The translations under genes were made by a program, and so were the position numbers. This document shows, one piece after another, positions 1-64,000 of a DNA stretch of 64,000 bases. Source of the stretch: Candidatus Gottesmanbacteria bacterium RIFCSPHIGHO2_01_FULL_40_15 (GTDB lineage Bacteria; Patescibacteriota; Microgenomatia; 2-02-FULL-39-11); contig MFJF01000015.1 in assembly GCA_001779115.1 (NCBI GenBank), forward strand, positions 86,491 to 150,490, read 5' to 3'. How positions within the stretch are numbered: position 1 is the stretch's first letter; each line of letters opens with the position of its first letter. A model generated the notes under the pieces. It did not search any database. It was given only the letters and a program-made list of their open reading frames with translations, and was not told the DNA's origin.

Positions 1-15
1 CCCACTGGAAACTAT

Positions 16-1137
16 ATGAAATCAATAAATTATAAAATTTCTGTTCCGCTTGTTGATCTGAAGGCGTCCTATAAGGGGATAAAAAACCAAATTGACAGGG
101 CAATTGCCGGTGTTTTGGGAAAAACTAACTTCATAATGGGAGATGAAGTAACCGGCTTTGAGACTGCTTTTACCCGGTATATCGGTACAAAATACGCTAT
201 CGGAGTTTCATCCGGAACAGCCGCTATTCATCTTATCCTGAAAGCTCTTGGAATTGGAGCAGGAGATGAAGTAATTCTCCCTTCCCATACCTTCACGGCA
301 ACTGCAGAACCGGTAGTTTGGCTGGGAGCCAAACCGGTCTTTGCCGATATTGCGCCGGATTATACCCTTGATCCGACACGTCTGGAAAAACTTATCACCG
401 CCAAAACTAAAGCTGTTATTCCCGTTCATTTATACGGATTACCAGCTGATATGGACGGGATTTCAAAAATAGCATCCCGCTATAAAATTTCAGTCATCGA
501 GGATACCGCCCAAGCCCATGGTGCAGTTTTTGGCAAAAAAAAGACGGGAACTTTGGGGATTGCGGCCGCTTTTTCATTTTATCCGGGTAAGAATCTGGGT
601 GCCTATGGTGATGCCGGTTGTGTAGTCACCGATAACCGTCTCCTGGCTGATGCTGTCAGGAAACTGAGAAACCATGGCAGGACGGAAAAATACCGGCATC
701 AACTGGTTGGCTACGGTGAGCGGTTGGACACACTTCAGGCAGCCGTGCTTTCAGTTAAACTTAAGCATCTGGAACGATGGAACCGCCAAAGAAGGACTGC
801 GGCAGCCCTTTATGACCGGCGGCTTAAAGATATTCCTCAAGTAACAATGCCTGAGACAATATCCGGCCGGCGGCATGTCTATCATTTATATGTTATTCAG
901 GTGGAACAAAGGGACAAACTGAAAAATTATTTAAAAGAAAAGGGGATCGGGTGCGGTATCCATTATCCGATTCCTCTGCATCTCCAACCGGCTTATAAGT
1001 TTTTAAGATACAAGCGGGGTGATTTTCCCGATACCGAAAAAATCTCCGGTAGAATTTTATCTCTGCCGATTTATCCTGAAATAACCACCGCTCAGATAAA
1101 ATATATTACCAAATGCGTAAAAGAATTCTATTCCTGA
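16..1137 (+). CDS. DegT/DnrJ/EryC1/StrS-family PLP-dependent sugar aminotransferase (copy 1)
   Basis: 373 aa with the N-terminal pattern typical of ArnB/PglE-type UDP-4-keto-sugar aminotransferases (VPLVDL..., GDEV..FE..F..Y.G.KYAI.V.SGTAA..L.L.ALGIG.GDEVI.PS.TF.AT...V...GA.PVF.DI) and a Lys-containing AHG region. Confidence 0.8.
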   Translation: MKSINYKISVPLVDLKASYKGIKNQIDRAIAGVLGKTNFIMGDEVTGFETAFTRYIGTKYAIGVSSGTAAIHLILKALGIGAGDEVILPSHTFTATAEPVVWLGAKPVFADIAPDYTLDPTRLEKLITAKTKAVIPVHLYGLPADMDGISKIASRYKISVIEDTAQAHGAVFGKKKTGTLGIAAAFSFYPGKNLGAYGDAGCVVTDNRLLADAVRKLRNHGRTEKYRHQLVGYGERLDTLQAAVLSVKLKHLERWNRQRRTAAALYDRRLKDIPQVTMPETISGRRHVYHLYVIQVEQRDKLKNYLKEKGIGCGIHYPIPLHLQPAYKFLRYKRGDFPDTEKISGRILSLPIYPEITTAQIKYITKCVKEFYS

Positions 1138-2696
1138 TATTCGTAACAGTCTTTCTTAAAGAGCTGGTTTGGATTGCTGTGGTTCCACTTTGGCATTTTC
1201 CGGATGAGCAGGCCCATTTCGGCCAGGCAGCATACATTGCCGAGAAAGGCAGCCAGGTGCCTTATCCTCCGGAAAATGATTTGACGGAAGAAATATTGAT
1301 TTATGAGAAAACTTTAGGGACAAAAAGGGATAAGTTCGGCAATAACAAATTCACTTTTCATCCACAATACCGGATTGACTATTCCGGCCATGAAACCGGT
1401 ATTTTTGAAGAAAGTCTGAAAAATTTATCGTCAAATAAGGAATACCGGCAGATGTCAATTCACGAAGCATCACGCTATCCGCCTCTGTATTATTTTCTTA
1501 TTTCTTTAAATTACCGCCTTTTTTACGGCCGGGATCTCATAATCCGGGTTTTTGTCGCCCGCCTGTTCCAGCTTATATTCTATATGGGTGTTGTTTTATT
1601 AGCCTATCTGACCGCCAAAAATATATTTGAATCGGTGCTGCAGCAGACTACAGCCGTCATGCTGGTCGCCTTTCACCCCATGTTTTCATTTGTCTCGGCC
1701 GGAATAAACAGCGATAATGCCGGTAATTTAATTTTCAGTGTATTTACCTATATTTCAGTAATAACACTTAAAAAGGGCATAAACCTCAAAAGATTGATCG
1801 CCTTAATTCTTACCCTTATCTTATCGGTTAATATAAAACCTCAATTTATTGTCATCCTGCCTTTGATATTTGTGCTTTTAATTATCGCCTTTCTGATAAA
1901 AAAAAGACAAAATTCAATAAATCCGGGCAGGATTCTGTTTACGGCTGTTGTTTTTATAATCTCCATCATGCTTTTGTGGCGGTCCGGCAGGGACTTATTT
2001 TCCATAATATTCCGTTTTTTTTCACATTTTGATGTTAACCTGGTAACCGGGCACATTAAAAACTATGCCCTTCCTCAGCTTTATCATGAGGTTATGCCCT
2101 GGTATTGGGGAATCTTTAACTGGCTGGGGGTAACCTATATCCGCCCGGTTCACCGGTTGGTCAACTGGATCAGCTTGACAGCGATTATAGGTCTGTCTAT
2201 TTATTTTCTTAAAAATGTAAGAAAAAAAATTTATTGGCCAGTGAGCGGATTTTTTTACCTGGTTTTTTGCAATCTTTTATTGTTTTCTGGAATCTACCTT
2301 TATGATTGGCTGGAAACAGTAAGAACTAAATATCATCTTGGAGTCCAGGGCAGATATTTTTTCCCGTTACTGGTTTCTCAAATGATTTTGATCTTCCAGG
2401 GGTTCCGGGCGCTGTTTTCTTTCACCGCTTCCCTGAAAAGCTGCCTGGTGAAATTGTTGGCTGTTCTGATGGTAATCTTTCACTGGTATGCCCTGTTAGT
2501 CGTATCCGCTTCATACTATGACCTGTCATCTATAAGAATGTTTATTGTCCAAGCCAGCCAGTATAAGCCGTGGTTTTTTAAGGGAGGGTTCCTTTTTAGC
2601 CTTATAGCCCTGGCGATGTCCGTCAATCTGGTTTTTCTGCTACAATATTTAAAAGAGCCTGAAAATTATGGTACCGCAAAGAAAGAGAAAAGTTAA
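1113..2696 (+). CDS. Polytopic membrane protein, DUF2142-like (putative GT-C-type glycosyltransferase)
   Basis: 527 aa with about 10 or more predicted TM helices and an N-terminal 'FPDEQAHFGQAAYIAEKG' motif resembling the DE..H motif of DUF2142. Overlaps the upstream gene, indicating operon coupling. Confidence 0.45.
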   Translation: MRKRILFLIFVTVFLKELVWIAVVPLWHFPDEQAHFGQAAYIAEKGSQVPYPPENDLTEEILIYEKTLGTKRDKFGNNKFTFHPQYRIDYSGHETGIFEESLKNLSSNKEYRQMSIHEASRYPPLYYFLISLNYRLFYGRDLIIRVFVARLFQLIFYMGVVLLAYLTAKNIFESVLQQTTAVMLVAFHPMFSFVSAGINSDNAGNLIFSVFTYISVITLKKGINLKRLIALILTLILSVNIKPQFIVILPLIFVLLIIAFLIKKRQNSINPGRILFTAVVFIISIMLLWRSGRDLFSIIFRFFSHFDVNLVTGHIKNYALPQLYHEVMPWYWGIFNWLGVTYIRPVHRLVNWISLTAIIGLSIYFLKNVRKKIYWPVSGFFYLVFCNLLLFSGIYLYDWLETVRTKYHLGVQGRYFFPLLVSQMILIFQGFRALFSFTASLKSCLVKLLAVLMVIFHWYALLVVSASYYDLSSIRMFIVQASQYKPWFFKGGFLFSLIALAMSVNLVFLLQYLKEPENYGTAKKEKS

Positions 2697-4221
2697 CAGA
2701 ACTTCTCTGATCCTGTTTATAATTCTTCTTTTGGCCTTTTTTTTCCGCTTTTATAAACTGACGGAATGGTTCAGTTTCGGTATGGACCAGGAGTATGAAG
2801 CATTTCTGGTAAAAAATATTGTCGAAGGCAATCATATTCCATTAATCGGGGTCAATGCCGGAGATACCGGAATATATCTTGGCCCTTATTTCATTTACCT
2901 ATCAGTCATTCCCTATCTTTTATTTCTGGGGAATCCCCTGGGTTTTGCTGTAACTGCCTCGTTTCTCGGTGTTGTTGTCACGTATTTAATTTTTGTCATC
3001 GTTAAGAAACTTTTTTCACTTCCGGCCGGTCTTTTTGCCGCCTTTTTTTATGCCGCTTCTTTTTTAGCGTCATATTATGACAGAAGCTTCTGGAATCCCA
3101 TGCCCGTGCCTCTTTTGTCTCTTCTGATTGTCTATTTTATTTACAGGATAGTTAGGGGAGACGGCAAATATCTTGTCTTTTTAGCTTTTGTTTTCGGGTT
3201 AATTTTTCATACCCATTTATCGCTTTTGATTTTTACACCCATTCTAATTTATGTTCTTATCGTAAACCGGCAGAAATTCAGCCGCAAAATAATAATTTGG
3301 TCACTTTGCGTATTTCTTTTTATGTTGGCTCCGCTTCTTTTATTTGAACTCCGGCATAACTTTACCAATTCCAGGGCGGTAATTAAAAGCTTCTCCGCTG
3401 AAAACAATTCCCAAACTTCCGGTTTTAATAACCGGGTATACCATCTCATGAATTTTCTGGGGCGTTTCATTTGGATTCCGCCCGCTCCGGACCTGTTTGT
3501 TGAAAAAGGCATGTGTCGGGATCTTTTGTGGTTGAGGAAAAATGCCTATCCGGAAATAATCGGGTTAACCGTTCTCGCGTTGGCGGTATTTTTATATTTA
3601 CATCATCCCGGGAAAAGGTCAGCCGCATATGCATTGGTAATGGCTGTTTTTTCAATGGGGCTTTTGGCCGTACTTTTCTATCGGGGTAATTTTTATGAAT
3701 ATTACTTATTGTTTCTTCTGCCTTTCCTGGCGATTGTCCTGGGTATTGTGGTCAGTATTTTAAACCGGTCGGAAAATTTAAAACCCTTAGCCGTTCTTAT
3801 TGTTTTCGTTTTCCTGGTATTAAACCTGATTACACTTTTTACCGCGCAAAACAGTTACACCCACAATAACAAGATAGCAGTGACCCAATTCACTAAAAAG
3901 TATGTTTCGCAGGATACATTTAATCTGGAAGCTCTTGGTGAATGTCCGCGTTTTGGAGGCTGGCGGTATCTTTTTGAGTATAATGTCGGAACTCCCGTTC
4001 ATTCCTATATGGACAGCTATTTTCAATGGCTCTATCAGAATAAAACACCCTCCGGCCAGCCTGAAAAAGTTGTTCTTTTGTCAATGATTGACGCCCGCTC
4101 AGCACCAAAAACCATTGCCCGCTGGCAGGAAGATAAAGTCAGGTTCCTGACGGGATATAATATACTGGCTGAAAAATTATTGAAAAACATCCATGTCTTT
4201 ATCCTGTCCCCTATAAAGTGA
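2668..4221 (+). CDS. GT-C family membrane glycosyltransferase (GT39/GT83, ArnT/PMT-like)
   Basis: 517 aa with a polytopic N-terminal domain carrying an acidic 'MDQEYEA' loop after TM1, as in ArnT/PMT-type lipid-carrier-dependent glycosyltransferases. A C-terminal soluble domain follows. Confidence 0.5.
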   Translation: MVPQRKRKVNRTSLILFIILLLAFFFRFYKLTEWFSFGMDQEYEAFLVKNIVEGNHIPLIGVNAGDTGIYLGPYFIYLSVIPYLLFLGNPLGFAVTASFLGVVVTYLIFVIVKKLFSLPAGLFAAFFYAASFLASYYDRSFWNPMPVPLLSLLIVYFIYRIVRGDGKYLVFLAFVFGLIFHTHLSLLIFTPILIYVLIVNRQKFSRKIIIWSLCVFLFMLAPLLLFELRHNFTNSRAVIKSFSAENNSQTSGFNNRVYHLMNFLGRFIWIPPAPDLFVEKGMCRDLLWLRKNAYPEIIGLTVLALAVFLYLHHPGKRSAAYALVMAVFSMGLLAVLFYRGNFYEYYLLFLLPFLAIVLGIVVSILNRSENLKPLAVLIVFVFLVLNLITLFTAQNSYTHNNKIAVTQFTKKYVSQDTFNLEALGECPRFGGWRYLFEYNVGTPVHSYMDSYFQWLYQNKTPSGQPEKVVLLSMIDARSAPKTIARWQEDKVRFLTGYNILAEKLLKNIHVFILSPIK

Positions 4222-5342
4222 AGAAAAATAAACGGTTCATACCGATAGCCTTTCCGGAAATAAGCGGCAATGAAAAATCATATCTGCTAAATTGCCTTAA
4301 ATCATCCTGGATTTCCTCAAAGGGTGAGTATATCGACAGATTCGAGGAGGATTTTGCCCGGTTCATCGGGAGTAAATATGCGGTATCCTCATCCAACGGT
4401 ACTACCGCCCTGCATTTGGCGTTGGTTGCTGCCGGTATCGGACCCGGCGACGAAGTTATTTTACCCGATCTGACTTTTGTGGCAACGGCCAATACCGTTA
4501 AATATACCGGAGCCGAACCGGTTTTAGTTGATGTTAACAAAAAAAGCTGGCAAATTAATACCCGTCTAATTGAAGGAAAAATAAATAAAAAGACCAAAGT
4601 GTTGCTGCCCGTTCATCTATACGGAATTCCTTCCGATATGAAAAAAATCATGGAAATTGCAAAAAAATACAAATTGACGGTTATTGAAGATGCAGCTGAA
4701 GCTCACGGTGCAAAAGTTATGATGGGAGATGTATCTTTTAAAATGGCCGGTTCGATAGGTTTAATGGGCTGCTTCAGTTTTTACGCTAACAAAATCATAA
4801 CTACCGGTGAAGGGGGTATGGTAGTAACTGATGACCGGAAAAAAGCGGACCTTATGAAAATGCTCCGTGACCACGGGCAGGATCCAGGCAGGCATTATTA
4901 TCATCCTTTAATCGGATTTAATTATAGGATGACTAATCTCCAGGCCGCCTTGGGAACAGCCCAACTTGAAAGAATTCAAAAATTACTTAATTTTAAATCC
5001 CGGATTGCCGCTCTTTACACCAATATGCTTTCAAAAGTTGCCGGTATTTATTTTCCGGAAATTCCGGCCGGAACAGAAGCCGTCTGCTGGCTTTACTCGG
5101 TTATTGTAGACAAGCCGTATCCTTTAAGCCGGGATGTCTTAATTAAGAAATTAAAAAACAGAGGTATTGAAACCCGGCCTTTTTTCTACCCCATGCACCG
5201 CCTGCCCGCCTATATTTCAGAAGAAAGTTTCCCCGCTGCCGATTATTTGTTCCATCACGGCATAAACCTCCCCAGCGGTTACAACCTAACGGAGGGTGAT
5301 ATCAAATATATTTGTGCTGTTATTAAATCATTTTCGAAATGA
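4218..5342 (+). CDS. DegT/DnrJ/EryC1/StrS-family sugar aminotransferase (copy 2)
   Basis: 374 aa with the same fold signature as copy 1 (GDEVILPDLTFVATANTV.Y.GA.PV.VDV; LLPVHLYG; IEDAAEAHGA). ATGA overlap with the upstream gene. Confidence 0.8.
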   Translation: MKKNKRFIPIAFPEISGNEKSYLLNCLKSSWISSKGEYIDRFEEDFARFIGSKYAVSSSNGTTALHLALVAAGIGPGDEVILPDLTFVATANTVKYTGAEPVLVDVNKKSWQINTRLIEGKINKKTKVLLPVHLYGIPSDMKKIMEIAKKYKLTVIEDAAEAHGAKVMMGDVSFKMAGSIGLMGCFSFYANKIITTGEGGMVVTDDRKKADLMKMLRDHGQDPGRHYYHPLIGFNYRMTNLQAALGTAQLERIQKLLNFKSRIAALYTNMLSKVAGIYFPEIPAGTEAVCWLYSVIVDKPYPLSRDVLIKKLKNRGIETRPFFYPMHRLPAYISEESFPAADYLFHHGINLPSGYNLTEGDIKYICAVIKSFSK

Positions 5343-6646
5343 AGGCTAAAATTAGATTATTGGGTAATTTGCTTGTTTCGGAAACTGCCAGAAATACTTA
5401 CGCCGTTTTTATCGGTAATGCTGTTTCAGCCGTATTGGCTTTTATTTTTACCGTGACTTTGGTCCGCCGGCTGACTCTGTCGGATTTTGGTTATTTTTCC
5501 GCCCTGCTTTCCTTCATGCTGCTTTTAACGGAACTTTCTGATATCGGTATCGGTCAGTCGCTTTCTTCTTTTCTGCCGAGACTGGAAAAAACTGTATCTG
5601 CTCTTCACAGCTTTCTTAAAGCGTCATTTGTTATCCAGTTGGCAATTTCATCCGTTGTGTCTTTTACCATTATCATTTTTTCATTAACCGTCTCACGGCT
5701 TTTGTTTCATACCGATAAGTTTGCCGGCCTGGTTATTTTGACCGCAATCGGTATTTATGCCACAGTCCTTTCCAATTTTGTCAATAATTCTTTATCCGCC
5801 AGGAAAAAATTTTTAAAAGTCGCCTTTCTTACAGTTTTTGGCGCTTTTTTAAGACTGGCACTTCTGATTGTAATAATACTTTTTTCCGTTGTTACCCTGA
5901 ATAATTCCGTTTTGGTCCAAAGTCTGTCTCTGGTGATCCTGATGCTGGCTGCGCTTTCCGTTCACAAATTTTCTTTTCTTAAATCTCCTCTGATAAAAGG
6001 CGATATCAGGAACCTGATCTTTTTTGCCGGATTTTTGGGATTAGCCCGGAGTTTTACGGCAATTGCTTTCCGTCTGGATGTTCTCATGCTGGTAGCTTTA
6101 AAAGACGCCACCGAAGCCGGCATTTATTCAACCGCTTCCAGGGTTATTTCAATATATCCTTTACTGGCGGGCAGTTTCATGATGGTAATTGCTCCCAAAA
6201 TAGCCGTCTTGAAGGGAAATAGGGAACTTATTGATTTTTCCAAAAGGGTACTTTTTGCCACAATCCTATTGGTTGCTTCAAGTATTTTTATGATCATTAT
6301 TGCCCGGCCGTTTATGCTGACGCTTTTTGGTGATAAAGTAATTCCGGCGGTTACCGTTTTTCGCCTTTTGCTTATTGCCATGATTTTTTTTGTCGCATCA
6401 ATACCGCCCGTTTCCATTGCCGTTTATTATTTGCGTAAACCATATATCCTGACCGTTAATTCCGTCCTCCAGTTAATAATAGTTGTTATCGGCAATCTTA
6501 TTTTAATTCCGGTTCTTGGCCGCCACGGTCCGGCCGTATCTCTTATTATTGCCTATGGCATATCTCTTTTATTAACAACGGTAATGACCGTTTATCACTT
6601 CCGACTGAACAATCCGGTCAGGCTTAAACCCTTATTAAAAAAATAA
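5339..6646 (+). CDS. Wzx-like oligosaccharide flippase (MOP/polysaccharide biosynthesis protein family)
   Basis: 435 aa with about 12 TM helices and the typical Wzx N-terminal arrangement (KN..VF.GN.VS..L.F.FT....R.L....FG.FS...S...L...L.D.G). Confidence 0.6.
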   Translation: MKAKIRLLGNLLVSETARNTYAVFIGNAVSAVLAFIFTVTLVRRLTLSDFGYFSALLSFMLLLTELSDIGIGQSLSSFLPRLEKTVSALHSFLKASFVIQLAISSVVSFTIIIFSLTVSRLLFHTDKFAGLVILTAIGIYATVLSNFVNNSLSARKKFLKVAFLTVFGAFLRLALLIVIILFSVVTLNNSVLVQSLSLVILMLAALSVHKFSFLKSPLIKGDIRNLIFFAGFLGLARSFTAIAFRLDVLMLVALKDATEAGIYSTASRVISIYPLLAGSFMMVIAPKIAVLKGNRELIDFSKRVLFATILLVASSIFMIIIARPFMLTLFGDKVIPAVTVFRLLLIAMIFFVASIPPVSIAVYYLRKPYILTVNSVLQLIIVVIGNLILIPVLGRHGPAVSLIIAYGISLLLTTVMTVYHFRLNNPVRLKPLLKK

Positions 6647-6651
6647 TTTTC

Positions 6652-8262
6652 TTAATTTATTTTATACAGGTAATAGCGGTTATTAAAAACTGCCGGAAGG
6701 GATCTGTAGAATACCGGAGAAACAATATAATCAGCTTTATATAGGCGGGCTAATGCGGTAATTGACGAAATGCTGTGGTTTTGATACCCCAGGATTATCT
6801 CTTCAAAAGAAATTTTATCCGCCGGGCATTTGGATATATTGCCCAATAAACACATCCGTTTATACCACTGGTAATAGTCTCCGGGATGAAATGGAAATGA
6901 TTTCCAGTCGGCTACAATGGCTCTTCCTGCCACCAGACGGAATTTTTCCAAATCAGGCGGAACCAAAAAAACAGCATCGGCAGGGGTATTTCCGCGGATA
7001 TATTCCTCAATTTCCGTTTCCTGGTCCCTGAACTGATAGTAGTTGGAAAAATTGAATTTCCCATGATATCGCCATAAGGAAAAATAAATAAGAAAAAGAG
7101 CTGTCAGAGCTGTTTTGCCGGTTCTGTTATAAAAAAGGATAAATAAAAATCCCAAAAAAACAGCTGCCAGCCCTGCTTTACCGCTGCCGGTTATTTTCCC
7201 GGCTACCGGCAGAAATACGGGAATAATGGCCAAATAGGAGGGTAGTTTATTGTTTTTTATCCCGTTAAAAATGACGGTTGTCAGTCCCGTCATCAGAAGC
7301 CAATATACATAAATTGTCAAACGGAATGGTTGCATAACCACCGGCAGGTAAAGGGGATAAAAATAGAGGGAAAAACTCCCCAGAATTATTAGAGCAGTAC
7401 AGATGGCAACAGCAGAATAAGTTAATATTTTAATTTTACCCGGCCAGTATCTTTTAAACTTTATAAATCCCAAAAGGGATATTGCCAAAAACAAAAAAAA
7501 CATAAGATAGTCGGCAAGGGGATAAGCCGTGGGCAAATAATGGTGCCGCCCGCGCATCATTGCCGGAATCTGGATCTTTAAAACACCTGGTATATTGTCG
7601 GCAGGCAGCGCACCGTATAAATAAATTAAAGGTATACAAATAATGAAAAAAGGTAATATACCCCGTTTTAATAAGTCCGGAATATTTTTTTTAAGACCCG
7701 TCACTGTTAAATAGACAAAGTAAGAAGTGTTAAAGATAAAAAACGATTCAAAACCGATAAGGGGATGGAAATAAGCTGAGATAATATACAAAAGGGAAGA
7801 TAACAGTATTTTATCCCGGAAAAGACATGAAATTGCCAAAAGCGAAAATGCCAATGACAGTTGGGTAACGGTAAAATCACCAGTCACCAGAATATTTCCT
7901 CCCAGGCTGAAGGTTTGCCCGAATAATATCACAATGACGGTTAGAATTGAGCTTAAATGGTCTTTGGCGATACTGTCCGATAGCTTATAAGTGGCTTGGG
8001 AAATAAGAAAAACGGTTACCACAAAATGAAAGAAAAAAATAACCGGCAAATTTGTAATTTGGTTTAGTCCGGCCATATAAACGGAAAAAAAATACCGCGG
8101 TCCGAATTTTGATGCCGTGTTAAGAAACCAGTCGTTGACCAAATAATTGCCGGAAATAAATCTTAGGATGATGGGGATCTGTTCATATTGGTTGCTTGAT
8201 ACAAAGGAATATTTATATAGAAAGGGGAATATCAGACTTAAAAAAACAATAGACCGAATCAT
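6652..8262 (-). CDS. Polytopic membrane protein with C-terminal soluble domain; candidate glycan polymerase (Wzy-like) or GT-C
   Basis: 536 aa with more than 10 TM helices and a roughly 130-aa hydrophilic C-terminus. It is the only minus-strand gene in the glycan locus and sits between two Wzx paralogs. The family could not be assigned by eye. Confidence 0.3.
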   Translation of the reverse strand: MIRSIVFLSLIFPFLYKYSFVSSNQYEQIPIILRFISGNYLVNDWFLNTASKFGPRYFFSVYMAGLNQITNLPVIFFFHFVVTVFLISQATYKLSDSIAKDHLSSILTVIVILFGQTFSLGGNILVTGDFTVTQLSLAFSLLAISCLFRDKILLSSLLYIISAYFHPLIGFESFFIFNTSYFVYLTVTGLKKNIPDLLKRGILPFFIICIPLIYLYGALPADNIPGVLKIQIPAMMRGRHHYLPTAYPLADYLMFFLFLAISLLGFIKFKRYWPGKIKILTYSAVAICTALIILGSFSLYFYPLYLPVVMQPFRLTIYVYWLLMTGLTTVIFNGIKNNKLPSYLAIIPVFLPVAGKITGSGKAGLAAVFLGFLFILFYNRTGKTALTALFLIYFSLWRYHGKFNFSNYYQFRDQETEIEEYIRGNTPADAVFLVPPDLEKFRLVAGRAIVADWKSFPFHPGDYYQWYKRMCLLGNISKCPADKISFEEIILGYQNHSISSITALARLYKADYIVSPVFYRSLPAVFNNRYYLYKIN

Positions 8263-8313
8263 ATCCGGATTATTTTACCATTAATTAAAGTTTAGTTTTA
8301 CAGAGTTTCAGGC

Positions 8314-8319
8314 TATAAT
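8314..8319 (+). promoter_or_regulatory. Perfect TATAAT -10 element 6 nt upstream of the Wzx(2) start codon (possible leaderless/short-leader promoter)
   Basis: 'caggcTATAATcgagccATG' in the 63-bp divergent intergenic region between the 6652-8262 (-) and 8326-9606 (+) genes. No SD sequence is visible. Confidence 0.3.
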
Positions 8320-8325
8320 CGAGCC

Positions 8326-9606
8326 ATGTCGCCAAAGATAAAGACATTCTTACCTGTTTTTTTCTCAGGCACCGCCAAAGATACCTATATAATTTTTACC
8401 GCCAACATTTTTACCTCATTTTTAGCGTTCCTTTATACCATTTTTCTGGCCCGGGCTTTTGATCCCCGGCTGTTGGGTATTTTTTCAGCCGTTACCGCAT
8501 TTATTCTTTTGACTTCAGATGTTCTTGATCTGGGAATCTCTGCATCCCTGTCCCGTTTTTATCCGGAAATAAAACGTAAAAGGGGAGAAGGAAACGCTTT
8601 ATCTTTTGCCGTTAATTCCTTCAAATTCCAACTCACCTTGACAATTGCCGTTATCCTTTTGATAATTATAACTTCCACAAATCTGGCTAATATTTTTCTG
8701 GAAGATTACCGCTTTTATTACCTTTACCTCCTTTCGGCTGCCGGAGTTTTGGGAACGGTTTTGACCGCCTTTGCCTCCGCTCTTTTGGCAGCCCGAAAAA
8801 AATTTATTGCCGTAGCCGTCATAAGCGTTACTTCCACTTTGACTAAACTGCTTCTTCTGGTATTACTTTTTTATCTCAACCGTTTTATCCTGTCTCTGGT
8901 TCTTCTCGCTTTCGTGGTTGCTTCATTTGTTGCTTTTTCTGTCTCTACCCGGTTTTTAAAACTGGCGCTTTTTAGGGATAAATTCAGCTTTATGGAATTA
9001 AAAAAACTTCTCTCATACTCCCTTTTTATTGCCTTATCCCGTATATTTTCCGCGGTATCGGGCAAGCTTGATGCTTTGATGCTTATTCCTCTTTCATCAG
9101 CTTTCGATGCCGGTATTTATTCCGCTGCCTACAAAATTGCCTTTACCTATATTCTTTTGGCCGGCAGTTTCAGTACTGTTATTGCTCCCAGACTGGCTTC
9201 ATTTAAAGATGTCGGACTGTCGCTTCCATATCTTAAAAAAATAATCCTGGCAACTATGCTGATACTTTTGTCTATGGTAGTCTTATATGCTGTCGCTCCG
9301 TTTTTTGTCGTCTTTATCCTTGGCCGCCGGTATGTTCTTTCTGTTGATGTATTCCGGTCTCTTCTGTTGCCGACCGCTCTTTTTGTCATGACTATTCCAT
9401 CAGTCAATTTTCTTCTTTACGTTCTGAAAAAACCCTGGGTATCAACATTCAATACTTTTATCTCTCTGGTAATCATGTTTTCCGGTAATTTATATTTCAT
9501 TCCGGCATTCGGGAGGTTCGGTCCTGTCTACAGCCTGACGGGAGCTTACGGATTTACCCTGATAAGCTCGGTATTCTTTGCCGTTTATTACTATTCAAAA
9601 TCATAA
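8326..9606 (+). CDS. Wzx-like oligosaccharide flippase (paralog 2)
   Basis: 426 aa with about 12 TM helices and N-terminal architecture parallel to the 5339 gene (AKDTYIIF.AN.....AF.....LAR.......G.FSAV..F.LL.SD.LDLGIS). Confidence 0.6.
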   Translation: MSPKIKTFLPVFFSGTAKDTYIIFTANIFTSFLAFLYTIFLARAFDPRLLGIFSAVTAFILLTSDVLDLGISASLSRFYPEIKRKRGEGNALSFAVNSFKFQLTLTIAVILLIIITSTNLANIFLEDYRFYYLYLLSAAGVLGTVLTAFASALLAARKKFIAVAVISVTSTLTKLLLLVLLFYLNRFILSLVLLAFVVASFVAFSVSTRFLKLALFRDKFSFMELKKLLSYSLFIALSRIFSAVSGKLDALMLIPLSSAFDAGIYSAAYKIAFTYILLAGSFSTVIAPRLASFKDVGLSLPYLKKIILATMLILLSMVVLYAVAPFFVVFILGRRYVLSVDVFRSLLLPTALFVMTIPSVNFLLYVLKKPWVSTFNTFISLVIMFSGNLYFIPAFGRFGPVYSLTGAYGFTLISSVFFAVYYYSKS

Positions 9607-9611
9607 ATCCG

Positions 9612-10436
9612 ATGAAAAAAAACAATTGTACTGCCTGTATGGTTGTCAAAAATGAAGACCGGTTTGTCTGGTACGGCATAAACTCAGTGCTTCCCTATGT
9701 TGACAGATTTCTGATTACCGATACCGGTTCAACCGACAAAACAGTTGAAATAATAAAGGCAATAAAAGATGAAAAAATTGCATTAACCCGAAAAGAAAAA
9801 GTAACTCCCGCTCTTTTAACCCGGTATCGTCAGGAACAGATTGACAAAACAGAAACTGCCTGGCTCTGGCTGGTTGACGGAGATGAGGTCTATCCGGAAA
9901 AAACCGCTCAAAAAATACGCCGGATTATGTCGGAAGGCGATAAATATGACGGTATTATCGCGCACCGCTTTGATCTTCTCGGAGATATTTACCACCGGCA
10001 AAGGGAAACAGTCGGCAGTTATAACCAGTTCGGGCTTCGCGGTCATTACGTATTGAGATGCCTGAGAGTTAAAGCTTTTTCGGACCTTAATGTGTTAGGT
10101 GATTATCCCGATGAATATTTTGCCGACGGCGCCGTTCATGTTAAAAAACGGGGCAGGGACCGTTTTGCCCTGGTTCAGGAACCGCTCTTTCATTCCATGT
10201 ATCTGCAGCGGTCAACAGCGGGAAAAAAACTGCAAAATGTCTTAAACCGGCAAAATTACAAGATAGAACTGGGATTGGCTGTTAATCCGGAAAATCTGCC
10301 CGATATTTTTTTTGCGATACGTCCGCCGATCGTCCCGGAAGTTTTGGGAAAAATAAGCGTGATATATCTTATTGCCGCCGCTCTTATTACTCCGGTAAAA
10401 ATATTAAAGAGAAAATTGATGGAAATTAAAATTTAG
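9612..10436 (+). CDS. Glycosyltransferase family 2
   Basis: N-terminal GT-A fold pattern (CMVVKNEDRFVWYGINSVLPYVDRFLITDTGSTDKTVEI) and a 'DGDE' DxD-like motif. Confidence 0.6.
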   Translation: MKKNNCTACMVVKNEDRFVWYGINSVLPYVDRFLITDTGSTDKTVEIIKAIKDEKIALTRKEKVTPALLTRYRQEQIDKTETAWLWLVDGDEVYPEKTAQKIRRIMSEGDKYDGIIAHRFDLLGDIYHRQRETVGSYNQFGLRGHYVLRCLRVKAFSDLNVLGDYPDEYFADGAVHVKKRGRDRFALVQEPLFHSMYLQRSTAGKKLQNVLNRQNYKIELGLAVNPENLPDIFFAIRPPIVPEVLGKISVIYLIAAALITPVKILKRKLMEIKI

Positions 10437-10448
10437 GATCTTGTCACC

Positions 10449-11999
10449 ATGAAAATCCGTCCAATAATAATATATCCGTTTCTTATTGCCTTTTATCCCG
10501 TCATTTTCGCCTACGCTGAAAATATTAAAGGTCTGATACTTCCTGAAGTATCCCTGCCGCTGTCTGTATCTTTCTTTCTGACATTAATGCTGTTTCTTTT
10601 GGCTAAAATCGTTTTCAGGGATTGGTATAAGGCAGGCATTGCCGCTGCAATTATAATTATTGTCATTGAAAATTATATACTTGGTTTTGACTTTGTCAGA
10701 AAGACTGTCTTAGATCAATTTATCAAAGGCAAGCATAAATTCGGATTTCTGGTGGTCACAACAGGTCTTTTGATCTTTTTATATTTTTTAAGAAAATCAA
10801 AACAGCGTTTCCGGTTATCCGCATCCATATTGAATGTTTTTTCAGTTATATTGATCTCTTTACCTGTTGTTCAGATTGCCGTATATGAGATATCTAATAA
10901 ATCGCCCACTATAAATGCAGTTACTCTGCCTAAACTGGAAAAGAATGGCCATCCCCAAACCGGGGAATTGCCGGATATTTATTACTTCATATTAGACAGA
11001 TACGGACAAAATAAAACAATCAGCTCAAATTACGGTTATGATAATTCTGTTTTTATTAAATCCCTGGAGAAAAAAGGATTTCATATTGTGTCTGACAGTT
11101 GGTCGAATTACACAACAAGCGCACTTTCACTGGCCTCATCTTTAAATATGAGTTATCTGGACAATCTTGCCCAAAATCCGGGTATTAACTCGGCGGATGA
11201 AAAAATTCTTTTGAAACTGATAGAGAATAATCTCGTTGTAAAATTTCTCAAAAGTATGGGATACAAATATATTCATGTCGGATCATGGTGGAATGCAACG
11301 GCAAAAAATAAATATGCCGACAGAAACATCAAAGGCGCTCTTGCTTTATCCGAATTATCTCAAGTCATTTATAGCCGGACTATTTTTTATCCGATTACGG
11401 TTAAGCTGAAAGTGCCTCTTTTAGACGGCCGCTATGCTCAATTTATAAGAATTCCTTCCCAGTTTTCCGAGATTGCCAATATTCCTAAAATGAAAGAGCC
11501 TACATTTATTTTTGCTCATTTTCTTATTCCTCATCCTCCGTATGTCTTTGATAAAGACGGAAATTTTATAACTGAGGAAGAAGAAAATAAAAGAAGCGAA
11601 AGGGATAATTACATCGGCCAATTGGAGTACGCGAATAAAAAAATACTCGAATTGGTAAATACATTATTAACTTCCGCAAAAGACAATAAGCCCATTATTG
11701 TCATTCAGGGTGATGAAGGACCGTATCCCGGGGAATATCTCAAAAACAGCCTGAAATATGACTGGAAAAAAGCCGGTGATGATATTATTCAGCAAAAAAT
11801 GGGAATACTAAACGCGATATATTTTCCCGATAGCCGGTATGAATCTTTTTCTCCGGTGACTTCACCGGTCAACTCCTTCAGGATTGTATTCAACACCTGG
11901 TTTAATCAGAAACTCGAGCTATTACCGGATATAAGTTTCCTCTCTAACGTCGGAAAACCTTACGATTTTGTGAAAAAAATCGAAAGAAATCAGAAATGA
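10449..11999 (+). CDS. LtaS/sulfatase-family (alkaline-phosphatase superfamily) membrane phosphotransferase, paralog A
   Basis: 516 aa with five N-terminal TM helices followed by an extracytoplasmic domain. That domain carries 'PDIYYFILDRYG' and 'FAHFLIPHPPYVFD' motifs typical of LtaS/EptA-type sulfatase-fold phospho-headgroup transferases. Confidence 0.6.
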   Translation: MKIRPIIIYPFLIAFYPVIFAYAENIKGLILPEVSLPLSVSFFLTLMLFLLAKIVFRDWYKAGIAAAIIIIVIENYILGFDFVRKTVLDQFIKGKHKFGFLVVTTGLLIFLYFLRKSKQRFRLSASILNVFSVILISLPVVQIAVYEISNKSPTINAVTLPKLEKNGHPQTGELPDIYYFILDRYGQNKTISSNYGYDNSVFIKSLEKKGFHIVSDSWSNYTTSALSLASSLNMSYLDNLAQNPGINSADEKILLKLIENNLVVKFLKSMGYKYIHVGSWWNATAKNKYADRNIKGALALSELSQVIYSRTIFYPITVKLKVPLLDGRYAQFIRIPSQFSEIANIPKMKEPTFIFAHFLIPHPPYVFDKDGNFITEEEENKRSERDNYIGQLEYANKKILELVNTLLTSAKDNKPIIVIQGDEGPYPGEYLKNSLKYDWKKAGDDIIQQKMGILNAIYFPDSRYESFSPVTSPVNSFRIVFNTWFNQKLELLPDISFLSNVGKPYDFVKKIERNQK

Positions 12000-13075
12000 A
12001 GATCGCTTTCATAAATATTTATCAGGGTCTTGCCTATAGGGGAGCGGAGCGCAGTACCGAAGAGCTCTGTTTACGATTAGGTGTTCAAAATAGAATTACT
12101 CTAATTTCTGCCGGAAACACCAACGTTCCGGAAAAAGTAGAAAAAATAAAAATCCCGATATTACTTCCTTACCTTCCTGATAGTTCATTCTCCTTCTTTC
12201 GCCGTTTCTATCTGGATTTATGGAGTCTGCAAATCTTAATATTTACACTTCGCTGTCTGCCTTATCTTTTAAAGAGAAATTTTGACATCCTTATTCCCGT
12301 TAACGGGGGATGGCAGACGGTAATTATCAAATTAGTCACAAGAATAAAACGGTCCAAAATGGTAGTTATTGGCCGGGCCGGTATCGGCCGGGATGATGCC
12401 TGGAATTTACTGACCTGTCCTGACCTTTTTATTGCCCTGACAGGAAAAGCGGAAAAATGGGCCGGAAAAATTAAACCCGGTGTCAAAATTGTCAGGATTC
12501 CTAACGGTATTGATCTTGAAAAGTTTCACCCCCGGGTCAAACCGGTCAAGTTAGATCTGCCCCGGCCGGTCATTTTGGCTGTTTCTGCCCTGACGGAAAA
12601 TAAAAGGCTGAAATTGACAATAAATGCCGTTGCCGCCATGGAAAAACCTGTTTCACTACTTATCGTCGGCCGGGGTCCTCTAAAAGAAAGTCTACAGAAT
12701 CTGGGCCGGCAGCTTTTGGGACGGGACAGATTTATGATAACTCAAGCCGGGGCGGAAGATATGCCGGCCTTTTATACCGCCGCCGATATCTTTACCATGG
12801 TATCGGTTGACACTGAAGCTTTCGGTAATGTCTATCTTGAAGCACTTGCCTGTAATCTGCCTGTGGCGGCGCCGGATGACGAAAACCGCCGGGAAATAAT
12901 AGGCCCGGCCGGTCTCTATTGTGATCCCCGTGATCCCCGAACTTATGCTCAGGTTCTGGAAGAAGCATTATCGAGAAATTTAGGCAATATTCCCCGGTCC
13001 CGGGCGGAACAATTTGATTGGAAAAGGATTATTAAAAAGTATGATAAAGTGTTAAAACAACTCATGAAAAGATGA
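11996..13075 (+). CDS. Glycosyltransferase family 4 (GT-B, group 1)
   Basis: C-terminal EX7E-type motif 'EAFGNVYLEALACNLPVAA'. ATGA overlap with the upstream gene. Confidence 0.7.
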   Translation: MKIAFINIYQGLAYRGAERSTEELCLRLGVQNRITLISAGNTNVPEKVEKIKIPILLPYLPDSSFSFFRRFYLDLWSLQILIFTLRCLPYLLKRNFDILIPVNGGWQTVIIKLVTRIKRSKMVVIGRAGIGRDDAWNLLTCPDLFIALTGKAEKWAGKIKPGVKIVRIPNGIDLEKFHPRVKPVKLDLPRPVILAVSALTENKRLKLTINAVAAMEKPVSLLIVGRGPLKESLQNLGRQLLGRDRFMITQAGAEDMPAFYTAADIFTMVSVDTEAFGNVYLEALACNLPVAAPDDENRREIIGPAGLYCDPRDPRTYAQVLEEALSRNLGNIPRSRAEQFDWKRIIKKYDKVLKQLMKR

Positions 13076-13794
13076 AATTATCGATTATCATCCCGGTTTA
13101 CAATGAGGAAAAAACAGTGGGTAAAGTACTGGATAAAATATGCCGCCAGCCCCTCAAATGGAGCCGGGAAATAATTATTATCAACGACGGGTCAACCGAC
13201 AACACCAAAAATATTATTAAATCTTTCCTGATAAAAGCCGAAAAGGAAAAATATCAGGTTAAAGTAATAAATTTTGATAAAAATTACGGAAAAGGTAAAG
13301 CGGTTTCATCTGGCATAAAAAAAGCTACCGGCAACTATATTCTTATCCAGGATGCCGATTTGGAGTACGATCCTGCCGATATTCCCGCAATACTAAGCGC
13401 TGCCGGCCGTGTCCTTGAAAATAAAAATAAATATGTCAGTGTTGCTGTTTACGGCAGCCGGTTGATGAAAAACCCCGTTAATATGCCGTATCTTTATATA
13501 ATGGGCAATAAATTTCTGACAGGGTTAACCAACTTCATATTCGGTACCCGCCTGACGGATATGGAGACAGGTTACAAACTTCTCCCTGCCGGACTTATCA
13601 GAAAAATGCCTCTGATATCAACCCGCTTTGATTTTGAACCGGAAATTACCGCCAGGCTGATAAAAGCGAAAATTCCAATAATCGAAGTGCCTATTTCATA
13701 CCGGGGTAGAACCCATTTGGCCGGTAAAAAATTAACTGTCAGAGATTCAATCGGTGCTTTAAAATGCCTGATTTATTTTCGTTTTTTCACTTGA
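13072..13794 (+). CDS. GT2 polyprenol-phosphate sugar synthase (Ppm1/DPM1/GtrB-like)
   Basis: 240 aa with the 'LSIIIPVYNEE...IIIINDGSTDNT' and 'IQDADLEYDP' motifs characteristic of dolichol/polyprenol-phosphate mannose (or glucose) synthases. Confidence 0.65.
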   Translation: MKLSIIIPVYNEEKTVGKVLDKICRQPLKWSREIIIINDGSTDNTKNIIKSFLIKAEKEKYQVKVINFDKNYGKGKAVSSGIKKATGNYILIQDADLEYDPADIPAILSAAGRVLENKNKYVSVAVYGSRLMKNPVNMPYLYIMGNKFLTGLTNFIFGTRLTDMETGYKLLPAGLIRKMPLISTRFDFEPEITARLIKAKIPIIEVPISYRGRTHLAGKKLTVRDSIGALKCLIYFRFFT

Positions 13795-13806
13795 ACAAAA
13801 AAGCAA

Positions 13807-15216
13807 ATGAATAAGCTTTTGCTGATTTTTCTGATAGTAGTAGGCAGCGCCTATTCCGTTATTGCCGTTGCCGCTCACTATCAGTTCCGGACTTTCGGTT
13901 GGGATTTGGGATATTTTGACCAGATAATCTGGTTATTAAGCCGCGGATTCTACCCTTTCAGTACTTTAAATAAGGTGAATTTTTTAGCCAATCATTTTTC
14001 ACCGGTTCTTATATTCTATGCTCTGCTTTACCGGATCCATTCTTCTCCGGTAACCCTTCTCATATCCCAGGCTTTTTTGGTCGTTTTTTCCTCGTACCCC
14101 CTTTTTCTCTTGGTCTGGGAAAAAACGGGCAGCCGGCTTTTAGGAATGGCCGTAGTTATTTCTTTTCTGTTTTTTATCGGTACCCAGTGGAGCATACTCA
14201 ATGAATTCCATGAAGCGACTTTAACCCCGCTGTTTCTGTCGCTTTTTTTCTTTTCTGCCGGCATAAAAAAAAGGAAGCTGATTTTCCTTTTTTCAATAAT
14301 CGGCTTACTTGTTACCAAGGAAGAATTTGCGCTTTTAACAGCCGCCCTGGCTTTCCCTTTGTATTTTTATTACGGGCTAAAAAAACAGGCGGTTATTCTT
14401 TTTCTGTTTTCCCTGTTTTTTTTCTTTTTCCTGACTCAATTTTTCATGCCGGCCATATCGGAAAAAGGTGTATACCAGCATGCTCATTTGTCACCAGAAG
14501 CCCCATCACCCTGGGAACTGACCTTAAAAATCTTGACTGATCCTGTATATATCCTTAAAAGTTTCCTTTCTCCGCCGGTAAAAATTCAGACTCTTTTAAT
14601 CAGTTTTTCTTCATTTGCATACTTGCCGCTTTTTGCCCCGTTTTCCGTTTTAGTTCCGGTTATCGAGCAATTTCTGATGCGGTTTCTGTATACCGGACCG
14701 CAGTTTACTGTTTTTACCAATGTCAACCATCATGCCGCTCCGATTGCCGTTCTTCTGCCCGTTTCCGTTGTTTTTGCGGTGGTGCGTCTTATGAGCCGGT
14801 TCCCCCGTAAAAAAAGATTCATCCTTTTGTCTTCATCCCTTTTAATTTTAGTTGCCAGTGTGTTTCAGGATATTATTCAAAAAGCGCCTTTTCATTCCAT
14901 TGTTAAACCGGCTTTATATCAGGAGTCGGAGTGGCAAAAAAACGCCGGGAATGCCTTAAAACAAGTGCCCTTAAACAGTTCCGTTGCCGCCCAAAACAGC
15001 CTTTTTCCCCATTTATCGCAAAGAAAGGAAATTTATCTCCTACCCGAAACAGGCAATGCCGATTTTCTGGCGGTTGATTTAAGTGACGGGCCTAATAAAT
15101 TCTCTCCTCTTAATCTGCAAAAAACCCGAGTTTTAATTTATGAGTTGGAGGAAAAAAATATATACCGGGTTTATTTCCGGAAAGGCGATGCCATTATTTA
15201 CCGGAAAGTAAATTAA
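13807..15216 (+). CDS. DUF2079-like polytopic membrane protein (putative GT-C)
   Basis: 469 aa, polytopic, with the N-terminal 'FRTFGWDLGYFDQIIW...ANHFSPVL' signature that resembles DUF2079. This family is commonly paired with GtrB/Ppm1-like GT2 genes. Confidence 0.5.
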   Translation: MNKLLLIFLIVVGSAYSVIAVAAHYQFRTFGWDLGYFDQIIWLLSRGFYPFSTLNKVNFLANHFSPVLIFYALLYRIHSSPVTLLISQAFLVVFSSYPLFLLVWEKTGSRLLGMAVVISFLFFIGTQWSILNEFHEATLTPLFLSLFFFSAGIKKRKLIFLFSIIGLLVTKEEFALLTAALAFPLYFYYGLKKQAVILFLFSLFFFFFLTQFFMPAISEKGVYQHAHLSPEAPSPWELTLKILTDPVYILKSFLSPPVKIQTLLISFSSFAYLPLFAPFSVLVPVIEQFLMRFLYTGPQFTVFTNVNHHAAPIAVLLPVSVVFAVVRLMSRFPRKKRFILLSSSLLILVASVFQDIIQKAPFHSIVKPALYQESEWQKNAGNALKQVPLNSSVAAQNSLFPHLSQRKEIYLLPETGNADFLAVDLSDGPNKFSPLNLQKTRVLIYELEEKNIYRVYFRKGDAIIYRKVN

Positions 15217-15269
15217 ACGCTTTTTGCCAAGTATTATAAGCCGAGTGTAAAATACGCGTTAAACAAATA

Positions 15270-15929
15270 ATGATTGATGTTAAGAAACTATATGATACCC
15301 GTTTTACTTCCTTTGAAAGGATAAGGAAAATTGAATTATGGAGGATTTTATGTCGCCGGTTTCTCCAGCAGTACATTAACCGGAACGGATCGATCGTTGA
15401 TCTGGGAGCCGGCAATTGTGAATTTATTAATAATATTGAATGCCGGGTAAAATACGCGGTTGATATAAATGACGATCTTAAAAAAAAAGTAAAAAAAGGC
15501 GTTCGCGTTAAAATTGCTCCGGTTAAAAAACTGAAAAATCTTTTTCCCCATAATTCCGTTGATGCAATATTTATGAGCAATCTGTTGGAACATCTGGACA
15601 GCAAGGAAGACGTCTTCAGACTGTTAAACGAATCTTTTGCCGTCCTTAAAAAGGGCGGCCGGTTACTGATCATGCAGCCGGATATCGCCCTGGTTGGTGA
15701 TTCATATTGGGATTTTTTTGATCATAAAGTTCCCATCACTTTTGCCAGCCTTTCGGAAGTGCTTGTGACCGTAGGTTTTAAACTGAGAAGTTACCGCTAT
15801 CCTTTTTTGCCTTATTCAACCAAAGTCAAATACCTGCCGCTCTGGCCGCCGTTTTTGAAAATTTATCTTTATTTAAGGCCGCTCCATTATTTTTTCGGAA
15901 AACAGTTTTTTATCTGCGCTGAGAAATAA
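15270..15929 (+). CDS. Class I SAM-dependent methyltransferase
   Basis: Motif I 'IVDLGAGNCEF' and the post-II/III region 'LKKGGRLLIMQPD'. Confidence 0.6.
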   Translation: MIDVKKLYDTRFTSFERIRKIELWRILCRRFLQQYINRNGSIVDLGAGNCEFINNIECRVKYAVDINDDLKKKVKKGVRVKIAPVKKLKNLFPHNSVDAIFMSNLLEHLDSKEDVFRLLNESFAVLKKGGRLLIMQPDIALVGDSYWDFFDHKVPITFASLSEVLVTVGFKLRSYRYPFLPYSTKVKYLPLWPPFLKIYLYLRPLHYFFGKQFFICAEK

Positions 15930-15930
15930 T

Positions 15931-16746
15931 ATGGATATTTCCGCTTGTCTGGTCATAAGAAATGAAGAAACACTCCTGGAAAAAAGTCTGGAGAGCCTCA
16001 AAGGGATTGCTGATGAAATAATTATTGTGCATGACGGGCCATGCAATGACCGCAGTCTTATTATTTCCCGAAAATTTGGAGCTAGGGTGTTTGTCAGAAA
16101 ATTTGTCGGTGAAGCGGAATACCACCGGCCTTTTTCCTATGAAAAAGCAAAAGGGGATTGGATTTTGCAGATTGATGCCGATGAATATCTGCCGTCTTCC
16201 AAAAAAAATTTAATCAGGAAATTAACCGGCAGCAAAACTTGTGACGCCTACAGTTTTGCCTGGCCTTATCCGGATGAAAAAGGGTATATCGGCAAAGGAC
16301 CTTTTAGCCAGACATACAAACCTTGCCTTTTTCAAAAAGAAAAAATGTACATGCTCGGTCTCTCGCATGAATATCCCCGGACTTATGGAAAGATATGCCG
16401 AATTTCGAAAATCCAATTATTCCACCCGCCCCGTTTTGATAATTATTCCCTTAAAGTTTTTAAAACCAAGTGGCGCCGGTGGGCAGCTATTCAGGCTGAA
16501 CAAATAAAAAATATAGAGAATCTGCCCCGGTTCAATATGGGCGGGAATAACCATCTTTCTAAACATTATGGATATATAATAAAACACCCGTTTATAAGCG
16601 GTATTAAGGAATCTTTTAAATTTTTACTGCTTTATATATCAAGAGGCATTCTTTTTTCCGGAATCAGAAGTTATAAAATTGCTTTTTTTGAAATCTGTTA
16701 TATCTGGCTGGTCAGATTTTATACATTAAAATTTAAAAAAGGTTGA
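15931..16746 (+). CDS. Glycosyltransferase family 2
   Basis: 'ISACLVIRNEE...IIIVHDGPCNDRS' and 'QIDADEYL' (DxD) motifs. Confidence 0.6.
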   Translation: MDISACLVIRNEETLLEKSLESLKGIADEIIIVHDGPCNDRSLIISRKFGARVFVRKFVGEAEYHRPFSYEKAKGDWILQIDADEYLPSSKKNLIRKLTGSKTCDAYSFAWPYPDEKGYIGKGPFSQTYKPCLFQKEKMYMLGLSHEYPRTYGKICRISKIQLFHPPRFDNYSLKVFKTKWRRWAAIQAEQIKNIENLPRFNMGGNNHLSKHYGYIIKHPFISGIKESFKFLLLYISRGILFSGIRSYKIAFFEICYIWLVRFYTLKFKKG

Positions 16747-17447
16747 AAATCATGAATGAATATAATCAAAAAAGAATCAATCCGCCATTCTGGCAGCACG
16801 ACTGTCACATATTAAAAAGGCTTTATCGTGAAATTAAAATTGAAGTGCACCGGTGGGTTAATAAAAATTCTGAGGTTTTGGATTACGGTTGCGGCCCGGC
16901 TCCATATGAACATTTATTGACCGGACGATGTTCCCGCTATATTAAATTGGATATCGGAAAAAACAACTCGGCTGATATCCTTGTCCTGGAGAACGAAAAA
17001 ATTCCTCTGCCTGATTCGTCATGGGACGTGATACTTTCAACCCAGGTATTGGAACATGTGGCTGACCCCGGTTTTTACCTGTCTGAATGCCGCAGACTCT
17101 TAAAACCCGGCGGAAAACTGATATTGTCTACCCACGGCATCTGGCCCTATCATCCGTTTCCGGAGGATTATTGGCGCTTCACGGAATCAGGGCTTAAAAA
17201 AATATTGCGTGATAACCGGTTTAAGACAGTCAACTTTAAAGGACTTATCGGGCCGTTTGCTTCATCCGTCCAGTTCACTGTATTATTATTGGCAGACTTT
17301 CTTGTTAAAAAGCCTTTCCCGGCCAAATTGATTCTGGTTCTTTTATCAGTTATATCCAATATATCAATTTCAGTTTTAGACTCAATTTTTCCTTACCGTA
17401 AAAACAGTGATTCAAGCCTTTATTTTCTATGCGCCGAAAAATACTGA
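16743..17447 (+). CDS. Class I SAM-dependent methyltransferase
   Basis: Motif I 'VLDYGCGPAPY' and 'LKPGGKLILSTHG'. The C-terminal tail is hydrophobic. Confidence 0.6.
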   Translation: MKIMNEYNQKRINPPFWQHDCHILKRLYREIKIEVHRWVNKNSEVLDYGCGPAPYEHLLTGRCSRYIKLDIGKNNSADILVLENEKIPLPDSSWDVILSTQVLEHVADPGFYLSECRRLLKPGGKLILSTHGIWPYHPFPEDYWRFTESGLKKILRDNRFKTVNFKGLIGPFASSVQFTVLLLADFLVKKPFPAKLILVLLSVISNISISVLDSIFPYRKNSDSSLYFLCAEKY

Positions 17448-18820
17448 TCGGAATTATTTTTACCGGCCTCATATTGAGGTTTATCGGCCTCAACCAGAGT
17501 TTTTGGCTGGATGAAGCCGCTCAGGTAATTGAATCGGAAAGAGTTTTTGCCCAACAGATTGATTTGGCTTCTGATTTTCACCCGCCGCTTTATCACTTAC
17601 TGCTTCATTTTTGGCTTAAAATCGGAAACGGTGAAATATTCTCTCGGCTGCCTGAAGTTATAATGGGAGTTGTCAGTATTTTTTTGGTTTATGAAATTAC
17701 CCGCCTTTTAAAATTCAGCAATTTTTCCGCTCAATTAACCGCTTTTCTTTTGGCCGTCAATCCCTTTCATATTTATTATTCCCAGGAAGTCAGGCCATAC
17801 ATGCTGTTTAGCTTCCTATCACTGTTAGCAACCCGTTTTTTTCTGACCGGCAATTTAATTGCCCTGGCAATTGTTGTTTCCCTCTTGGTCTATACCAATT
17901 ATTTTGCGTTCTTTCTTCTTTTGGCATTTCCTGCCGCATCCCTTTTGTCCGGATATAAAAAAGACTTGAATAAAGTTTTACAATCATTTTTCTTGGCGTT
18001 TCTGATATTTTTGCCTTGGCTGCCTTCTTTAATGAGGCAATTGGAAATAGGTTTCGGAAACGGATTGCCCGGTTGGAAATCAGTTGTTTCGGTTTCCCCG
18101 TATAAGGCGATTCCTTTGATTTTAGCCAAGTTTATCTTCGGTAAAGCTTCAATTGATAATAATTTCATTTACGCACTGGTCCTTATGCCCTCCATCATTG
18201 CTTTTGCCGCCAGTGGTTTTCTTGCTTTTAAAAGTAAAAAATACCCTGTTTTGTTTATGCTTTTCTTCGTCCCTTTGATTTCAGCTTTGACAGTTTCATT
18301 TTTTCTGCCCGTTTTAGCTCCGCAAAGAATGATTTTTTTGTTGCCTTTTTTTCTGATGATAATTGCCGGATCGGCTGACATCTGGAAGAAATGGGGAATA
18401 TTTTTATCACTGGCAGTTGTCATCACTTCTCTTTTCGGCCTGATGCTTTATTATTTAAACGCGCGCTTCCAGCGGGAAGATTGGCGATCATCCGTGCAAT
18501 ATTTAAAAGAAGACTCATACTCAATAAAAAGTTTGGTGGCATTTGCTTTTCCGGAAGCTTTCGCTCCTTTTATCTGGTATAACCGGGGTATTCTGGAAAG
18601 TCGCGGTTATGCACAGGATTTCCGGGTTGGGCAGTCTGACATCCGGAGACTGAGTCTTGATTTATCAGGCAGGAATACGGTTTATTATTACAGTTACCTT
18701 GACAATCTGACTGATCCCAAAAATTGGATACAGCGTAAAATAAACGAAAACGGTTTCCAGTTGAAAAGTATCAGGGATTTTCCCGGAGTCGGTTTTGTCT
18801 ATAAATATGAAAAAGACTGA
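17429..18820 (+). CDS. GT-C family membrane glycosyltransferase (GT39/GT83 ArnT/PMT-like)
   Basis: 463 aa, polytopic, with the first-loop 'FWLDEAAQV' acidic DE motif diagnostic of PMT/ArnT-type glycosyltransferases. Confidence 0.6.
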   Translation: MRRKILIGIIFTGLILRFIGLNQSFWLDEAAQVIESERVFAQQIDLASDFHPPLYHLLLHFWLKIGNGEIFSRLPEVIMGVVSIFLVYEITRLLKFSNFSAQLTAFLLAVNPFHIYYSQEVRPYMLFSFLSLLATRFFLTGNLIALAIVVSLLVYTNYFAFFLLLAFPAASLLSGYKKDLNKVLQSFFLAFLIFLPWLPSLMRQLEIGFGNGLPGWKSVVSVSPYKAIPLILAKFIFGKASIDNNFIYALVLMPSIIAFAASGFLAFKSKKYPVLFMLFFVPLISALTVSFFLPVLAPQRMIFLLPFFLMIIAGSADIWKKWGIFLSLAVVITSLFGLMLYYLNARFQREDWRSSVQYLKEDSYSIKSLVAFAFPEAFAPFIWYNRGILESRGYAQDFRVGQSDIRRLSLDLSGRNTVYYYSYLDNLTDPKNWIQRKINENGFQLKSIRDFPGVGFVYKYEKD

Positions 18821-19568
18821 TCACCGCAAATACGCATTGGCTTTCAAGACTCTTTTGAAAGGGCTTATATTTTGGCCGGATTGGCATCCTGAGGTGGCTT
18901 TAAGATATTTGCCTGTTGTGGCTGAAATTAAAAAAATCAAACCCAAACCCAGCGTACTTGATGTCGGATCAGGCGGCCTGGGTATCGCACCGTATCTTAA
19001 AAAAAAAGTTACCGGAGTTGATATCAAATTCAACCCGCCATACCATCCCATGCTTGAAAAAATATTGGCTTCAGCCCTGAATCTGCCCTTTACCGATCGG
19101 GTTTTTGATGCGGTCATCAGTGTTGACACGATAGAACACCTCAATAAGTCGCAAAGGGGAAAAGCCGTATCGGAGATCATCAGAACGGCACGGGCGTTGG
19201 CCGTTATTGCCGTTCCCTGCGGCAGACAGTCACTTAAGCAGGATAAAAAGCTTCACCGGTATTACCGGAAAAAATTCGGTAAAAACTATGTTTTTTTTGA
19301 GGAGCAGATAAAATACAAACTGCCAGAAGAAGAAGAAATGGTTGAGTATATAAATCAGGCAGCTAAAATAAATAAAAGAAATTTTTTTCTCAAAATTATG
19401 GACAATGAAAATTTGGCCTTAAGGGAATTTCTGATGAAAGGCTGGATGTCAGAAAACTTCGCCGTCAATATTCTTTTCAGGAAGGTATTTCTTTTGGCGA
19501 TTCCGTTAATGTCAAAGTTAAACGGTAAACCTGCCTACCGTAAAATCTTTATTGTTAAATTAAAATGA
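18795..19568 (+). CDS. Class I SAM-dependent methyltransferase
   Basis: Motif I 'VLDVGSGGLGIAPYL' and 'VISVDTIEHL'. Confidence 0.55.
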   Translation: MSINMKKTDHRKYALAFKTLLKGLIFWPDWHPEVALRYLPVVAEIKKIKPKPSVLDVGSGGLGIAPYLKKKVTGVDIKFNPPYHPMLEKILASALNLPFTDRVFDAVISVDTIEHLNKSQRGKAVSEIIRTARALAVIAVPCGRQSLKQDKKLHRYYRKKFGKNYVFFEEQIKYKLPEEEEMVEYINQAAKINKRNFFLKIMDNENLALREFLMKGWMSENFAVNILFRKVFLLAIPLMSKLNGKPAYRKIFIVKLK

Positions 19569-20704
19569 AAATTGCCATTGATGTTTCCCAGGTAGTTTTC
19601 GAGGGAACCGGTGTAGCCAATTACACCAGGGATCTTATTTTTAATCTTCTCGTCAAAGACCGCCGGAATCAATTTATTTTATTTGGATATTCCCTCAGGA
19701 GAAAAAAAATTCTGGATTCATTTTTAAAAAGCATTCCCCGGGAAAACGGCCGGATTAAATGTATATCACTGCCCGTTCCGCCCTCCCTGGCTGACCTCAT
19801 CTGGAACAGGTTTGGCATTTTATCCCTGGAGCATCTGATAGGGCCGGTAGATATTTATCACTCATCTGACTGGATACAGATTCCTTCCCCCGCCAAAAAC
19901 ATTACCACCGTTCATGATCTGGTTGTTTATAAATATCCGGAGACTTCATCTCCTTCAATTATTGCTGTTCAAAAAAGGCGGCTTGCCCGCGTTATCAAGC
20001 ATTGCCGTCTGATACTTTCTGATTCCATGGCTACCAAAAAGGATATTATTGACATTTTACAGGTGAATGAAAACAGAATTTCAGTGGTTTATCCCGGAAT
20101 TTCCCCGATTTTTAAGCCTGTCCCTGAAGAAAAAATTAAAAAGGTTTCAAAAAAATACAATATAAATTATCCTTATATTTTATCAGTGGGAACAAACGAA
20201 CCCAGGAAAAATATAACCAGTTCTGTTGACGCATTTAATATATTTTTAAAAAACCTGCCGCCCCGTGAAACAAAGGAAAAACCGGCTCTTATTATTGTCG
20301 GAAAAAAAGGCTGGAAAAGTAATTTTTCAAGCCATACTCCTGAAATTATTAACCTCGGTTCAGTTGACAGACAAGACTTACCCTCTCTTTACGGCGGAGC
20401 CCGATTTTTAGTTTATCCCTCTCTTTATGAAGGTTTTGGCTTGCCCGTGGTTGAAGCTATGGCCTGCGGTTGTCCGGTCATTACCAGCAATAAAGGTTCG
20501 CTTGCCGAAGTTGCCGGACAGGCGGCATTAATTGTCGATCCTCAAAAGCCTGAGGATTTGGCCATTGCCATGATAAATCTGGAAACGGATAATAGGCTGA
20601 GGAAAAAACTTATCGCCGCAGGCTTAATAAACTGCCGCCGCTTTTCCTGGTCAACGGCGGTCGAAAAAGTTCTTTTAGCCTATAACAGTTTAATAAAAAA
20701 ATAA
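19565..20704 (+). CDS. Glycosyltransferase family 4
   Basis: 'YEGFGLPVVEAMACGCPVITSN' EX7E motif and the N-terminal 'MKIAID' start typical of WbdA/B/C-like GT4 enzymes. Confidence 0.75.
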   Translation: MKIAIDVSQVVFEGTGVANYTRDLIFNLLVKDRRNQFILFGYSLRRKKILDSFLKSIPRENGRIKCISLPVPPSLADLIWNRFGILSLEHLIGPVDIYHSSDWIQIPSPAKNITTVHDLVVYKYPETSSPSIIAVQKRRLARVIKHCRLILSDSMATKKDIIDILQVNENRISVVYPGISPIFKPVPEEKIKKVSKKYNINYPYILSVGTNEPRKNITSSVDAFNIFLKNLPPRETKEKPALIIVGKKGWKSNFSSHTPEIINLGSVDRQDLPSLYGGARFLVYPSLYEGFGLPVVEAMACGCPVITSNKGSLAEVAGQAALIVDPQKPEDLAIAMINLETDNRLRKKLIAAGLINCRRFSWSTAVEKVLLAYNSLIKK

Positions 20705-20716
20705 GGATCGGATAAT

Positions 20717-21862
20717 ATGCTGATCGGAATCGATGCCAATGAAGCCAATTCTATCGACCGGGTCGGTATCGGCCGTTATGCCTTTAATGTTTTGACGGGT
20801 TTGAATAATTTCCGGAAAAAAAGAAAAAAAGACAGCGTTTCTTTCCGGATCTATCTGAAAAACAAAAAATTGCCGGAACTGCCGGAAAGCGGCAGTTTTT
20901 GGCAGTACCGCCAAATAAGACCGGGCTTTCTCTGGACTCAAACCGGTCTGCCGTTATATCTTGGTCTGACACGGGAAAAACCCGATTTATTGTTTTCCCT
21001 TTCCCATTACGCTCCTAAATTTTCTCCTGTTAAATCGGTTATATCAGTCATGGATTTATCCTATATCCGTTATCCCAAGTTATTTAATAAAACGGATCTT
21101 TATAAACTGAAAAGCTGGACTTCCTTTTCAGTCAGCCAGGCAGCCGGAATCGTCACTATCAGCCATTTTTCCAAATCGGAAATTATCGATTATTACCGGG
21201 TTGATTCCTCTAAAATAACCGTTGCCTACCCGGGGTTTGATCAAAAGCAGTTTAATCCGGATATAAATCCTAAAGTAATTGGTCCGCTTAGGACAAAGCT
21301 TAACTTTCGGGGTAAGTATATCCTTTATGTCGGAACTCTCCAGCCGCGTAAAAACATATCCGGTTTAATTGAAGCATTTTCCCGCCTGGAATTGAAAGAT
21401 GTAAAACTTGTTATAGCCGGAAAAAAAGGTTGGGCATATAAAGAAATATTCAATAGGTCCGGCGTCCTTAATATTTCAGATAAAGTTTTATTTACCGGCT
21501 ATGTTACCGATGCACAATTGGCCGGTCTCTACAATAACGCCCTCTGTTTAGTCCTGCCTTCCTATTACGAGGGTTTCGGATTGCCCGTGGTTGAAGCGAT
21601 GGCCAGCGGTTGTCCGGTGATTGCCTCAAACTGCAGCAGTTTGCCGGAAATCGTCTCAGATGCCGGAGTTCTAATAAATCCTGATGATACTAAAAGTATG
21701 GCGGCGGCAATTAATAAAGTAGTAGTAAGCTCCCGTTTGAGAAAATTCCTGATCGGAAAGGGTTTGAAAAGATCAAAAGAGTTCAGTTGGGAAAAATGCG
21801 CCAAAATCGTCTATACTTTCATTACCGGGTTATCCCACAAAAGTAACCGGATTGAAAACTGA
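20717..21862 (+). CDS. Glycosyltransferase family 4 (tandem paralog of the 19565 gene)
   Basis: 'YEGFGLPVVEAMASGCPVIASN'. High DNA identity with the upstream gene across the motif region. Confidence 0.75.
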   Translation: MLIGIDANEANSIDRVGIGRYAFNVLTGLNNFRKKRKKDSVSFRIYLKNKKLPELPESGSFWQYRQIRPGFLWTQTGLPLYLGLTREKPDLLFSLSHYAPKFSPVKSVISVMDLSYIRYPKLFNKTDLYKLKSWTSFSVSQAAGIVTISHFSKSEIIDYYRVDSSKITVAYPGFDQKQFNPDINPKVIGPLRTKLNFRGKYILYVGTLQPRKNISGLIEAFSRLELKDVKLVIAGKKGWAYKEIFNRSGVLNISDKVLFTGYVTDAQLAGLYNNALCLVLPSYYEGFGLPVVEAMASGCPVIASNCSSLPEIVSDAGVLINPDDTKSMAAAINKVVVSSRLRKFLIGKGLKRSKEFSWEKCAKIVYTFITGLSHKSNRIEN

Positions 21863-22469
21863 TATTATGGCCGTCTTTTACGATAAGAACAAACAAAGGT
21901 TGTCAACCGGGCAGGCTTTGAACAAAATCCTTAACCGGTTCAATAACATATTTCTTGATTTTGAATTAATGCTTTTAAGAATTACCGGCAATATTCCGAG
22001 CCATACGTTCCGCTTGTTTGTTTACAGGTTGGCCGGTGTAAAAATAGGCAAAGGTTCAGCCGTTCATATGTGGTGTAATTTTTTTTATCCCCCAGGTATC
22101 ACCATCGGAACGGATTCGGTTATCGGAGACCACTGCTTTCTAGACGGCCGCGATACCCTTAATATCGGCAGCCATGTTGATATTGCCTCGGGTGTTTTGA
22201 TTTATAACTCCCAGCACGATATTGAAAGCCCCGATTTTGGTGCTGTTTACGGCCCGGTCGTAATTGGGGACTACGTTTTTATCGGACCCCGAAGCATCAT
22301 CCTTCCGGGGGTAACAATCGGAAAAGGTGCCGTTATCGGCGCCGGAGCAGTTGTTACCCGCGATATGCCTCCTTTTTCAATTGCCGCCGGTGTACCGGCC
22401 CGAGTGATCGGGGAGAGGAAAAATAAAAATCCGGCTTACCGTTTAGGCCGGGCCAGGTTATTTCAATGA
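21852..22469 (+). CDS. Hexapeptide-repeat (left-handed beta-helix) sugar O-acetyltransferase (WcaF/NeuD-like)
   Basis: Repeated [LIV]-G-x-x-x-x-I hexapeptides (GITIGTDSVIGDHCFLDG...IGSHVDIASGVLIY...VFIGPRSIILPGVTIGKGAVIGAGAVV). Confidence 0.7.
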   Translation: MKTDIMAVFYDKNKQRLSTGQALNKILNRFNNIFLDFELMLLRITGNIPSHTFRLFVYRLAGVKIGKGSAVHMWCNFFYPPGITIGTDSVIGDHCFLDGRDTLNIGSHVDIASGVLIYNSQHDIESPDFGAVYGPVVIGDYVFIGPRSIILPGVTIGKGAVIGAGAVVTRDMPPFSIAAGVPARVIGERKNKNPAYRLGRARLFQ

Positions 22470-22476
22470 CATTCCT

Positions 22477-23388
22477 ATGGTTAAACGATATCTTCTTGAC
22501 GTTATTATTGTCAGTTTCAATACCGCCACCCTGTTACGGCAAGCCCTTCAGTCGGTCCAAACAGAAGTTGTTGAAAATAATATAAAGGAAGGGACCAGAA
22601 TTACAGTTATTGATAACGCTTCAACAGACGGCACTTCCCAGATGGTCAGGAAAAATTTTCCCGGCGTTTCGCTTATTGTCAATAATAAAAATACAGGCTT
22701 TGCCAAAGCTAATAATCAGGCTATCAGAAAAACCTCCGGTAAATATATACTACTTCTTAACAGTGATGCCATAGTCGGGAAAAAGGCAATTAATGCTCTT
22801 ATAAACGAGTTGGAAATAAATAGCAAAGCAGGCGGCTCCGGCCCGCGGCTCGTAAATTTTGACGGAGGTAATCAACCGTCTTTTGGGTTTTTCCCGACAC
22901 CATGGAGGGTCCTTTTTTGGATGCTGTTTATTGATGATATTAAATTCATTTCAGACTTTTTTAAGCCTTATCATGCCCGGCACGATTTTTTTTACCGCCG
23001 GAGGCGGACTGTCGACTGGCTATCCGGTGCCTGCATTTTGGTAAGAAGAGAAGCTTTTGAGAAGGCCGGTCTGTTTGACGAAAGTATATTTATGTACGGT
23101 GAAGAAGTTGAGTTTTTTTATAGAATGAAAAAATCGGGTTTTGAAGCAATTTTTACCCCTAATGCAATAGTCCGCCACAAAAAAGGCGGATCAGGCAGAG
23201 GAACGGAAAGCGGAATTGTTGAAGAATATCTGTTCATAGTCCATTTTTACCGTATATATTTTCCCGGATTAGTAGTTCCTGTCAGGTTTTTGCTGAAGCT
23301 GGGAGCTTTGCTGAGAATGATCCTTTTTGCTATAATCGGGCCTACAAAAAAGGTATCTCTTTATGCCAAAGCTTTTAAGGTGGCTTGA
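22477..23388 (+). CDS. Glycosyltransferase family 2
   Basis: 'DVIIVSFNTATLL...TVIDNASTDGT...LLLNSDAIV' GT-A motifs. Confidence 0.7.
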   Translation: MVKRYLLDVIIVSFNTATLLRQALQSVQTEVVENNIKEGTRITVIDNASTDGTSQMVRKNFPGVSLIVNNKNTGFAKANNQAIRKTSGKYILLLNSDAIVGKKAINALINELEINSKAGGSGPRLVNFDGGNQPSFGFFPTPWRVLFWMLFIDDIKFISDFFKPYHARHDFFYRRRRTVDWLSGACILVRREAFEKAGLFDESIFMYGEEVEFFYRMKKSGFEAIFTPNAIVRHKKGGSGRGTESGIVEEYLFIVHFYRIYFPGLVVPVRFLLKLGALLRMILFAIIGPTKKVSLYAKAFKVA

Positions 23389-26300
23389 TGACCGCCTGTT
23401 GTTTCTTTTCGCCGGTTTTTTATTGGCTTTTATTCCCCTGTATCCCAAATTACCGCTATTGGATGTTCTGCCGGGGTATATTGTCCGAATCAGACTGGAA
23501 GATATTCTTATAGCCGGATGTTTTGTTCTTTGGCTGATTTACCTGTTGCGCCGGAAAATAACCCTTTCCGGTAATCCTCTTTTAAAGCCGATTGCCGGAT
23601 ACCTGGCAGTCGGACTACTTTCAATAATATCGGCAATTTTTGTCATCAGGACAATTCCCCAGGAGTCTCTCCATATACAGAAATCCCTGCTCCACTTTTT
23701 CCGCCGGGTGGAATATTTTTCCCTTTTCTTTATTTTCTTCACTTCCGTAAAAAACATTAAACAGATTAAAACCTATCTGATAATCCTTATTGTTACCGCC
23801 CTTTTGGTCTCGCTTTACGGATTCGGACAGAAATATCTTTATTGGCCGGCATATTCGACCATGAACAGGGAGTTTGCCAAAGGCTGGCAGCTTTACCTCA
23901 CCGAGCACGCCCGGGTTCTGTCCACTTTCGGAGGTCATTACGATTTGGCCGCTTTTGCCATGATGATGCTTATAATTCTCTGGAGTCTTTTTTTCGGTTT
24001 GAAAAACCTGTTTTGGAGATTACTGGTATTGCCTGTATTGGCGGTTGTCTTCTGGACTTTAATTCTGACGGCCTCCCGCACTTCTTTTATCGCCTATTTG
24101 ACAGGACTGATACTGATGTTCTTCTTTTGGAGCTACAAAAAAGGCATTTTTTGGGCAATCTCGCGCTATCTGATTGTAAGCTTTACCTCAATTATAATTA
24201 TGCTGTCATTCGGCGACCTCTCGGAAAGATTTACCAAACTGTTGCGCATTGACCAGAGACTGTTAACCTTTTCACGGATTCTCAAATCCCCAATTGGTAA
24301 ACCTCCGGGGGATAAAGCTCTTTTTCTTGAGAATAATCCGCAGGCGGCTTTATCGGAAATAACTTCTAAAAGTGACGCGCCGCCCAAATTGGCGCGCCCG
24401 TCGGATGTCTTCGAAGACATTCCCCTGGTAGTAGAAAAAAACGGATCGAGATCGGCTGTTAAAAGAACTTATTCCCAAACAGCTTTTATGTATGACCTCT
24501 CAACAGCCATCAGGTTTGACGCTCTCTGGCCGATGGCTATAAAAGGTTTTGCCAAAAATCCGCTTCTCGGGAGCGGCTATGCCACTCTTAATAAATCTAA
24601 TCTGACTGATTTTACCGAAGCCGAATCAACTGATAACGATTTCTTGAGAAGCTTGGGGGAAACGGGAATACTGGGATTTGCTTTCTTTTACGGAACACTC
24701 CTCTTTATAGTATTTTACCTTTGGCGCAGTATCGAAGTGCTTAAAGATCCGCTGATTTTCGCATTTATCGCCGGATTTGCCGGATTGCTGTCAGGACTTC
24801 TGGTAAATGCGGTTTATATCGATGTTTTTGAGTCTTCCAAAGTCGCACTTTCCTTCTGGGCATTAACCGGCATTACTCTGTCGGCGGTAAAAATAGCCAG
24901 GACAGGCAAGGGGAAAGTTTTGGAAAAACCCAGACTGGCTGATCTGGATAAGTTTATTACCGGTGTTAAATCAGCAGTTAAAAAGATAATCACAAGCCAT
25001 TATTTTTACCTTTTTTTAATAATGGTTTTGGCTTTTTCCCTTAGATTGTACCGGATAAAAACACCGTTGGCCGATTGGCATTCCTGGCGCCAGGCCGATA
25101 CGGCCAGTGTCTCCAGAAATTTTATTAAACAAGGAATTAATGTACTTTATCCGACATATGACGATCTTTCCAACGTCGCTTCAGGTTATGATAATCCTAA
25201 AGGCTTAAGATTTGTCGAATTCCCCGTTTACAATGTGGTTCATGTATTTGTTGATCAGTTAATTACCGGGTACGATCTGGTTATCAAAGGCAGATTGACA
25301 TCCGTTATTGCCTCTCTTTTTTCCTGTCTTTTTCTTTTTCTTATTGTCAGAAAATACCATTCCGCCGCCGCTGCTTTTCTTTCTTCCTTCTTTTTCGCCG
25401 TTATACCCTATAATATTTTTTTCAGCCGTGTTATTCTCCCCGAACCTTTACTGGTGGCTACCAGTCTGGCTATGGTTTATTTTTTCGACAAGTGGCTCGA
25501 AAAAAAGTCTTTAAGCCGAATGTTACCCGCGCTTATATTTTCCGCTCTTTCCCTTTTGATAAAACCTTTCGCGGCCTTTCTGTTTTTACCCATGATTTAT
25601 CTCTGGTTTATTCGTTTTAGGTTTAAGGCCGGTTCAGTTGCCGGACTGTTATTGTTTATGGCAGCGGCCAGCCTGCCCCTTTTAATATGGCGGTGGTGGG
25701 CCGGTCATTTTCCCGAAGGAATTCCGGCTAATATGTGGCTCCTTAATGGTGACGGTATCCGTTTTAAGGGAGCCTTCTTTTATTGGCTTTTTGCCGACAG
25801 GTTAGGCAGGCTTATTCTGGGATATTTCGGTTTGCCGCTTTTAGTATTTGGAATTCTGGCGGAAAAAAACAGGGAAGGGCATTTATTTAATATTTGGGGT
25901 CTGTCCATGCTTTTATATATAACGGTCTTTGCCACGGGTAATGTCCGTCATGACTATTATCAGGTTCTCACCATACCGGTAATAACAATTTTTCTTGCTA
26001 AAGGGGTATTATTTTTAATTAGTCAGAATAAAAATTTGTCCGGCCGTCTCAAAGTGTACGCCATTCTAATTGTCCTTTTTATTTTCATGGAAATGTTCGG
26101 TTGGTATTTTATCCGGGATTTTTACAATATTAACCATCCGGAAATAGTGGAAGCCGGCCGGGCGGTAGAACTGAAGACTCCGGGTAACTCGCTTGTAATC
26201 GCTCCCTATAACGGCGATACCGCTTTTCTGTTTCAGACTCAGCGTGCCGGCTGGCCGGTTATGGAAAAATCAGTGGAAGAAATGATCGGTATGGGCGCAC

Positions 26301-26455
26301 ATTTCTATGTTTCGGTTAATTTTGACGGTCTGACTGACCGGCTGTTTCAGGATTCCATCGCCATGGACCCGGTCAAAAGGAAATATAAATTAATTGAAAA
26401 GACCGATAAATTTGTTCTTATTCAGCTGGTTCCCGACAGAAAGCTTCCAAAATAA
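23363..26455 (+). CDS. 1030-aa fusion: N-terminal O-antigen-ligase/Wzy_C-type polytopic domain + C-terminal GT-C (ArnT/PMT-like) polytopic domain
   Basis: A single uninterrupted ORF. Residues ~1-500 are polytopic, with a Wzy_C-like segment 'LILTASRTSFIAYLTGLILMFFF' and a long soluble loop. Residues ~540-1030 form a second polytopic block that begins with 'LADWHSWRQADTASVSRNF...LYP', typical of ArnT-like GT-C proteins. Confidence 0.5.
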   Translation: MPKLLRWLDDRLLFLFAGFLLAFIPLYPKLPLLDVLPGYIVRIRLEDILIAGCFVLWLIYLLRRKITLSGNPLLKPIAGYLAVGLLSIISAIFVIRTIPQESLHIQKSLLHFFRRVEYFSLFFIFFTSVKNIKQIKTYLIILIVTALLVSLYGFGQKYLYWPAYSTMNREFAKGWQLYLTEHARVLSTFGGHYDLAAFAMMMLIILWSLFFGLKNLFWRLLVLPVLAVVFWTLILTASRTSFIAYLTGLILMFFFWSYKKGIFWAISRYLIVSFTSIIIMLSFGDLSERFTKLLRIDQRLLTFSRILKSPIGKPPGDKALFLENNPQAALSEITSKSDAPPKLARPSDVFEDIPLVVEKNGSRSAVKRTYSQTAFMYDLSTAIRFDALWPMAIKGFAKNPLLGSGYATLNKSNLTDFTEAESTDNDFLRSLGETGILGFAFFYGTLLFIVFYLWRSIEVLKDPLIFAFIAGFAGLLSGLLVNAVYIDVFESSKVALSFWALTGITLSAVKIARTGKGKVLEKPRLADLDKFITGVKSAVKKIITSHYFYLFLIMVLAFSLRLYRIKTPLADWHSWRQADTASVSRNFIKQGINVLYPTYDDLSNVASGYDNPKGLRFVEFPVYNVVHVFVDQLITGYDLVIKGRLTSVIASLFSCLFLFLIVRKYHSAAAAFLSSFFFAVIPYNIFFSRVILPEPLLVATSLAMVYFFDKWLEKKSLSRMLPALIFSALSLLIKPFAAFLFLPMIYLWFIRFRFKAGSVAGLLLFMAAASLPLLIWRWWAGHFPEGIPANMWLLNGDGIRFKGAFFYWLFADRLGRLILGYFGLPLLVFGILAEKNREGHLFNIWGLSMLLYITVFATGNVRHDYYQVLTIPVITIFLAKGVLFLISQNKNLSGRLKVYAILIVLFIFMEMFGWYFIRDFYNINHPEIVEAGRAVELKTPGNSLVIAPYNGDTAFLFQTQRAGWPVMEKSVEEMIGMGAHFYVSVNFDGLTDRLFQDSIAMDPVKRKYKLIEKTDKFVLIQLVPDRKLPK

Positions 26456-26459
26456 CTTT

Positions 26460-27656
26460 ATGAGAATTCTCATGCTTACTCCTTATTTGCCTTACCCTTT
26501 ATGGTCCGGCGGACAAATCAGAACTTTTAATTTGTTGAAAAATCTTGCTGAAAAACACCAGATAACCCTTTTTTCCTTTATCAGGCAGGATTCGGAAAAG
26601 CAAAATATTCCCATACTTAAAAAATACTGCGATGAGGTGAAAGTTTTTGTGAAAAGACCTCCCTGGTCAATAACATCTTTGCTATTATCCGGTATTACCT
26701 ATTATCCGCTGGTTGTTTGCATGTATTTGAACAATGAATTGAAAAAAAATATCGCCGAAGCGATTGACAGGAAACATTTCGATCTGATTCATGCTGAAAC
26801 ATTTTACGTCATGCCCAATATTCCCCAATATGATATCCCCATTTTCCTGGCAGAACAGACCATAGAATATCTGGTTTACGATCATCATACTCAAAATGTC
26901 AACTTTATGCCTAAAAAAATGCTGATGGACTGGGATGTTTTTAAAATCCGCTTTTGGGAAAAACGTTTTTGGAAAAAAGCCGAAAAAGTGATTGCCATGT
27001 CGGAAAGCGATAAAACTTTAATGAAGAAAATGTTGCCTGATTTGTCCGTTGATATTGTGCCAAACGGTGTTGATACGCAATTTTTCTCCTTCAATAAAAA
27101 ACATTCACCTCATAAAGTTAAAACAGTTCTTTTTGTCGGAAATTTCAAATGGCTCCAAAACCGGGAGGCTGCCGCATTTCTTCTTGATAAAGTCTGGCCG
27201 GTAATATTTAAAAAACTCGGTGACAATGTCAGATTATGGATTGTTGGAAAGCATCCCCCTCCACAAATAAGAAAAAAAACACCTAAAAATGTAACCGTTT
27301 CCGATGACATTGACGATATAAGATATGCCTATTACCGCTCTGATTTGCTGCTGGCTCCTATCTACGGACCTGGCGGCACCCGTTATAAAATTCTGGAATC
27401 AATGGCGGCCGGTGTTCCTGTCGTCACCACTTCAACCGGAATTGAGGGTCTGTCGGCCGTTAATTTCCGTCATGCCGTAATCAGTGACAGTGCCCGCGGG
27501 TTAGCTGACAGCTCTATTAAAGTATTAACGGACCCAAAGCTCTATAACCGCTTGGCCGAAAACGGCAGACATCTGGTTGAACAGGATTACAGTTGGAAGA
27601 AAATAGCCGGCAAACTGGACTTGATTTATCAAAAAGCGGTTGCAGGTCGGATATGA
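26460..27656 (+). CDS. Glycosyltransferase family 4
   Basis: An in-frame internal ATG gives the canonical GT4 N-terminus 'MRILMLTPYLPYPLWSGGQIR'; the longer track ORF start at 26394 overlaps the upstream gene. The C-terminal 'ESMAAGVPVVTT' fits the fold. Confidence 0.7.
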   Translation: MRILMLTPYLPYPLWSGGQIRTFNLLKNLAEKHQITLFSFIRQDSEKQNIPILKKYCDEVKVFVKRPPWSITSLLLSGITYYPLVVCMYLNNELKKNIAEAIDRKHFDLIHAETFYVMPNIPQYDIPIFLAEQTIEYLVYDHHTQNVNFMPKKMLMDWDVFKIRFWEKRFWKKAEKVIAMSESDKTLMKKMLPDLSVDIVPNGVDTQFFSFNKKHSPHKVKTVLFVGNFKWLQNREAAAFLLDKVWPVIFKKLGDNVRLWIVGKHPPPQIRKKTPKNVTVSDDIDDIRYAYYRSDLLLAPIYGPGGTRYKILESMAAGVPVVTTSTGIEGLSAVNFRHAVISDSARGLADSSIKVLTDPKLYNRLAENGRHLVEQDYSWKKIAGKLDLIYQKAVAGRI

Positions 27657-28585
27657 AAAAAAAAGAGAAATTACTTACCGTGGTTATTGTCAGCTACAAT
27701 TCGGGAAATTATCTTCTGGATTGTCTGGATTCATTAAAAAAATCCCGATTTCCCCGGAAGTTGATGGAGATAATTATTTTTGATAATGCTTCAAACGACA
27801 ATACTGTTTATAACGTCAGGCGGAGATATCCCCAAATAACTCTAATTACAAATACAATAAATTCGGGTTTTGCTTCAGCCAATAATAAGGCTTTGTCATA
27901 CGCTTCGGGGAAATATATTCTTTTTCTCAATCCCGATACGCTGATCCCGCCTGACACTCTGCCTGAAATCGTCAGGTTTATGGAAACAAAAAAAAATGCT
28001 GCCGTTTCTACCTGCCGGGTGGAATTGCCTGATAAAAACCTTGACGATGCCAGTCACCGGGGATTTCCGACACCCTGGAATGCCCTTTGTCATTTCCTGG
28101 GTTTAAGCAGATTATTTCCCGGCAGTTTGATATTTAACGGTTATCATTTGGGTTACCGTAATTTGGATAAAATCCACCGGATTGACAGTTGCGCCGGTGC
28201 CTTCATGCTGGTAAGAAAATCAGCCGGTGACCAAGTACGCTGGTTCGATGAAGATTATTTCTGGTATGGAGAAGACCTGGATTTTTGCTTCCGGATAAAA
28301 AAAGCCGGCCTCAATATTTATTTTTTCCCCCGTGTAAAAGTAATCCATTATAAGGGTATATCAAGCGGAATAAAAAAACATTCGGAAAAGCTGTCAACAG
28401 CCGGTTACGAGACAAAATTGCGATCTACCCGGGCCAGATTTGATGTCATGAGGATTTTTTACCGGAAGCATTACCGGTCGGGGGTATACCGAATACTCAC
28501 TCCGCTTGTTCTGATAGGAATTGCCGTTAAGGAACGATTGACTGTTTTAGGTTTAAAAAATTATCAATATGCGGATAGGATTTGA
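27653..28585 (+). CDS. Glycosyltransferase family 2
   Basis: An internal start gives 'MKKKEKLLTVVIVSYNSGNYL...IIFDNASNDNT...LFLNPDTLI'. The track's longer N-terminus overlaps the upstream gene. Confidence 0.7.
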   Translation: MKKKEKLLTVVIVSYNSGNYLLDCLDSLKKSRFPRKLMEIIIFDNASNDNTVYNVRRRYPQITLITNTINSGFASANNKALSYASGKYILFLNPDTLIPPDTLPEIVRFMETKKNAAVSTCRVELPDKNLDDASHRGFPTPWNALCHFLGLSRLFPGSLIFNGYHLGYRNLDKIHRIDSCAGAFMLVRKSAGDQVRWFDEDYFWYGEDLDFCFRIKKAGLNIYFFPRVKVIHYKGISSGIKKHSEKLSTAGYETKLRSTRARFDVMRIFYRKHYRSGVYRILTPLVLIGIAVKERLTVLGLKNYQYADRI

Positions 28586-29669
28586 CGCCAGGCTTATTAA
28601 TCAGTCAGGAGTAGGCCGTTACATCAGAAATCTTCTTGCCGGACTCCTTAAATTTGATCATGGCAACCGTTATTTTATCTTCACAAGAACAAAAGACTTA
28701 CAAAGAATTAACAAATTGCCGGGTAAAAACTTTGAAAAAATAGCTGTTGATTTAAAATGGCATTCACTTAAGGAGCAAGTATTAATGCCTCGAATTTTAT
28801 CCTCCTACGGATTGGACCTTGTCCATTTTCCTTATTTTAATGTGCCTGTATTTTACCGGGGTAAATTTATCGTTACTATTCATGACCTGATTGTTGATCA
28901 TGTTGAAACCGGCCGGGCTTCTACTTTACCTTACCCGCTTTATAAAATTAAAAGATTATTTTACCGCCGGACGGTAAAATCCGCGGTAAAAAGAGCTTCT
29001 GCCATCATTGCCATCTCCCAAAATACAAAAAATGAAATAGTCAGCCATTATCATGTTGATCCTCAAAAAATTACCGTAACTTACGATGGTCTTGACAGCA
29101 ATATAAAAAGACCGGAAAAGTTTTCCTCACTATACCCTTTTGACTACCTGCTTAATGTCGGCAATGCCTATCCCCATAAAAACCTGGAAACTTTGATAGA
29201 GGTATTTAGGGATAAAGCGATAAGTTCCCGTCTGAAGCTGGTTTTGGTCGGAGACGACCGGTTTTTTTACCCGCGCTTAAAAAGATTGGTTGCCCAAAAA
29301 TCGCTTGAATATTCCGTAATATTTTTTGGGATTGCCGATGACAGGCAGTTGGTGAATCTCTATCATAACGCCCGGGCACTTATTACCCCTTCATACATGG
29401 AGGGCTTTGGCTTGCCTAATCTTGAAGCGGTTTCGCTGGGTTGCCTGCCGGTTATATCCGATATTCCGGTATTTCGGGAAATTTGGGGAGATGATTTGAT
29501 AATGTTCGATCCGCGTGAGGTGAATGACCTGAAAAGAGCAATTTTGGAATTTTTAGCTTTATCAGAGTCAGATAAATTACAAATGCTTAAAAAAGCAGAC
29601 AAAAGAGCAACAAAGTTCTCCTGGCAAAAGACGGTTAAACAGACTCTTCTTCTTTATAACCGGGTTTAA
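28569..29669 (+). CDS. Glycosyltransferase family 4
   Basis: 'MRIGFDAR...GVGRYIRNL' N-terminus and 'MEGFGLPNLEAVSLGCLPVISD'. Confidence 0.7.
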   Translation: MRIGFDARLINQSGVGRYIRNLLAGLLKFDHGNRYFIFTRTKDLQRINKLPGKNFEKIAVDLKWHSLKEQVLMPRILSSYGLDLVHFPYFNVPVFYRGKFIVTIHDLIVDHVETGRASTLPYPLYKIKRLFYRRTVKSAVKRASAIIAISQNTKNEIVSHYHVDPQKITVTYDGLDSNIKRPEKFSSLYPFDYLLNVGNAYPHKNLETLIEVFRDKAISSRLKLVLVGDDRFFYPRLKRLVAQKSLEYSVIFFGIADDRQLVNLYHNARALITPSYMEGFGLPNLEAVSLGCLPVISDIPVFREIWGDDLIMFDPREVNDLKRAILEFLALSESDKLQMLKKADKRATKFSWQKTVKQTLLLYNRV

Positions 29670-29695
29670 TGTTAAAATAAAAGTCTTAAACGCAT

Positions 29696-29908
29696 ATGAA
29701 ATTTATAAAACTGATGTTATTTCTTATCAGCATAAGTTTGATTTTTCCTTCAAAATCACACGCTTATATTGATCCCGGTACTGGCAGTTATCTTTTTCAG
29801 ATAATTGCAGCATCCCTTATTACCGTGCTTCTATCCGCCAGAACATTTCTGAAATTTGTCCGCAATATCCTTGGTCGGATAACTTCTTTCAAAAAAAGCA
29901 AGAAATGA
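29696..29908 (+). CDS. Small (70 aa) two-helix membrane protein, translationally coupled to the downstream kinase-methyltransferase
   Basis: Hydrophobic N-terminal helix, a central 'YIDPGTGSYLFQIIAASLITVLL' segment and a basic C-terminus. Its stop overlaps the next start (ATGA). Confidence 0.3.
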   Translation: MKFIKLMLFLISISLIFPSKSHAYIDPGTGSYLFQIIAASLITVLLSARTFLKFVRNILGRITSFKKSKK

Positions 29909-31317
29909 GCAGTGTAAAAATCAATCCCTCTTCATTCCGGGACAAAAGCGGATATGTTTTCCGTACCCAAAGCGGTCTGATAATCCGCACCGTCAACAAG
30001 ATATATCAGGAGGATTACGATCATTTAATTAAATCGGGACTTTTAAATGAATTATTCAAAAACAATCTGCTGGTTTCCCACCGTGAAGAAGAAGTGGGAA
30101 AATACTTTCCCGGTGATTCCTCAATTTACAAAATTTTGGCGCCGCGTAAAATTCCCTTTGTAACTTACCCGTATGAATGGAGCCTGAGTCAGTTAAAAGA
30201 AGCAGCGCTATTGACCTTGAAAGCTGCCCGGTTGGCCCTTAAGTACGGGATGATTCTCAAAGACGCTTCAGCTTATAACGTTCAGTTTGTCGGTACCAAA
30301 CCGGTTCTGATTGACACCCTGTCTTTTGAAAAAAGAAAAAAGAATAATCCCTGGCCGGCTTACCGGCAGTTTTGCCAGCATTTTCTGGCCCCGCTTGCCC
30401 TGGTTTCTTTTAGGGACGCCAGATTAATAAACCTGTCGGGTGATTTTATTGACGGGATTGATCTCGATATGGCTGTCAACCTTCTGCCCCGACGGTTCAT
30501 GCTGAACATCCACCTCTTTATCCATCTCTATTTGCATTCTAAAGGGCAAAAATTGCTGGGAAAAAAATCTCCGGAAAAAATAAACCCGGGCCCTGTTGAC
30601 AGTAATAAAATTGCCAATCTTTTTGAAAGTCTTGAGCAAGCCGTTAACTCCTGCGGCAAAAAAAAAGCATCCGGTTTCTGGGCACAATATTATTCGGATA
30701 ATAATTATTCTGTTACCGCTCTTGAATACAAAAAAAAGATAATTGCCGATGCTTTTAAAAAAACTTCAAAAAGTGTTGCTGTTGATATCGGAGCCAATAC
30801 CGGATTATTCAGCCGTTTGGTTGCCAAAAATTCCCGGTACGTTATTTCCCTTGATAGTGATCCCGATGCTCTTGATGTTAACTTTAATCTGGCACAACAA
30901 AAAGGTATCGGAAACATTCTGCCTCTTTTTGCCGATATTACTAATCCCAGTCCGGCCATCGGCTGGCGTAATTTGGAAAGACAATCCCTTATTGAGAGGC
31001 TTCCCGGGTCAAATGTTTTAGCCTTAGCTATAACCCATCATCTTTACTTTTCCAATCATCTTTCATTTCTTTCTCAGGCTGATTTTTTCAATTCATTTGC
31101 TGAATCGTTATTAATCGAATATATTCCCGACTCTGACAGCCAGGTTAATTCCCTGATCGGGATGAGAACACTTGATTTATCCACTTACTCCGAAAAGCAA
31201 TTTACCGGTGATTTTGGAAAATATTTCCGCATCATAAAGCGCTTTCCGGTTAATCAGTCAAAAAGAGTTATTTATTTGATGATAAGAAAAAATGCGTTAA
31301 AAAAAAGAAGTGTTTAA
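29905..31317 (+). CDS. Two-domain protein: N-terminal protein-kinase-like (Kdo-kinase/APH-like) domain + C-terminal class I SAM methyltransferase
   Basis: The N-terminal domain has a catalytic-loop-like 'ILKDASAYNVQF' (D-x4-N) followed by 'VLIDTLSFE' (a DFG-equivalent). The C-terminal domain carries MTase motif I 'VAVDIGANTGLFS' and 'VISLDSDPDA'. Confidence 0.45.
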   Translation: MSSVKINPSSFRDKSGYVFRTQSGLIIRTVNKIYQEDYDHLIKSGLLNELFKNNLLVSHREEEVGKYFPGDSSIYKILAPRKIPFVTYPYEWSLSQLKEAALLTLKAARLALKYGMILKDASAYNVQFVGTKPVLIDTLSFEKRKKNNPWPAYRQFCQHFLAPLALVSFRDARLINLSGDFIDGIDLDMAVNLLPRRFMLNIHLFIHLYLHSKGQKLLGKKSPEKINPGPVDSNKIANLFESLEQAVNSCGKKKASGFWAQYYSDNNYSVTALEYKKKIIADAFKKTSKSVAVDIGANTGLFSRLVAKNSRYVISLDSDPDALDVNFNLAQQKGIGNILPLFADITNPSPAIGWRNLERQSLIERLPGSNVLALAITHHLYFSNHLSFLSQADFFNSFAESLLIEYIPDSDSQVNSLIGMRTLDLSTYSEKQFTGDFGKYFRIIKRFPVNQSKRVIYLMIRKNALKKRSV

Positions 31318-32854
31318 CATTCCTTACCTGCATACTATTCTATTCAGCATCTACCCGGTAGTTACTCTTTATTCCCAGAATCTGTACCAGGTGCTGATAA
31401 AAGATGCGTTTTTCCCCGCCATTGTGATGTTGATCTCCGCTTTTTTACTGATTTTTGTTCTTCGTTTACTCTCCGGTAATACCCGTCTGATTACGCTTGC
31501 TGTTTCTTTATTTTATCTATTAATGTTTTCATACGGCACCGTATCCAAATATATGGCGCGAACAGGGGGAATTAATGAATTAACTGGTCAATGGTTGTCG
31601 GTTTTTATAATTATCCTGTTATATTTTATCTCTCTGAAACTGTTAAAAGTTAACAAGATACATCTTTTAGGATTTACCTCCTTTGTTAACAAAATTTCTC
31701 TGCTGATAATTATCATTCCCATTGTTCCCATCGTTTTTAATTTCTATTCAGGAATGCAGTTTCGGAAAAAAGCACTGAGTGATATTTCCAAAACCCAAAA
31801 AGTTGATATCGGAAATATTGGGAATTTGCCTGATATTTATTATCTAATATTTGACCGATATGCTTCACAAAGCACATTGTCCGGATACTTCGGTTTCGAT
31901 AATTCTTCATTCTCCGATTATCTTGAGAATAAAGGTTTCTATTTGGCACAAAACAGCTGGGCAAATTATTACTCTTCAGCCCATTCATTGACCTCCTCCC
32001 TTAATATGGATTATTTGGATAATATAATAAATTCAGCGCCTGCCGGACCTGATGATAGGGACTGGACTTTGCTTTATAACCGCCTGGAAGAAAACGCTGT
32101 CGCTAAATCCCTGAAAAGCATTGGCTACAAGTATTATCATTTCGGTTCCTGGTGGTGGCCTACAGGCAAAAACCGTCTTGCTGACGAAAATATAAATTTG
32201 GGATATTTATCGGAATTTTCAGCCCGTTTGGTTGACAGCAGTATTTTATTCCCTTTAGCCAAAAAGTATAATTTTCCGCTGTTAGACAGCCGATACAATC
32301 AATGGCGCAGGATTAACTACCAATTCGACAGATTGGAACGGATTCAAAGTGAAAACTCGCCGGTCTTTGTTTTTGCCCATTTCATTATTCCCCATGAACC
32401 GTTTGTTTTTGAATCTGACGGTAAATTTTTAACTGCACAAAAAGAATCTCAAAAAGATATTAATGAAAAATATCTGGATCAGCTGGTATTTCTTAACGGA
32501 AAAATAAAATCATTTGTCGATATCGTTGTAAACAGTAGAGGCGGTAACTCCGTCATTATCCTTCAGTCGGATGAAGGTCCCTATCCGGTGCAATATGAGA
32601 GCAATAAGGATAGCTTTGACTGGACAACGGTTGATTACCCTTTGGTGTCTCAAAAAATGGCAATTCTTAATGCCATTTATTTTCCTGACGGTAATTATGA
32701 AATCCTAAAAAACGGACTGTCACCCGTTAACACGTTCAGAATTATTTTTAACCGCTTTTTGGGCCAGAATCTGCCTCTTCTGCCGGACCGTTATTATTTA
32801 GGTAACATGTCACAGCCGTATAATCTGATTGAATATAAAAAACCTCCCCAATAA
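31310..32854 (+). CDS. LtaS/sulfatase-family membrane phosphotransferase, paralog B
   Basis: 514 aa with the same architecture as the 10449 gene. It has five TM helices plus a sulfatase-fold domain with 'PDIYYLIFDRYA' and 'FAHFIIPHEPFVFE'. Confidence 0.6.
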   Translation: MFNIPYLHTILFSIYPVVTLYSQNLYQVLIKDAFFPAIVMLISAFLLIFVLRLLSGNTRLITLAVSLFYLLMFSYGTVSKYMARTGGINELTGQWLSVFIIILLYFISLKLLKVNKIHLLGFTSFVNKISLLIIIIPIVPIVFNFYSGMQFRKKALSDISKTQKVDIGNIGNLPDIYYLIFDRYASQSTLSGYFGFDNSSFSDYLENKGFYLAQNSWANYYSSAHSLTSSLNMDYLDNIINSAPAGPDDRDWTLLYNRLEENAVAKSLKSIGYKYYHFGSWWWPTGKNRLADENINLGYLSEFSARLVDSSILFPLAKKYNFPLLDSRYNQWRRINYQFDRLERIQSENSPVFVFAHFIIPHEPFVFESDGKFLTAQKESQKDINEKYLDQLVFLNGKIKSFVDIVVNSRGGNSVIILQSDEGPYPVQYESNKDSFDWTTVDYPLVSQKMAILNAIYFPDGNYEILKNGLSPVNTFRIIFNRFLGQNLPLLPDRYYLGNMSQPYNLIEYKKPPQ

Positions 32855-32863
32855 AAAATAACG

Positions 32864-33979
32864 ATGAAATTAGCCATAGTCTATGACCGGGTAGTTAAAT
32901 TCGGCGGCGCGGAAAGAATTTTAATGGCTCTGCATGAAATTTGGCCAAATGCTCCGCTTTATACGGCCGTCTACCGGCCGGAAAAAGCCCCCTGGGCCCG
33001 GCGTTTCCATATCAGAAGTTCTTTTTTGGATCATATTCCCTATGCCGAAAACATAATAGAGGTTCTCCCTTTTTTTACGCCCTACGCTTTTGAAAATTTC
33101 AATTTTGACGAATATGATATTGTTATCAGCATCACTTCCCAGGATGCCAAAAGTATTATCACCAAGCCGCAAACATTTCATGTCTGTTATTGCCTTACTC
33201 CAACCCGCTATTTGTGGAGCGGGTTAAATGAGTATTATAACCAGCCGGCTGCCGGTATTTTTAATCCCGGTGTACGTCTGGGTATGAAACTGTTTGTCAA
33301 CAAACTTCGCCGGTGGGATAAAATTTCCTCAAAAAGACCTGATAGTTATTTGAGTATATCCAAAACGGTAAAAAGAAGGATAGCTGCCTATTACAATAGG
33401 GAGTCTAAAGTTATATATCCGCCTGTAGATACGGAAGTTTTTAATCTGCCTAAAGTTAAAACTCTGAATGATTATTTTCTCATTGTCAGCAGGCTGGTGC
33501 CTTATAAAAGAGTAGATTACGCCATTGAGGCATTCAGCCAATTACCTTACCGGTTAAAGATTATCGGCTCCGGAATTGATGAGAAAAGGCTGAAAAAAAA
33601 CGCCGGAAAAAATATTGAATTTATCGGCAGTGATTTGACAGACCGGAAATTAGGCTGGTATTATCAGAATTGCCTGGCGCTGATATTTCCCGGTGAAGAA
33701 GACTTCGGCTTGACGGCAGTTGAAGCACAAGCTTGCGGACGTCCGGTAATTGCCTTGGGGAAGTCAGGTACAACGGAAACGGTAATAAACGGAAAAACAG
33801 GCTTATTTTATGATGAAAAGTCTGCAGACAGTTTGATAAGCGCGGTCAGGAAATTTTTCAAATACAGCTTTAATCCGGAAAACTGCAGGCAAAACTCACT
33901 TCGTTATTCGAAAAAACAGTTCAAACAGTTGATGAAATCTGAGATTGAAAATATTCGGCAAAACCTAAAATCAGTATGA
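32864..33979 (+). CDS. Glycosyltransferase family 4
   Basis: 'MKLAIVYDR' N-terminus and 'EEDFGLTAVEAQACGRPVIALG'. Confidence 0.7.
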   Translation: MKLAIVYDRVVKFGGAERILMALHEIWPNAPLYTAVYRPEKAPWARRFHIRSSFLDHIPYAENIIEVLPFFTPYAFENFNFDEYDIVISITSQDAKSIITKPQTFHVCYCLTPTRYLWSGLNEYYNQPAAGIFNPGVRLGMKLFVNKLRRWDKISSKRPDSYLSISKTVKRRIAAYYNRESKVIYPPVDTEVFNLPKVKTLNDYFLIVSRLVPYKRVDYAIEAFSQLPYRLKIIGSGIDEKRLKKNAGKNIEFIGSDLTDRKLGWYYQNCLALIFPGEEDFGLTAVEAQACGRPVIALGKSGTTETVINGKTGLFYDEKSADSLISAVRKFFKYSFNPENCRQNSLRYSKKQFKQLMKSEIENIRQNLKSV

Positions 33980-35058
33980 AAGCAATCATATTTGCCGGAG
34001 GCGTGGGAAAACGCCTTTGGCCGCTATCCCGAAAAAGTTCACCGAAACAGTTTGAAAAGATTATCGGGGATAAATCAACTCTGCAGCTTTCAATTGAAAG
34101 CATTTTGCCGGTTATTTCCTGGCAGGATATAAATATTTCAACCAATACCAAATATATCGGTCAGGTAAAGGAACAACTGCCGGTTTTGCCCGAAGAAAAT
34201 ATAATAGGAGAACCGGAAACAAGGGATGTCGGCCCTGCTGTTGCCCTGGCGACCGCTATTTTGCATAAAAAAACCCCGAAAACCCCCCTGGTAATACTCT
34301 GGAGCGATCATATTATCAAAAAAACCGGTCTGTTTCTTGATATTCTAAACTTTTGCCGTGAATATATTGAAAAAAATGATAAAAAAATTATCTTTATCAG
34401 CCAGAAAGCCAGATTTGCCAGTCAAAACCTGGGCTGGATAAAGTACGGTAATGTTAAATTTATCAAAAAAAATATTTCCTTTCATGAGTTTGCCGGTTTC
34501 CGTTACCGTCCTTCCCTGAAGGAAGCTGAAGATTTTCTCCGGGCAGGTAATTATGCCTGGAATACCGGATATTTTGTCACAACCCCTTCCTTTATCTGGT
34601 CTCTGTTTAAAAGCCACCAGCCTGAAATGTTTAAAAGCATGGAAAGAATTTCCAAAGCTTATTTAACCCCGCAATTTGAAAAAGTGCTGGATATTGAATA
34701 CCGGTTGCTGCCAAAAATTTCCTTCGATAACGCCATATTGGAAAAAATTAATATGGATAACGCTTTCGTTGTCGCGTCGGATTTGGGTTGGAGCGATATT
34801 GGAGCCTGGGAAGCTTTAAAGGAAGCCCTCCAGACGGAATCCGAGCAGAATGTAGTGAAAGGAAAAGTAGTCGTTACCGACTGTGAAGATTCGCTGATTT
34901 ATAATTATACCGACCAGCTCCTGGTGGCAATAGACGTGGATGGTTATCTTGTCGTCAATACCAAGGATGTTGTTCTGGTTTGTCATAAAAATTCCGTCCC
35001 CAAAATAAAAAAACTGGTGGAAAAACTATCCAAATCAGAAAATGATCATTTAGTTTAA
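33976..35058 (+). CDS. manC: Mannose-1-phosphate guanylyltransferase (GDP-mannose pyrophosphorylase)
   Basis: N-terminal 'IIFAGGVGKRLWPLSRKSSPKQF' matches the ManC/GMPP signature GGxGxRLWPLSR..PKQF. Confidence 0.75.
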   Translation: MKAIIFAGGVGKRLWPLSRKSSPKQFEKIIGDKSTLQLSIESILPVISWQDINISTNTKYIGQVKEQLPVLPEENIIGEPETRDVGPAVALATAILHKKTPKTPLVILWSDHIIKKTGLFLDILNFCREYIEKNDKKIIFISQKARFASQNLGWIKYGNVKFIKKNISFHEFAGFRYRPSLKEAEDFLRAGNYAWNTGYFVTTPSFIWSLFKSHQPEMFKSMERISKAYLTPQFEKVLDIEYRLLPKISFDNAILEKINMDNAFVVASDLGWSDIGAWEALKEALQTESEQNVVKGKVVVTDCEDSLIYNYTDQLLVAIDVDGYLVVNTKDVVLVCHKNSVPKIKKLVEKLSKSENDHLV

Positions 35059-35080
35059 TCCGTTATTTAACTCTTGTTAT

Positions 35081-35740
35081 ATGGTTGATGTTTCCGGAGA
35101 TTTATACGACAGATACTTAAAAAGGTTAACTGATTTTTTCCTTTCAACTGTGCTTATTATTTTATTTCTTCCGGTATCGGTTGTTTTGGCAATTTTGATT
35201 AAATTCGATAATCCCGGTCCAATATTCGCCGATACGCCGGAAAGGGTAGGCCAGAACGGCAGGCTTTTTAAAATGTTCAAGTTCCGTTCAATGATAGTCA
35301 ATGCCCATATGATTCTAAGACAGGATCCCAAATTCCGCGGTTTATATGCCAAATACAAAAGGAACAGTTATAAATTAAAGGATGATCCGCGGGTAACGAA
35401 ATTGGGAAAATTCATGCGCAAACATTCGCTGGATGAAATCCCCCAGCTGTTTAATGTGCTGATAGGCGACATGAGTCTCATCGGTCCGCGGGCTTATTAT
35501 CCGGATGAGTTGGATAATCAGCAGAAAAAATATCCCAAGACTCGTATTCTGGTAAAAAAAGTCCTGTCAATAAAGCCGGGTATTACCGGTCATTGGCAGG
35601 TATCAGGTAGAAGCGAAGTCAACTTTGACAAAAGAATCGCCATGGATGCCGATTATGTTCAAAAGCGGTCCTTGTGGTATGATGTTAGGATTCTTTTGGT
35701 TACCCCTTGGGCCATGATTACCGGCAAGGGTGCTGTCTGA
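35081..35740 (+). CDS. Small initiating phosphoglycosyltransferase (bacterial sugar transferase, PglC/WbaP C-terminal-domain type)
   Basis: 219 aa with a single re-entrant N-terminal helix and the 'PGPIFADTPERVGQNGRLFKMFKFRSM' and 'DEIPQLFNVLIGDMSLIGPR' motifs of PF02397 polyprenyl-phosphate hexose-1-phosphate transferases. Confidence 0.8.
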   Translation: MVDVSGDLYDRYLKRLTDFFLSTVLIILFLPVSVVLAILIKFDNPGPIFADTPERVGQNGRLFKMFKFRSMIVNAHMILRQDPKFRGLYAKYKRNSYKLKDDPRVTKLGKFMRKHSLDEIPQLFNVLIGDMSLIGPRAYYPDELDNQQKKYPKTRILVKKVLSIKPGITGHWQVSGRSEVNFDKRIAMDADYVQKRSLWYDVRILLVTPWAMITGKGAV

Positions 35741-35742
35741 AA

Positions 35743-37662
35743 ATGAACCGGAATTTCAGAAAAATCAAGTTTAATGAAAACGGGGCAGTTTCCGTAAAAA
35801 ATGTCAAAATCCCGCTATTTTTAAGTAAAAAGGGTAAACTCCTGTTGGCATTTTTTATCGCGCTGTTATTTATCTTTTTCCTGGCTGTATTTTTCCCGGC
35901 ACGCCAAATTGCATCAGACGTCCAAAAAGTCAGGGCTTCAGGAAGCCGGGTTTATGAACACGCCAAAAACCAGGATCTGGATAAAGTGTCAACAGAACTT
36001 GAAGTATTCAGGAGTGATCTTATTGCTTTGCAGTCTTCGGTAAATAAACTTAATTTTTTAGGAATTTTACCAGGTGTGGGTAGATATCAACAAGACAGCC
36101 GTCATCTTGCTGCCGGAGCCGTGTATGCTTCCGAGGCGCTTAAAGAAACCGTTCAGACTCTCATGCCGTATTCTGATTTATTGGGGCTAAAAGGCCAGTC
36201 AACTTTTGTATCCGGATCAGCCGATGACAGGATCAGGACAGCTGTTGAAACGATAGAAAAGATTGTACCCAATATAGACAAAATAGGCCGTTTGATTTCA
36301 CTTGCCGAAAAAGAAATATCATCTGTCGATTTCAACCGGTATCCCCAAAGAGTTGCCGGAAAAAACGTCCGAAGCAGTTTAATATCAGGAAAAAAACTTT
36401 TCTCGGAAACTGCCGTGCTTTTCACTAAAGCACAACCGTTTCTTAAAAACCTTCCCGATATTTTGGGAAATAAGGAGAGTAAAAAATATCTTTTTCTTTT
36501 CCAGAATGATGCCGAACTTAGGGCAACCGGAGGATTTTTAACCGCCTATGCAATTTTTAATGTTGACAAGGGAAAACTTACAGTTGAAAGGTCGGATGAT
36601 ATCTACAAGCTGGATGAGGCAAAAAAGAAGCAATTTCCGGCACCCGAAAAAATTCTGACATATCATAAAGGCGTCACCAATTTCCACCTCAGAGATTCAA
36701 ACCTGTCGCCTGATTTTTCCGTTTCAATGGCAACTTTTGAAAAATTATTGAAAGACTCAAGCGTTGATTTGGGAACATATGACGGAATAATAGCCCTTGA
36801 TACCCATGTTCTCGTATCAACAATTGAAATTCTGGGTGATTTTAATATCAATGGCCGCACTTTTTCAGCCGAAACCGATAAACGATGTAACTGTCCTAAA
36901 GTCATCTATGAATTGGAAGATTATGCCACCAGGCCGGTAGCTTACGTCAGGGAGGACAGAAAGGGAATAATCGGATCACTTCTTTATGAAATAATGCATA
37001 AAGCCCTCGGTGTTTCCCCATCTCAATACTGGGGAAAACTTTTTCAGATGTTTATAGATGAAGCCAATCAAAAACATATTCTATTTCTGTTTAAAAATGA
37101 AGATGCCCAAAAAGGTATTGAAGCTCTCAACTTCGCCGGGAAGATAATGGCGTATGATGGTGATTATCTCCACATTAACAATGTCAATTTTGCCGGTGCC
37201 AAATCCAATCTTTATGTTAAAAATTATGTCACTCAGGAGATTCAAAACAAAGAAAATAAAATCGAAAAAACCCTGACCTTGACTTATAAAAATCCGGCTC
37301 CGGCCTCAAATTGTAATCTGGAAGCCGGTCAGCTTTGTTTAAACGGAATATTGAGGAACTGGCTAAGAGTGTATGTTCCCCGGGGAAGCAAGCTCTTGGA
37401 ATTTAAAGGTTCTGAAATGGATGTTAAAACATATGATGAATTGGATAAAACCGTTTTCGAGGGGTTCCTGACGGTTAAACCGCAGGGATCGGCAGAAGCC
37501 AAAATCGTCTACCGGCTTCCTGAAAACTTTCCCGCAGATACGCCTTATAAAATACTTATCCAAAAACAACCCGGTACCGGTGAAGAGGAATTTACAATAA
37601 AGGGGCAGGGGAGAGAGGAAAAGCTCATCCTTAACACCGACCGGGAAATAATCTTCAACTGA
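35743..37662 (+). CDS. DUF4012-like membrane-anchored extracytoplasmic protein
   Basis: A start chosen immediately after the upstream stop gives an N-terminal TM helix. The conserved 'FQNDAELRATGGFLTAYAIFNVDKGK' segment resembles DUF4012, a family found next to cell-wall glycopolymer genes. Confidence 0.5.
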   Translation: MNRNFRKIKFNENGAVSVKNVKIPLFLSKKGKLLLAFFIALLFIFFLAVFFPARQIASDVQKVRASGSRVYEHAKNQDLDKVSTELEVFRSDLIALQSSVNKLNFLGILPGVGRYQQDSRHLAAGAVYASEALKETVQTLMPYSDLLGLKGQSTFVSGSADDRIRTAVETIEKIVPNIDKIGRLISLAEKEISSVDFNRYPQRVAGKNVRSSLISGKKLFSETAVLFTKAQPFLKNLPDILGNKESKKYLFLFQNDAELRATGGFLTAYAIFNVDKGKLTVERSDDIYKLDEAKKKQFPAPEKILTYHKGVTNFHLRDSNLSPDFSVSMATFEKLLKDSSVDLGTYDGIIALDTHVLVSTIEILGDFNINGRTFSAETDKRCNCPKVIYELEDYATRPVAYVREDRKGIIGSLLYEIMHKALGVSPSQYWGKLFQMFIDEANQKHILFLFKNEDAQKGIEALNFAGKIMAYDGDYLHINNVNFAGAKSNLYVKNYVTQEIQNKENKIEKTLTLTYKNPAPASNCNLEAGQLCLNGILRNWLRVYVPRGSKLLEFKGSEMDVKTYDELDKTVFEGFLTVKPQGSAEAKIVYRLPENFPADTPYKILIQKQPGTGEEEFTIKGQGREEKLILNTDREIIFN

Positions 37663-37683
37663 AATAGATCAGAATCTCCATTC

Positions 37684-38235
37684 ATGCAAAAAACTTATAA
37701 AACTGAAGTCATAATAATCAAAACATTTGATATGGGAGAAACAGACAGGCGCCTCACTGTTTTTTCCCGGCGTCTGGGTAAACTGATCGTAATTGCCAAA
37801 GGAGTGAGAAAAATTAACAGCCGCCGGGCTCCTTATCTTGATTTGTTTAGTCATCTGACCCTTTTTCTCTCAAGGGGCCGGACTTTTGATATAATTACGG
37901 ATGTGGCCCCCCTTAATGTTTTTTCAAAAATCAGGGAAAACCTGCCGTCGATTGCCGTTGCTTTTCATATGGCGGAGCTTACCGACAGGTTGCTGCCTGA
38001 ACGCTTTCCCCAACTTCAAATATTCTCCCGACTTCTCCATGACCTGATCATTCTGAATTCTGTGAAAAACGCTCAGTTAAAAGCTTTATGCGACAACTAC
38101 GGACTCTTTTTGCTTTGGGAACTTGGATACCTGCCACCGGCAACCGTTTTAACAGGCAGTAAATTGGACCGGTTTCTTGAAGAAGTAATGGAAAAAAAGA
38201 TAGAAAGCTCGCGTCTATTGACAAAATTGAGCTGA
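37684..38235 (+). CDS. recO: DNA repair protein RecO (short form, N-terminal OB-fold domain only)
   Basis: 'TEVIIIKTFDMGETDRRLTVFSRRLGKLIVIAKGVRK..SRR' matches the RecO N-terminal signature. The 183 aa protein lacks the C-terminal Zn-finger region. Confidence 0.65.
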   Translation: MQKTYKTEVIIIKTFDMGETDRRLTVFSRRLGKLIVIAKGVRKINSRRAPYLDLFSHLTLFLSRGRTFDIITDVAPLNVFSKIRENLPSIAVAFHMAELTDRLLPERFPQLQIFSRLLHDLIILNSVKNAQLKALCDNYGLFLLWELGYLPPATVLTGSKLDRFLEEVMEKKIESSRLLTKLS

Positions 38236-38262
38236 CCGATAAAATTATTTTGCCGTTCTCTT

Positions 38263-38297
38263 CCCGTTCCTTGTGGCTAAATGACGGGATTTTTTAT
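38263..38297 (+). terminator. Weak hairpin + T-tract, candidate intrinsic terminator after recO
   Basis: CCCGTT...GACGGG imperfect stem followed by ATTTTTTAT, located between the recO stop and the glyQS start. Confidence 0.25.
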
Positions 38298-38311
38298 AAA
38301 GCAGAATTCAT

Positions 38312-39613
38312 ATGGTTACAATGGATAAAATAGTCAGTTTGTGTAAAAGAAGAGGATTTATATTACAAAGCAGCGAGATTTACGGCGGATTGGGATCTTT
38401 CTACGACTACGGTCACTACGGCGTACTTCTTAAAAATAATATTAAAAATCTCTGGTGGCGTGATTATGTTCTTAACAGAAGGGATATTTTCGGTCTTGAT
38501 TCTTCCCTGATACTTCATCCCGATGTTTGGAAAGCTTCCGGCCATCTTTCCTCTTTTACCGATCCTTTAGTTGAATGCAAAAAATGCCGTCGGAGGTTTC
38601 GGGCAGATGATTTGGAGGATGAAAACAGAAAAAACAATATTTGTCCGTCATGTTCCGGAGCATTAACCGGGGAAAAAAGATTTAATCTGATGTTTAAGAC
38701 TTTTATAGGTCCCGTTGAAGATTCAACTTCAGTTGTTTATCTCCGCCCGGAAACCGCCCAGGGAATTTTTGTTAACTTTAAAAATTTCCTATCAACATAC
38801 GGTATGAAAGTGCCGTTCGGAATAGCCCAGATAGGCAAAGCTTTCCGCAATGAAATCACGCCGGGTAATTTTATATTCCGGACACGTGAATTTGAACAGA
38901 TGGAAATTGAATATTTTGTAAAACCGCAAACAGATGAAATTTGGCATAAAAAATGGATCAGAGAAAGATTCGACTGGTATCTTAAATATTCAATTAATGT
39001 GAAAAATCTGCGGTTAAGGGAACACACACCGGACGAATTATCCCATTATTCCAAAGGCACGACTGATATTGAATACCGATTTCCCTGGGGTTGGGGTGAA
39101 CTGGAAGGAATTGCCAACAGGACGGATTTTGATCTTAAAGCCCACCAGAAATACTCAGGAAAAGATCTTACTTATTTTGATGAGGAAAAAAAGAAGAGTT
39201 ATCATCCGTTCGTCATAGAACCATCAGCCGGAGCCGACCGCTCGGTATTGGCTTTTCTGATAGACAGTTTTACCGAAGATGAAAAAAGAATATATCTTAA
39301 GTTGCACCCCTTGATTGCGCCCGTCAAAGCTGCCGTATTTCCTTTGGTATCAAATAAGAAGGAATTGGTTGAATATGCCCGCGATATTTACAGAATGCTT
39401 CAAAATGTATTTATTGTTCACTTTGATGACCGAGGTAATATCGGTAAAAGATACTATTCCCAGGATGAAATAGGCACTCCCTTTTGTATCACTGTTGATT
39501 ATGATACACTTCAGAAAGATTCGGTAACCGTCAGGAACAGGGATACTACCCGGCAGGACAGAGTAAAAAAAGAAAATCTGGTCAGTTTCCTTACGGAGAA
39601 AATATATTCCTAG
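38312..39613 (+). CDS. glyQS: Glycine--tRNA ligase, alpha2 (GlyQS) type
   Basis: 'RRGFILQSSEIYGGLGSFYDYGHYGVLLKNNI...W' N-terminus and class-II motifs (FRNEITPGNFIFRTREFEQMEIEYF). The Zn-binding Cys cluster CKKCRRRF...CPSC insertion is present. Confidence 0.8.
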   Translation: MVTMDKIVSLCKRRGFILQSSEIYGGLGSFYDYGHYGVLLKNNIKNLWWRDYVLNRRDIFGLDSSLILHPDVWKASGHLSSFTDPLVECKKCRRRFRADDLEDENRKNNICPSCSGALTGEKRFNLMFKTFIGPVEDSTSVVYLRPETAQGIFVNFKNFLSTYGMKVPFGIAQIGKAFRNEITPGNFIFRTREFEQMEIEYFVKPQTDEIWHKKWIRERFDWYLKYSINVKNLRLREHTPDELSHYSKGTTDIEYRFPWGWGELEGIANRTDFDLKAHQKYSGKDLTYFDEEKKKSYHPFVIEPSAGADRSVLAFLIDSFTEDEKRIYLKLHPLIAPVKAAVFPLVSNKKELVEYARDIYRMLQNVFIVHFDDRGNIGKRYYSQDEIGTPFCITVDYDTLQKDSVTVRNRDTTRQDRVKKENLVSFLTEKIYS

Positions 39614-39619
39614 AAAACT

Positions 39620-40069
39620 ATGAAAAAATTTATTATTCCGGGTCTTATTTTTTTCCTGATTTTAACTTCAACCATTTGGGTATTAGCCCGCTCAGGTAAA
39701 AAAGAGAGTGAAGTTGAAATTATCCCCACGCCAACAGTCGTTCTGCCCACCATTACCGATGACATCAAAATCGCACTCACCCCATTAAACAGTAACCGTC
39801 AGGTAGTTCTGAAAATTACCGGAATACCCCAAGATATTGAATCAATCGAATATGAATTGACTTATCTTACCGGGGATGGTTTACCGCGCGGAGTTTTGGG
39901 CCAGATAACCATTGACGGTGAAAGTGAAGTGGAAAGAGATGATATTGTTTTGGGAACCTGCTCAAGCGGCAGATGTGTTTATGATTCCGGGGTGGAATCA
40001 ATTGACTTGTCTTTGAAATTTAACGGCCGTTCCGGAGTCTCTGTTTACCGGAAAACATATAAGTTGTAA
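39620..40069 (+). CDS. Hypothetical membrane-anchored/secreted protein
   Basis: 149 aa with an N-terminal TM or signal helix. No recognisable family. Confidence 0.3.
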   Translation: MKKFIIPGLIFFLILTSTIWVLARSGKKESEVEIIPTPTVVLPTITDDIKIALTPLNSNRQVVLKITGIPQDIESIEYELTYLTGDGLPRGVLGQITIDGESEVERDDIVLGTCSSGRCVYDSGVESIDLSLKFNGRSGVSVYRKTYKL

Positions 40070-40091
40070 AATATTAGTTACAAATAACAAA

Positions 40092-41693
40092 ATGATTTAC
40101 GTCTATATTGGTGATACAGCCATAGAGGTAGTTGAAACCAAAAAGCCTTTATTAACGGGTAGCGATAAAATAATCTCCTGTTCCCGAAAAATCCTATCCG
40201 AAAAAATTATTGAAGAAGGAAAAGTCACCGATGAACCCGGATTGATTGACGCGTTAAAAACTGCTTTAAAAAACGCTTATCCGGCAGAAATAAAAAATGG
40301 CGAGGTTGGAGCTGTAATACCGGATTTTAATATTACCGTAAAAAGAATTAATTTTCCGGCACAAACAAAACCGACCACGGAATTAATTCTTAGTGAAGCA
40401 AAAAAATATATTCCGGGCGATATCGCCGGTTATGAAAATTACTACAAGGAAGTAAAATCGGAAAGCGGAGTTCAAATCCTTTATACCGCCATTCCGGTTG
40501 ATTTAATTCTTTCATATGCCTCAATTTTTAAAAAGACCGGCCTCAATCTGACATTTTTATCTTCAACTTCATTTTCCCTTTATGCCCTTTTGCAAAACAG
40601 CGGTATTTTAGGCAGCGGGGTTTATTATGCCGACATTGGTGAAGACATAAAATTGTATCTTATGGATGCTATCGGCCCTTCAGGATTCTGGCATAAAAAA
40701 GTAACCGGCAAAACTTTTGTACCTGACCTCAAAGCTCTACTGAAAAAGGCGGTTGAAGAATCCGGCTTTTCAGGCTTGAGATTATTAATCGGCGGCGAAA
40801 AATCCCTGGAAGTTAATCCCCAGGAACTGACCAAAGCACTGGACACGGACACGTTGAAAATGGGACCGGTCCTGGACGAGATAGTCTCCAAAGAAAAAAT
40901 TAATTTCGATACCGGCGGCGTCCCGAGTGTTTACTTTGATAAAGTCTTGGGACTTATAAATCTGTCAAAGATGGCTGATGTGCCGAATTTTGCCGCTGAT
41001 TTAAAAAGTATCAGCAAAACAGGAAGTGTTGTGCCGGATCCCTCTCAGAAACCATCACTACCTATGGTAGTTGAAGAAGAAAAGGAAGAAAAACCAGAAC
41101 CGGAAGAAGAAAAAGTAAGGGAAATCTCCGAAGAAATAAAAGATACACCGGATGAAATTAAAGTTAAACCTTCTCCACTGATTACCGATAATATTATCGA
41201 ATACAAAAAATCTCCCTGGCAATCCGCCTTCAGCAGCCGTTTCCTGATATTAGGTTTATTCCTGTCAATAGCTCTTATTCTGGGCGGAAGTTTCCTGGTA
41301 ATCGGTCAAAGCGGTTCATTGAAAGTGCCTTTTATCTCATCACCGTCATTAACACCGACACCGACCCAGGTTCCTTCTGTTACCCCGACCCCGACGGTTG
41401 ATCCGAATTTGGAAAGAACTGATGTCACTCTTTCAGTCTTAAACGGTACGGATAAATCCGGCTTTGCCCGTACAGCTGCTGATGAATTGGAAAGTTTAGG
41501 ATATGAAGATATTAATGTCGGCAATGCTGATAAGGATGATTATCCAAAAACTGTAATAAGAATAAAGGATGAATCAAGAAAATACCTTCCGCTTATAATA
41601 AATGATCTGAAAGATAAATTTGACACCTCGACTGTCGAAACCCTCCAGGAAGATTCCCAGTACGACGCCGTTATAGTATTGGGCGCCTCCTGA
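40092..41693 (+). CDS. Fusion protein: PilM/FtsA-like actin-fold domain + acidic linker + TM helix + Pro/Thr linker + LytR_C domain
   Basis: N-terminal ~300 aa follow the PilM layout (IGDTAIEVVE...; AVIPDFNITVKRINFP; EAKKYIPGDIAGYENYY; KKTGLNLTFLSSTSFSLYALL). An EEEKEEKPEPEEEK low-complexity stretch follows, then a single TM helix (FLILGLFLSIALILGGSFLVIG), a TPTPT linker, and a C-terminal 'VLNGTDKSGFARTAADELESLGY...VIVLG' matching LytR_C. Confidence 0.45.
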   Translation: MIYVYIGDTAIEVVETKKPLLTGSDKIISCSRKILSEKIIEEGKVTDEPGLIDALKTALKNAYPAEIKNGEVGAVIPDFNITVKRINFPAQTKPTTELILSEAKKYIPGDIAGYENYYKEVKSESGVQILYTAIPVDLILSYASIFKKTGLNLTFLSSTSFSLYALLQNSGILGSGVYYADIGEDIKLYLMDAIGPSGFWHKKVTGKTFVPDLKALLKKAVEESGFSGLRLLIGGEKSLEVNPQELTKALDTDTLKMGPVLDEIVSKEKINFDTGGVPSVYFDKVLGLINLSKMADVPNFAADLKSISKTGSVVPDPSQKPSLPMVVEEEKEEKPEPEEEKVREISEEIKDTPDEIKVKPSPLITDNIIEYKKSPWQSAFSSRFLILGLFLSIALILGGSFLVIGQSGSLKVPFISSPSLTPTPTQVPSVTPTPTVDPNLERTDVTLSVLNGTDKSGFARTAADELESLGYEDINVGNADKDDYPKTVIRIKDESRKYLPLIINDLKDKFDTSTVETLQEDSQYDAVIVLGAS

Positions 41694-41706
41694 CATATCC
41701 ACAATG

Positions 41707-43446
41707 CTATTGCCGAGTGTTGTTTCCGGTGATAATTTGTAAGTTATGCTTCGCTTCCTCAAAGTCGGGATTCAGTTTTAAGGCTTCTCGGAACTGCTGC
41801 TCTGCAAGAACTACATTGCCTTCTGAGAAATACAAGTTACCTAGGTTATAATGAAAAGTGGCACTTCTCGGATTTTCCTCTAATGCCTTCTGTAATAATG
41901 TCTGACCTTTTTGTGAGTTGCCGCTTCGTAGATACATGAGAGCGTATGTCTCAATCAAGCTGGCGTCATGAGGAAAGTAGATTAGAAGAGCTTCGTAGTG
42001 CTTTCCCGCACTTTCCCAATCACTCAATCGTTCATACACAGAAGCTAGTTGTTCGTGAATTGCAATATCGTATGCCTCCTGCGATCGAGAGGCCGTTCTC
42101 TGGTTGAGCGCATATGCAGTTTGGAGTTCCCTAACCGCCTCAGATAGTTGATTTTGGTTGGCAAGACTCAGTCCCAAGGCAATACGGGGTCTTACTTTAT
42201 TAGGTGATTTCGCCACAACATCTGACCAAAGCTTATATTCACTGCTCCAGATGTCATTGCGTCTTACTGTTGCAAAAATAAGAAGAGCAAATATCGAGAA
42301 TAGGGCAAAAGTAGCAATATGTCTACGGTTAGGCGTTCCAAGCTTACTGTATATATATGCATATCCAATACTCACGAGGATAAAAAATCCTACAGAAGGA
42401 AGATACACGCGGTGTTCGTTAATGACATCAGTAATGGGTATGATTGTGGATTCGACCAAAAGAGCTATGAAGAAAAATAGCACGCCGAATGCTGCTAATC
42501 GGTTGGTTTTAGAAATTGCAAGAGCACCAGTCAAGATACTTAACAAAAGCAATAGTGAGGCTGTCATATTAGGTTCCAGCAGGGATCGAGAAATGGGGTA
42601 ATCGTAGTCCAGATTCTGTCTTACCGGAAAGATAAGAAGTCTTATGTATGTTCGAATTACATTCAGTTGCGTCAGAATATAATCTGTACGTGATAAAGAA
42701 GGTGTACCGGATGGAAGCGAGATGAGCGCAAGAATATTAGAGTTAGAGATTTCGATCGCTATTAAGTAGGCGGTCAAAGGTATGGCGAAAAAAGGCAGAA
42801 GCAAAACAACCTGTTTTTTCCATGGACGTCCACTTGGAAAAAAAAGTGAAAGCGAAACAAGCGTGATGGGTAAAGTGAATGCAATCTCCTTGCATATTAA
42901 CGTAACCCCCATGGCGATGAATGCGCCGATGTATGGCATCAAACGCAGTTTCTCTCTGGTGGCTTTAAGATACAATAGCATTGTAGAAAGATAGAAAAAG
43001 GCTGCCATCAAGGTAAGACGCTGGGAGACATAAGTTACCGCTTGTGTCTGTATGGGATGTACAAGAAAAAGAACTGCAGCGGTGAAGGGAATAATATGAT
43101 GTGAGACGCTTCCATCAACCTTTAGGTTTCGAGTCTTCAGGATAAGTCGCAGAAGGAAGAAAATTAGCAGTGAGTTTGCTATATGGAGCGTGACATTGAA
43201 CAGGTGGTATCCGAACACGTCCCAACCGCCTATGCGAAAGTTTATGGCAAAACTGTAATAGGGGAGAAATCGTAGGCGGTGAACCTGCAAGTGAGGAATT
43301 ACTTCAAGTTGTGTCGTTAGAGGATTTTTTAGAATGCCGTTAATGTCATCGAAAATAAAGGGAACATGTAGACTGTTGGTGTAAGAAAATATTCCAAACA
43401 GGATAATAATTACAATAAAAACCGTTGAATACGGAAAATTTCTCAT
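41707..43446 (-). CDS. Polytopic membrane protein with C-terminal tetratricopeptide repeats (TMTC/PMT_2-like putative glycosyltransferase)
   Basis: 579 aa. The N-terminal ~400 aa are polytopic. The C-terminal ~170 aa contain TPR-like repeats (AYALNQRTASRSQEAYDIAIHEQLASVYERLSDWESAGKHYEALL...ALKLNPDFEEAKHNL). GC content is noticeably higher than in surrounding genes. Confidence 0.6.
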   Translation of the reverse strand: MRNFPYSTVFIVIIILFGIFSYTNSLHVPFIFDDINGILKNPLTTQLEVIPHLQVHRLRFLPYYSFAINFRIGGWDVFGYHLFNVTLHIANSLLIFFLLRLILKTRNLKVDGSVSHHIIPFTAAVLFLVHPIQTQAVTYVSQRLTLMAAFFYLSTMLLYLKATREKLRLMPYIGAFIAMGVTLICKEIAFTLPITLVSLSLFFPSGRPWKKQVVLLLPFFAIPLTAYLIAIEISNSNILALISLPSGTPSLSRTDYILTQLNVIRTYIRLLIFPVRQNLDYDYPISRSLLEPNMTASLLLLLSILTGALAISKTNRLAAFGVLFFFIALLVESTIIPITDVINEHRVYLPSVGFFILVSIGYAYIYSKLGTPNRRHIATFALFSIFALLIFATVRRNDIWSSEYKLWSDVVAKSPNKVRPRIALGLSLANQNQLSEAVRELQTAYALNQRTASRSQEAYDIAIHEQLASVYERLSDWESAGKHYEALLIYFPHDASLIETYALMYLRSGNSQKGQTLLQKALEENPRSATFHYNLGNLYFSEGNVVLAEQQFREALKLNPDFEEAKHNLQIITGNNTRQ

Positions 43447-43585
43447 GCGGTTACATTATACATATAGAGCCTTGATGAGAATGTTATTAAATACTTTTCT
43501 TCAGTAAAAAAAAGTTGTTTTCCGTTTATCAGTCGACAAAAAGACTGAACTATTAAAAAATCTCAGAACAAGTAATCCCGAGGTT

Positions 43586-44374
43586 TTACCGTACGACCAT
43601 TTCTTTCGGAAGCATTGCTTTGATGGATTCTGCAATTTGAAGTGAAACGTCTTTTTTATCGGAAGAGCGGGGAATGAGCGGTTCTCCGATTTGAAGATAA
43701 GGCATCCCGTTTAAGCTTACTGCAATGGCTACAGGCAAAACTTTACCTCCGAATGTTTCAACGGTATCAATTGCAATTTGTCCTGCACCGTGTCGGAGGT
43801 CTGAATCTTTTTTTGTTTGATTTATATTTTCGCCCCAATCTCCTTCCCCGGCCAGAGCTACAATTCCGCCCCGGGCAAGTTGAGAACGAATAGCTGAATT
43901 TACCTTCTTTCTGCCTTCCCGATAATCCGGTCGAAGCTTATTATTGGGAACAAGAAGAATGCGGGTTGTCTCGTCGTCATTAATATTATAAATATAAGCC
44001 AGTTTTTTCATGAAAGATATGCTCCATGGGAAATAAGCATTTTTTTTTGAAGGAATCTCGCCGGCGGCAATTAGAGTAATGTCTTTTCTTCCTGCTATAT
44101 CATCATCCGAGAGAATCGCCAGCAATGTAAAAATCCCTTCTACCAGCACAGGAGTTACCGGATGATTAAAAACAATAAAAACGGAAGTGTTGCCGATATG
44201 ATTCAGATTTTCCTGTCCGAAGATTTGAATTTTATTTTTCATCCGGATTCGGTTTGAATCCTCATACAGATCCCGTTTATTTCCCATATAAAGGGAGTAG
44301 ATTATTTCTCCGGCAAGCTTGGGAGGAAATCGGCTGATTGTTCTGCTAATATCCAACTCCGGTCGCAATCCCAT
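43586..44374 (-). CDS. Hypothetical protein (weak resemblance to lysophospholipid acyltransferase fold)
   Basis: 262 aa. 'VFIVFNHPV' and 'ALAGEGDWG' loosely resemble acyltransferase motifs I and III but are not canonical. Same strand and composition as the TPR gene. Confidence 0.3.
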   Translation of the reverse strand: MGLRPELDISRTISRFPPKLAGEIIYSLYMGNKRDLYEDSNRIRMKNKIQIFGQENLNHIGNTSVFIVFNHPVTPVLVEGIFTLLAILSDDDIAGRKDITLIAAGEIPSKKNAYFPWSISFMKKLAYIYNINDDETTRILLVPNNKLRPDYREGRKKVNSAIRSQLARGGIVALAGEGDWGENINQTKKDSDLRHGAGQIAIDTVETFGGKVLPVAIAVSLNGMPYLQIGEPLIPRSSDKKDVSLQIAESIKAMLPKEMVVR

Positions 44375-44511
44375 AATTTCCTATAAAGGGCAGGAAATTT
44401 ATTCCAGTATAATACAATAAAAATAAGAAAGATCATACTTCTTCTGAAATTCGATTCCCGATATCTGATGCAGTTTTGCTCCGGATGCGGATTGATTTTA
44501 GTTGTTGCCTC

Positions 44512-44540
44512 TTGACAAATGGCTCCCTGCGTTGCATTAT
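44512..44540 (+). promoter_or_regulatory. Candidate sigma70-type promoter of the mraZ/dcw operon (TTGACA-17nt-CATTAT)
   Basis: Perfect -35 TTGACA at 44512-44517, a 17-nt spacer, and a -10-like CATTAT at 44535-44540 in the 230-bp divergent intergenic region upstream of mraZ. Confidence 0.35.
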
Positions 44541-44549
44541 GGGTATAAA

Positions 44550-44575
44550 TGGTGATAATTGGTGAATATTGTAGA
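44550..44575 (+). promoter_or_regulatory. Three direct hexamer repeats at 10-bp periodicity (TGGTGA / TGGTGA / TGTAGA): putative MraZ operator
   Basis: TGGTGATAAT-TGGTGAATAT-TGTAGA lies between the candidate promoter and the mraZ start. MraZ is known to bind arrays of direct repeats with about 10-bp phasing in its own promoter region. Confidence 0.4.
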
Positions 44576-44604
44576 TTTATATCCCTGGTGAGCAAAGTCG
44601 AACC

Positions 44605-45006
44605 ATGTTTTTAGGTACTTTTGAACCGAATTTAATGGAAAAAGGCCGGCTGGCCCTACCCAAGAAAATAAGGGAAGAATTGGGCGGCCGCCGTCTTGTC
44701 CTGACAATCGGATTTGATCATTGTATTTTCGGTTTTACGGAAAAAATGTGGGAGACGGTTACCGGTCCGGAGATGTCCCGGCCGCTTTTTTCCGATAAAG
44801 TCGGCCGTGATCTAAGAAGAAAAATGTTTTCGGAAGCCATAAGCATTGAACTTGACAGTCAGGGCAGATTCGTCATTCCGGCCAATATGATCGATTTTGC
44901 TCAAATTACGGACACGATCAGAATAATAGGCGCCGGTGATCATTTTGAAATCTGGAATAAAAATAAATGGGAGGAGTACCGGGCAGAGATGATTAAAAGT
45001 CAATAG
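44605..45006 (+). CDS. mraZ: Transcriptional regulator MraZ
   Basis: 'MFLGTFEPNLMEKGRLALPKKIREEL' and a second half 'DSQGRFVIPANMIDFAQI' match the duplicated MraZ/SpoVT-AbrB-like halves. It sits first in the dcw cluster. Confidence 0.8.
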   Translation: MFLGTFEPNLMEKGRLALPKKIREELGGRRLVLTIGFDHCIFGFTEKMWETVTGPEMSRPLFSDKVGRDLRRKMFSEAISIELDSQGRFVIPANMIDFAQITDTIRIIGAGDHFEIWNKNKWEEYRAEMIKSQ

Positions 45007-45019
45007 AATCATTCTGCCT

Positions 45020-45934
45020 ATGATTGTATCTGAATATCATCGCCCGGTACTTCTCCGCAAAGTCCTTGATCTTTTAAAAATCGAAAAAGGCAGGATCTAC
45101 CTTGACGCTACCGTTGGCGGGGGAGGTTATACCAGGGAAATCTTAAAAAAAGGCGGATTTGTGTTGGCCTTGGATGCCGATATAAACGCGGTTGAGTTTT
45201 TAAGAAAAGATGCTGATCTGGCCGGCTTTTTGGCAAGAGGCGAATTGATTCTGGAAAATGAGAATTTTATACGGGTTGAAGAAATTGCGGATAAACACGG
45301 GATTCAAAAATTTCAGGGAGCCGTCTTTGATCTGGGTCTTTCTTCGTACCAGCTGGATAAGTCCGGAAGGGGGTTTTCCTTCCGTAAAAATGAGCCGCTT
45401 GATATGAGATTTGACACCGGGGGCAGAGTAAAAGCCAGTGACATATTAAATACCTATTCGGAAAAGGAGCTTTATGAAATATTTACGAAATATGCTGAGG
45501 AACTCCATTCTCGGTCAGTTGCTGTTGCTGTTCTTCGCGCCCGTTCCCTGAAGGGAAATATTACAACTACAGGGCAATTGAACGAGATTATCAGGAGTGC
45601 CGTACCGGTTACCAATAAAAAACAGCTGGATAAATCATTAAGAATGATATATCAGGCTCTAAGAATTGCCGTAAACCGGGAATTGGAAAATTTGCTGGAA
45701 GGACTGGAAAATTCCATACACCGGTTGGGGACGGAAGGAAGAATAGCTGTTTTAAGCTACCATTCGTTGGAGGACCGGATAGTTAAAAGACTGTTTGATG
45801 ATTACCGGAAAAAAGCAGTATTAAGAATAATTACCGGCCGGCCGGAAAGACCCGAATGGAATGAAATTAAGGAAAATCGCCGGGCCAAATCGGCCAAGTT
45901 AAGAGTCGGGGAAATGATAACAAACGGTTTATGA
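45020..45934 (+). CDS. rsmH: 16S rRNA (cytosine1402-N4)-methyltransferase RsmH (MraW)
   Basis: 'YHRPVLLRKVLDLL.....IYLDATVGGGGYTREIL' and 'GRIAVLSYHSLEDRIVK' signatures. Confidence 0.85.
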   Translation: MIVSEYHRPVLLRKVLDLLKIEKGRIYLDATVGGGGYTREILKKGGFVLALDADINAVEFLRKDADLAGFLARGELILENENFIRVEEIADKHGIQKFQGAVFDLGLSSYQLDKSGRGFSFRKNEPLDMRFDTGGRVKASDILNTYSEKELYEIFTKYAEELHSRSVAVAVLRARSLKGNITTTGQLNEIIRSAVPVTNKKQLDKSLRMIYQALRIAVNRELENLLEGLENSIHRLGTEGRIAVLSYHSLEDRIVKRLFDDYRKKAVLRIITGRPERPEWNEIKENRRAKSAKLRVGEMITNGL

Positions 45935-46218
45935 AAAAAATATTAACATTTTTCAGTTTAATAATGACGGTTATGTTTGTAATATTCAGGGTCGTCATTC
46001 TCAATTATGATTCAACCAAAGGGGTGGAATATGAACTGCTTAATCTGAAATTAAAATCATTGGAAATTGAAAATTCACTTCTTTCACAACGAATCGCATC
46101 TTCATCTTCCATAATCAGTTTATCCCAAAAAGCAAAATTACTGGGTTTTAAATCGGATACGGAAATAGTATCATTATACGGACCCCAACCGTTGGCTGCT
46201 GTTGCCAATACTCTTTAA
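45931..46218 (+). CDS. ftsL: Cell division protein FtsL/DivIC-like (single TM + coiled coil)
   Basis: 95 aa with an N-terminal TM helix and a heptad-like 'ELLNLKLKSLEIENSLLSQRI' segment. It holds the canonical position between rsmH and ftsI. Confidence 0.5.
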   Translation: MKKILTFFSLIMTVMFVIFRVVILNYDSTKGVEYELLNLKLKSLEIENSLLSQRIASSSSIISLSQKAKLLGFKSDTEIVSLYGPQPLAAVANTL

Positions 46219-46224
46219 AAGGGT

Positions 46225-47907
46225 ATGAACAGGCGATTGTCACTCGTATTCATTATATTTCTTGTACTTTTTGCGGTGATTTATTCCCGTCTCTTTTTCT
46301 GGCAGGTGATATCTGCCGAATCACTTAAAGGTTTTGCCCAAAGCCAGACGGGGCGGTCGCGGGTAGTCAAAGCCAAAAGAGGCAGCATTTTTTCCTCAGA
46401 TGAGTCTCCTCTGGTTATCAATCAACCCAGTTTTCTGATTTACGCTCAACCGCACTTGGTTAAAGATAAATTAAAGCTAACAAATACCTTATCTGAAATC
46501 CTGGAAATTGATGAAGCGAGCATTTCAGCCAAATTGGAAGACTCTGTTGAACTTAAATGGGTATCTCTGGCCGAGAAAATCGAAGCCGGTAAGGCCGGAG
46601 AAATTAAAGAGAAAAATTTGGCAGGAATCGGTTTATCTCAGGATTTCAAGCGTTATTACCCTGAAAGTTCCATGGCTGCCCATTTATTGGGATTTGTCGG
46701 AAAAAATCATAACGGACAAGACCAGGGGTATTTCGGATTGGAAGGGTATTATGATGAACAGCTGAAAGGCCGGACCGGTCTGATAAACGAAGAAAAAGAC
46801 GCTTTAGGAAATCCCATTCTGGCCGGATTAAGGGAAATAATAGCTCCCAATGACGGCAACAACCTTTACCTGACCGTTGATAAAACAGTTCAGTTTATTG
46901 TTGAGGAAAAATTGAAAAAAGGAATGGAAAAATACGGAGCCGCAGAAGGTACTGTCGTTGTAATGAATCCTCAAACGGGGGCTCTACGGGCCATGGCTTC
47001 TTATCCTTCATATGATCTAATAAGTCGTGAGAACTTCAATACCCGGTTATATAAAAATCCCGCTGTTTCATCTTCATTTGAACCCGGTTCCACCTTCAAA
47101 GTTTTAATAATGGCGGCGGCAATCAATGAAAACAGCGTTTCCCCCAATGATGAATATGACGAATCGGGTCCGCTTGAGTTGGGTGCCTACACCATTAAAA
47201 CATGGGATCAGAAGTACCATGGATTGATCAAAATTCCGCAAATATTACAATATTCATCCAATGTGGGCATGGTATATATTTCCGAAAAGCTTGGGAATGA
47301 TAAAATGTTTTCATATTTGGATAATCTCGGAATGGGGCGTCTGACGGGAATTGACCTTCAGGATGAATCATCACCCGATTTGCGTTCCAAAGACAGTTGG
47401 AAGAAAATCGATTTTGCTACCGCCTCATTCGGACAGGGTATTGCTGTTACGCCTCTCCAGATGATCAGGATGGTCTCAGCCATAGCCAATGGCGGTAAAC
47501 TGGTAAAACCATACATCGTTGACCGCATAATTGACTTTTCGGGCAGGACAATTAGCAATAAACCGCAAATAGTCAAAAAAATCTTCAAAAAGGAAACCGC
47601 TTCAATAGTAACGGAAATGATGGTTAACGCTGTGGAAAAAGGGGAGACCAAATTCTTAAAACCGGTCGGGATAAGGATAGCCGGCAAAACCGGAACTGCC
47701 CAAATACCGATCGCCGGTCATTACGATACGCAAAAAACCATTGCTTCATTTGTCGGTTTCTTCCCGGCTGATGACCCTAAACTGATAATGCTGGTGACTT
47801 TAAGGGAGCCGACTTCCTCACCCTGGGGATCGGAAACCGCCGCTCCGCTGTTTTTTGATATCAGTAAAGAACTGATCAAGTATTACAACCTCCCGTTATC
47901 CAATTGA
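46225..47907 (+). CDS. ftsI: Peptidoglycan D,D-transpeptidase (class B PBP, FtsI-like)
   Basis: N-terminal TM anchor and transpeptidase motifs STFK ('GSTFKVLIMAAAI'), SSN ('YSSNVG') and KTG ('GKTGTAQ'). Confidence 0.8.
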   Translation: MNRRLSLVFIIFLVLFAVIYSRLFFWQVISAESLKGFAQSQTGRSRVVKAKRGSIFSSDESPLVINQPSFLIYAQPHLVKDKLKLTNTLSEILEIDEASISAKLEDSVELKWVSLAEKIEAGKAGEIKEKNLAGIGLSQDFKRYYPESSMAAHLLGFVGKNHNGQDQGYFGLEGYYDEQLKGRTGLINEEKDALGNPILAGLREIIAPNDGNNLYLTVDKTVQFIVEEKLKKGMEKYGAAEGTVVVMNPQTGALRAMASYPSYDLISRENFNTRLYKNPAVSSSFEPGSTFKVLIMAAAINENSVSPNDEYDESGPLELGAYTIKTWDQKYHGLIKIPQILQYSSNVGMVYISEKLGNDKMFSYLDNLGMGRLTGIDLQDESSPDLRSKDSWKKIDFATASFGQGIAVTPLQMIRMVSAIANGGKLVKPYIVDRIIDFSGRTISNKPQIVKKIFKKETASIVTEMMVNAVEKGETKFLKPVGIRIAGKTGTAQIPIAGHYDTQKTIASFVGFFPADDPKLIMLVTLREPTSSPWGSETAAPLFFDISKELIKYYNLPLSN

Positions 47908-47958
47908 TGTGAATTTATCTGTTTTTCATGTTTTTTGCTATAATTAGCTCCGTTTCTA

Positions 47959-49212
47959 ATGCAATTCCTTAAGAATCTGGCCCATTTGTTAACAGCAATT
48001 CTTGCCTGTTTCTATTACCGCTTTCCCGGCCGTTCTTTGACGGTTGTCGGAATTACCGGTACAGACGGAAAAACAACCACAAGCTCACTGGTTTATCATA
48101 TTTTGGCATCAGCCGGATTGCCGGTAGCGCTGGTAACAACTGTCGGAGCAAATATCGGTAATAAATTCTATGACACCGGCTTTCATGTCACGACTCCTTC
48201 TCCTTTCAGTTTGCAGCGTCTGATGCGGCGCGCGGTTAAATCAGGCAGCCGGTATCTGGTACTGGAAGTCACGTCGCACGCCCTTGATCAGTTCCGGACA
48301 TTGGGTACCCCGATAAATATTGCTTTGATAACCAATATTTCCCATGAGCATCTGGATTACCACCGGACTTTTAACAGTTATAAAAATGCCAAAGCAAAAA
48401 TACTTCGCGGCGGGGGACTTGCCGTTTTAAACAGGGATGATAAAAATTATGATTACTTAAGGAAAAGGACAAAACGGAAAATTATCTCCTTTTCTCTTAA
48501 AGACAAGGCAGATTATACATATAAAGATTTCCCGTTCCGTTCGCTTTTATTCGGTAATTTTAACAAATACAATATTTTGGCAGCCTTTGCGGTTTCCGAT
48601 CTTTTAGGTGTGGAGGAAAAAACCATATACGGGGCAATAGCCGGATTTGAAGGTGTTCCCGGCCGGTTGGAAAATATCAAAAATAAACGCCGGATAAATA
48701 TTTTTATTGACTTTGCCCATAAACCCAATGCCCTCAAAGAAGTTATTTTAGCGGTGCGGACTAAAACTGAAGGTAAAACTATAGTCGTATTCGGTTGCGC
48801 CGGGTTAAGGGACAGGCTAAAAAGGCCTATTATGGGAGAAATTGCCGCGACGCACGCGGATTATACGGTGATTACCGCCGAAGATCCCCGGACTGAGGAT
48901 GTCAGGGTCATTATAAATCAGATAGCTGAAGGGTGTTTAAGAAAAAATGTCAAAGAGATGAAAAAAATTCAATATGGAAGAAAAAACCGACCCGAAGGGA
49001 AAATTCATTTTAAAATTCCCGATCGCCAGGAAGCTATTAATTTTGCCATCAGAGATCTGGCTAAACCGGGTGATACGGTAATAGTTGCCGGCAAAGGACA
49101 TGAAAAGTCCATGTGTTACGGTAAAATTGAATATCCCTGGGATGAAAAAAAGGCTATTTTAAAAGCTCTCTATGGTCCAGTCAAAAATTCTCAAAAAAAT
49201 ACCCTCGGTTGA
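47959..49212 (+). CDS. murE: Mur ligase, MurE-like (UDP-MurNAc-L-Ala-D-Glu:diamino acid ligase), lacking the usual N-terminal domain
   Basis: 'VVGITGTDGKTTT' P-loop, 'LEVTSHAL', 'NISHEHLDYH', 'VFGCAGLRDRLKRPIMGEIA' and 'AGKGHE' match MurE-specific blocks. The 417 aa protein has only about 30 aa before the P-loop. Confidence 0.65.
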   Translation: MQFLKNLAHLLTAILACFYYRFPGRSLTVVGITGTDGKTTTSSLVYHILASAGLPVALVTTVGANIGNKFYDTGFHVTTPSPFSLQRLMRRAVKSGSRYLVLEVTSHALDQFRTLGTPINIALITNISHEHLDYHRTFNSYKNAKAKILRGGGLAVLNRDDKNYDYLRKRTKRKIISFSLKDKADYTYKDFPFRSLLFGNFNKYNILAAFAVSDLLGVEEKTIYGAIAGFEGVPGRLENIKNKRRINIFIDFAHKPNALKEVILAVRTKTEGKTIVVFGCAGLRDRLKRPIMGEIAATHADYTVITAEDPRTEDVRVIINQIAEGCLRKNVKEMKKIQYGRKNRPEGKIHFKIPDRQEAINFAIRDLAKPGDTVIVAGKGHEKSMCYGKIEYPWDEKKAILKALYGPVKNSQKNTLG

Positions 49213-49834
49213 GCATTATTTCCTCAACCGCCGTGATTATTCCGCCAGGCGTTATAATGGTCTTATAAAAAAAAGCGTCTCACCGGAACAGGTCCACTCC
49301 AATAAAGTAGTCCGGATGGAAAAAAATTTCAGAAATAAAATATATACCGGTGCCGACGGCTTGATTGCCGATTTTCCGGTGAGTTTACTGATTAAAACAG
49401 CCGATTGCCTGCCGGTATTTATATGTAATCGGAACCCGCAAATGATAATTGCCCTGCACACCGGTTGGCGGGGTTTATTAAAAGGTATTATAGATAATAT
49501 AAAATTTTCAAAACTTGATAAGTCCGGACTGTCAGGCACGTTTGCCGCCATCGGACCTCATATCCGTTCCTGCTGCTACAAAGTGGAAAATGACGTCTTC
49601 GGAAAATTCAAAAAGTTGTTGCCTTCCACGGTTGGCTTTTTCCGCAACATAAACAATGATAAATATCTTGATTTGTCGGCTGTTGCTATCTTTCAGTTGG
49701 TGAGTGTCGGTCTTGCGCCGGAAAATATTGACGATGTTGCCGTTTGTACCTCATGCGATCCCGCTTACTATTCGTACCGCCGGGATAAAACCGATTACCG
49801 GAATTTCAATTTAATTAAACTTAAAAATGGTTAA
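49172..49834 (+). CDS. pgeF: YfiH/PgeF-family (DUF152) purine-nucleoside phosphorylase / peptidoglycan editing factor
   Basis: 'QVHSNKVV' and 'IKTADCLPVF' match the conserved His and Cys motifs of the YfiH/PgeF family. The true start is probably an internal Met downstream of the murE stop. Confidence 0.6.
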   Translation: MVQSKILKKIPSVEHYFLNRRDYSARRYNGLIKKSVSPEQVHSNKVVRMEKNFRNKIYTGADGLIADFPVSLLIKTADCLPVFICNRNPQMIIALHTGWRGLLKGIIDNIKFSKLDKSGLSGTFAAIGPHIRSCCYKVENDVFGKFKKLLPSTVGFFRNINNDKYLDLSAVAIFQLVSVGLAPENIDDVAVCTSCDPAYYSYRRDKTDYRNFNLIKLKNG

Positions 49835-51263
49835 AAAAAACTCCGGCAATAAATATTATCTGGTCGGAATAAAAGGCGTTGCCATGACGGCAATGGCAGT
49901 TTACCTGAAACAAAAAGGGATGCACGTTGAAGGATCAGATGTTGAAGTTAAATTCCAGACGGACAAAATTTTATATGAAGCCGGAATAAAAATTAAGTCA
50001 GGATTTACAGCCGCAAATATTGACGCTTCAAAAGGCGTAGTCATATCAACAGGCGCTCATGGCGGCGCTACCAACATTGAGTCCAGGCAGGCTCAAAAAC
50101 TGGGTCTGCCTTTTTATATGCACGGGAGGTTTCTTGGTCTGGAAACAAGTTTCTATCGGGACGTGATTGCCGTTTCCGGTTGTCACGGTAAAACCACAAC
50201 GTCGGCAATGACTGCTTTTGTATTATCTGCTGCCGGCTTTGATCCCTCCTATGCCGTCGGTACCGCCTATATTAACGGGCTTGGTCCGGCCGGCCATTTT
50301 GGCCACAGTAAATATTTTATCGCCGAAGCTGATGAATATGTCACCTGTCCCATTACCGACAATACTCCCCGTTTTCATTATCTGGCTCCAAAAACCGCCG
50401 TAATTACCAATATTGAATATGACCACCCTGATATTTATCCCGATTTGGAAAACGTAATTAATGCTTATATTGAATTTACCCGAAAAATGAAACCGGGCGG
50501 GCTTCTGATCGCCTGCATTGACGATCCCCAAGTTTCACAACTTTTACCAAGGATCGATTCTGCCCGGGTAATAACTTACGGATTTTCCCGAAGGGCTGAT
50601 TTCCGTATAGAAAAATTTTATCAAAGTCACGGATTCCAGTTTGCTAAAATAACCGCCAGAAATTTGACCGTTTCTGAATTAATGGTAAAAGTTCCGGGGA
50701 AACATAACCTTCTCAACGCTTTAGCCGCTGCTCTTATTTGCCGGGAATACGGCCTTAACTGGACTTCAATTAAGGATAAACTGAAAAACTTTTCAGGATC
50801 CAGCCGGCGTTTTGAATTGATATTTAAAGGAAAAAAACTTTCACTCTATGATGATTATGCCCACCACCCGACCGAAATTAAAGCTACCCTTAACGCGGCC
50901 AGAAGTTTAGCCGGCCGCCGGCTTTTGATTGTTATTTTTCAGCCTCATACATTTTCCCGGACAAAAAGACTCCTGAATTCATTTGCCTCATCATTTATTG
51001 AGGCTGATAAAGTATTGGTTGCGGACATTTTTCCTTCAGCCCGGGAGCAGCCTGATCCGGCTGTATCGTCAGTCCTTTTAACAGACGAAATGAATAAGTA
51101 TAAAAGGAATGCCCGGTACGTATCAGGTCAAAAAAACGCCCTTAAATATTTGACCAATATTTTGTCCGAAGATTCTATTCTTATTACCATGGGTGCCGGA
51201 GACCTTTATACTTGGCATGATAATCTGATATCTCTTATAAAAAAATATGACCGGGAACTATAA
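49827..51263 (+). CDS. murC: UDP-N-acetylmuramate--L-alanine ligase
   Basis: 'YYLVGIKGVAMTAMAVYLKQKG..V.GSD' N-terminal Rossmann domain plus the 'VSGCHGKTTTSAM' P-loop. Confidence 0.8.
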   Translation: MVKKNSGNKYYLVGIKGVAMTAMAVYLKQKGMHVEGSDVEVKFQTDKILYEAGIKIKSGFTAANIDASKGVVISTGAHGGATNIESRQAQKLGLPFYMHGRFLGLETSFYRDVIAVSGCHGKTTTSAMTAFVLSAAGFDPSYAVGTAYINGLGPAGHFGHSKYFIAEADEYVTCPITDNTPRFHYLAPKTAVITNIEYDHPDIYPDLENVINAYIEFTRKMKPGGLLIACIDDPQVSQLLPRIDSARVITYGFSRRADFRIEKFYQSHGFQFAKITARNLTVSELMVKVPGKHNLLNALAAALICREYGLNWTSIKDKLKNFSGSSRRFELIFKGKKLSLYDDYAHHPTEIKATLNAARSLAGRRLLIVIFQPHTFSRTKRLLNSFASSFIEADKVLVADIFPSAREQPDPAVSSVLLTDEMNKYKRNARYVSGQKNALKYLTNILSEDSILITMGAGDLYTWHDNLISLIKKYDREL

Positions 51264-52245
51264 GAAAATCATAAACAGTTTAGGGAAAAACCGAATCCGC
51301 TTTAATGAAATATTGTCGGGGTATACCAGTTTGAAAATCGGCGGACCGGCTGATCTGTTTTTTAAAGCTTCCACTGTTGAATCCCTGGTTGAAGCTGTTT
51401 TGGCAGCCCGAAACTCTCATACCCCTTTTTTCGTATTGGGCGGAGGCACAAATATTCTTTTTCCCGATGAGGGTTTCCGGGGACTTGTCATCAAAAACGA
51501 AACTTCCCGTATCAGGTTGAGGGGTTTAACCGGTAGAAAATATGAAAAAAAGACCCAAAGTTCTTTTGTTGATAAAGTTTATCTTGAAGTTGACAGCGGA
51601 GTCAGTATTAATCGGTTAGTCAGATTCAGTATTGAACAGAATTTAGCCGGTATGGAATATTTTTTAGGCCAGCCGGGAACTGTTGGCGGAGCTGTTTTTA
51701 TTAATGCACATAATATGAAAGAAGGAGCTTTTTTTGCCGATCGTCTCATTTCAGCAAGAATTTACGGGAAGGATTGTGAAGAAAAAAATGTTCCAGGAGA
51801 ATATTTCCGCTTCGGTTATGACCGGTCCGCCATTCAAAAAACCGGCGAAATTGTATTGACAGTTACCCTGGAATTAAAAATAGGATATAAAAAGTTACTT
51901 TGGGAAAAAGCTAAATCCTGTCTGGAATACAGATTTAAAACACAGCCCGGAGGAGTTTTTACCTGCGGATGTCTTTTCCGTAATATAAAACATAGCGATG
52001 CCATCAGGCTTGTAACACCCGGTTATACCTGTTCGGCCGGATTTCTTTTGGAGTCGGCCGGGTTAAAAGGCAAGGCAGTCGGCCGGGCAATGCTTTCATC
52101 ACATCATGCCAATTTTCTTATCAATATGGGCGGTGCCACGGCTGCCGATGTGTTAAAATTAATAGCACTGATAAAAAACAAAATCACTCAAAAATACGGT
52201 CTTGAATTGGAACCTGAACTGGTCATCGTCCGAAGTTTAAATTAA
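51247..52245 (+). CDS. murB: UDP-N-acetylenolpyruvoylglucosamine reductase
   Basis: 'TSLKIGGPADLF' FAD-binding signature and a C-terminal MurB domain. Confidence 0.8.
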   Translation: MTGNYKKIINSLGKNRIRFNEILSGYTSLKIGGPADLFFKASTVESLVEAVLAARNSHTPFFVLGGGTNILFPDEGFRGLVIKNETSRIRLRGLTGRKYEKKTQSSFVDKVYLEVDSGVSINRLVRFSIEQNLAGMEYFLGQPGTVGGAVFINAHNMKEGAFFADRLISARIYGKDCEEKNVPGEYFRFGYDRSAIQKTGEIVLTVTLELKIGYKKLLWEKAKSCLEYRFKTQPGGVFTCGCLFRNIKHSDAIRLVTPGYTCSAGFLLESAGLKGKAVGRAMLSSHHANFLINMGGATAADVLKLIALIKNKITQKYGLELEPELVIVRSLN

Positions 52246-52274
52246 TTATTATAAACTCATAATATAAAACCGAA

Positions 52275-53600
52275 ATGGACAGATTAATAATTGAAGGCGG
52301 ACATAAGCTTGAGGGAAACATCAGTATAACCGGAGCTAAAAATGTAGCCATGAAAGTTATTCTGACGGGGCTTTTGACCAAAAAAGAGATAGTTGTTGAA
52401 AATGTTCCCTTGATCACGTCAGTTTACGGAACAGCCGATCTGGTAAATCACTTGGGAGTTAATGTGAAAATTTTTGACAATCACACCATGAGAATTAAAG
52501 GCAACGGTTTAAACGGTTTTACTATACCTCTGGATATGGGAGGACTCTACCGAACGGCCACTATGGTAATCGGCCCGCTTCTTCAAAGATTCGGTAAGGC
52601 CATTGTGCCCAATCCCGGGGGTTGCCGGCTGGGCAAGCGTCCGGTTGACTGGCATATATCAGGTTTAAAAGCTTTGGGAGCCCATATCAGTTATAAAGAC
52701 GGATTTTTTTATGCTACAGCGAAAAAATTGAAAGGAGCCCGATTTAAATTTGCTAAAAATACCCATACGGGAACGGAAACCCTTATTCTGGCCGCGGTTA
52801 AAGCAGAAGGAGAAACGGTAATAGAAAATGCTTCGCTTGAACCGGAAGTGGATGACCTGATAAGACTAATAAATCAGATGGGAGGTAAAATCAAAAGAAA
52901 AGATAACCGGGTAATAGTCATAAGCGGAGTTAAAAAACTTAATGGAGCGGATTTCAATATTATGCCCGACCGGAATGAAGCCGTAACATTTGCCGTCGGT
53001 GCTATTTGTTCCGGCGGCCGTCTACTAATTAAAGGCGCCCGGGAAAAAGATCTTTCCAGTTTTTTGGGATACCTGAAAATAATCGGAGCCGGATACCGGA
53101 TTGCCGGTGAGGATACCATTGAATTTTCCGGAAGAAAAAAGCTGAAACCGTCAAATATAACCACCGGACCTTATCCCGGATTCATGACCGACTGGCAGGC
53201 GCCGTGGGCTCTGATGATGACTCAAGCCGCGGGAATGTCCAGTGTGCATGAAAGCGTGTTTGAAGACCGGTTCAGTTATGTTGAACAGTTAAGCAAAATG
53301 GGAGCCAATATTGTTCCTTTCAAGCCGTTGGTTAAAAAACCTGCCAAATTTTATAATTTTAACTGGTCTAAAAAACCGAAAGACCGTTATCAGGCAATAA
53401 GTATCCACGGTAAAACTCCTTTGCACGAAGCCGTCCTGGAAGTTGCTGATTTGCGTGCCGGAGCGACTTTGGTTTTGGCGGCGGTAATTGCCGGAGGAAA
53501 AAGCATAATTTACGGAATTGATCATATTGACCGGGGATATGAAAATATAGCCAGTCGGCTTGGCCGTTTGGGTGTTCCCATTAAAAGGCTTAAAGATTGA
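52275..53600 (+). CDS. murA: UDP-N-acetylglucosamine 1-carboxyvinyltransferase
   Basis: 'MDRLIIEGGHKLEGNISITGAKNVAMKVILTGLL' and the active-site Cys loop 'PGGCRLGKRPVDWHI'. Confidence 0.85.
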   Translation: MDRLIIEGGHKLEGNISITGAKNVAMKVILTGLLTKKEIVVENVPLITSVYGTADLVNHLGVNVKIFDNHTMRIKGNGLNGFTIPLDMGGLYRTATMVIGPLLQRFGKAIVPNPGGCRLGKRPVDWHISGLKALGAHISYKDGFFYATAKKLKGARFKFAKNTHTGTETLILAAVKAEGETVIENASLEPEVDDLIRLINQMGGKIKRKDNRVIVISGVKKLNGADFNIMPDRNEAVTFAVGAICSGGRLLIKGAREKDLSSFLGYLKIIGAGYRIAGEDTIEFSGRKKLKPSNITTGPYPGFMTDWQAPWALMMTQAAGMSSVHESVFEDRFSYVEQLSKMGANIVPFKPLVKKPAKFYNFNWSKKPKDRYQAISIHGKTPLHEAVLEVADLRAGATLVLAAVIAGGKSIIYGIDHIDRGYENIASRLGRLGVPIKRLKD

Positions 53601-53609
53601 AATTTCGAT

Positions 53610-54935
53610 ATGACCGAAGATGTAATTGCCGTTATTTTAGCAGCCGGAGATTCCGGTAGGCTTTGGCCGGTTAAAGATAAACTTAATCTGTATTTTGGGA
53701 ATATCACTCTGTTAAACCATTCGGTGCGTCAGTTAAAAAAAGCCGGAATCAGCCGCTTTATAATAGTCACCGGTAAAAAAAACAGACAGAATATTCAAAG
53801 TTTAATCCCGGAAAAAAATGCCGGAATTTCATTAAATCTGATTGTCCAGGAAAATAATTTGGGCATGGCCGGAGCTATTCTTGCGGCAAAAAATCTTATA
53901 AAGGACAATAAAATTATCGTTGTTGGCCCCTCCGATATTGTCGAGGATTATCTATTTTCAGATTTTAACCGGCTTTTAGCTGGCGACCCGGAAGGTATTT
54001 TTGTCGGCAAAAAGTTGGATTCTTACTCTCCATTGGGTTTTTACGATATTGACGCCGGTACGATTGCCGGTGTCAGGGAAAAACCCGGTCCCAGCAAGGC
54101 AAAAGGTAAACCGGCAGCCATTATACTGGATTATTACCGTGACAGTAATAAACTTTTAACGGCAATTTCGGCAGTCAGATCAACAACTGATGATATTTAT
54201 GAGAAAGCCAAAGACATACTGGTTAGAGACGGCCTTGTGATAAAGCTTTTAAACTATAACGGTTATTGGGGTTATATAAAATATCCCTGGCACATTCTTG
54301 AAGTTGCTTCCTATTTCCTGAATAAATTTCCCGACAAAAAAAATGAAGCGGTTCTCCATGAAACCGTTACAATACGGGGGCCTGTATTTATCGAAGATAA
54401 TGTTACCATCCTGGAAAATGTCAAAATTCTGGGGCCGGTATTCATCGGAAAAAGCAGTCTTATCGGACAAAATTGCCTTATACGGGAATCGGTAATCGGA
54501 GAAGGCAATATTATCGGATTCGGTTCGGAAATAACCAGATCCTATCTGGGATCAAACTGCTGGTTTCATCAAAATTATATTGGAGATTCGGTTGTTTTGG
54601 ATAATACTTCTTTCGGATCAGGTGCGGTAATTGCCAATTACAGGTTGGACGGGGGGAATATCATTTCTGAGGTTGAAGGCAAGAAAATTGACACCAACAG
54701 GACCAAGTTGGGAGCAGTTGTCGGCAGGAATGTCCGAATAGGTGTTAATTCTTCGGTTATGCCCGGAGTAAAAATCGGAGAGAATTCCTTTGTCGGTAGC
54801 GGTGTCGTCTTAAATAGTGATCTGCCTGAAAACAAATATATCGAAGTCCGAAAGGATTCTTACCGGGTTTTAAATAACAAGGTTAATCTAAAGACCGGCG
54901 CTATGGATAAAAATCTCGGAAATTTGAAATTTTGA
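53610..54935 (+). CDS. Bifunctional sugar-1-phosphate nucleotidylyltransferase + hexapeptide acyltransferase (GlmU-like)
   Basis: N-terminal 'IAVILAAGDSGRLWPV' NTP-transferase P-loop and C-terminal left-handed beta-helix repeats (VKILGPVFIGKSSLIGQNCLIRESVIGEGNIIG). It lies immediately upstream of glmS. Confidence 0.5.
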   Translation: MTEDVIAVILAAGDSGRLWPVKDKLNLYFGNITLLNHSVRQLKKAGISRFIIVTGKKNRQNIQSLIPEKNAGISLNLIVQENNLGMAGAILAAKNLIKDNKIIVVGPSDIVEDYLFSDFNRLLAGDPEGIFVGKKLDSYSPLGFYDIDAGTIAGVREKPGPSKAKGKPAAIILDYYRDSNKLLTAISAVRSTTDDIYEKAKDILVRDGLVIKLLNYNGYWGYIKYPWHILEVASYFLNKFPDKKNEAVLHETVTIRGPVFIEDNVTILENVKILGPVFIGKSSLIGQNCLIRESVIGEGNIIGFGSEITRSYLGSNCWFHQNYIGDSVVLDNTSFGSGAVIANYRLDGGNIISEVEGKKIDTNRTKLGAVVGRNVRIGVNSSVMPGVKIGENSFVGSGVVLNSDLPENKYIEVRKDSYRVLNNKVNLKTGAMDKNLGNLKF

Positions 54936-54980
54936 AACAAATTAAAAATTCTGTTGAATAATCACCAGTAGAGAAAAATT

Positions 54981-56783
54981 ATGTGCGGAATATTCGGATA
55001 TATCGGAAATAACAAACAGGCAGCCGATTTGGTCCTGACAGGATTAAAAAGCCTTGAATACCGAGGTTATGATTCATGGGGTATTGCCGCGGTAAACGAA
55101 GGTGGCCGAATTCTTCTCGAAAAAAAAACGGGTAAAATCGGAGCGGCTGAATTTAACTTTAAAAATCATAGCCGGATCGCTATCGGCCACACGCGCTGGG
55201 CTACTCATGGCGGGGTAACAGTTGCCAATGCCCATCCCCATCTTGACTGCACGGGCCACTTTGCCCTTATACATAACGGTATCATAGAAAATTATGATGA
55301 AATAAAAAAAGCGCTTCTAAAGATTGGTCACCGCTTTATATCTGAAACCGATTCTGAAGTAGCCGTGCATTTATTGGAAGAGAATTATAAAAGCCTTATA
55401 AAGAAAAATAAGACAAATTCACAAGACTCTCTTTTCGTCGAAGCACTTAAAATAACTTTTTCAAGTTTCCGGGGACTTAACGCGGTCATTGTCTTAAATG
55501 CGAAGAACCGGACATTTGGTGCTGCCAAAAACGGATCACCCCTTGTGTTGGGTTTTGGGAATAAGGAAAATTATCTGGCTTCAGACAGCCAAGCCATATT
55601 GCCTTATACGAATAAACTGTATTTTATGGAGGATCAGGAATTGGTATTAGTTACCAAGGATCAAATCAAGGTGTTCGATTTGATTTCCGGAAAGGAAAAA
55701 TCCATAAAGCCGGTTTCTGTTTCCTGGAAAACCGAAACTGAAGATAAGGGTAAATTGCCCCACTTTATGCTGAAAGAAATTTTGGATCAGGGAAAGGTAA
55801 TTAAAAACATCGTTACCGACTCCGATGAAAATATAAAAAAATTTGCTTCCCTTATTTCTTCATCCTTTGGAACTTACCTGGTCGGATGCGGAACGGCCGC
55901 CTATGCCTGCCTAACCGGTACTTATATTTTTTCTAAAATTGCCAAAAAACATGTTAATTTTTCAGTTGCCAGCGAATTCGGATATCTGATAGATTTTTTA
56001 ACCGAAAAGAGTCTGGTTATCGGCCTATCCCAATCAGGTGAAACAATTGATCTTATCGATGTCATGAAGAAAGCCAAAGAAAGGGGAGTTAAACTGGGGG
56101 CAATTGTCAACGTGTTGGGATCAACCCTTTACCGGATGACTGATAATAAATTGCTGTTAAACGCGGGAGTGGAAAAAGCAGTTGTATCAACAAAAGCTTT
56201 TACCGCCAAAATTGCCCACCTCCTTTTAATTGCATACGCTTTAACCGGTGACATCAATAAAGGGAAAACGGAACTTCGCAAGGCTGTAGAGATACTGGAA
56301 GAACTTTTTAAACCGTCATCCTTAAACGCGATAAAGACTCTTGCCACAAAATTATACCGCCATAAAAATATATATATTATCGGCCGGGGTATTTCTTATC
56401 CGATAGCCCTTGAATCTGCCTTAAAAATTAAGGAAGCTTCCTACATCCACGCTGAAGGTTTTGCCGGCGGTGAATTAAAACACGGGGTAATCGCTTTGGT
56501 TGAAAAAGGAACTCCCTGTTTGGCCTTTCTTCCTAATGATGAAACTTATTTTGATACGCTTTCGGGAGTCATGGAAATGAAAGCCAGAGGCGGCTTTATC
56601 ATCGGAATAGGTTTCAAAAACCATGAAGTATTTGATGAATTTATTAATTCCGGAGATTGTCAAATGGCCTCAGGCATCCCCAACGTCGTTGTCGGGCAAC
56701 TGCTCGGTTACTATTTGGCATTGTGTCATGGAGTTGATCCTGATAAACCCCGAAATCTCGCTAAATCAGTGACCGTCAAGTAG
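54981..56783 (+). CDS. glmS: Glutamine--fructose-6-phosphate aminotransferase
   Basis: N-terminal nucleophile 'MCGIFGYIGN' followed by two SIS domains. Confidence 0.9.
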   Translation: MCGIFGYIGNNKQAADLVLTGLKSLEYRGYDSWGIAAVNEGGRILLEKKTGKIGAAEFNFKNHSRIAIGHTRWATHGGVTVANAHPHLDCTGHFALIHNGIIENYDEIKKALLKIGHRFISETDSEVAVHLLEENYKSLIKKNKTNSQDSLFVEALKITFSSFRGLNAVIVLNAKNRTFGAAKNGSPLVLGFGNKENYLASDSQAILPYTNKLYFMEDQELVLVTKDQIKVFDLISGKEKSIKPVSVSWKTETEDKGKLPHFMLKEILDQGKVIKNIVTDSDENIKKFASLISSSFGTYLVGCGTAAYACLTGTYIFSKIAKKHVNFSVASEFGYLIDFLTEKSLVIGLSQSGETIDLIDVMKKAKERGVKLGAIVNVLGSTLYRMTDNKLLLNAGVEKAVVSTKAFTAKIAHLLLIAYALTGDINKGKTELRKAVEILEELFKPSSLNAIKTLATKLYRHKNIYIIGRGISYPIALESALKIKEASYIHAEGFAGGELKHGVIALVEKGTPCLAFLPNDETYFDTLSGVMEMKARGGFIIGIGFKNHEVFDEFINSGDCQMASGIPNVVVGQLLGYYLALCHGVDPDKPRNLAKSVTVK

Positions 56784-56795
56784 AATTTTGCATAA

Positions 56796-57527
56796 ATGAA
56801 TAAACCGTACATATTAATACTGCACGGCTGGAACCTGTCCGGAAAAAGATTTACTCCGCTGGTAAAATTTTTAAATCGCATGAACTTCAGGGCTTTTTCA
56901 CCTGATCTGCCCGGTTTTGGCAGGACACAAAAGCCGAAAAAGTTTTACATGCTTGATGACTATTGCCGTTTTGTCAATTCCTTTTTGGACTTAAAAAAGA
57001 TTGACAGCGTCGTCCTCGTCGGTCATTCTTTCGGAGGCCGGATCGCCATTAAAATGGCCGCCCGTTATCCTCAAAAAATTAAGGCAGTTATTCTGACCGG
57101 TACACCGGGGCTTTTGCCCGTAAAAAAGGTTAAAGTCCTTTTTTTCCTGGGACTGGCTAAAGCCGGCCGGTTGATTTTCTTACTGCCTTTCCTGTCAGTC
57201 CTTAAAAAAATTTTTCAGAAACTGCTTTATCGCCTGTCAGGTGCTGCTGATTACTATCATACAGACCAGCGGATGCGCCTGACTTTCCAAAATATCGTCA
57301 GGGAAGATCTCCGCGGATATTTGACTGAAATAGGAAAGCCTGTTTTCCTCTTGTGGGGAGGACGTGACAGGATTGTTTCACCAAAAATTGCCGTTGAAAT
57401 GAAAAACCTGGTAAAAGGCAGTGAACTGCAAATCGTCGATACACAGGGGCATGATTTTCCCTATATTAATCCGCAAATCTTCAGCAAAAAAATTGCACAG
57501 TTTCTGAAAAAGATACATGCTGTATAA
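56796..57527 (+). CDS. Alpha/beta-hydrolase fold protein
   Basis: 'ILHGWNLSGKRF' and the nucleophile elbow 'LVGHSFGGRIA'. Confidence 0.6.
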   Translation: MNKPYILILHGWNLSGKRFTPLVKFLNRMNFRAFSPDLPGFGRTQKPKKFYMLDDYCRFVNSFLDLKKIDSVVLVGHSFGGRIAIKMAARYPQKIKAVILTGTPGLLPVKKVKVLFFLGLAKAGRLIFLLPFLSVLKKIFQKLLYRLSGAADYYHTDQRMRLTFQNIVREDLRGYLTEIGKPVFLLWGGRDRIVSPKIAVEMKNLVKGSELQIVDTQGHDFPYINPQIFSKKIAQFLKKIHAV

Positions 57528-59133
57528 TTTTGTTCTCATTGTTTTTACCGCCGCGTTCATTTTTAGGACAGTCAAAACCCTTTTTTTCCATATTTTTCTG
57601 TGGCAGTTGAAAGAATTCCGTCCGGACAGAATTATTGCGCATCTGAAAACAGATTACGGCAAAAAGCTGCTGGTTAATCCTTTAAATATTATCAAATGGA
57701 TACTTTTTATTGTTATTTACTCAATTTCGCTTATAAATATAAACCTGGTGGAAGTTCCCTTCAGTTTCCACATTATTATTTATTCTTTTTATTTATTTTG
57801 GTTTATTTGGCTGATTGAAACTATTAGTATTCCTTTTGCCGTACTGCGATTAAGATTTAAATATCCCGTACCCACGGTAAAAAGCTTTTCAGTTCTGGTT
57901 TTTTCCTCAGTACTTTTACTTTTTCCCTTTATAAGTAACCCGCTTGAAGGCATGCTGCTCCTGGGCCCTCTTTTTGACCGGTTATTGCCCCTTTTTGTTT
58001 TTATTGCTGTTGTTCTGGTAAATATTCCGGCTCAAATTTATAAAGGACTGATTGTTTTTCTGGCAGCCAGAAAAATTAATAATTTCACTGGTGTGAGTAA
58101 AATCGCTATCACCGGCAGTTACGGCAAGACGTCCACCAAGGAATTTTTAGCGGCTCTGTTGATGTCAAAATACAAAACGCTTAAAACACCCGGAAGTTTC
58201 AATACCGACTATTCTGTTGCCGCATTTATTAACAGTAAATTAACTCCGGCTGATGATTTTCTCATTGTTGAAATGGGCGCTTATACCCGCGGAGAGATCA
58301 AAAGACTATGCCGGATTGTAAAGCCTGAGGCTGGTATCATTACCGGCATCGGATCACAGCATCTGGAGCTGTTCGGTTCCGTTTCCAATCTGATTTCGGC
58401 TAAGGCTGAGCTGATTACTGCTTTGCCCCAAAACGGTATAATTGTAATTAATGTTAACAACGTGCATTCAGGGAAAATTGAAAAAATTGCCAAAGAAAGA
58501 GGACTCCGGCTTATTACTGCGGATATAAAACGGGATGTCAGGGACGTAAAAATCGGAAAAAATTATTTATCTTTCAGCCTTAAATTAAATAAAAAGATTC
58601 TTCCTCTGAAGTTTAATCTGGCAGGAAAAAACAATTTAGAAAATCTGTTGTTGGCAATAAAAACAGCTTACGCATTTGGCATGTCTGAGTATGAAATTAA
58701 AAAAGCATCCCGGAATATCCGGCCTCCTCTCAAAACAATGAACGTCATAAAACAGACTTCCGATATAACCCTTATTGATGATACATTCAATGTCAATTAC
58801 GAGGGTATAATATCATCCGCCGCTTACATGAAGCTTTATAAAGGACTCCGGGTGCTTGTGTTAAATCCGATAATCGAATTGGGAGAGATGGCTCAGAATC
58901 TTCACTTTAAAATCGGAAAAGAATTAGGCCATGTTTGTGATTATTTGCTGGTAACAAACCGCAATTATTTTAACAATCTTTCGGAAGGCCTAAAAAAAGG
59001 CAACCGTAAAAATACCGTAATTCTTCCGGCTGATAAATTGTCGATATCGCAGGTCCGCCGGAAATTATTTTCCGATTCAGTAGTAATTTTTTCCGGAAAG
59101 GAATCGGCTAAATGGATCAAATATTTCAGTTAG
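57517..59133 (+). CDS. murF: MurF-like Mur ligase (UDP-MurNAc-tripeptide:D-Ala-D-Ala ligase) with an N-terminal ~180-aa polytopic membrane domain
   Basis: Residues 1-~180 form 4-5 predicted TM helices. Residues ~190 onward carry 'KIAITGSYGKTSTKEFLAALL' (MurF P-loop), 'IVEMGA' and a C-terminal Mur ligase domain. Confidence 0.65.
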   Translation: MLYNFVLIVFTAAFIFRTVKTLFFHIFLWQLKEFRPDRIIAHLKTDYGKKLLVNPLNIIKWILFIVIYSISLININLVEVPFSFHIIIYSFYLFWFIWLIETISIPFAVLRLRFKYPVPTVKSFSVLVFSSVLLLFPFISNPLEGMLLLGPLFDRLLPLFVFIAVVLVNIPAQIYKGLIVFLAARKINNFTGVSKIAITGSYGKTSTKEFLAALLMSKYKTLKTPGSFNTDYSVAAFINSKLTPADDFLIVEMGAYTRGEIKRLCRIVKPEAGIITGIGSQHLELFGSVSNLISAKAELITALPQNGIIVINVNNVHSGKIEKIAKERGLRLITADIKRDVRDVKIGKNYLSFSLKLNKKILPLKFNLAGKNNLENLLLAIKTAYAFGMSEYEIKKASRNIRPPLKTMNVIKQTSDITLIDDTFNVNYEGIISSAAYMKLYKGLRVLVLNPIIELGEMAQNLHFKIGKELGHVCDYLLVTNRNYFNNLSEGLKKGNRKNTVILPADKLSISQVRRKLFSDSVVIFSGKESAKWIKYFS

Positions 59134-59139
59134 TATCTT

Positions 59140-60396
59140 ATGTTCAAGCGCCCAATCGCCATCGGTTTATCCCCCAATAATCAGGCTGATGATCTAAAGT
59201 ACGTATATAAGGCATTATTCAGCCCCAACTGTTTTAAATCCGGTAAATTTACCGGTCTGCTGTCATCCTGGTTCATGGATTATCTGAAATCCGATAATGT
59301 GTTTTTTTTCAATAGCGGCAGATCGGCCCTTTTCTGTCTTTTGAAGAGCTTATCAATCGGTCCGGGAGATGAAGTTATTGTCCAGGCATTTACTTGTGTA
59401 GCCGTACCTGATCCCGTTATCTGGGTCGGTGCCAGACCCGTTTTTACCGATATCGACGCCAGTTTAAATATCAAAATAGAATCATTGGAAAAAGCTGTCA
59501 ACAATAAAACGAAGGCAATAATTGTTCAACATACTTTCGGAATTCCTGCAAATATTAACAAGATCAAAAAAATTGCTCAAAAATACGGTATTTACGTGAT
59601 AGAAGACTGCGCGCACTCCTTGGGAGCGGAATTGGATAATCGGAAAATCGGCGCATTGGCCGATGCTGCCTTTTTTAGTTTCGGCAGAGATAAGGTTGTT
59701 TCTTCAGTTTACGGCGGAGCCGCCGTAATTTATAATAATGATAAGGCAAAGCGTATACTTTCCCGCCTTCACCGCAGTCTTCCGAAACCGTCCCTCTTTT
59801 GGATTTTCCGGCAGCTTCTGCACCCGCTTGCTTTTTCAGTGATTCTGCCTTTTTATAATGTACATATCGGTAAAGTTATTCTGTTTCTGCTATTTAAGAT
59901 GAAATTGCTGCAAAAGCCCGTCGAGAAATGTGAACTTATTGCCGGAAAACCGGATAATTTTCCGGCGCAAATGCCGGATGTATTGGCCGGACTTCTCTTA
60001 AGCCAGCTGTTAAAACTGACGAAGTTCAATAAAAATAGAAAAAAAATCGCCGCCAGATATTTTGCCCGGTTAAAAAATTCCCCTGATTTCGGTCTGCCTC
60101 CGGAAATAAAAAATGCGGTATATCTGAGATTTAATATATTGACGGAGGACTCCGCAGATCTTTTGATTTATTTTAAAAAAAGGAAAATACTCCTCGGTAA
60201 CTGGTATAAAAATATTATTGATCCGAAAAACGTGTCTTTCAAAACTTTAGGGTTTAATCCGGATAAATTTATAAACGCACGAAAATTTGCCAGGTTAAGT
60301 CTAAATCTGCCGACTTATCCTAATATGTCCGTTGAAGACGCTGATTTAATTGTCAATCTTTTAAATGAATATGCAGATAAAAAACATCAACGATAA
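59140..60396 (+). CDS. DegT/DnrJ/EryC1/StrS-family aminotransferase (copy 3), embedded in the dcw cluster
   Basis: 'GPGDEVIVQAFTCVAVPDPVIWVGARPVFTDID', 'IIVQHTFG' and 'IEDCAHSLGAE' with a Lys-containing 'FSFGRDK' region. Confidence 0.75.
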   Translation: MFKRPIAIGLSPNNQADDLKYVYKALFSPNCFKSGKFTGLLSSWFMDYLKSDNVFFFNSGRSALFCLLKSLSIGPGDEVIVQAFTCVAVPDPVIWVGARPVFTDIDASLNIKIESLEKAVNNKTKAIIVQHTFGIPANINKIKKIAQKYGIYVIEDCAHSLGAELDNRKIGALADAAFFSFGRDKVVSSVYGGAAVIYNNDKAKRILSRLHRSLPKPSLFWIFRQLLHPLAFSVILPFYNVHIGKVILFLLFKMKLLQKPVEKCELIAGKPDNFPAQMPDVLAGLLLSQLLKLTKFNKNRKKIAARYFARLKNSPDFGLPPEIKNAVYLRFNILTEDSADLLIYFKKRKILLGNWYKNIIDPKNVSFKTLGFNPDKFINARKFARLSLNLPTYPNMSVEDADLIVNLLNEYADKKHQR

Positions 60397-61387
60397 AAAA
60401 TTATGGGAGGAGTTAATTTCCCGGTACTCTCCCCAAAGCTTCTTTCAATCCTGGACATGGGGTGAATCTGTCAGGTTGACTGGTCCAAATACTCAAGTCT
60501 GGCGCATAGCCCTGGTAACCGGTGATGGGGAAATTGCCGGTCTTTCCCAGATTGTCAAAGTTGTTGCCCGGCGCGGTATTCACCTGCATCTGCGTCACGG
60601 TCCCGTGCTGAAAAATTGGAAAAGGAAAAGTTTTCACTTTTTGTTGGAATATATTAAGAGACTCGCCTTGAGAGAAAAAGCCGCTTTTATCCGTTTCGGG
60701 CCTTTGATTGAAAATACTCCGGATCATCTAGCTTTATTTAAGAAAGCGGGTTTTGTTGATGCTCCAATTCACCGAATGAACGGAGAATTCTGTTGGGTGC
60801 TTGATCTGGATAAAAATGCGGATGAATTACTTAAAAATATGCGTAAAACTACCAGATATTTGATAAAAAAAGCAACAAATATGGGTGTTATCATCCGTCG
60901 GTCGGAAAGTCCGGGCGACATGGCCATTTTTAATAAATTATATGAAATTACAGCTAAAAGGCACGGTTTTGTCAGGCACAGGGAAGTCAAATGGGAGTTT
61001 GAAAAGTTTGTTAAAGAAAAAAAAGCTTTGCTGTTTTTAGGGGAATTTGAAGGGGAAATTAAATCCGCCGCCGTTATAATTTTTTATAACCATCAGGCAA
61101 TCTATCATCACAGCGCTTCAATCGAACAAAAGATACCTGTTAATTACCTCCTCCAGTGGCATGTTATTCTGGAAGCCAAAAAAAGAAACATGAAAATATA
61201 TAATTTTTGGGGAATAGCCCCGGATGAAAATCCCCGCCATCCCTGGACCAATCTCACTATTTTCAAAAAAGGTTTTGGCGGAAGAACGGTTGAATATATT
61301 CATGCCCAGGATCTGCCTGTGAACATTTTGGGCTATACGAAATCTTATTTATTGGATTATGGAAGAAAACTTCTGAAAGGTTACTGA
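60365..61387 (+). CDS. FemAB-family (aminoacyl-tRNA-dependent peptidoglycan branch peptidyltransferase) / GNAT-fold protein
   Basis: 340 aa. 'FFQSWTWGE...' N-terminus and a duplicated GNAT-like layout with 'AAVIIFYNHQAIYHHSAS' and 'YNFWGI' typical of the FemAB/MurM family. Confidence 0.6.
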   Translation: MNMQIKNINDKKLWEELISRYSPQSFFQSWTWGESVRLTGPNTQVWRIALVTGDGEIAGLSQIVKVVARRGIHLHLRHGPVLKNWKRKSFHFLLEYIKRLALREKAAFIRFGPLIENTPDHLALFKKAGFVDAPIHRMNGEFCWVLDLDKNADELLKNMRKTTRYLIKKATNMGVIIRRSESPGDMAIFNKLYEITAKRHGFVRHREVKWEFEKFVKEKKALLFLGEFEGEIKSAAVIIFYNHQAIYHHSASIEQKIPVNYLLQWHVILEAKKRNMKIYNFWGIAPDENPRHPWTNLTIFKKGFGGRTVEYIHAQDLPVNILGYTKSYLLDYGRKLLKGY

Positions 61388-61436
61388 AGTAACGTTAAAA
61401 GAAGCGGAAATAAGCTATAATGGCAATACAATCAGT

Positions 61437-61814
61437 ATGGAGCGCTTGAAAAAACATCATATTTCATTCAAAAACGCCTGGTCCGGAGTCCATTGGTCTT
61501 TTACCAGCCAACCCAATTTTATGATCCATCTCATTTTTTCAATAACCGCAGTATTTCTGGGGATCGTACTTGGGATTTCAAAAATCGAATGGTTAATTAT
61601 TATCCTTTCCATAGTTTTTGGATTGGGAGCGGAGATGATTAACACATCAATTGAAGCCATGTGTAATTTAATAACAACCGATTGGAAAAAAGAGGCTAAA
61701 ATTGTCAAGGATGTTTCGGCCGGCATGATGCTGATTATTGCCGTGGGTACATTAATTATCGGACTTATTATTTTTATTCCGAAACTGTTATTAATTCTGC
61801 CCGATTTCTTCTGA
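61437..61814 (+). CDS. dgkA: Diacylglycerol kinase / undecaprenol kinase (DgkA family)
   Basis: 125 aa with three TM helices and 'LGAEMINTSIEAMCNLIT' matching the DgkA 'E..NTAIE...D' active-site signature. Confidence 0.7.
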   Translation: MERLKKHHISFKNAWSGVHWSFTSQPNFMIHLIFSITAVFLGIVLGISKIEWLIIILSIVFGLGAEMINTSIEAMCNLITTDWKKEAKIVKDVSAGMMLIIAVGTLIIGLIIFIPKLLLILPDFF

Positions 61815-61815
61815 T

Positions 61816-62853
61816 ATGGGATTTATTCTGGGTATTTTACTGCTGTCATTTATATTGAATTCTCTTTCAATTATTCCGTTTATAAATCTTCTGTACCGTT
61901 ATAAGTTCAGACGCCAGAACCAGACAACGGTTGATGCATGGGATAAGCCTACTCCAATATTTGATATGTACCACCGTAAAAAAGCCGGCATTCCCATAGG
62001 CGCGGGGTTTCTTTTGATATTGTCAACAACCCTGATTTTCCTGTTTACGTTTCCCGTTATGTATTTTTTTTGGATTCCGTTTACTTCTGTTTATTCCAAT
62101 ATCCAATCGGAGCTCAAAATTCTGCTGACGACTTTTATATCTTTCGGTCTGATAGGGCTTTTTGACGATATTAAAAAGATCTTTTTCGGTAAAAGGGAAA
62201 AATTTTTCGGCTTAAGATTAAGACATAAACTAGTCCTTGAAATAATTCTTTCCCTATTAATCTCATATTGGCTTTACTCAGAGCTGAAGATTAATATTAT
62301 CAACGTTCCATTTCTGGGTGTTATCGATATGGGTGTTTTTTTTGTTCTCTTTTCATCATTTGTCATAATCTCATTTTCCAATGCTTTCAATATCACCGAC
62401 GGATTGGACGGATTAGCCTCGGGGGTATTAATGATATCCCTTATTGCTTTTTGGGTAATATCAAGTTCAATTCTTGATACTCCCTTGACACTGTTTATTG
62501 CCATATGGTTAGGTGGACTTTTGGCTTTCCTCTACTTTAATATATATCCTGCCAGAATTTTCTTGGGTGATGTCGGCGCTTTATCATTTGGGGCGACCTT
62601 AGCTGTTATCGCCCTTATTCTCGGAAAGTCCTTTTTACTGCTTATAATTGGAGGTGTTTTTGTAGCGGAAATTTTCACGTCCCTTATTCAGCTTTTAAGC
62701 AAAAAATACACCGGTAAAAAAATCATGAAAGTAGCGCCTCTTCATCTTTACCTGCAGCATAAAGGTTGGCACGAAACTACGATTGTCTTTCGGGGATGGT
62801 TGGCCACGATTGCATTGGCCGTATTCGGATTGTGGCTGGCTTTTATAAGCTGA
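61816..62853 (+). CDS. mraY: Phospho-N-acetylmuramoyl-pentapeptide transferase
   Basis: 'NAFNITDGLDGLASGV' and 'FLGDVGALSFG' MraY signatures. Polytopic. Confidence 0.85.
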   Translation: MGFILGILLLSFILNSLSIIPFINLLYRYKFRRQNQTTVDAWDKPTPIFDMYHRKKAGIPIGAGFLLILSTTLIFLFTFPVMYFFWIPFTSVYSNIQSELKILLTTFISFGLIGLFDDIKKIFFGKREKFFGLRLRHKLVLEIILSLLISYWLYSELKINIINVPFLGVIDMGVFFVLFSSFVIISFSNAFNITDGLDGLASGVLMISLIAFWVISSSILDTPLTLFIAIWLGGLLAFLYFNIYPARIFLGDVGALSFGATLAVIALILGKSFLLLIIGGVFVAEIFTSLIQLLSKKYTGKKIMKVAPLHLYLQHKGWHETTIVFRGWLATIALAVFGLWLAFIS

Positions 62854-62881
62854 CGTAAAATGTTCCAGTTTTTCTGTACTC

Positions 62882-63994
62882 ATGAAAAAATCCAAAAATC
62901 TGACTTACCTTACGCAGAAAAAAAAATCTGATTTCTGGTTATTGCTTCTGACTTTCGCTTTTACGTTTTTTGGAATTCTTATGATATTTGAAGCATCCAA
63001 TGTGGCCGCATTTGTATCTTTCAATGATAAATTTCATTTTGTTAAAGACCAATTTCTTTGGGCAGTCCTGGGTTTTATTCTTTTGATAATATTTTCCAAA
63101 ATCCATTACCGGAAGCTTTTCGTTATGGCTGTCCCCATGCTGACAGTTACTATTATTGCCCTTATCGCTGTGCTGATTCCCGGCATCGGAATAAAAGCTC
63201 TGGGTGCCAGGCGCTGGATAAATCTGAGCTTTTTTTCCTTTCAACCCTCGGAATTGGCAAAAATCAGTCTGATTCTGTATTTATCTGCCTGGTTTACCAA
63301 TAAGGAAAAAGGCAGGTTTTTTCACTTTTTATTTCTGACGGGTCTGATTGTCGGTCTGGTTATTCTTCAGCCGGATTTAGGTACGGCAGTAATTTTAACT
63401 GCCATATTTCTGGCTGTTTATTTTATCTCCAATGCGCCTCTTTTTCATTTTCTCATTTTATTGCCCGGGGCGATTTTATCCGTAATTTTTCTGGCTCTTA
63501 TTTCTCCTTACCGTTACCAAAGACTGATGACGTTTTTTGATCCCAACCGGGATCCTCTTGGAGCTTCATATCATATCAGACAGATATTAATCTCTTTGGG
63601 CTCCGGAGGATTCATCGGATTGGGACTTGGCGCATCCCGCCAAAAATATCAATATCTTCCGGAAGCAACAACAGATTCTATATTCGCCATAATCGGCGAG
63701 GAGGCGGGATTCCTGGGAACATCTTTCATTATTTTATTATTTATCGTCTTTCTATACCGCATTTATCTGATAGTGAAACATTCTCCTGATAATTACGCCC
63801 GGCTTCTTTCATCAGGGATATTGTCGCTGATGGCCTTTCAAATTATCATTAATCTCGGTGCCATGGTTGCCATATTTCCCTTAACGGGTGTTCCCTTGCC
63901 TTTTTTCTCTTATGGCGGTTCCAATCTTATCGTGACTTTATTTTCCGTAGGCATACTTCTTAATATCAGCAAATTTCGGGTCAAAACCAAATAA
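62882..63994 (+). CDS. ftsW: SEDS-family peptidoglycan glycosyltransferase (FtsW/RodA)
   Basis: 370 aa, 10 TM helices, 'LQPDLGTAVIL' and C-terminal 'TGVPLPFFSYGGSNLI' SEDS motifs. It lies directly after mraY. Confidence 0.8.
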   Translation: MKKSKNLTYLTQKKKSDFWLLLLTFAFTFFGILMIFEASNVAAFVSFNDKFHFVKDQFLWAVLGFILLIIFSKIHYRKLFVMAVPMLTVTIIALIAVLIPGIGIKALGARRWINLSFFSFQPSELAKISLILYLSAWFTNKEKGRFFHFLFLTGLIVGLVILQPDLGTAVILTAIFLAVYFISNAPLFHFLILLPGAILSVIFLALISPYRYQRLMTFFDPNRDPLGASYHIRQILISLGSGGFIGLGLGASRQKYQYLPEATTDSIFAIIGEEAGFLGTSFIILLFIVFLYRIYLIVKHSPDNYARLLSSGILSLMAFQIIINLGAMVAIFPLTGVPLPFFSYGGSNLIVTLFSVGILLNISKFRVKTK

Positions 63995-64000
63995 ATATGT

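Follow-up and report, generated by a model that had tools for sequence, protein, structure and literature searches.

The window analysed here is a stretch of 64,000 nucleotides from Candidatus Gottesmanbacteria bacterium RIFCSPHIGHO2_01_FULL_40_15. It contains a gene for a protein of 533 amino acids, which is flanked on its upstream side by a locus for glycan assembly, over 37 kb long and also found in related genomes, and on its downstream side by the dcw cluster, a placement that the original prediction had described correctly. The genes for RecO and GlyRS are located between the glycan locus and the target gene, and the closest upstream neighbour encodes a membrane-anchored protein of 149 amino acids (Table 1). 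This protein had no match in Pfam, was 56% to 70% identical in sequence and syntenic in 8 related loci, and is a probable operon partner of the target. A consensus match upstream of glyS is a candidate promoter for glyS, the gene for the 149 amino acid protein and the target gene. An open reading frame of about 205 codons that precedes the gene in some relatives was also considered as a partner, and was found to encode a metallo-beta-lactamase-fold hydrolase that is probably unrelated.

Table 1. Features of the target gene and its upstream region, with positions given in the window.
Feature	Position	Strand	Residues	Description
Candidate sigma-70-like promoter	38218..38245	+		Upstream of glyS; best match, 11/12, consensus match only
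Gene for 149-aa membrane-anchored protein	39620..40069	+		Upstream neighbour; 6-bp gap after glyS, 22-bp gap to target
Whole open reading frame	40092..41693	+	533 aa	ATG start; PilM-like domain, PilN-like peptide, linker, TM helix, stalk and LytR_C
PilM-type actin-fold domain, cytoplasmic	40092..40967	+	1-292	Foldseek, PDB profile matches, hhalign and motif statistics
Conserved peptide DVPNFAADLK	40977..41006	+	296-305	Directly after the last PilM helix
Acidic low-complexity cytoplasmic linker	41025..41237	+	312-382	Predicted to be disordered
Single TM helix	41238..41306	+	383-405	Helix in the model; hydrophobic segment
Pro/Thr/Ser-rich extracytoplasmic stalk	41307..41420	+	406-443	Low pLDDT
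LytR_C domain	41421..41687	+	444-532	Beta-alpha-beta-beta-alpha-beta-beta

The gene product is a single-pass membrane protein in which a cytoplasmic PilM-type domain is joined to an extracytoplasmic LytR_C domain. This three-part architecture of a PilM-type actin fold, a transmembrane helix and a LytR_C domain had been correctly recognized, and the profile, hhalign, Foldseek and Pfam matches on which it rests are far beyond what is expected by chance.

Four independent routes, namely two profiles, hhalign and Foldseek searches with a structural model, agreed that the N-terminal segment of about 300 amino acids is PilM-like, as had been claimed. As a single sequence, the N-terminal domain of the window protein is too diverged for the curated PilM models; it had no match to Pfam PilM_2 (PF11104) and scored 27.5 bits with TIGR01175 (pilM), below the cutoff of 133. 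A family profile built from 17 sequences matched the PilM protein of M. xanthus (3jc8, 1.8e-7), and a profile of 29 diverse N-terminal domains retrieved only PilM chains from the PDB (3.9e-18, 6e-16, 2e-9), with no FtsA chain at E≤0.01. Individually, 16 of the 29 diverse members passed the PilM_2 model (best 9e-26), and the family member P0060 reached 87.9 bits. In the hhalign comparison with an alignment of canonical CPR PilM proteins, the whole of PilM was covered over 289 columns (Prob 98.9%, E 1.6e-17).

The AlphaFold model had a pLDDT of about 90 over residues 1 to 310, and the best Foldseek matches were PilM structures (E 2e-18 to 4e-16, TMt 0.56-0.68), including 5eou, 5eoy and 2ych with E values of 2e-18 to 3e-17 and TMt up to 0.68. 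FtsA came second (E 1e-14 to 1e-11), followed by the cytoplasmic domains of GspL/EpsL (E 1e-7). Furthermore, the model was nearer to PilM structures with bound PilN (5eou, 2ych; TMt 0.66-0.68) than to those free of PilN (5eox, 5eoy, 5eq6; TMt 0.56-0.63). The domain thus resembles PilM (2YCH, 5EOU, 3JC8; PF11104) in having an actin-like fold with an inserted FtsA-type 1C subdomain, with homology over the whole length. It differs from PilM in that a membrane anchor and an ectodomain are attached to it, it has a reduced 2B region and a substituted nucleotide site, and it is encoded outside of pilus loci.

The reduction was seen in the hhalign comparison, where about 40 to 50 residues of the canonical PilM were absent from the N-terminal domain. 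We read this missing segment as part of subdomain 2B, and the region appears to have been reduced to one helix at residues 206 to 224. In FtsA, the 2B region binds the tail of FtsZ, as seen in the T. maritima FtsA:FtsZ complex 4A2A.

In the nucleotide site, the phosphate-1 Asp is replaced by Tyr5, and Glu12 is found in place of the Lys equivalent to K26 of T. thermophilus PilM; the profile alignment placed Glu12 in the same column as residue 26 of the P. aeruginosa and T. thermophilus PilM proteins. The motif D181-I-G183 is kept in the window protein, which also has G234-G235-E-K-S238. It had been suggested that the conservation of the ATP-binding residues be checked, and these were mostly not conserved among the 108 family members: the phosphate-1 Asp was retained in 21 and the K26-equivalent Lys in 26, while the phosphate-2 Asp and Gly were present in 30 and 19 members, respectively. 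The K26A substitution in T. thermophilus PilM abolishes ATP binding, and the coupling of PilM to the PilF ATPase works without it (PMC6325625). The original prediction of an actin-like ATPase is unlikely to hold, since the domain lacks key residues of the nucleotide site and part of what we read as the 2B region. Judging from the sequences, it most likely serves as a scaffold free of nucleotide that neither binds nor hydrolyses ATP, although some residual binding of nucleotides by the window protein is possible, given that D181-I-G183 and G234-G235 are kept.

The conserved peptide that follows the last PilM helix, here called PNF, was modelled with pLDDT values of 88 to 94 around residues 291 to 300. 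Its residues P298, N299 and F300 were invariant in the alignment of 17 sequences. In the family as a whole, the Asn was present in 75 and Phe or Leu in 92 of the 108 members, and these two columns ranked 13th and 16th in conservation among approximately 300. The N-terminal peptide of PilN has the form INL(L/I)P, and two fusions of the PilM-PilN type had such a motif in the corresponding place behind the last PilM helix, DINLIPFE in P0177 and VNFNALP in P0179. INLLP itself was not encountered in the literature that was searched. We propose, from these sequence comparisons, that DVPNFAADLK is the equivalent of the N-terminal motif of PilN, which is accommodated by a pocket in PilM (PMC5805733). 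The PNF motif is short compared with INLLP, and the likeness could be convergent. When the junction peptides were aligned with a chimera of PilM and PilN residues 1 to 12 (5EOU), no matches were obtained with these very short queries.

The linker that follows had pLDDT values below 50 (30-40), contained 24% Asp and Glu, and ended in a juxtamembrane motif, IIEYKKS, which was conserved within the clade in the alignment of 17 sequences. According to a hydrophobicity scan, each of the 108 full-length members had one transmembrane segment in this place, with more Lys and Arg residues on its N-terminal side than on the other (3.25 versus 2.07). Pro, Thr and Ser accounted for 60% of the stalk in the window protein and for a median of 56% in the family. 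The acidic low-complexity linker, the single helix and the Pro/Thr-rich segment were thus recovered as first described, and the suggested orientation, with the actin fold inside and LytR_C outside the membrane, is supported as a predicted topology.

The assignment of the C-terminal domain to LytR_C was borne out by Pfam (PF13399, E=6.1e-10, 40.3 bits versus a cutoff of 22.2, model positions 1-84 of 86) and by Foldseek searches with a model built for this domain only (pLDDT 93). The matches were to solo LytR_C structures, 6q10 of the Rv2700/Cei orthologue (E 2e-4, TMq 0.72, rmsd 2.8 Å) and 2m5y of Rv0431/VirR (E 8e-4), and no other significant Foldseek match was obtained. [quoted passage not shown] The segment ahead of LytR_C consists of the PilM-like domain, the linker and the TM helix, and the LCP catalytic domain (PF03816) had no match at E≤10 in the window protein. 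The argument that LytR_C normally follows LCP domains was too narrow, as membrane-anchored solo LytR_C proteins such as VirR and Cei are known. These two proteins share with the target an anchored, extracytoplasmic LytR_C domain that lacks an LCP catalytic domain. However, they are mycobacterial (Actinobacteria) proteins and have only short cytoplasmic tails, whereas the target is a CPR protein with a PilM-like domain of about 300 residues.

The family is sizeable and widespread, and no fewer than 108 full-length representatives at 50% identity have the same layout. It resembles a PilM–PilN fusion of the type IV pilus in which the outer domain has been swapped. As in GspL and the PilM–PilN fusions, a cytoplasmic PilM-like domain, a single TM segment and an outer domain are contained in one chain, according to the model and the hydrophobicity scan. 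[quoted passage not shown] The target differs from them in its LytR_C domain on the outside, its long acidic disordered linker and the lack of secretion or pilus genes nearby. It was originally argued that PilM normally works with a separate PilN, and that the combination is undescribed. The latter part stands in that a literature search found no paper that names PilM together with LytR_C, but the N-terminal peptide and TM helix of PilN appear to be present in cis within the protein. What is new is solely that LytR_C is found in place of the outer PilN domain.

We inferred the context of the family from 13 distinct loci, and none of them contained genes for PilB, PilC, PilT, PilD, PilO or pilins. 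Canonical PilM was likewise not encoded in the 321 kb of family loci that were examined, and a homologue search for canonical PilM retrieved only proteins from Dojkabacteria. In most of the Gottesmanbacteria loci, the gene was located directly upstream of mraZ, and in one locus (L015) the genes for FtsE/FtsX were three genes away from the family member. The adjacency to the dcw cluster was observed solely in loci from Gottesmanbacteria/Microgenomates. The contig scan used narrow patterns, for which reason almost all of the loci it recovered were from Gottesmanbacteria. More distant members, as well as one member from Gottesmanbacteria, had unrelated contexts, with unrelated housekeeping genes as neighbours. 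A canonical FtsA protein (397 amino acids, with SHS2_FTSA) is encoded in the genome of the target as well, beside FtsZ in the dcw cluster. The adjacency that had been said to fit a scaffold is therefore real in Gottesmanbacteria, but it is not a feature of the family, and FtsA and FtsZ are supplied by separate genes; as a trait of one clade, the synteny may be neutral.

Taken together, we suggest that the gene product is a bitopic inner-membrane adaptor of the GspL-like type, a PilM-PilN fusion in which LytR_C has replaced the outer domain of PilN, and we consider the chances that this is correct to be even. The PilM-like domain would serve as a protein-binding platform that functions independently of nucleotides, by analogy to GspL and to the K26A variant of T. 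thermophilus PilM. The PNF peptide would sit in the PilN-binding pocket of its own chain or of an adjacent protomer, and thereby fix the PilM-like domain to its membrane anchor. On the outside, LytR_C would stand in for the dimerising periplasmic domain of PilN and, by analogy to VirR, contact the wall or glycopolymer layer or pair with other LytR_C proteins. The protein would in this manner link a partner in the cytoplasm to an assembly near the wall on the other side of the membrane. [quoted passage not shown]

A role in the CPR type IV pilus, or in a competence pseudopilus, is a rather less probable explanation. The protein would here be a PilMN fusion in a cell that lacks an outer membrane, PilP and PilQ, and LytR_C would anchor or align the basal body in the peptidoglycan, while the cytoplasmic domain would bind PilB, PilT or PilC as PilM does. 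This would account for the finding that PilM and the PilMN-type fusions are the nearest homologues in both sequence and structure, and for the retention of a PilN-like peptide. It also agrees with the observation that ATP binding is dispensable for the coupling of PilM to the PilF ATPase (PMC6325625), and with the need for type IV pili in CPR bacteria, which do not have PilQ (PMC6744442). Moreover, PilM is listed for the pilus locus of a closed Microgenomates genome, and PilN and PilO are not (PMC7143001), so that a PilN-like partner encoded elsewhere is conceivable. If the genome has no canonical PilM, PilN or PilO, the target could be the only PilM of the pilus machine. However, the complete lack of pilus genes in the 13 loci is difficult to reconcile with the reported co-localisation of CPR pilus components (PMC6744442). 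Separate PilM, PilN and PilO proteins in each pilus locus of cultivated Saccharibacteria (PMC11623550), and the dissimilarity of the LytR_C fold to the periplasmic domains of pilus and secretion proteins, also speak against it.

Less probable still is a role as a regulator or accessory protein, similar to VirR and Cei, in the attachment of wall glycopolymers. The protein would then serve the neighbouring glycan locus, with LytR_C pairing with ligases of the LCP type or with further LytR_C proteins, and the PilM-like domain would merely provide oligomerisation or regulation. In structure, the ectodomain has no significant neighbours other than Cei and VirR, and the gene follows the glycan locus in this genome and its relatives. 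VirR interacts with itself and binds to Lcp proteins via LytR_C at the nascent wall, and influences the permeability of the wall (PMC11832169). Many proteins in related organisms consist of a TM helix and LytR_C only, such as one of 281 amino acids located about 6 kb from the family member in locus L016. Against this, no protein with an LCP catalytic domain was encoded in the window or in any of the loci examined, no second LytR_C protein was encoded in the window, the genes for RecO and GlyRS intervene before the glycan locus, and the genes for distant members do not adjoin glycan genes.

A divisome anchor, acting as a second FtsA in tethering FtsZ or in recruiting proteins of late division, would fit the shared actin-like fold with the 1C subdomain, the second rank of FtsA in the Foldseek search and the position upstream of mraZ, but is disfavoured and very improbable, given that the family profile matched no FtsA chain, that Pfam assigned members to PilM_2 and not to FtsA or SHS2_FTSA, that the window protein likewise had no FtsA match in Pfam, that the FtsZ-tail-binding 2B region appears to be largely deleted, that a TM helix is found instead of the C-terminal amphipathic helix of FtsA, that a canonical FtsA is encoded next to FtsZ, and that the dcw synteny is not family-wide.

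In the GspL-like adaptor reading, an inner-membrane coupling module that is well understood, PilM with the anchor of PilN, is attached to a wall-associated domain. The arrangement suggests that LytR_C can serve as a modular outer interaction domain beyond the LCP enzymes. Bacteria of the CPR/Patescibacteria have tiny genomes, and their lifestyle hinges on structures at the surface and on an envelope of an unusual kind. The finding generates hypotheses and does not overturn current models, and the ectodomain, the PNF peptide and the degenerate nucleotide site provide handles that can be tested directly. A more speculative idea, which we consider doubtful, is that the family, possibly along with the abundant proteins of the same organisms that consist of a TM helix and LytR_C only, forms a hitherto unrecognised transmembrane alignment complex in which contacts between LytR_C domains replace the pairing of PilN with PilO. 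If so, it would be a PilMNO-derived machine that physically ties a motor or scaffold in the cytoplasm to the peptidoglycan or glycopolymer layer in CPR bacteria, and would represent either the missing wall-spanning part of the type IV pilus or a new system for organizing the envelope at the division site.

A profile search yielded 6161 matches at E≤1e-3, and the short proteins that were inspected consisted of a TM helix and LytR_C only. These were considered as unfused PilN-like proteins that start with INLLP, but their N-termini were found to be acidic or lysine-rich low-complexity tails. It was also noted that several proteins that were first classified as containing LytR_C only have very divergent PilM-like N-terminal domains.

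The open reading frame was present exactly where the original prediction had placed it, on the plus strand, with an ATG start and a length of 533 amino acids, in a window that has a GC content of about 40% and comes from a metagenome-assembled genome of Candidatus Gottesmanbacteria (Microgenomates, CPR). The nearest named homologs of the protein were from Gottesmanbacteria, and the terminal gene of the window was present on NCBI contig MFJS01000006.1 in assembly GCA_001779265.1. The predicted acidic linker, single TM helix and Pro/Thr linker between the 2 domains were all seen in the AlphaFold model, the composition and the hydrophobicity. Residues 1 to 310 of the full-length model had a pLDDT of about 90 and were followed by an acidic segment with a pLDDT of 30 to 40 (residues 312 to 382), a helix that was the sole hydrophobic TM segment scored in the protein (residues 383 to 405), and a stretch with a Pro, Thr and Ser content of 60% (residues 406 to 443). 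We infer an N-in/C-out topology because no signal peptide preceded the PilM-like domain, Lys and Arg residues were more common on the N-terminal side of the TM helix (family means of 3.25 versus 2.07), and solo LytR_C proteins are extracytoplasmic.

The C-terminal domain, previously suggested to be of the LytR_C type, matched Pfam LytR_C (PF13399) at residues 444 to 532 (E=6.1e-10; score 40.3 bits, gathering cutoff 22.2; model positions 1 to 84 of 86). An AlphaFold model of residues 436 to 533, built from 18 sequences, had a mean pLDDT of 93 and the element order beta-alpha-beta-beta-alpha-beta-beta. A Foldseek search of this model against the PDB gave only 2 significant matches: 6q10, the soluble domain of an ortholog of Rv2700 (Cei) (E 2e-4, TMq 0.72, rmsd 2.8 A), and 2m5y, the C-terminal domain of Rv0431 (VirR) (E 8e-4). 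Both are solo LytR_C proteins from mycobacteria. The modeled domain is thus a true LytR_C fold of the type found in solo proteins, and the domain search of the protein identified no LCP catalytic domain. A diverged PilN/PilO fold was ruled out by the structure comparison.

The N-terminal domain is a diverged homolog of PilM. The single sequence was too distant for the curated models, with a score of 27.5 bits to TIGR01175 pilM (cutoff 133) and no match to Pfam PilM_2, yet the homology is solid. A profile of 17 full-length close relatives (37% to 47% identity) matched Myxococcus xanthus PilM (3jc8) with E=1.8e-7, and a profile of 29 diverse N-terminal domains matched only PilM chains in the PDB, with E values of 3.9e-18 for 3jc8, about 7e-16 for 5eox/5eou (Pseudomonas aeruginosa) and 2e-9 for 2ych (Thermus thermophilus); no FtsA chain was found at E<=0.01. 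Individually, 16 of these 29 members passed Pfam PilM_2 (best 9.4e-26). An hhalign comparison with aligned canonical PilM proteins from CPR gave 98.9% probability (E 1.6e-17, 289 columns) over template columns 22 to 360 of 363. The best structural matches of the full-length model were also PilM (E 2e-18 to 4e-16, TMt 0.56 to 0.68), followed by FtsA (E 1e-14 to 1e-11) and the cytoplasmic domain of GspL/EpsL (E about 1e-7). The profile, hhalign and structural comparisons thereby bear out the PilM-type actin fold assigned by the original prediction.

Immediately downstream of this domain we identified a peptide that resembles the N-terminus of PilN, for which the consensus is I-N-L-L-P. The end of canonical PilM (VALGLSL) aligned with VLGLIN at about residue 290, and the sequence DVPNFAADLK started 6 residues further on. 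Residues P298, N299 and F300 were invariant in the 17 close relatives, while across the family the Asn was found in 75 of 108 members and Phe/Leu in 92 of 108, which placed these columns 16th and 13th by entropy among about 300 match columns; distant members contained LNLLRE, LNLAKE, INLARK or FNLLKG. The N-domain profile also retrieved 2 PilM-PilN-type fusion proteins that show the usual content of this position. One of these (P0177) had a full PilM_2 domain and then ...VIGLALRGTDRSFLDKDINLIPFEIKKRE before a TM helix; in the other (P0179), PilM_2 was followed by ...VNFNALP and a TM helix, with a coiled coil and a weak match to PilN (PF05137) further on. Structures of T. thermophilus PilM with a PilN peptide and of a P. 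aeruginosa PilM-PilN(1-12) chimera show that the highly conserved motif at the PilN N-terminus fits into a pocket of PilM (PMC5805733). In our model, residues 291 to 300 had a pLDDT of 88 to 94 although they were non-helical, and the domain was closer to PilN-bound PilM (5eou, 2ych; TMt 0.66 to 0.68) than to PilN-free PilM (TMt 0.56 to 0.63), which is consistent with a PilN-like peptide docked on the PilM-like domain.

The description of the domain as an actin-like ATPase was not supported. In alignments to the P. aeruginosa and T. thermophilus proteins, the phosphate-1 Asp (D19 in P. aeruginosa PilM) was replaced by Tyr5 and Lys26 by Glu12. Throughout the family the site was mostly lost: the phosphate-1 Asp was retained in 21 of 108 members, the Lys in 26, and the phosphate-2 Asp and Gly in 30 and 19, respectively; the GG..S strand was well retained (G235 in 103 of 108, S238 in 78 of 108). 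According to hhalign, about 40 to 50 residues of canonical PilM were missing between the strand at residues 196 to 203 and the GGEKS strand, a stretch reduced to a single helix (206 to 224) in the AlphaFold model. Subdomain 2B helps to form the adenine pocket in the standard actin-fold layout, and we interpret the gap as the loss of most of this subdomain. The domain is thus probably not an ATPase, judging from these residues, and residual nucleotide binding is conceivable given that D181-I-G183 is retained. The K26A mutant of T. thermophilus PilM no longer bound ATP, yet it still bound the PilF ATPase and stimulated it together with PilN (PMC6325625). Because some distant members still contained IDISD, DIGAK and GGGGS, the family probably descends from a normal PilM, with degeneration in the Gottesmanbacteria clade. 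Conserved above the classical nucleotide-site residues were several near-invariant, family-specific positions (R85 in 95 of 108, D192 in 103 of 108, G195 in 102 of 108, G287 in 98 of 107), which together with Y118, also among the conserved positions, could mark an interaction surface or a structural core specific to the family.

An exhaustive profile search of 1.84 billion representatives gave 6161 matches at E<=1e-3, and both domains were present in 123 proteins among the best 150 of these matches and earlier hits. These included at least 108 non-redundant full-length sequences of about 440 to 600 amino acids, all with a PilM-like domain, one TM helix, a stalk and LytR_C in this order, which make up a real family. 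Its members were annotated as hypothetical or LytR C-terminal domain-containing, and no mention of PilM together with LytR_C was found in the searchable literature. The combination had been put forward as undescribed; the components and the fusion principle were already known, and what is new is a LytR_C ectodomain carried by a PilMN-type chassis. These are widespread, conserved, uncharacterized CPR envelope proteins with clear and testable features. All named members were from Gottesmanbacteria/Microgenomates, except for one MAG titled "uncultured Gammaproteobacteria bacterium" (CAYGXQ010000011.1), a label that is probably wrong since the locus was syntenic with Gottesmanbacteria loci, with protein identities of 55% to 75%.

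Coordinates of the features discussed in the text
Feature	Location	Strand	Remarks
Wzy_C (O-antigen ligase/polymerase-like) and PMT_2 glycosyltransferase fusion	window 23363-26455	+	1030 aa
DUF4012 protein	window 35707-37662	+	651 aa, directly after Bac_transf initiating transferase
149-aa protein	window 39620-40069	+	N-terminal TM anchor, beta-rich domain; no Pfam family
PilM-like/LytR_C protein	window 40092-41693	+	ATG start, 533 aa
TPR membrane protein	window 41707-43446	-	579 aa, multi-pass, C-terminal TPR repeats
262-aa protein	window 43586-44374	-	no known domain
Expanded dcw genes	window 49172-49834 and 53610-61387	+	
TM and LytR_C-only protein	homolog locus L016, 8675-9520	-	
TM and LytR_C-only protein	homolog locus L010, 7806-8591	+	

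The gene was located between a glycan locus and the dcw cluster, as the original prediction had it. The very large glycan-assembly locus covered the window from position 1 to about 37.6 kb and 10 kb further upstream, and encoded many GT1/GT2/GT4 glycosyltransferases, 2 flippases, methyltransferases, the Wzy_C-PMT_2 fusion, a Bac_transf initiating transferase and the DUF4012 protein, which was conserved in position and sequence (57% to 74% identity) in every syntenic Gottesmanbacteria locus; no LCP ligase was found in it. The locus was followed by genes for RecO, glycyl-tRNA synthetase and the 149-aa protein, with gaps of 6 bp between glyS and the 149-aa gene and 22 bp before the PilM-like/LytR_C gene, and with the best promoter-like site upstream of glyS. 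The 149-aa protein contained a conserved Cys pair (GTCSSGRCVY) and was 56% to 70% identical among relatives, versus 33% to 47% for the PilM-like/LytR_C protein. In 8 Gottesmanbacteria/Microgenomates loci its gene was located directly upstream, preceded by glyS wherever the contig reached, and the protein may be a functional partner.

Downstream, beyond 2 minus-strand genes with no counterpart in the related loci fetched, the order was mraZ-rsmH-ftsI-mur, continuing outside the window to ftsW-murG-ftsQ-like-ftsA-ftsZ. Since mraZ and/or rsmH-ftsI followed directly, or past one short unmatched ORF, in 6 of the 8 loci, the 2 genes are an insertion peculiar to the source genome. The dcw cluster was expanded with genes that are unusual in this context. 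A gene for a YfiH/PgeF-like protein (Cu-oxidase_4) was located among those for the Mur ligases, and further along came glmU, glmS, and genes for an alpha/beta hydrolase, an additional 538-aa protein with Mur-ligase-M only, a DegT aminotransferase and a member of the FemAB family. This content suggests modification of the peptidoglycan stem peptide. The dcw synteny was limited and not common to the whole family: one Gottesmanbacteria homolog was surrounded by purine-metabolism genes, and distant members were flanked by genes for an LTD-domain protein, dnaG and rpoD (L012), by prfB, ftsE, ftsX and a C39-like peptidase gene (L015), or by trehalase and housekeeping genes (L016, L017).

We slightly favor a paralog that has departed from the pilus system for a predicted role in the envelope or wall, on the grounds of the dcw synteny in this clade, the ftsEX genes near one distant member, and the absence of the family from pilus loci, which in CPR have their own PilMNO. 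No pilus genes were found in the 13 distinct loci, and the window encoded neither a canonical PilM nor a second LytR_C protein. PilM, PilN and PilO are reported to co-localize with other pilus components in CPR (PMC6744442), were found in every pilus locus in Saccharibacteria (PMC11623550), and PilM is located within the single pilus locus of a closed Microgenomates genome (PMC7143001). A serious rival, in keeping with the PilM-like domain and the PilN-like peptide, is a genuine pilus component that provides a wall anchor for a machine without PilP and PilQ. An FtsA-like role, for which FtsA ranked second in the structural comparison, is unlikely because a canonical FtsA is encoded beside FtsZ in the same genome.

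In the proposed mechanism, the cytoplasmic domain would act as a binding platform that does not depend on nucleotide. The PilN-like peptide would tie this domain to its own membrane anchor, and the disordered acidic linker would give it reach. The LytR_C ectodomain on its Pro/Thr stalk would contact the wall layer or pair with other LytR_C domains, by analogy with VirR, for which LytR_C mediates both self-association and binding to Lcp proteins and which localizes to the nascent wall (PMC11832169). The protein would in this way couple a cytoplasmic partner to a wall-proximal assembly.

Candidate partners for LytR_C pairing are short proteins of 261 to 281 amino acids with only a TM helix and LytR_C. 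They were identified in genomes that also encode a family member or in related ones, in one case at a distance of about 6 kb from the family gene.

What the first reader, a model, noticed from the sequence alone, without database searches (positions are those of the whole stretch)
57517..63994. dcw cluster carries extra DegT aminotransferase + FemAB-family + DgkA genes between a membrane-anchored murF and mraY
The canonical murF-mraY junction is interrupted by three genes. The first is a third DegT-family sugar aminotransferase (59140-60396), the second a FemAB-family gene (60365-61387) and the third dgkA (61437-61814). FemAB enzymes add tRNA-delivered amino acids to the peptide stem of lipid II. 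DegT enzymes aminate UDP-4-keto sugars. Their placement with murF and mraY hints at a non-canonical peptidoglycan precursor (a branched stem peptide, and possibly an amino-sugar modification). DgkA homologues act as undecaprenol kinases, which fits next to MraY as C55-P supply. MurF itself carries an unusual N-terminal ~180-aa polytopic domain.
Basis: partly seen in the sequence, partly recalled or inferred. Interest (0 to 1): 0.6.

Follow-up and report, generated by a model that had tools for sequence, protein, structure and literature searches.

The report
Conserved CPR cell-wall precursor gene module
Inside the cell-division gene cluster of a tiny 'candidate phyla radiation' bacterium sits a four-gene block (a hydrolase, a membrane-embedded MurF ligase, a vitamin-B6 enzyme and a tRNA-using Fem transferase) that recurs across hundreds of related species, is undescribed in the papers I could search, and probably makes a non-standard cell-wall building block.

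Summary
All six ORFs are at the stated coordinates and pass the family profiles: MurF-type ligase, DegT, FemAB, DgkA, MraY, FtsW. The MurF N-terminal membrane domain is real, not a frameshift artefact. The third DegT is not a duplicate of the two canonical copies in the window.

The conserved unit is a four-gene module: α/β-hydrolase (56796-57527), a MurF-type ligase lacking the UDP-binding domain 1 (here replaced by five membrane helices), a remodelled DegT-family PLP enzyme, and a FemX-like transferase. Among 71 assessable species-level CPR genomes, 67 have the hydrolase, 69 the DegT-like gene and 64 a MurF-like gene. In 7 genomes DegT and FemAB are fused into one protein. DgkA is a lineage-level add-on, mainly in Gottesmanbacteria.

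The membrane domain occurs in about 1,100 protein clusters; in the 150 best hits listed it is always N-terminal, in 510-585 aa proteins or shorter membrane-domain-only ones, and Pfam has no model for it. MurE in the same cluster also lacks domain 1.

Best reading: a lineage-wide module that tailors the peptidoglycan precursor at the membrane face. The chemistry of the PLP enzyme and the hydrolase is unresolved. My literature searches found no description of it.

The parts
56796..57527 (+). α/β-hydrolase (243 aa, GHSFG nucleophile motif), first gene of the conserved module. Its stop overlaps the murF start by 11 nt.
Evidence: PF00561 6.3e-32. Only generic esterase/lipase matches in PDB. Present upstream in 67 of 71 assessable species loci, with a median gap of -4 nt to the MurF-like gene.
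57517..58086 (+). N-terminal membrane domain of MurF (residues 1-190). Five TM helices with conserved cytoplasmic-loop motifs LWQLKEYRxDR (28-38), G48, K60 and PxFTxK (117-122). It takes the place of Mur-ligase domain 1.
   Evidence: AlphaFold2 pLDDT 91.9. Invariant columns. The domain profile finds 1,098 representative clusters among 1.84 billion proteins; in the 150 best hits listed it is always N-terminal, mostly in 510-585 aa proteins. No Pfam model matches it.
58087..59133 (+). MurF-type ATP-dependent ligase core (middle and C-terminal domains).
   Evidence: Aligns to E. coli MurF 1gg4 residues 100-406 only. Foldseek best hits are MurF structures, with 4qf5 at rmsd 2.5 Å over about 370 columns, ahead of MurE and MurC. 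P-loop G200-K204, E252, H282, N376, D421 and ELG...H463 are invariant; the 'GR' arginine is not conserved. TIGR01143 scores 209 bits, below the 288.6 cutoff, because domain 1 is absent.
59140..60396 (+). Divergent DegT-family PLP enzyme (418 aa) with a conserved helical insertion of about 47 aa (residues ~218-268).
   Evidence: PF01041 6.2e-64. K185 and D156 are invariant; W221, Q225, H228, P229, Y239, G244 and K245 in the insertion are invariant. AlphaFold2 pLDDT 94.3. Foldseek top hits are sugar aminotransferases at 22-28% identity. The canonical N-x-R...LQAA motif is replaced. Fused to FemAB in 7 species genomes.
60365..61387 (+). FemX-like (FemABX family) aminoacyl-tRNA-dependent transferase, 340 aa, without the coiled-coil insertion of FemA/FemB.
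   Evidence: PF02388 3.6e-31. A profile of the CPR family hits S. aureus FemX 6snr at 4.7e-22 and W. viridescens FemX at 5e-14. About 50% identity across CPR, and at least 562 species genomes encode a relative.
61437..61814 (+). DgkA-family small membrane lipid kinase (125 aa). A lineage-level accessory gene, probably an undecaprenol kinase.
   Evidence: PF01219 9.9e-29. Present between fem and mraY in 60 of 80 loci, absent in Levyibacteria and the Parcubacteria-type loci. The undecaprenol kinase role of DgkA is described in PMC5723303.
61816..62853 (+). MraY (phospho-MurNAc-pentapeptide translocase), immediate downstream neighbour.
   Evidence: TIGR00445 6.6e-52, PF00953 1.1e-32.
62882..63994 (+). 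FtsW (SEDS family). There is no murD between mraY and ftsW in this genome.
   Evidence: TIGR02614 347 bits, above the cutoff. The downstream continuation is murG, an ftsQ-like gene, ftsA and ftsZ.
47959..49212 (+). MurE (417 aa), also lacking Mur-ligase domain 1 and carrying the DAP-type Arg motif AEDPRTED. Context for the MurF anomaly.
   Evidence: NF001126 matches profile positions 88-482 of 486, and TIGR01085 scores 354 bits. Only 52 nt separate it from ftsI, so there is no room for a domain 1. Motif.

Best explanation
This is a lineage-wide module of the Candidate Phyla Radiation that completes and tailors the peptidoglycan precursor at the inner face of the membrane. It has four components.

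1. **MurF-type ligase.** Its UDP-binding domain 1 has been replaced by a dedicated five-helix membrane domain. It most likely remains the D-Ala-D-Ala-adding enzyme, working at the membrane surface next to MraY.
2. **FemX-like enzyme.** It uses an aminoacyl-tRNA to put a branch residue on the free amino group of the DAP-type residue at stem position 3.
3. **DegT-like PLP enzyme.** It is an obligate partner of the Fem enzyme and acts on the same substrate. It either creates the amine that Fem acylates, or modifies the free α-amino end of the residue Fem has just added (epimerisation or transamination).
4. **α/β-hydrolase.** It is translationally coupled to the module. Its role is unknown; editing or turnover is my guess.

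DgkA is a Gottesmanbacteria-level addition that supplies undecaprenyl phosphate.

**Shown:** gene identities, domain architectures, conservation, gene fusion, and intact catalytic residues.
**Inferred:** all substrates and the order of the reactions.
For: **Synteny**
- The hydrolase, TM-MurF, DegT-like and FemAB-like genes are adjacent in Gottesman-, Levyi-, Woese- and Nealsonbacteria and other Patescibacteria.
- Of 71 assessable species loci, 67 have the hydrolase, 69 DegT-like, 64 MurF-like, and 59 all four. Median gaps of -4 nt indicate translational coupling.
- The block stays together when it lies outside the dcw cluster, next to PBP2, LysRS, SerRS and FtsQ.

**Fusion**
- Single 718-751 aa ORFs cover both DegT and FemAB in 7 species genomes. 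Pfam confirms both domains in one of them.

**Linked ligase**
- In those fusion genomes a soluble, domain-1-less MurF-like ligase and the hydrolase sit directly upstream.

**MurF identity**
- MurF is the best family by sequence and by structure, and the catalytic residues are conserved.
- It sits at the canonical murF position, and no other MurF is found in the window or in the 10 kb downstream.

**Membrane domain**
- Within the 150 best hits listed it was seen only at the N-terminus of MurF-length proteins or of shorter membrane-domain-only proteins, and it carries invariant polar and basic loop residues.

**Fem and DegT**
- The Fem family profile matches FemX enzymes, and the FKK motif is retained. 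FemX mechanism: PMC12945691.
- The DegT-like enzyme keeps the PLP Lys and Asp but has a remodelled substrate region.
Against: - No biochemical or muropeptide data exist for any of these organisms in the searchable literature.
- No keto-substrate-forming enzyme accompanies the DegT-like gene, so its substrate is a guess.
- Fem branches are classically on L-Lys, whereas MurE here looks DAP-type.
- The Mur-ligase 'GR' arginine is not conserved in TM-MurF, and the NCBIfam MurF cutoff is not reached. A changed substrate for the ligase cannot be excluded.
- Six Gottesmanbacteria-like loci keep hydrolase, DegT and Fem but have no MurF between them, and one Nealsonbacteria locus lacks DegT. The four parts are therefore not strictly inseparable.
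- I could not check whether these genomes carry a second, canonical MurF, or Ddl and Alr.
Confidence: 0.5

Rival explanations
1. **Completion of the stem peptide on the lipid carrier.** The domain-1-less ligases work after MraY. MraY transfers a truncated phospho-MurNAc-peptide to undecaprenyl phosphate. TM-MurF then adds D-Ala-D-Ala to the lipid-linked intermediate, and MurE may also act there. The membrane domain binds the undecaprenyl-pyrophosphate end in place of UDP.
For: - Domain 1, the UDP-binding domain, is missing from both MurF and MurE, while MurC is full length.
- MurT, the one characterised Mur-ligase homologue that acts on lipid II, also lacks domain 1.
[quoted passage not shown] In TM-MurF a membrane domain sits at that boundary.
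- The cytoplasmic loops carry invariant or near-invariant basic and polar residues (K32, R38, K60, K122, Q30, T120) that could bind a pyrophosphate.
Against: - Kaiser- and Nomurabacteria have a soluble domain-1-less MurF-like ligase with no membrane domain, and MurE has no membrane anchor. Loss of domain 1 therefore does not by itself imply a lipid substrate.
- A membrane tether that simply channels UDP-MurNAc-pentapeptide to MraY explains the data equally well.
- Nothing is known about MraY specificity here.
Confidence: 0.2
2. **Aminoacylated amino sugar.** The DegT-like enzyme aminates a keto-sugar, either nucleotide- or lipid-linked. The Fem-like enzyme then N-acylates that new amino group with an amino acid from aminoacyl-tRNA. 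The product is a modified glycan unit for the wall or for a wall-attached polymer. The block sits in the dcw cluster for co-regulation.
For: - An aminotransferase followed by an aminoacyl transfer onto the new amine is the simplest chemical reading of a DegT(N-terminal)-Fem(C-terminal) fusion.
- The DhpH C-terminal domain condenses Leu-tRNA with the amine of L-Ala(P), and other FemX-like enzymes (VlmA, Orf11) also acylate small-molecule amines (PMC12945691).
- From my own knowledge, not checked here: the DhpH N-terminal domain is a PLP enzyme that makes that amine.
- Every solved close structural neighbour of the DegT-like model is a sugar aminotransferase.
- glmS, glmU, murA and murB lie directly upstream.
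Against: - There is no dehydratase or oxidoreductase to make a keto-sugar in the module or in 64 kb of window.
- The canonical substrate motif of sugar aminotransferases is replaced.
- This reading does not explain the constant linkage with a MurF-type ligase.
Confidence: 0.15
3. **Alternative supply of D-amino acids.** The PLP enzyme, the Fem-like enzyme and the hydrolase together provide the D-configured residue or dipeptide that the MurF-like ligase adds, starting from L-aminoacyl-tRNA. This would replace alanine racemase and D-Ala-D-Ala ligase, in the same way that MurD2/MurL replaces glutamate racemase.
For: - MurF is fused or linked to D-Ala supply enzymes in other bacteria: NCBIfam has models for MurF-alanine racemase and MurC-Ddl fusions.
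- One CPR relative has a MurD-type ligase next to a MurL epimerase, so on-precursor epimerisation occurs in this radiation. MurD2/MurL pathway: PMC8788868.
- No ddl or alr is found in the 64-kb window or in 10 kb downstream.
- aaRS genes (LysRS, SerRS) lie upstream in the Parcubacteria-type loci, immediately upstream of the hydrolase in most.
Against: - PLP chemistry can only reach a residue with a free α-amine, so making D-Ala-D-Ala this way needs several unprecedented steps.
- ddl and alr may simply lie elsewhere in the genome, which I could not check.
- aaRS genes are housekeeping genes, and in compact genomes their adjacency may be incidental.
Confidence: 0.08
4. **Incidental neighbours.** The genes are unrelated housekeeping or polysaccharide genes that happen to lie in a compact dcw cluster, and the MurF membrane domain is an annotation or assembly artefact.
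For: CPR genomes are compact, and many unrelated genes share operons. Promoter-like and terminator-like matches in the region are at background and say nothing either way.
Against: - The block is conserved in three different genomic contexts across CPR classes, with gene fusion and 4-nt overlaps.
- The membrane domain is conserved in about 1,100 clusters and modelled with high confidence as continuous with the ligase.
- The DegT copy has no nucleotide similarity to the other two copies.
Confidence: 0.02

Closest known systems
MurF (UDP-MurNAc-tripeptide:D-Ala-D-Ala ligase), e.g. E. coli 1gg4, A. baumannii 4qf5
   Same: The middle and C-terminal domains match by sequence (E 9e-34) and by structure (rmsd 2.5 Å). 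The P-loop, Mg-binding Glu, His, N...N and DDxxNxN motifs are kept. The gene sits at the canonical dcw position upstream of mraY.
   Different: The N-terminal UDP-binding domain 1 is absent and replaced by a conserved five-helix membrane domain with its own motifs. The 'GR' arginine is not conserved. The score is below the NCBIfam family cutoff.
MurT of the MurT/GatD lipid II amidotransferase (S. aureus)
   Same: It is a Mur-ligase homologue that lacks domain 1 and works on a membrane-bound (lipid II) substrate. Its closest structural relatives are MurF enzymes (PMC6113224).
   Different: MurT has no membrane domain, carries a zinc ribbon, and needs the GatD glutaminase. No GatD is present here, and the sequence is MurF-like rather than MurT-like.
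FemX of Weissella viridescens and FemX/FmhB of S. aureus (FemABX family)
   Same: Same family by Pfam and by profile-to-PDB search. Its size (340 aa, no coiled coil) resembles FemX of W. viridescens. The FKK motif aligns with S. aureus FemX. In W. viridescens FemX acts between MurF and MraY, which matches the gene order here.
   Different: Only about 25% identity. It is always partnered with, and sometimes fused to, a DegT-family PLP enzyme and an α/β-hydrolase. The acceptor is probably a DAP-type stem rather than a Lys-type stem. The amino-acid donor is unknown.
DhpH of dehydrophos biosynthesis
   Same: Its C-terminal FemX-like domain uses aminoacyl-tRNA to acylate a small-molecule amine (PMC12945691). 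From my own knowledge, not checked here, its N-terminal domain is a PLP enzyme that makes that amine. That would make it the only precedent I know for a PLP enzyme fused to a Fem-like transferase.
   Different: It belongs to a secondary-metabolite pathway in Streptomyces. I did not compare its PLP domain family with DegT. It has no link to Mur ligases or to the dcw cluster.
DegT/DnrJ/EryC1/StrS sugar aminotransferases (QdtB, ArnB, PseC, perosamine synthase)
   Same: Same fold (Foldseek E about 1e-26, TM-score 0.72-0.85). The PLP lysine and aspartate are conserved.
   Different: It has a conserved helical insertion of about 47 aa. The N-x-R...LQAA motif is replaced by P-x-K/Q...NALA. No keto-sugar-forming partner enzyme is nearby. 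It is linked to Fem and MurF instead of to glycosyltransferases.
MurD2/MurL alternative peptidoglycan pathway (Xanthomonas)
   Same: It is another case where a canonical early step of stem-peptide synthesis is replaced by chemistry on the precursor. A MurD-type ligase lies next to a MurL homologue beside the module in one CPR relative (L088).
   Different: The enzymes are different (an ATP-dependent epimerase, not a PLP or Fem enzyme). It is not present in this window.

Membership tests
Mur ligase family / MurF | ATP-binding P-loop GxxGKT/S and the invariant Mg-binding Glu, His, N..N and D..N.N residues of Mur ligases | tested here: met
   G200, S201, G203, K204, E252, H282, N376, D421 and N427 are invariant or nearly so in 38 homologues.
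Mur ligase family / MurF | Three-domain architecture with an N-terminal UDP-MurNAc-binding domain 1 | tested here: not met
   TIGR01143 aligns from profile position 64, and E. coli MurF aligns from residue 100. Residues 1-190 form five TM helices instead.
Mur ligase family / MurF | Conserved Arg of the 'GR' motif at the start of domain 3 | tested here: not met
   The positions aligned to E. coli 'PGRL' (404-407) are variable in the TM-MurF family. The soluble MurF-like ligase of Kaiser-/Nomurabacteria keeps PGR. The role of this Arg is from my own knowledge of Mur-ligase invariant residues.
Mur ligase family / MurF | Closer to MurF than to MurC, MurD, MurE or MurT by sequence and structure | tested here: met
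   MurF scores 209 bits, against at most 67 bits for MurC, MurD or MurE; the MurE/MurF fusion model scored 182.5 bits through its MurF half. Foldseek MurF E 8.5e-25 versus MurE/MurC about 1e-15.
Mur ligase family / MurF | Reaches the curated NCBIfam cutoff for MurF | tested here: not met
   209.4 bits against a cutoff of 288.6. The shortfall is consistent with the missing domain 1.
Mur ligase family / MurF | Adds D-Ala-D-Ala to MurNAc-tripeptide | not testable with these tools
   Needs an enzyme assay.
FemABX aminoacyl-tRNA transferases | Match to the FemAB profile above the gathering score, across both GNAT-like halves | tested here: met
   PF02388 scores 108.8 bits against a cutoff of 24, with three matched stretches, plus PF13480. 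The family profile aligns to S. aureus FemX residues 8-230 and 292-398.
FemABX aminoacyl-tRNA transferases | Catalytic Lys (K305 of FemX from W. viridescens) preceded by Phe | tested here: inconclusive
   Invariant F300-K301 (FKKGFGG) aligns with the FKK of S. aureus FemX. The HMMER alignment to the W. viridescens FemX stops at residue 300, just before F304-K305. The K305 role is from PMC12945691.
FemABX aminoacyl-tRNA transferases | Uses aminoacyl-tRNA as donor and a peptidoglycan precursor amine as acceptor | not testable with these tools
   Only context is available: the dcw position, and LysRS/SerRS upstream in some lineages.
DegT/DnrJ/EryC1/StrS aminotransferases | Fold-type I PLP enzyme with the Schiff-base Lys in the SF...K motif and the pyridine-N Asp | tested here: met
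   S180, F181 and K185, and D156, are invariant. PF01041 scores 216.9 bits. Fold confirmed.
DegT/DnrJ/EryC1/StrS aminotransferases | Canonical C-terminal-half motif G-x-N-x-R-(M/L)...LQAA, seen in sugar aminotransferases | tested here: not met
   It is replaced by F-P-x-(K/Q)-Y-P-N-A-L-A. Both canonical paralogues in the same window carry R...LQAA (only DegT2 also has the N), and QdtB has N-x-R.
DegT/DnrJ/EryC1/StrS aminotransferases | Accompanied by an enzyme that makes the keto-sugar substrate (4,6-dehydratase or oxidoreductase) | tested here: not met
   None in the module in 80 loci. None found by Pfam among the ORFs of at least 110 aa that were scanned across the 64-kb window.
Prokaryotic DgkA / undecaprenol kinase | DAGK_prokar profile match and a small protein of about 120 aa with three TM helices | tested here: met
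   PF01219 scores 99.6 bits over profile positions 2-102 of 102. The hydropathy scan shows hydrophobic stretches spanning residues 26-72 and 89-125, which were not resolved into individual helices.
Prokaryotic DgkA / undecaprenol kinase | Undecaprenol rather than diacylglycerol as substrate | not testable with these tools
   No NCBIfam model matched. The inference rests only on its position next to mraY and on the literature.
MurT/GatD lipid II amidotransferase | MurT-specific sequence family and a GatD glutaminase partner | tested here: not met
   The MurT model is not among the NCBIfam hits for this protein. No GATase-like partner is in the block.

The most novel reading that the evidence does not exclude
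In a large part of the Candidate Phyla Radiation, the textbook split between cytoplasmic and membrane steps of peptidoglycan synthesis is redrawn. Ligases that have lost the UDP-binding domain finish the stem peptide on the undecaprenyl carrier: MurE, and a MurF fused to a dedicated lipid-carrier-binding membrane domain. A PLP enzyme working as one unit with a tRNA-dependent Fem transferase installs a non-canonical branch, such as an epimerised or otherwise PLP-modified residue.
Probability: 0.15. Interest if true: 0.9.

Novelty: new variant of a known kind. Interest (0 to 1): 0.62.

Why it matters
Peptidoglycan precursor synthesis is one of the best-conserved and most drug-targeted pathways in bacteria, and MurF is described everywhere as a soluble three-domain enzyme.

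This window shows a different layout in a radiation that holds a large share of bacterial diversity. MurF is a membrane protein without its nucleotide-binding domain. MurE has lost that domain too. Two enzymes never before linked to the dcw core, a remodelled DegT PLP enzyme and an α/β-hydrolase, are inherited together with a FemX-like transferase, and in some genomes the PLP enzyme and the transferase are fused.

If the module does what its parts suggest, CPR cell walls carry a precursor chemistry not yet seen. That bears on how these small episymbionts build walls from scavenged L-amino acids, on their susceptibility to antibiotics, and on the evolution of the Mur ligases.

The genes are small and well defined, so the question can be tested directly by heterologous expression and in vitro assays.

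Tried and rejected
- **Frameshift or fused-ORF artefact for the MurF N-terminus: rejected.** The ORF is continuous, an identical protein is deposited, and homologues are full length down to about 32% identity.
- **Third DegT as a duplicate or misassembly: rejected.** It shares 28-32% protein identity and no nucleotide similarity with the other two.
- **Membrane domain in other architectures: not found.** An exhaustive profile search found it, in the 150 best hits listed, only at the N-terminus of MurF-length proteins or of short membrane-domain-only proteins. BLAST found no standalone copy in the degT-fem gaps of loci without TM-MurF; those gaps hold an MBL-fold hydrolase and a Phage_holin_4_2-family protein instead.
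- **α/β-hydrolase:** only generic esterase, lipase and dehalogenase matches, with no functional clue.
- **Literature:** ten full-text searches (CPR/Patescibacteria with MurF, FemAB, DegT, Mur ligase, racemase/Ddl, muropeptide, FemX) found no description of this module.
- **Keto-sugar source for DegT:** searched the window and found none.
- **RNA and expression signals:** no Rfam family and no tRNA in the window. Promoter and terminator scans are at background.
- **Whole-genome inventories:** I could not obtain them, so I could not check for ddl, alr, murI, murD or a second murF.

Full report
**What is there.** Profile searches confirm each assignment:

| Coordinates | Assignment | Key score |
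|---|---|---|
| 57517-59133 | MurF-type ligase | Mur_ligase_M 1.2e-36; TIGR01143 murF 8.9e-62 |
| 59140-60396 | DegT-family PLP enzyme | PF01041 6.2e-64 |
| 60365-61387 | FemAB family | PF02388 3.6e-31 |
| 61437-61814 | Prokaryotic DgkA | PF01219 9.9e-29 |
| 61816-62853 | MraY | TIGR00445 6.6e-52 |
| 62882-63994 | FtsW | TIGR02614 8.9e-104 |

Upstream the window holds a long dcw-type cluster: mraZ, rsmH, ftsI, murE, pgeF, murC, murB, murA, a GlmU-like gene, glmS and an α/β-hydrolase. Downstream of the window come murG, an ftsQ-like gene, ftsA and ftsZ. The genes from the hydrolase to ftsW overlap or lie within 50 nt of each other. Promoter and terminator matches are at background, apart from a candidate promoter before mraZ. 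The organism is a Candidatus Gottesmanbacteria MAG from the Microgenomates branch of the CPR; its MurF is 100% identical to a deposited protein.

**The MurF anomaly.** The MurF profile and E. coli MurF (1gg4) align only from the start of the middle domain: profile position 64 and residue 100 respectively. Residues 1-190 are hydrophobic. An AlphaFold2 model built from 38 homologues (pLDDT 91.9) shows five membrane helices, the last of which (143-189) runs straight into the ligase core. The membrane domain therefore replaces the UDP-binding domain 1 instead of being added to it.

- The ligase core is MurF-like in structure. A. baumannii MurF matches at rmsd 2.5 Å, clearly ahead of MurE and MurC.
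- It keeps the P-loop, the Mg-binding Glu, His282, the N..N motif, DDTFNxN and ELG...H. The 'GR' arginine, normally invariant in Mur ligases, is not conserved.
- The architecture is conserved at 97-100% coverage down to about 32% identity in Gottesman-, Levyi- and Nealsonbacteria and other Patescibacteria.
- The membrane domain has its own invariant motifs: LWQLKEYRxDR, G48, K60 and PxFTxK.
- A profile of the domain, searched against 1.84 billion representative proteins, finds 1,098 clusters. In the 150 best hits listed it is always N-terminal, mostly in 510-585 aa proteins, and the shorter hits consist of the membrane domain alone and may be fragments. Pfam has no model for it.
- MurE in the same cluster (417 aa) also lacks domain 1. 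There are only 52 nt between ftsI and murE, so there is no room for one. MurC is full length.

**The real unit.** I examined neighbourhoods of TM-MurF homologues and 80 loci from one genome per GTDB species retrieved with a FemAB-like profile. These loci show a four-gene block: α/β-hydrolase, MurF-like ligase, DegT-like, FemAB-like.

In the 71 loci with enough upstream sequence to judge:

| Component | Loci |
|---|---|
| α/β-hydrolase | 67 |
| DegT-like | 69 (62 separate, 7 fused) |
| MurF-like | 64 (58 membrane type, 6 soluble) |
| All four | 59 |

The median hydrolase→MurF and MurF→DegT gaps are -4 nt.

Three arrangements occur:

1. **Inside the dcw cluster before mraY**, as here (Microgenomates).
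2. **Outside dcw**, as PBP2, LysRS, SerRS, hydrolase, TM-MurF, DegT, FemAB, FtsQ (Parcubacteria-type).
3. **Fusion type:** a soluble 420-aa MurF-like ligase with its P-loop at residue 36, no domain 1 and no TM segment, followed by the hydrolase and a single 718-751 aa DegT::FemAB fusion protein (Kaiser- and Nomurabacteria and others).

DgkA lies between fem and mraY in 60 of 80 loci but is absent from arrangements 2 and 3 and from Levyibacteria, so it is accessory. Some loci lack MurF inside the block, and one lacks DegT. In a sub-clade an MBL-fold hydrolase and a small four-TM protein are inserted between degT and fem.

**The DegT-like and Fem-like proteins.** The DegT-like protein is conserved at about 50% identity and folds as a sugar-aminotransferase-like PLP enzyme (pLDDT 94.3). 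Its top PDB neighbours are ArnB, perosamine synthase, QdtB and PseC at 22-28% identity. The PLP lysine (K185) and Asp156 are invariant.

I compared it with the two canonical DegT paralogues in the same window and with QdtB. It has a helical insertion of about 47 residues containing seven invariant residues. The canonical N-x-R...LQAA motif is replaced by P-x-K/Q...NALA. No dehydratase or oxidoreductase that could supply a keto-sugar is in the module or the window.

The FemAB-like protein is also about 50% identical across the radiation. Its family profile matches S. aureus FemX (4.7e-22) and W. viridescens FemX (5e-14). Its invariant FKKGFGG aligns with the FKK of S. aureus FemX. It lacks the coiled coil of FemA/FemB.

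MurE carries AEDPRTED, and relatives carry ED(P/Y)RTE. It scores best as the DAP-adding enzyme. From my own knowledge of the MurE DNPR motif, this indicates a DAP-type residue at stem position 3.

**Interpretation.** Conservation in three contexts, 4-nt overlaps and a natural fusion show that these genes work together and with the wall-precursor pathway.

The most economical mechanism has three parts. The ligase is still the D-Ala-D-Ala-adding enzyme, now membrane-embedded next to MraY. The Fem-like enzyme adds a tRNA-borne residue to the free amine of residue 3, as FemX of W. viridescens does between MurF and MraY. The PLP enzyme acts on the same substrate, either before or after Fem. The hydrolase is unassigned. 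All substrates are inferred.

A more radical variant follows from the MurT precedent. In MurE and MurF the substrate pyrophosphate lies at the boundary between domain 1 and the middle domain, and a lipid II-using ligase has no domain 1 because it would clash with the membrane (PMC6113224). TM-MurF places a membrane domain at that boundary, so it may act on the undecaprenyl-linked tripeptide. The soluble domain-1-less ligase in arrangement 3 weakens this argument.

Two further rivals cannot be excluded:

- An aminoacylated amino sugar made by DegT followed by Fem. The closest precedent is DhpH: PMC12945691 describes its Fem-like C-terminal domain, and I know of the PLP N-terminal domain only from memory.
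- A tRNA- and PLP-based supply of D-residues for MurF, by analogy with MurD2/MurL (PMC8788868). A MurD-type ligase lies next to a MurL homologue beside the module in one relative.

**Novelty.** Ten full-text searches found no description of a membrane-integral, domain-1-less MurF, of a DegT-Fem partnership or fusion, or of this module in CPR. Public annotation simply names the parts, for example 'UDP-N-acetylmuramoyl-tripeptide--D-alanyl-D-alanine ligase', 'peptidoglycan bridge formation glycyltransferase FemA/FemB family protein', or 'hypothetical protein'. All parts belong to known families, so I rate this a new variant of a known kind and not a new category.

Noticed in passing
window 47959-49212: MurE is only 417 aa and lacks the N-terminal UDP-binding domain: the match starts at profile position 88 of 486, and only 52 nt separate it from ftsI. 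It keeps the DAP-type arginine motif (AEDPRTED). MurC next door is full length.
   Followed up: partly
L088 11464-13716 (minus strand), next to the module in a CPR relative: A MurD-type ligase (TIGR01087, 348 bits) lies beside a MurL epimerase homologue (Pfam MurL_N and MurL_epimerase_C). This suggests the MurD2/MurL route to D-Glu exists in Patescibacteria. The review PMC8788868 lists it only for Xanthomonadaceae, a few Alphaproteobacteria and rare actinomycetes.
   Followed up: partly
window 61816-63994 and L087 11116-15427: No murD lies between mraY and ftsW. No murD, ddl or alr is found anywhere in the 64-kb window or in 10 kb downstream. In 25 of 80 relatives a MurD-type ligase does follow mraY.
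   Followed up: partly
L005, L078, L082, L089, L090 (upstream of the hydrolase): Lysyl-tRNA synthetase and seryl-tRNA synthetase lie directly upstream of the module on the same strand in the Parcubacteria-type loci. SerRS overlaps the hydrolase start by 4 nt in L005. This is a possible hint at the aminoacyl donor, or just housekeeping synteny.
   Followed up: partly
window 38312-39613: Glycyl-tRNA synthetase (NF003211, 627 bits) lies about 5 kb upstream of mraZ, after recO.
   Followed up: no
L056 8016-9001 and 33 or 16 other loci respectively: In a Gottesmanbacteria-related sub-clade, an MBL-fold hydrolase (PF00753, 34 loci) and a 112-aa four-TM Phage_holin_4_2-family protein (PF04020, 17 loci) are inserted between degT and fem. 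Both are absent from this window.
   Followed up: partly
L071, L072, L082, L085: A second, divergent Fem paralogue (329 aa where complete, 29% identity in L072) sits just upstream of TM-MurF. This would fit a branch of two residues in those lineages.
   Followed up: no
window 1-37662: A large glycan-assembly locus. It holds two canonical DegT genes, DUF2142 and DUF2079 membrane proteins, PMT_2-type glycosyltransferases, a 1030-aa Wzy_C + PMT_2 fusion (23363-26455), many GT2/GT4 genes, four methyltransferases, a sulfatase-family protein, Bac_transf and DUF4012. Four long ORFs have no Pfam match (17429-18820, 29905-31317, 31310-32854, 43586-44374).
   Followed up: partly
window 49172-49834: A Cu-oxidase_4 / PgeF-family gene (a peptidoglycan editing factor, from my own knowledge) lies between murE and murC and overlaps murE by 41 nt. 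The same position is conserved in relatives.
   Followed up: no
window 53610-54935: The GlmU-like gene best matches the archaeal-type bifunctional sugar-1-phosphate nucleotidylyltransferase/acetyltransferase (TIGR03992, 240 bits, below the cutoff of 292) rather than bacterial GlmU (85 bits).
   Followed up: no
record titles of L009, L013, L017, L019 and many other loci: Many GTDB representative records carrying this Patescibacteria-type cluster are titled 'uncultured Gammaproteobacteria bacterium'. One TM-MurF homologue is named as from a 'Bathyarchaeia archaeon'. These look like mislabelled MAGs.
   Followed up: no
window 1-64000: No tRNA gene and no Rfam family at gathering threshold in 64 kb. 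Nearly all genes are on the + strand.
   Followed up: yes
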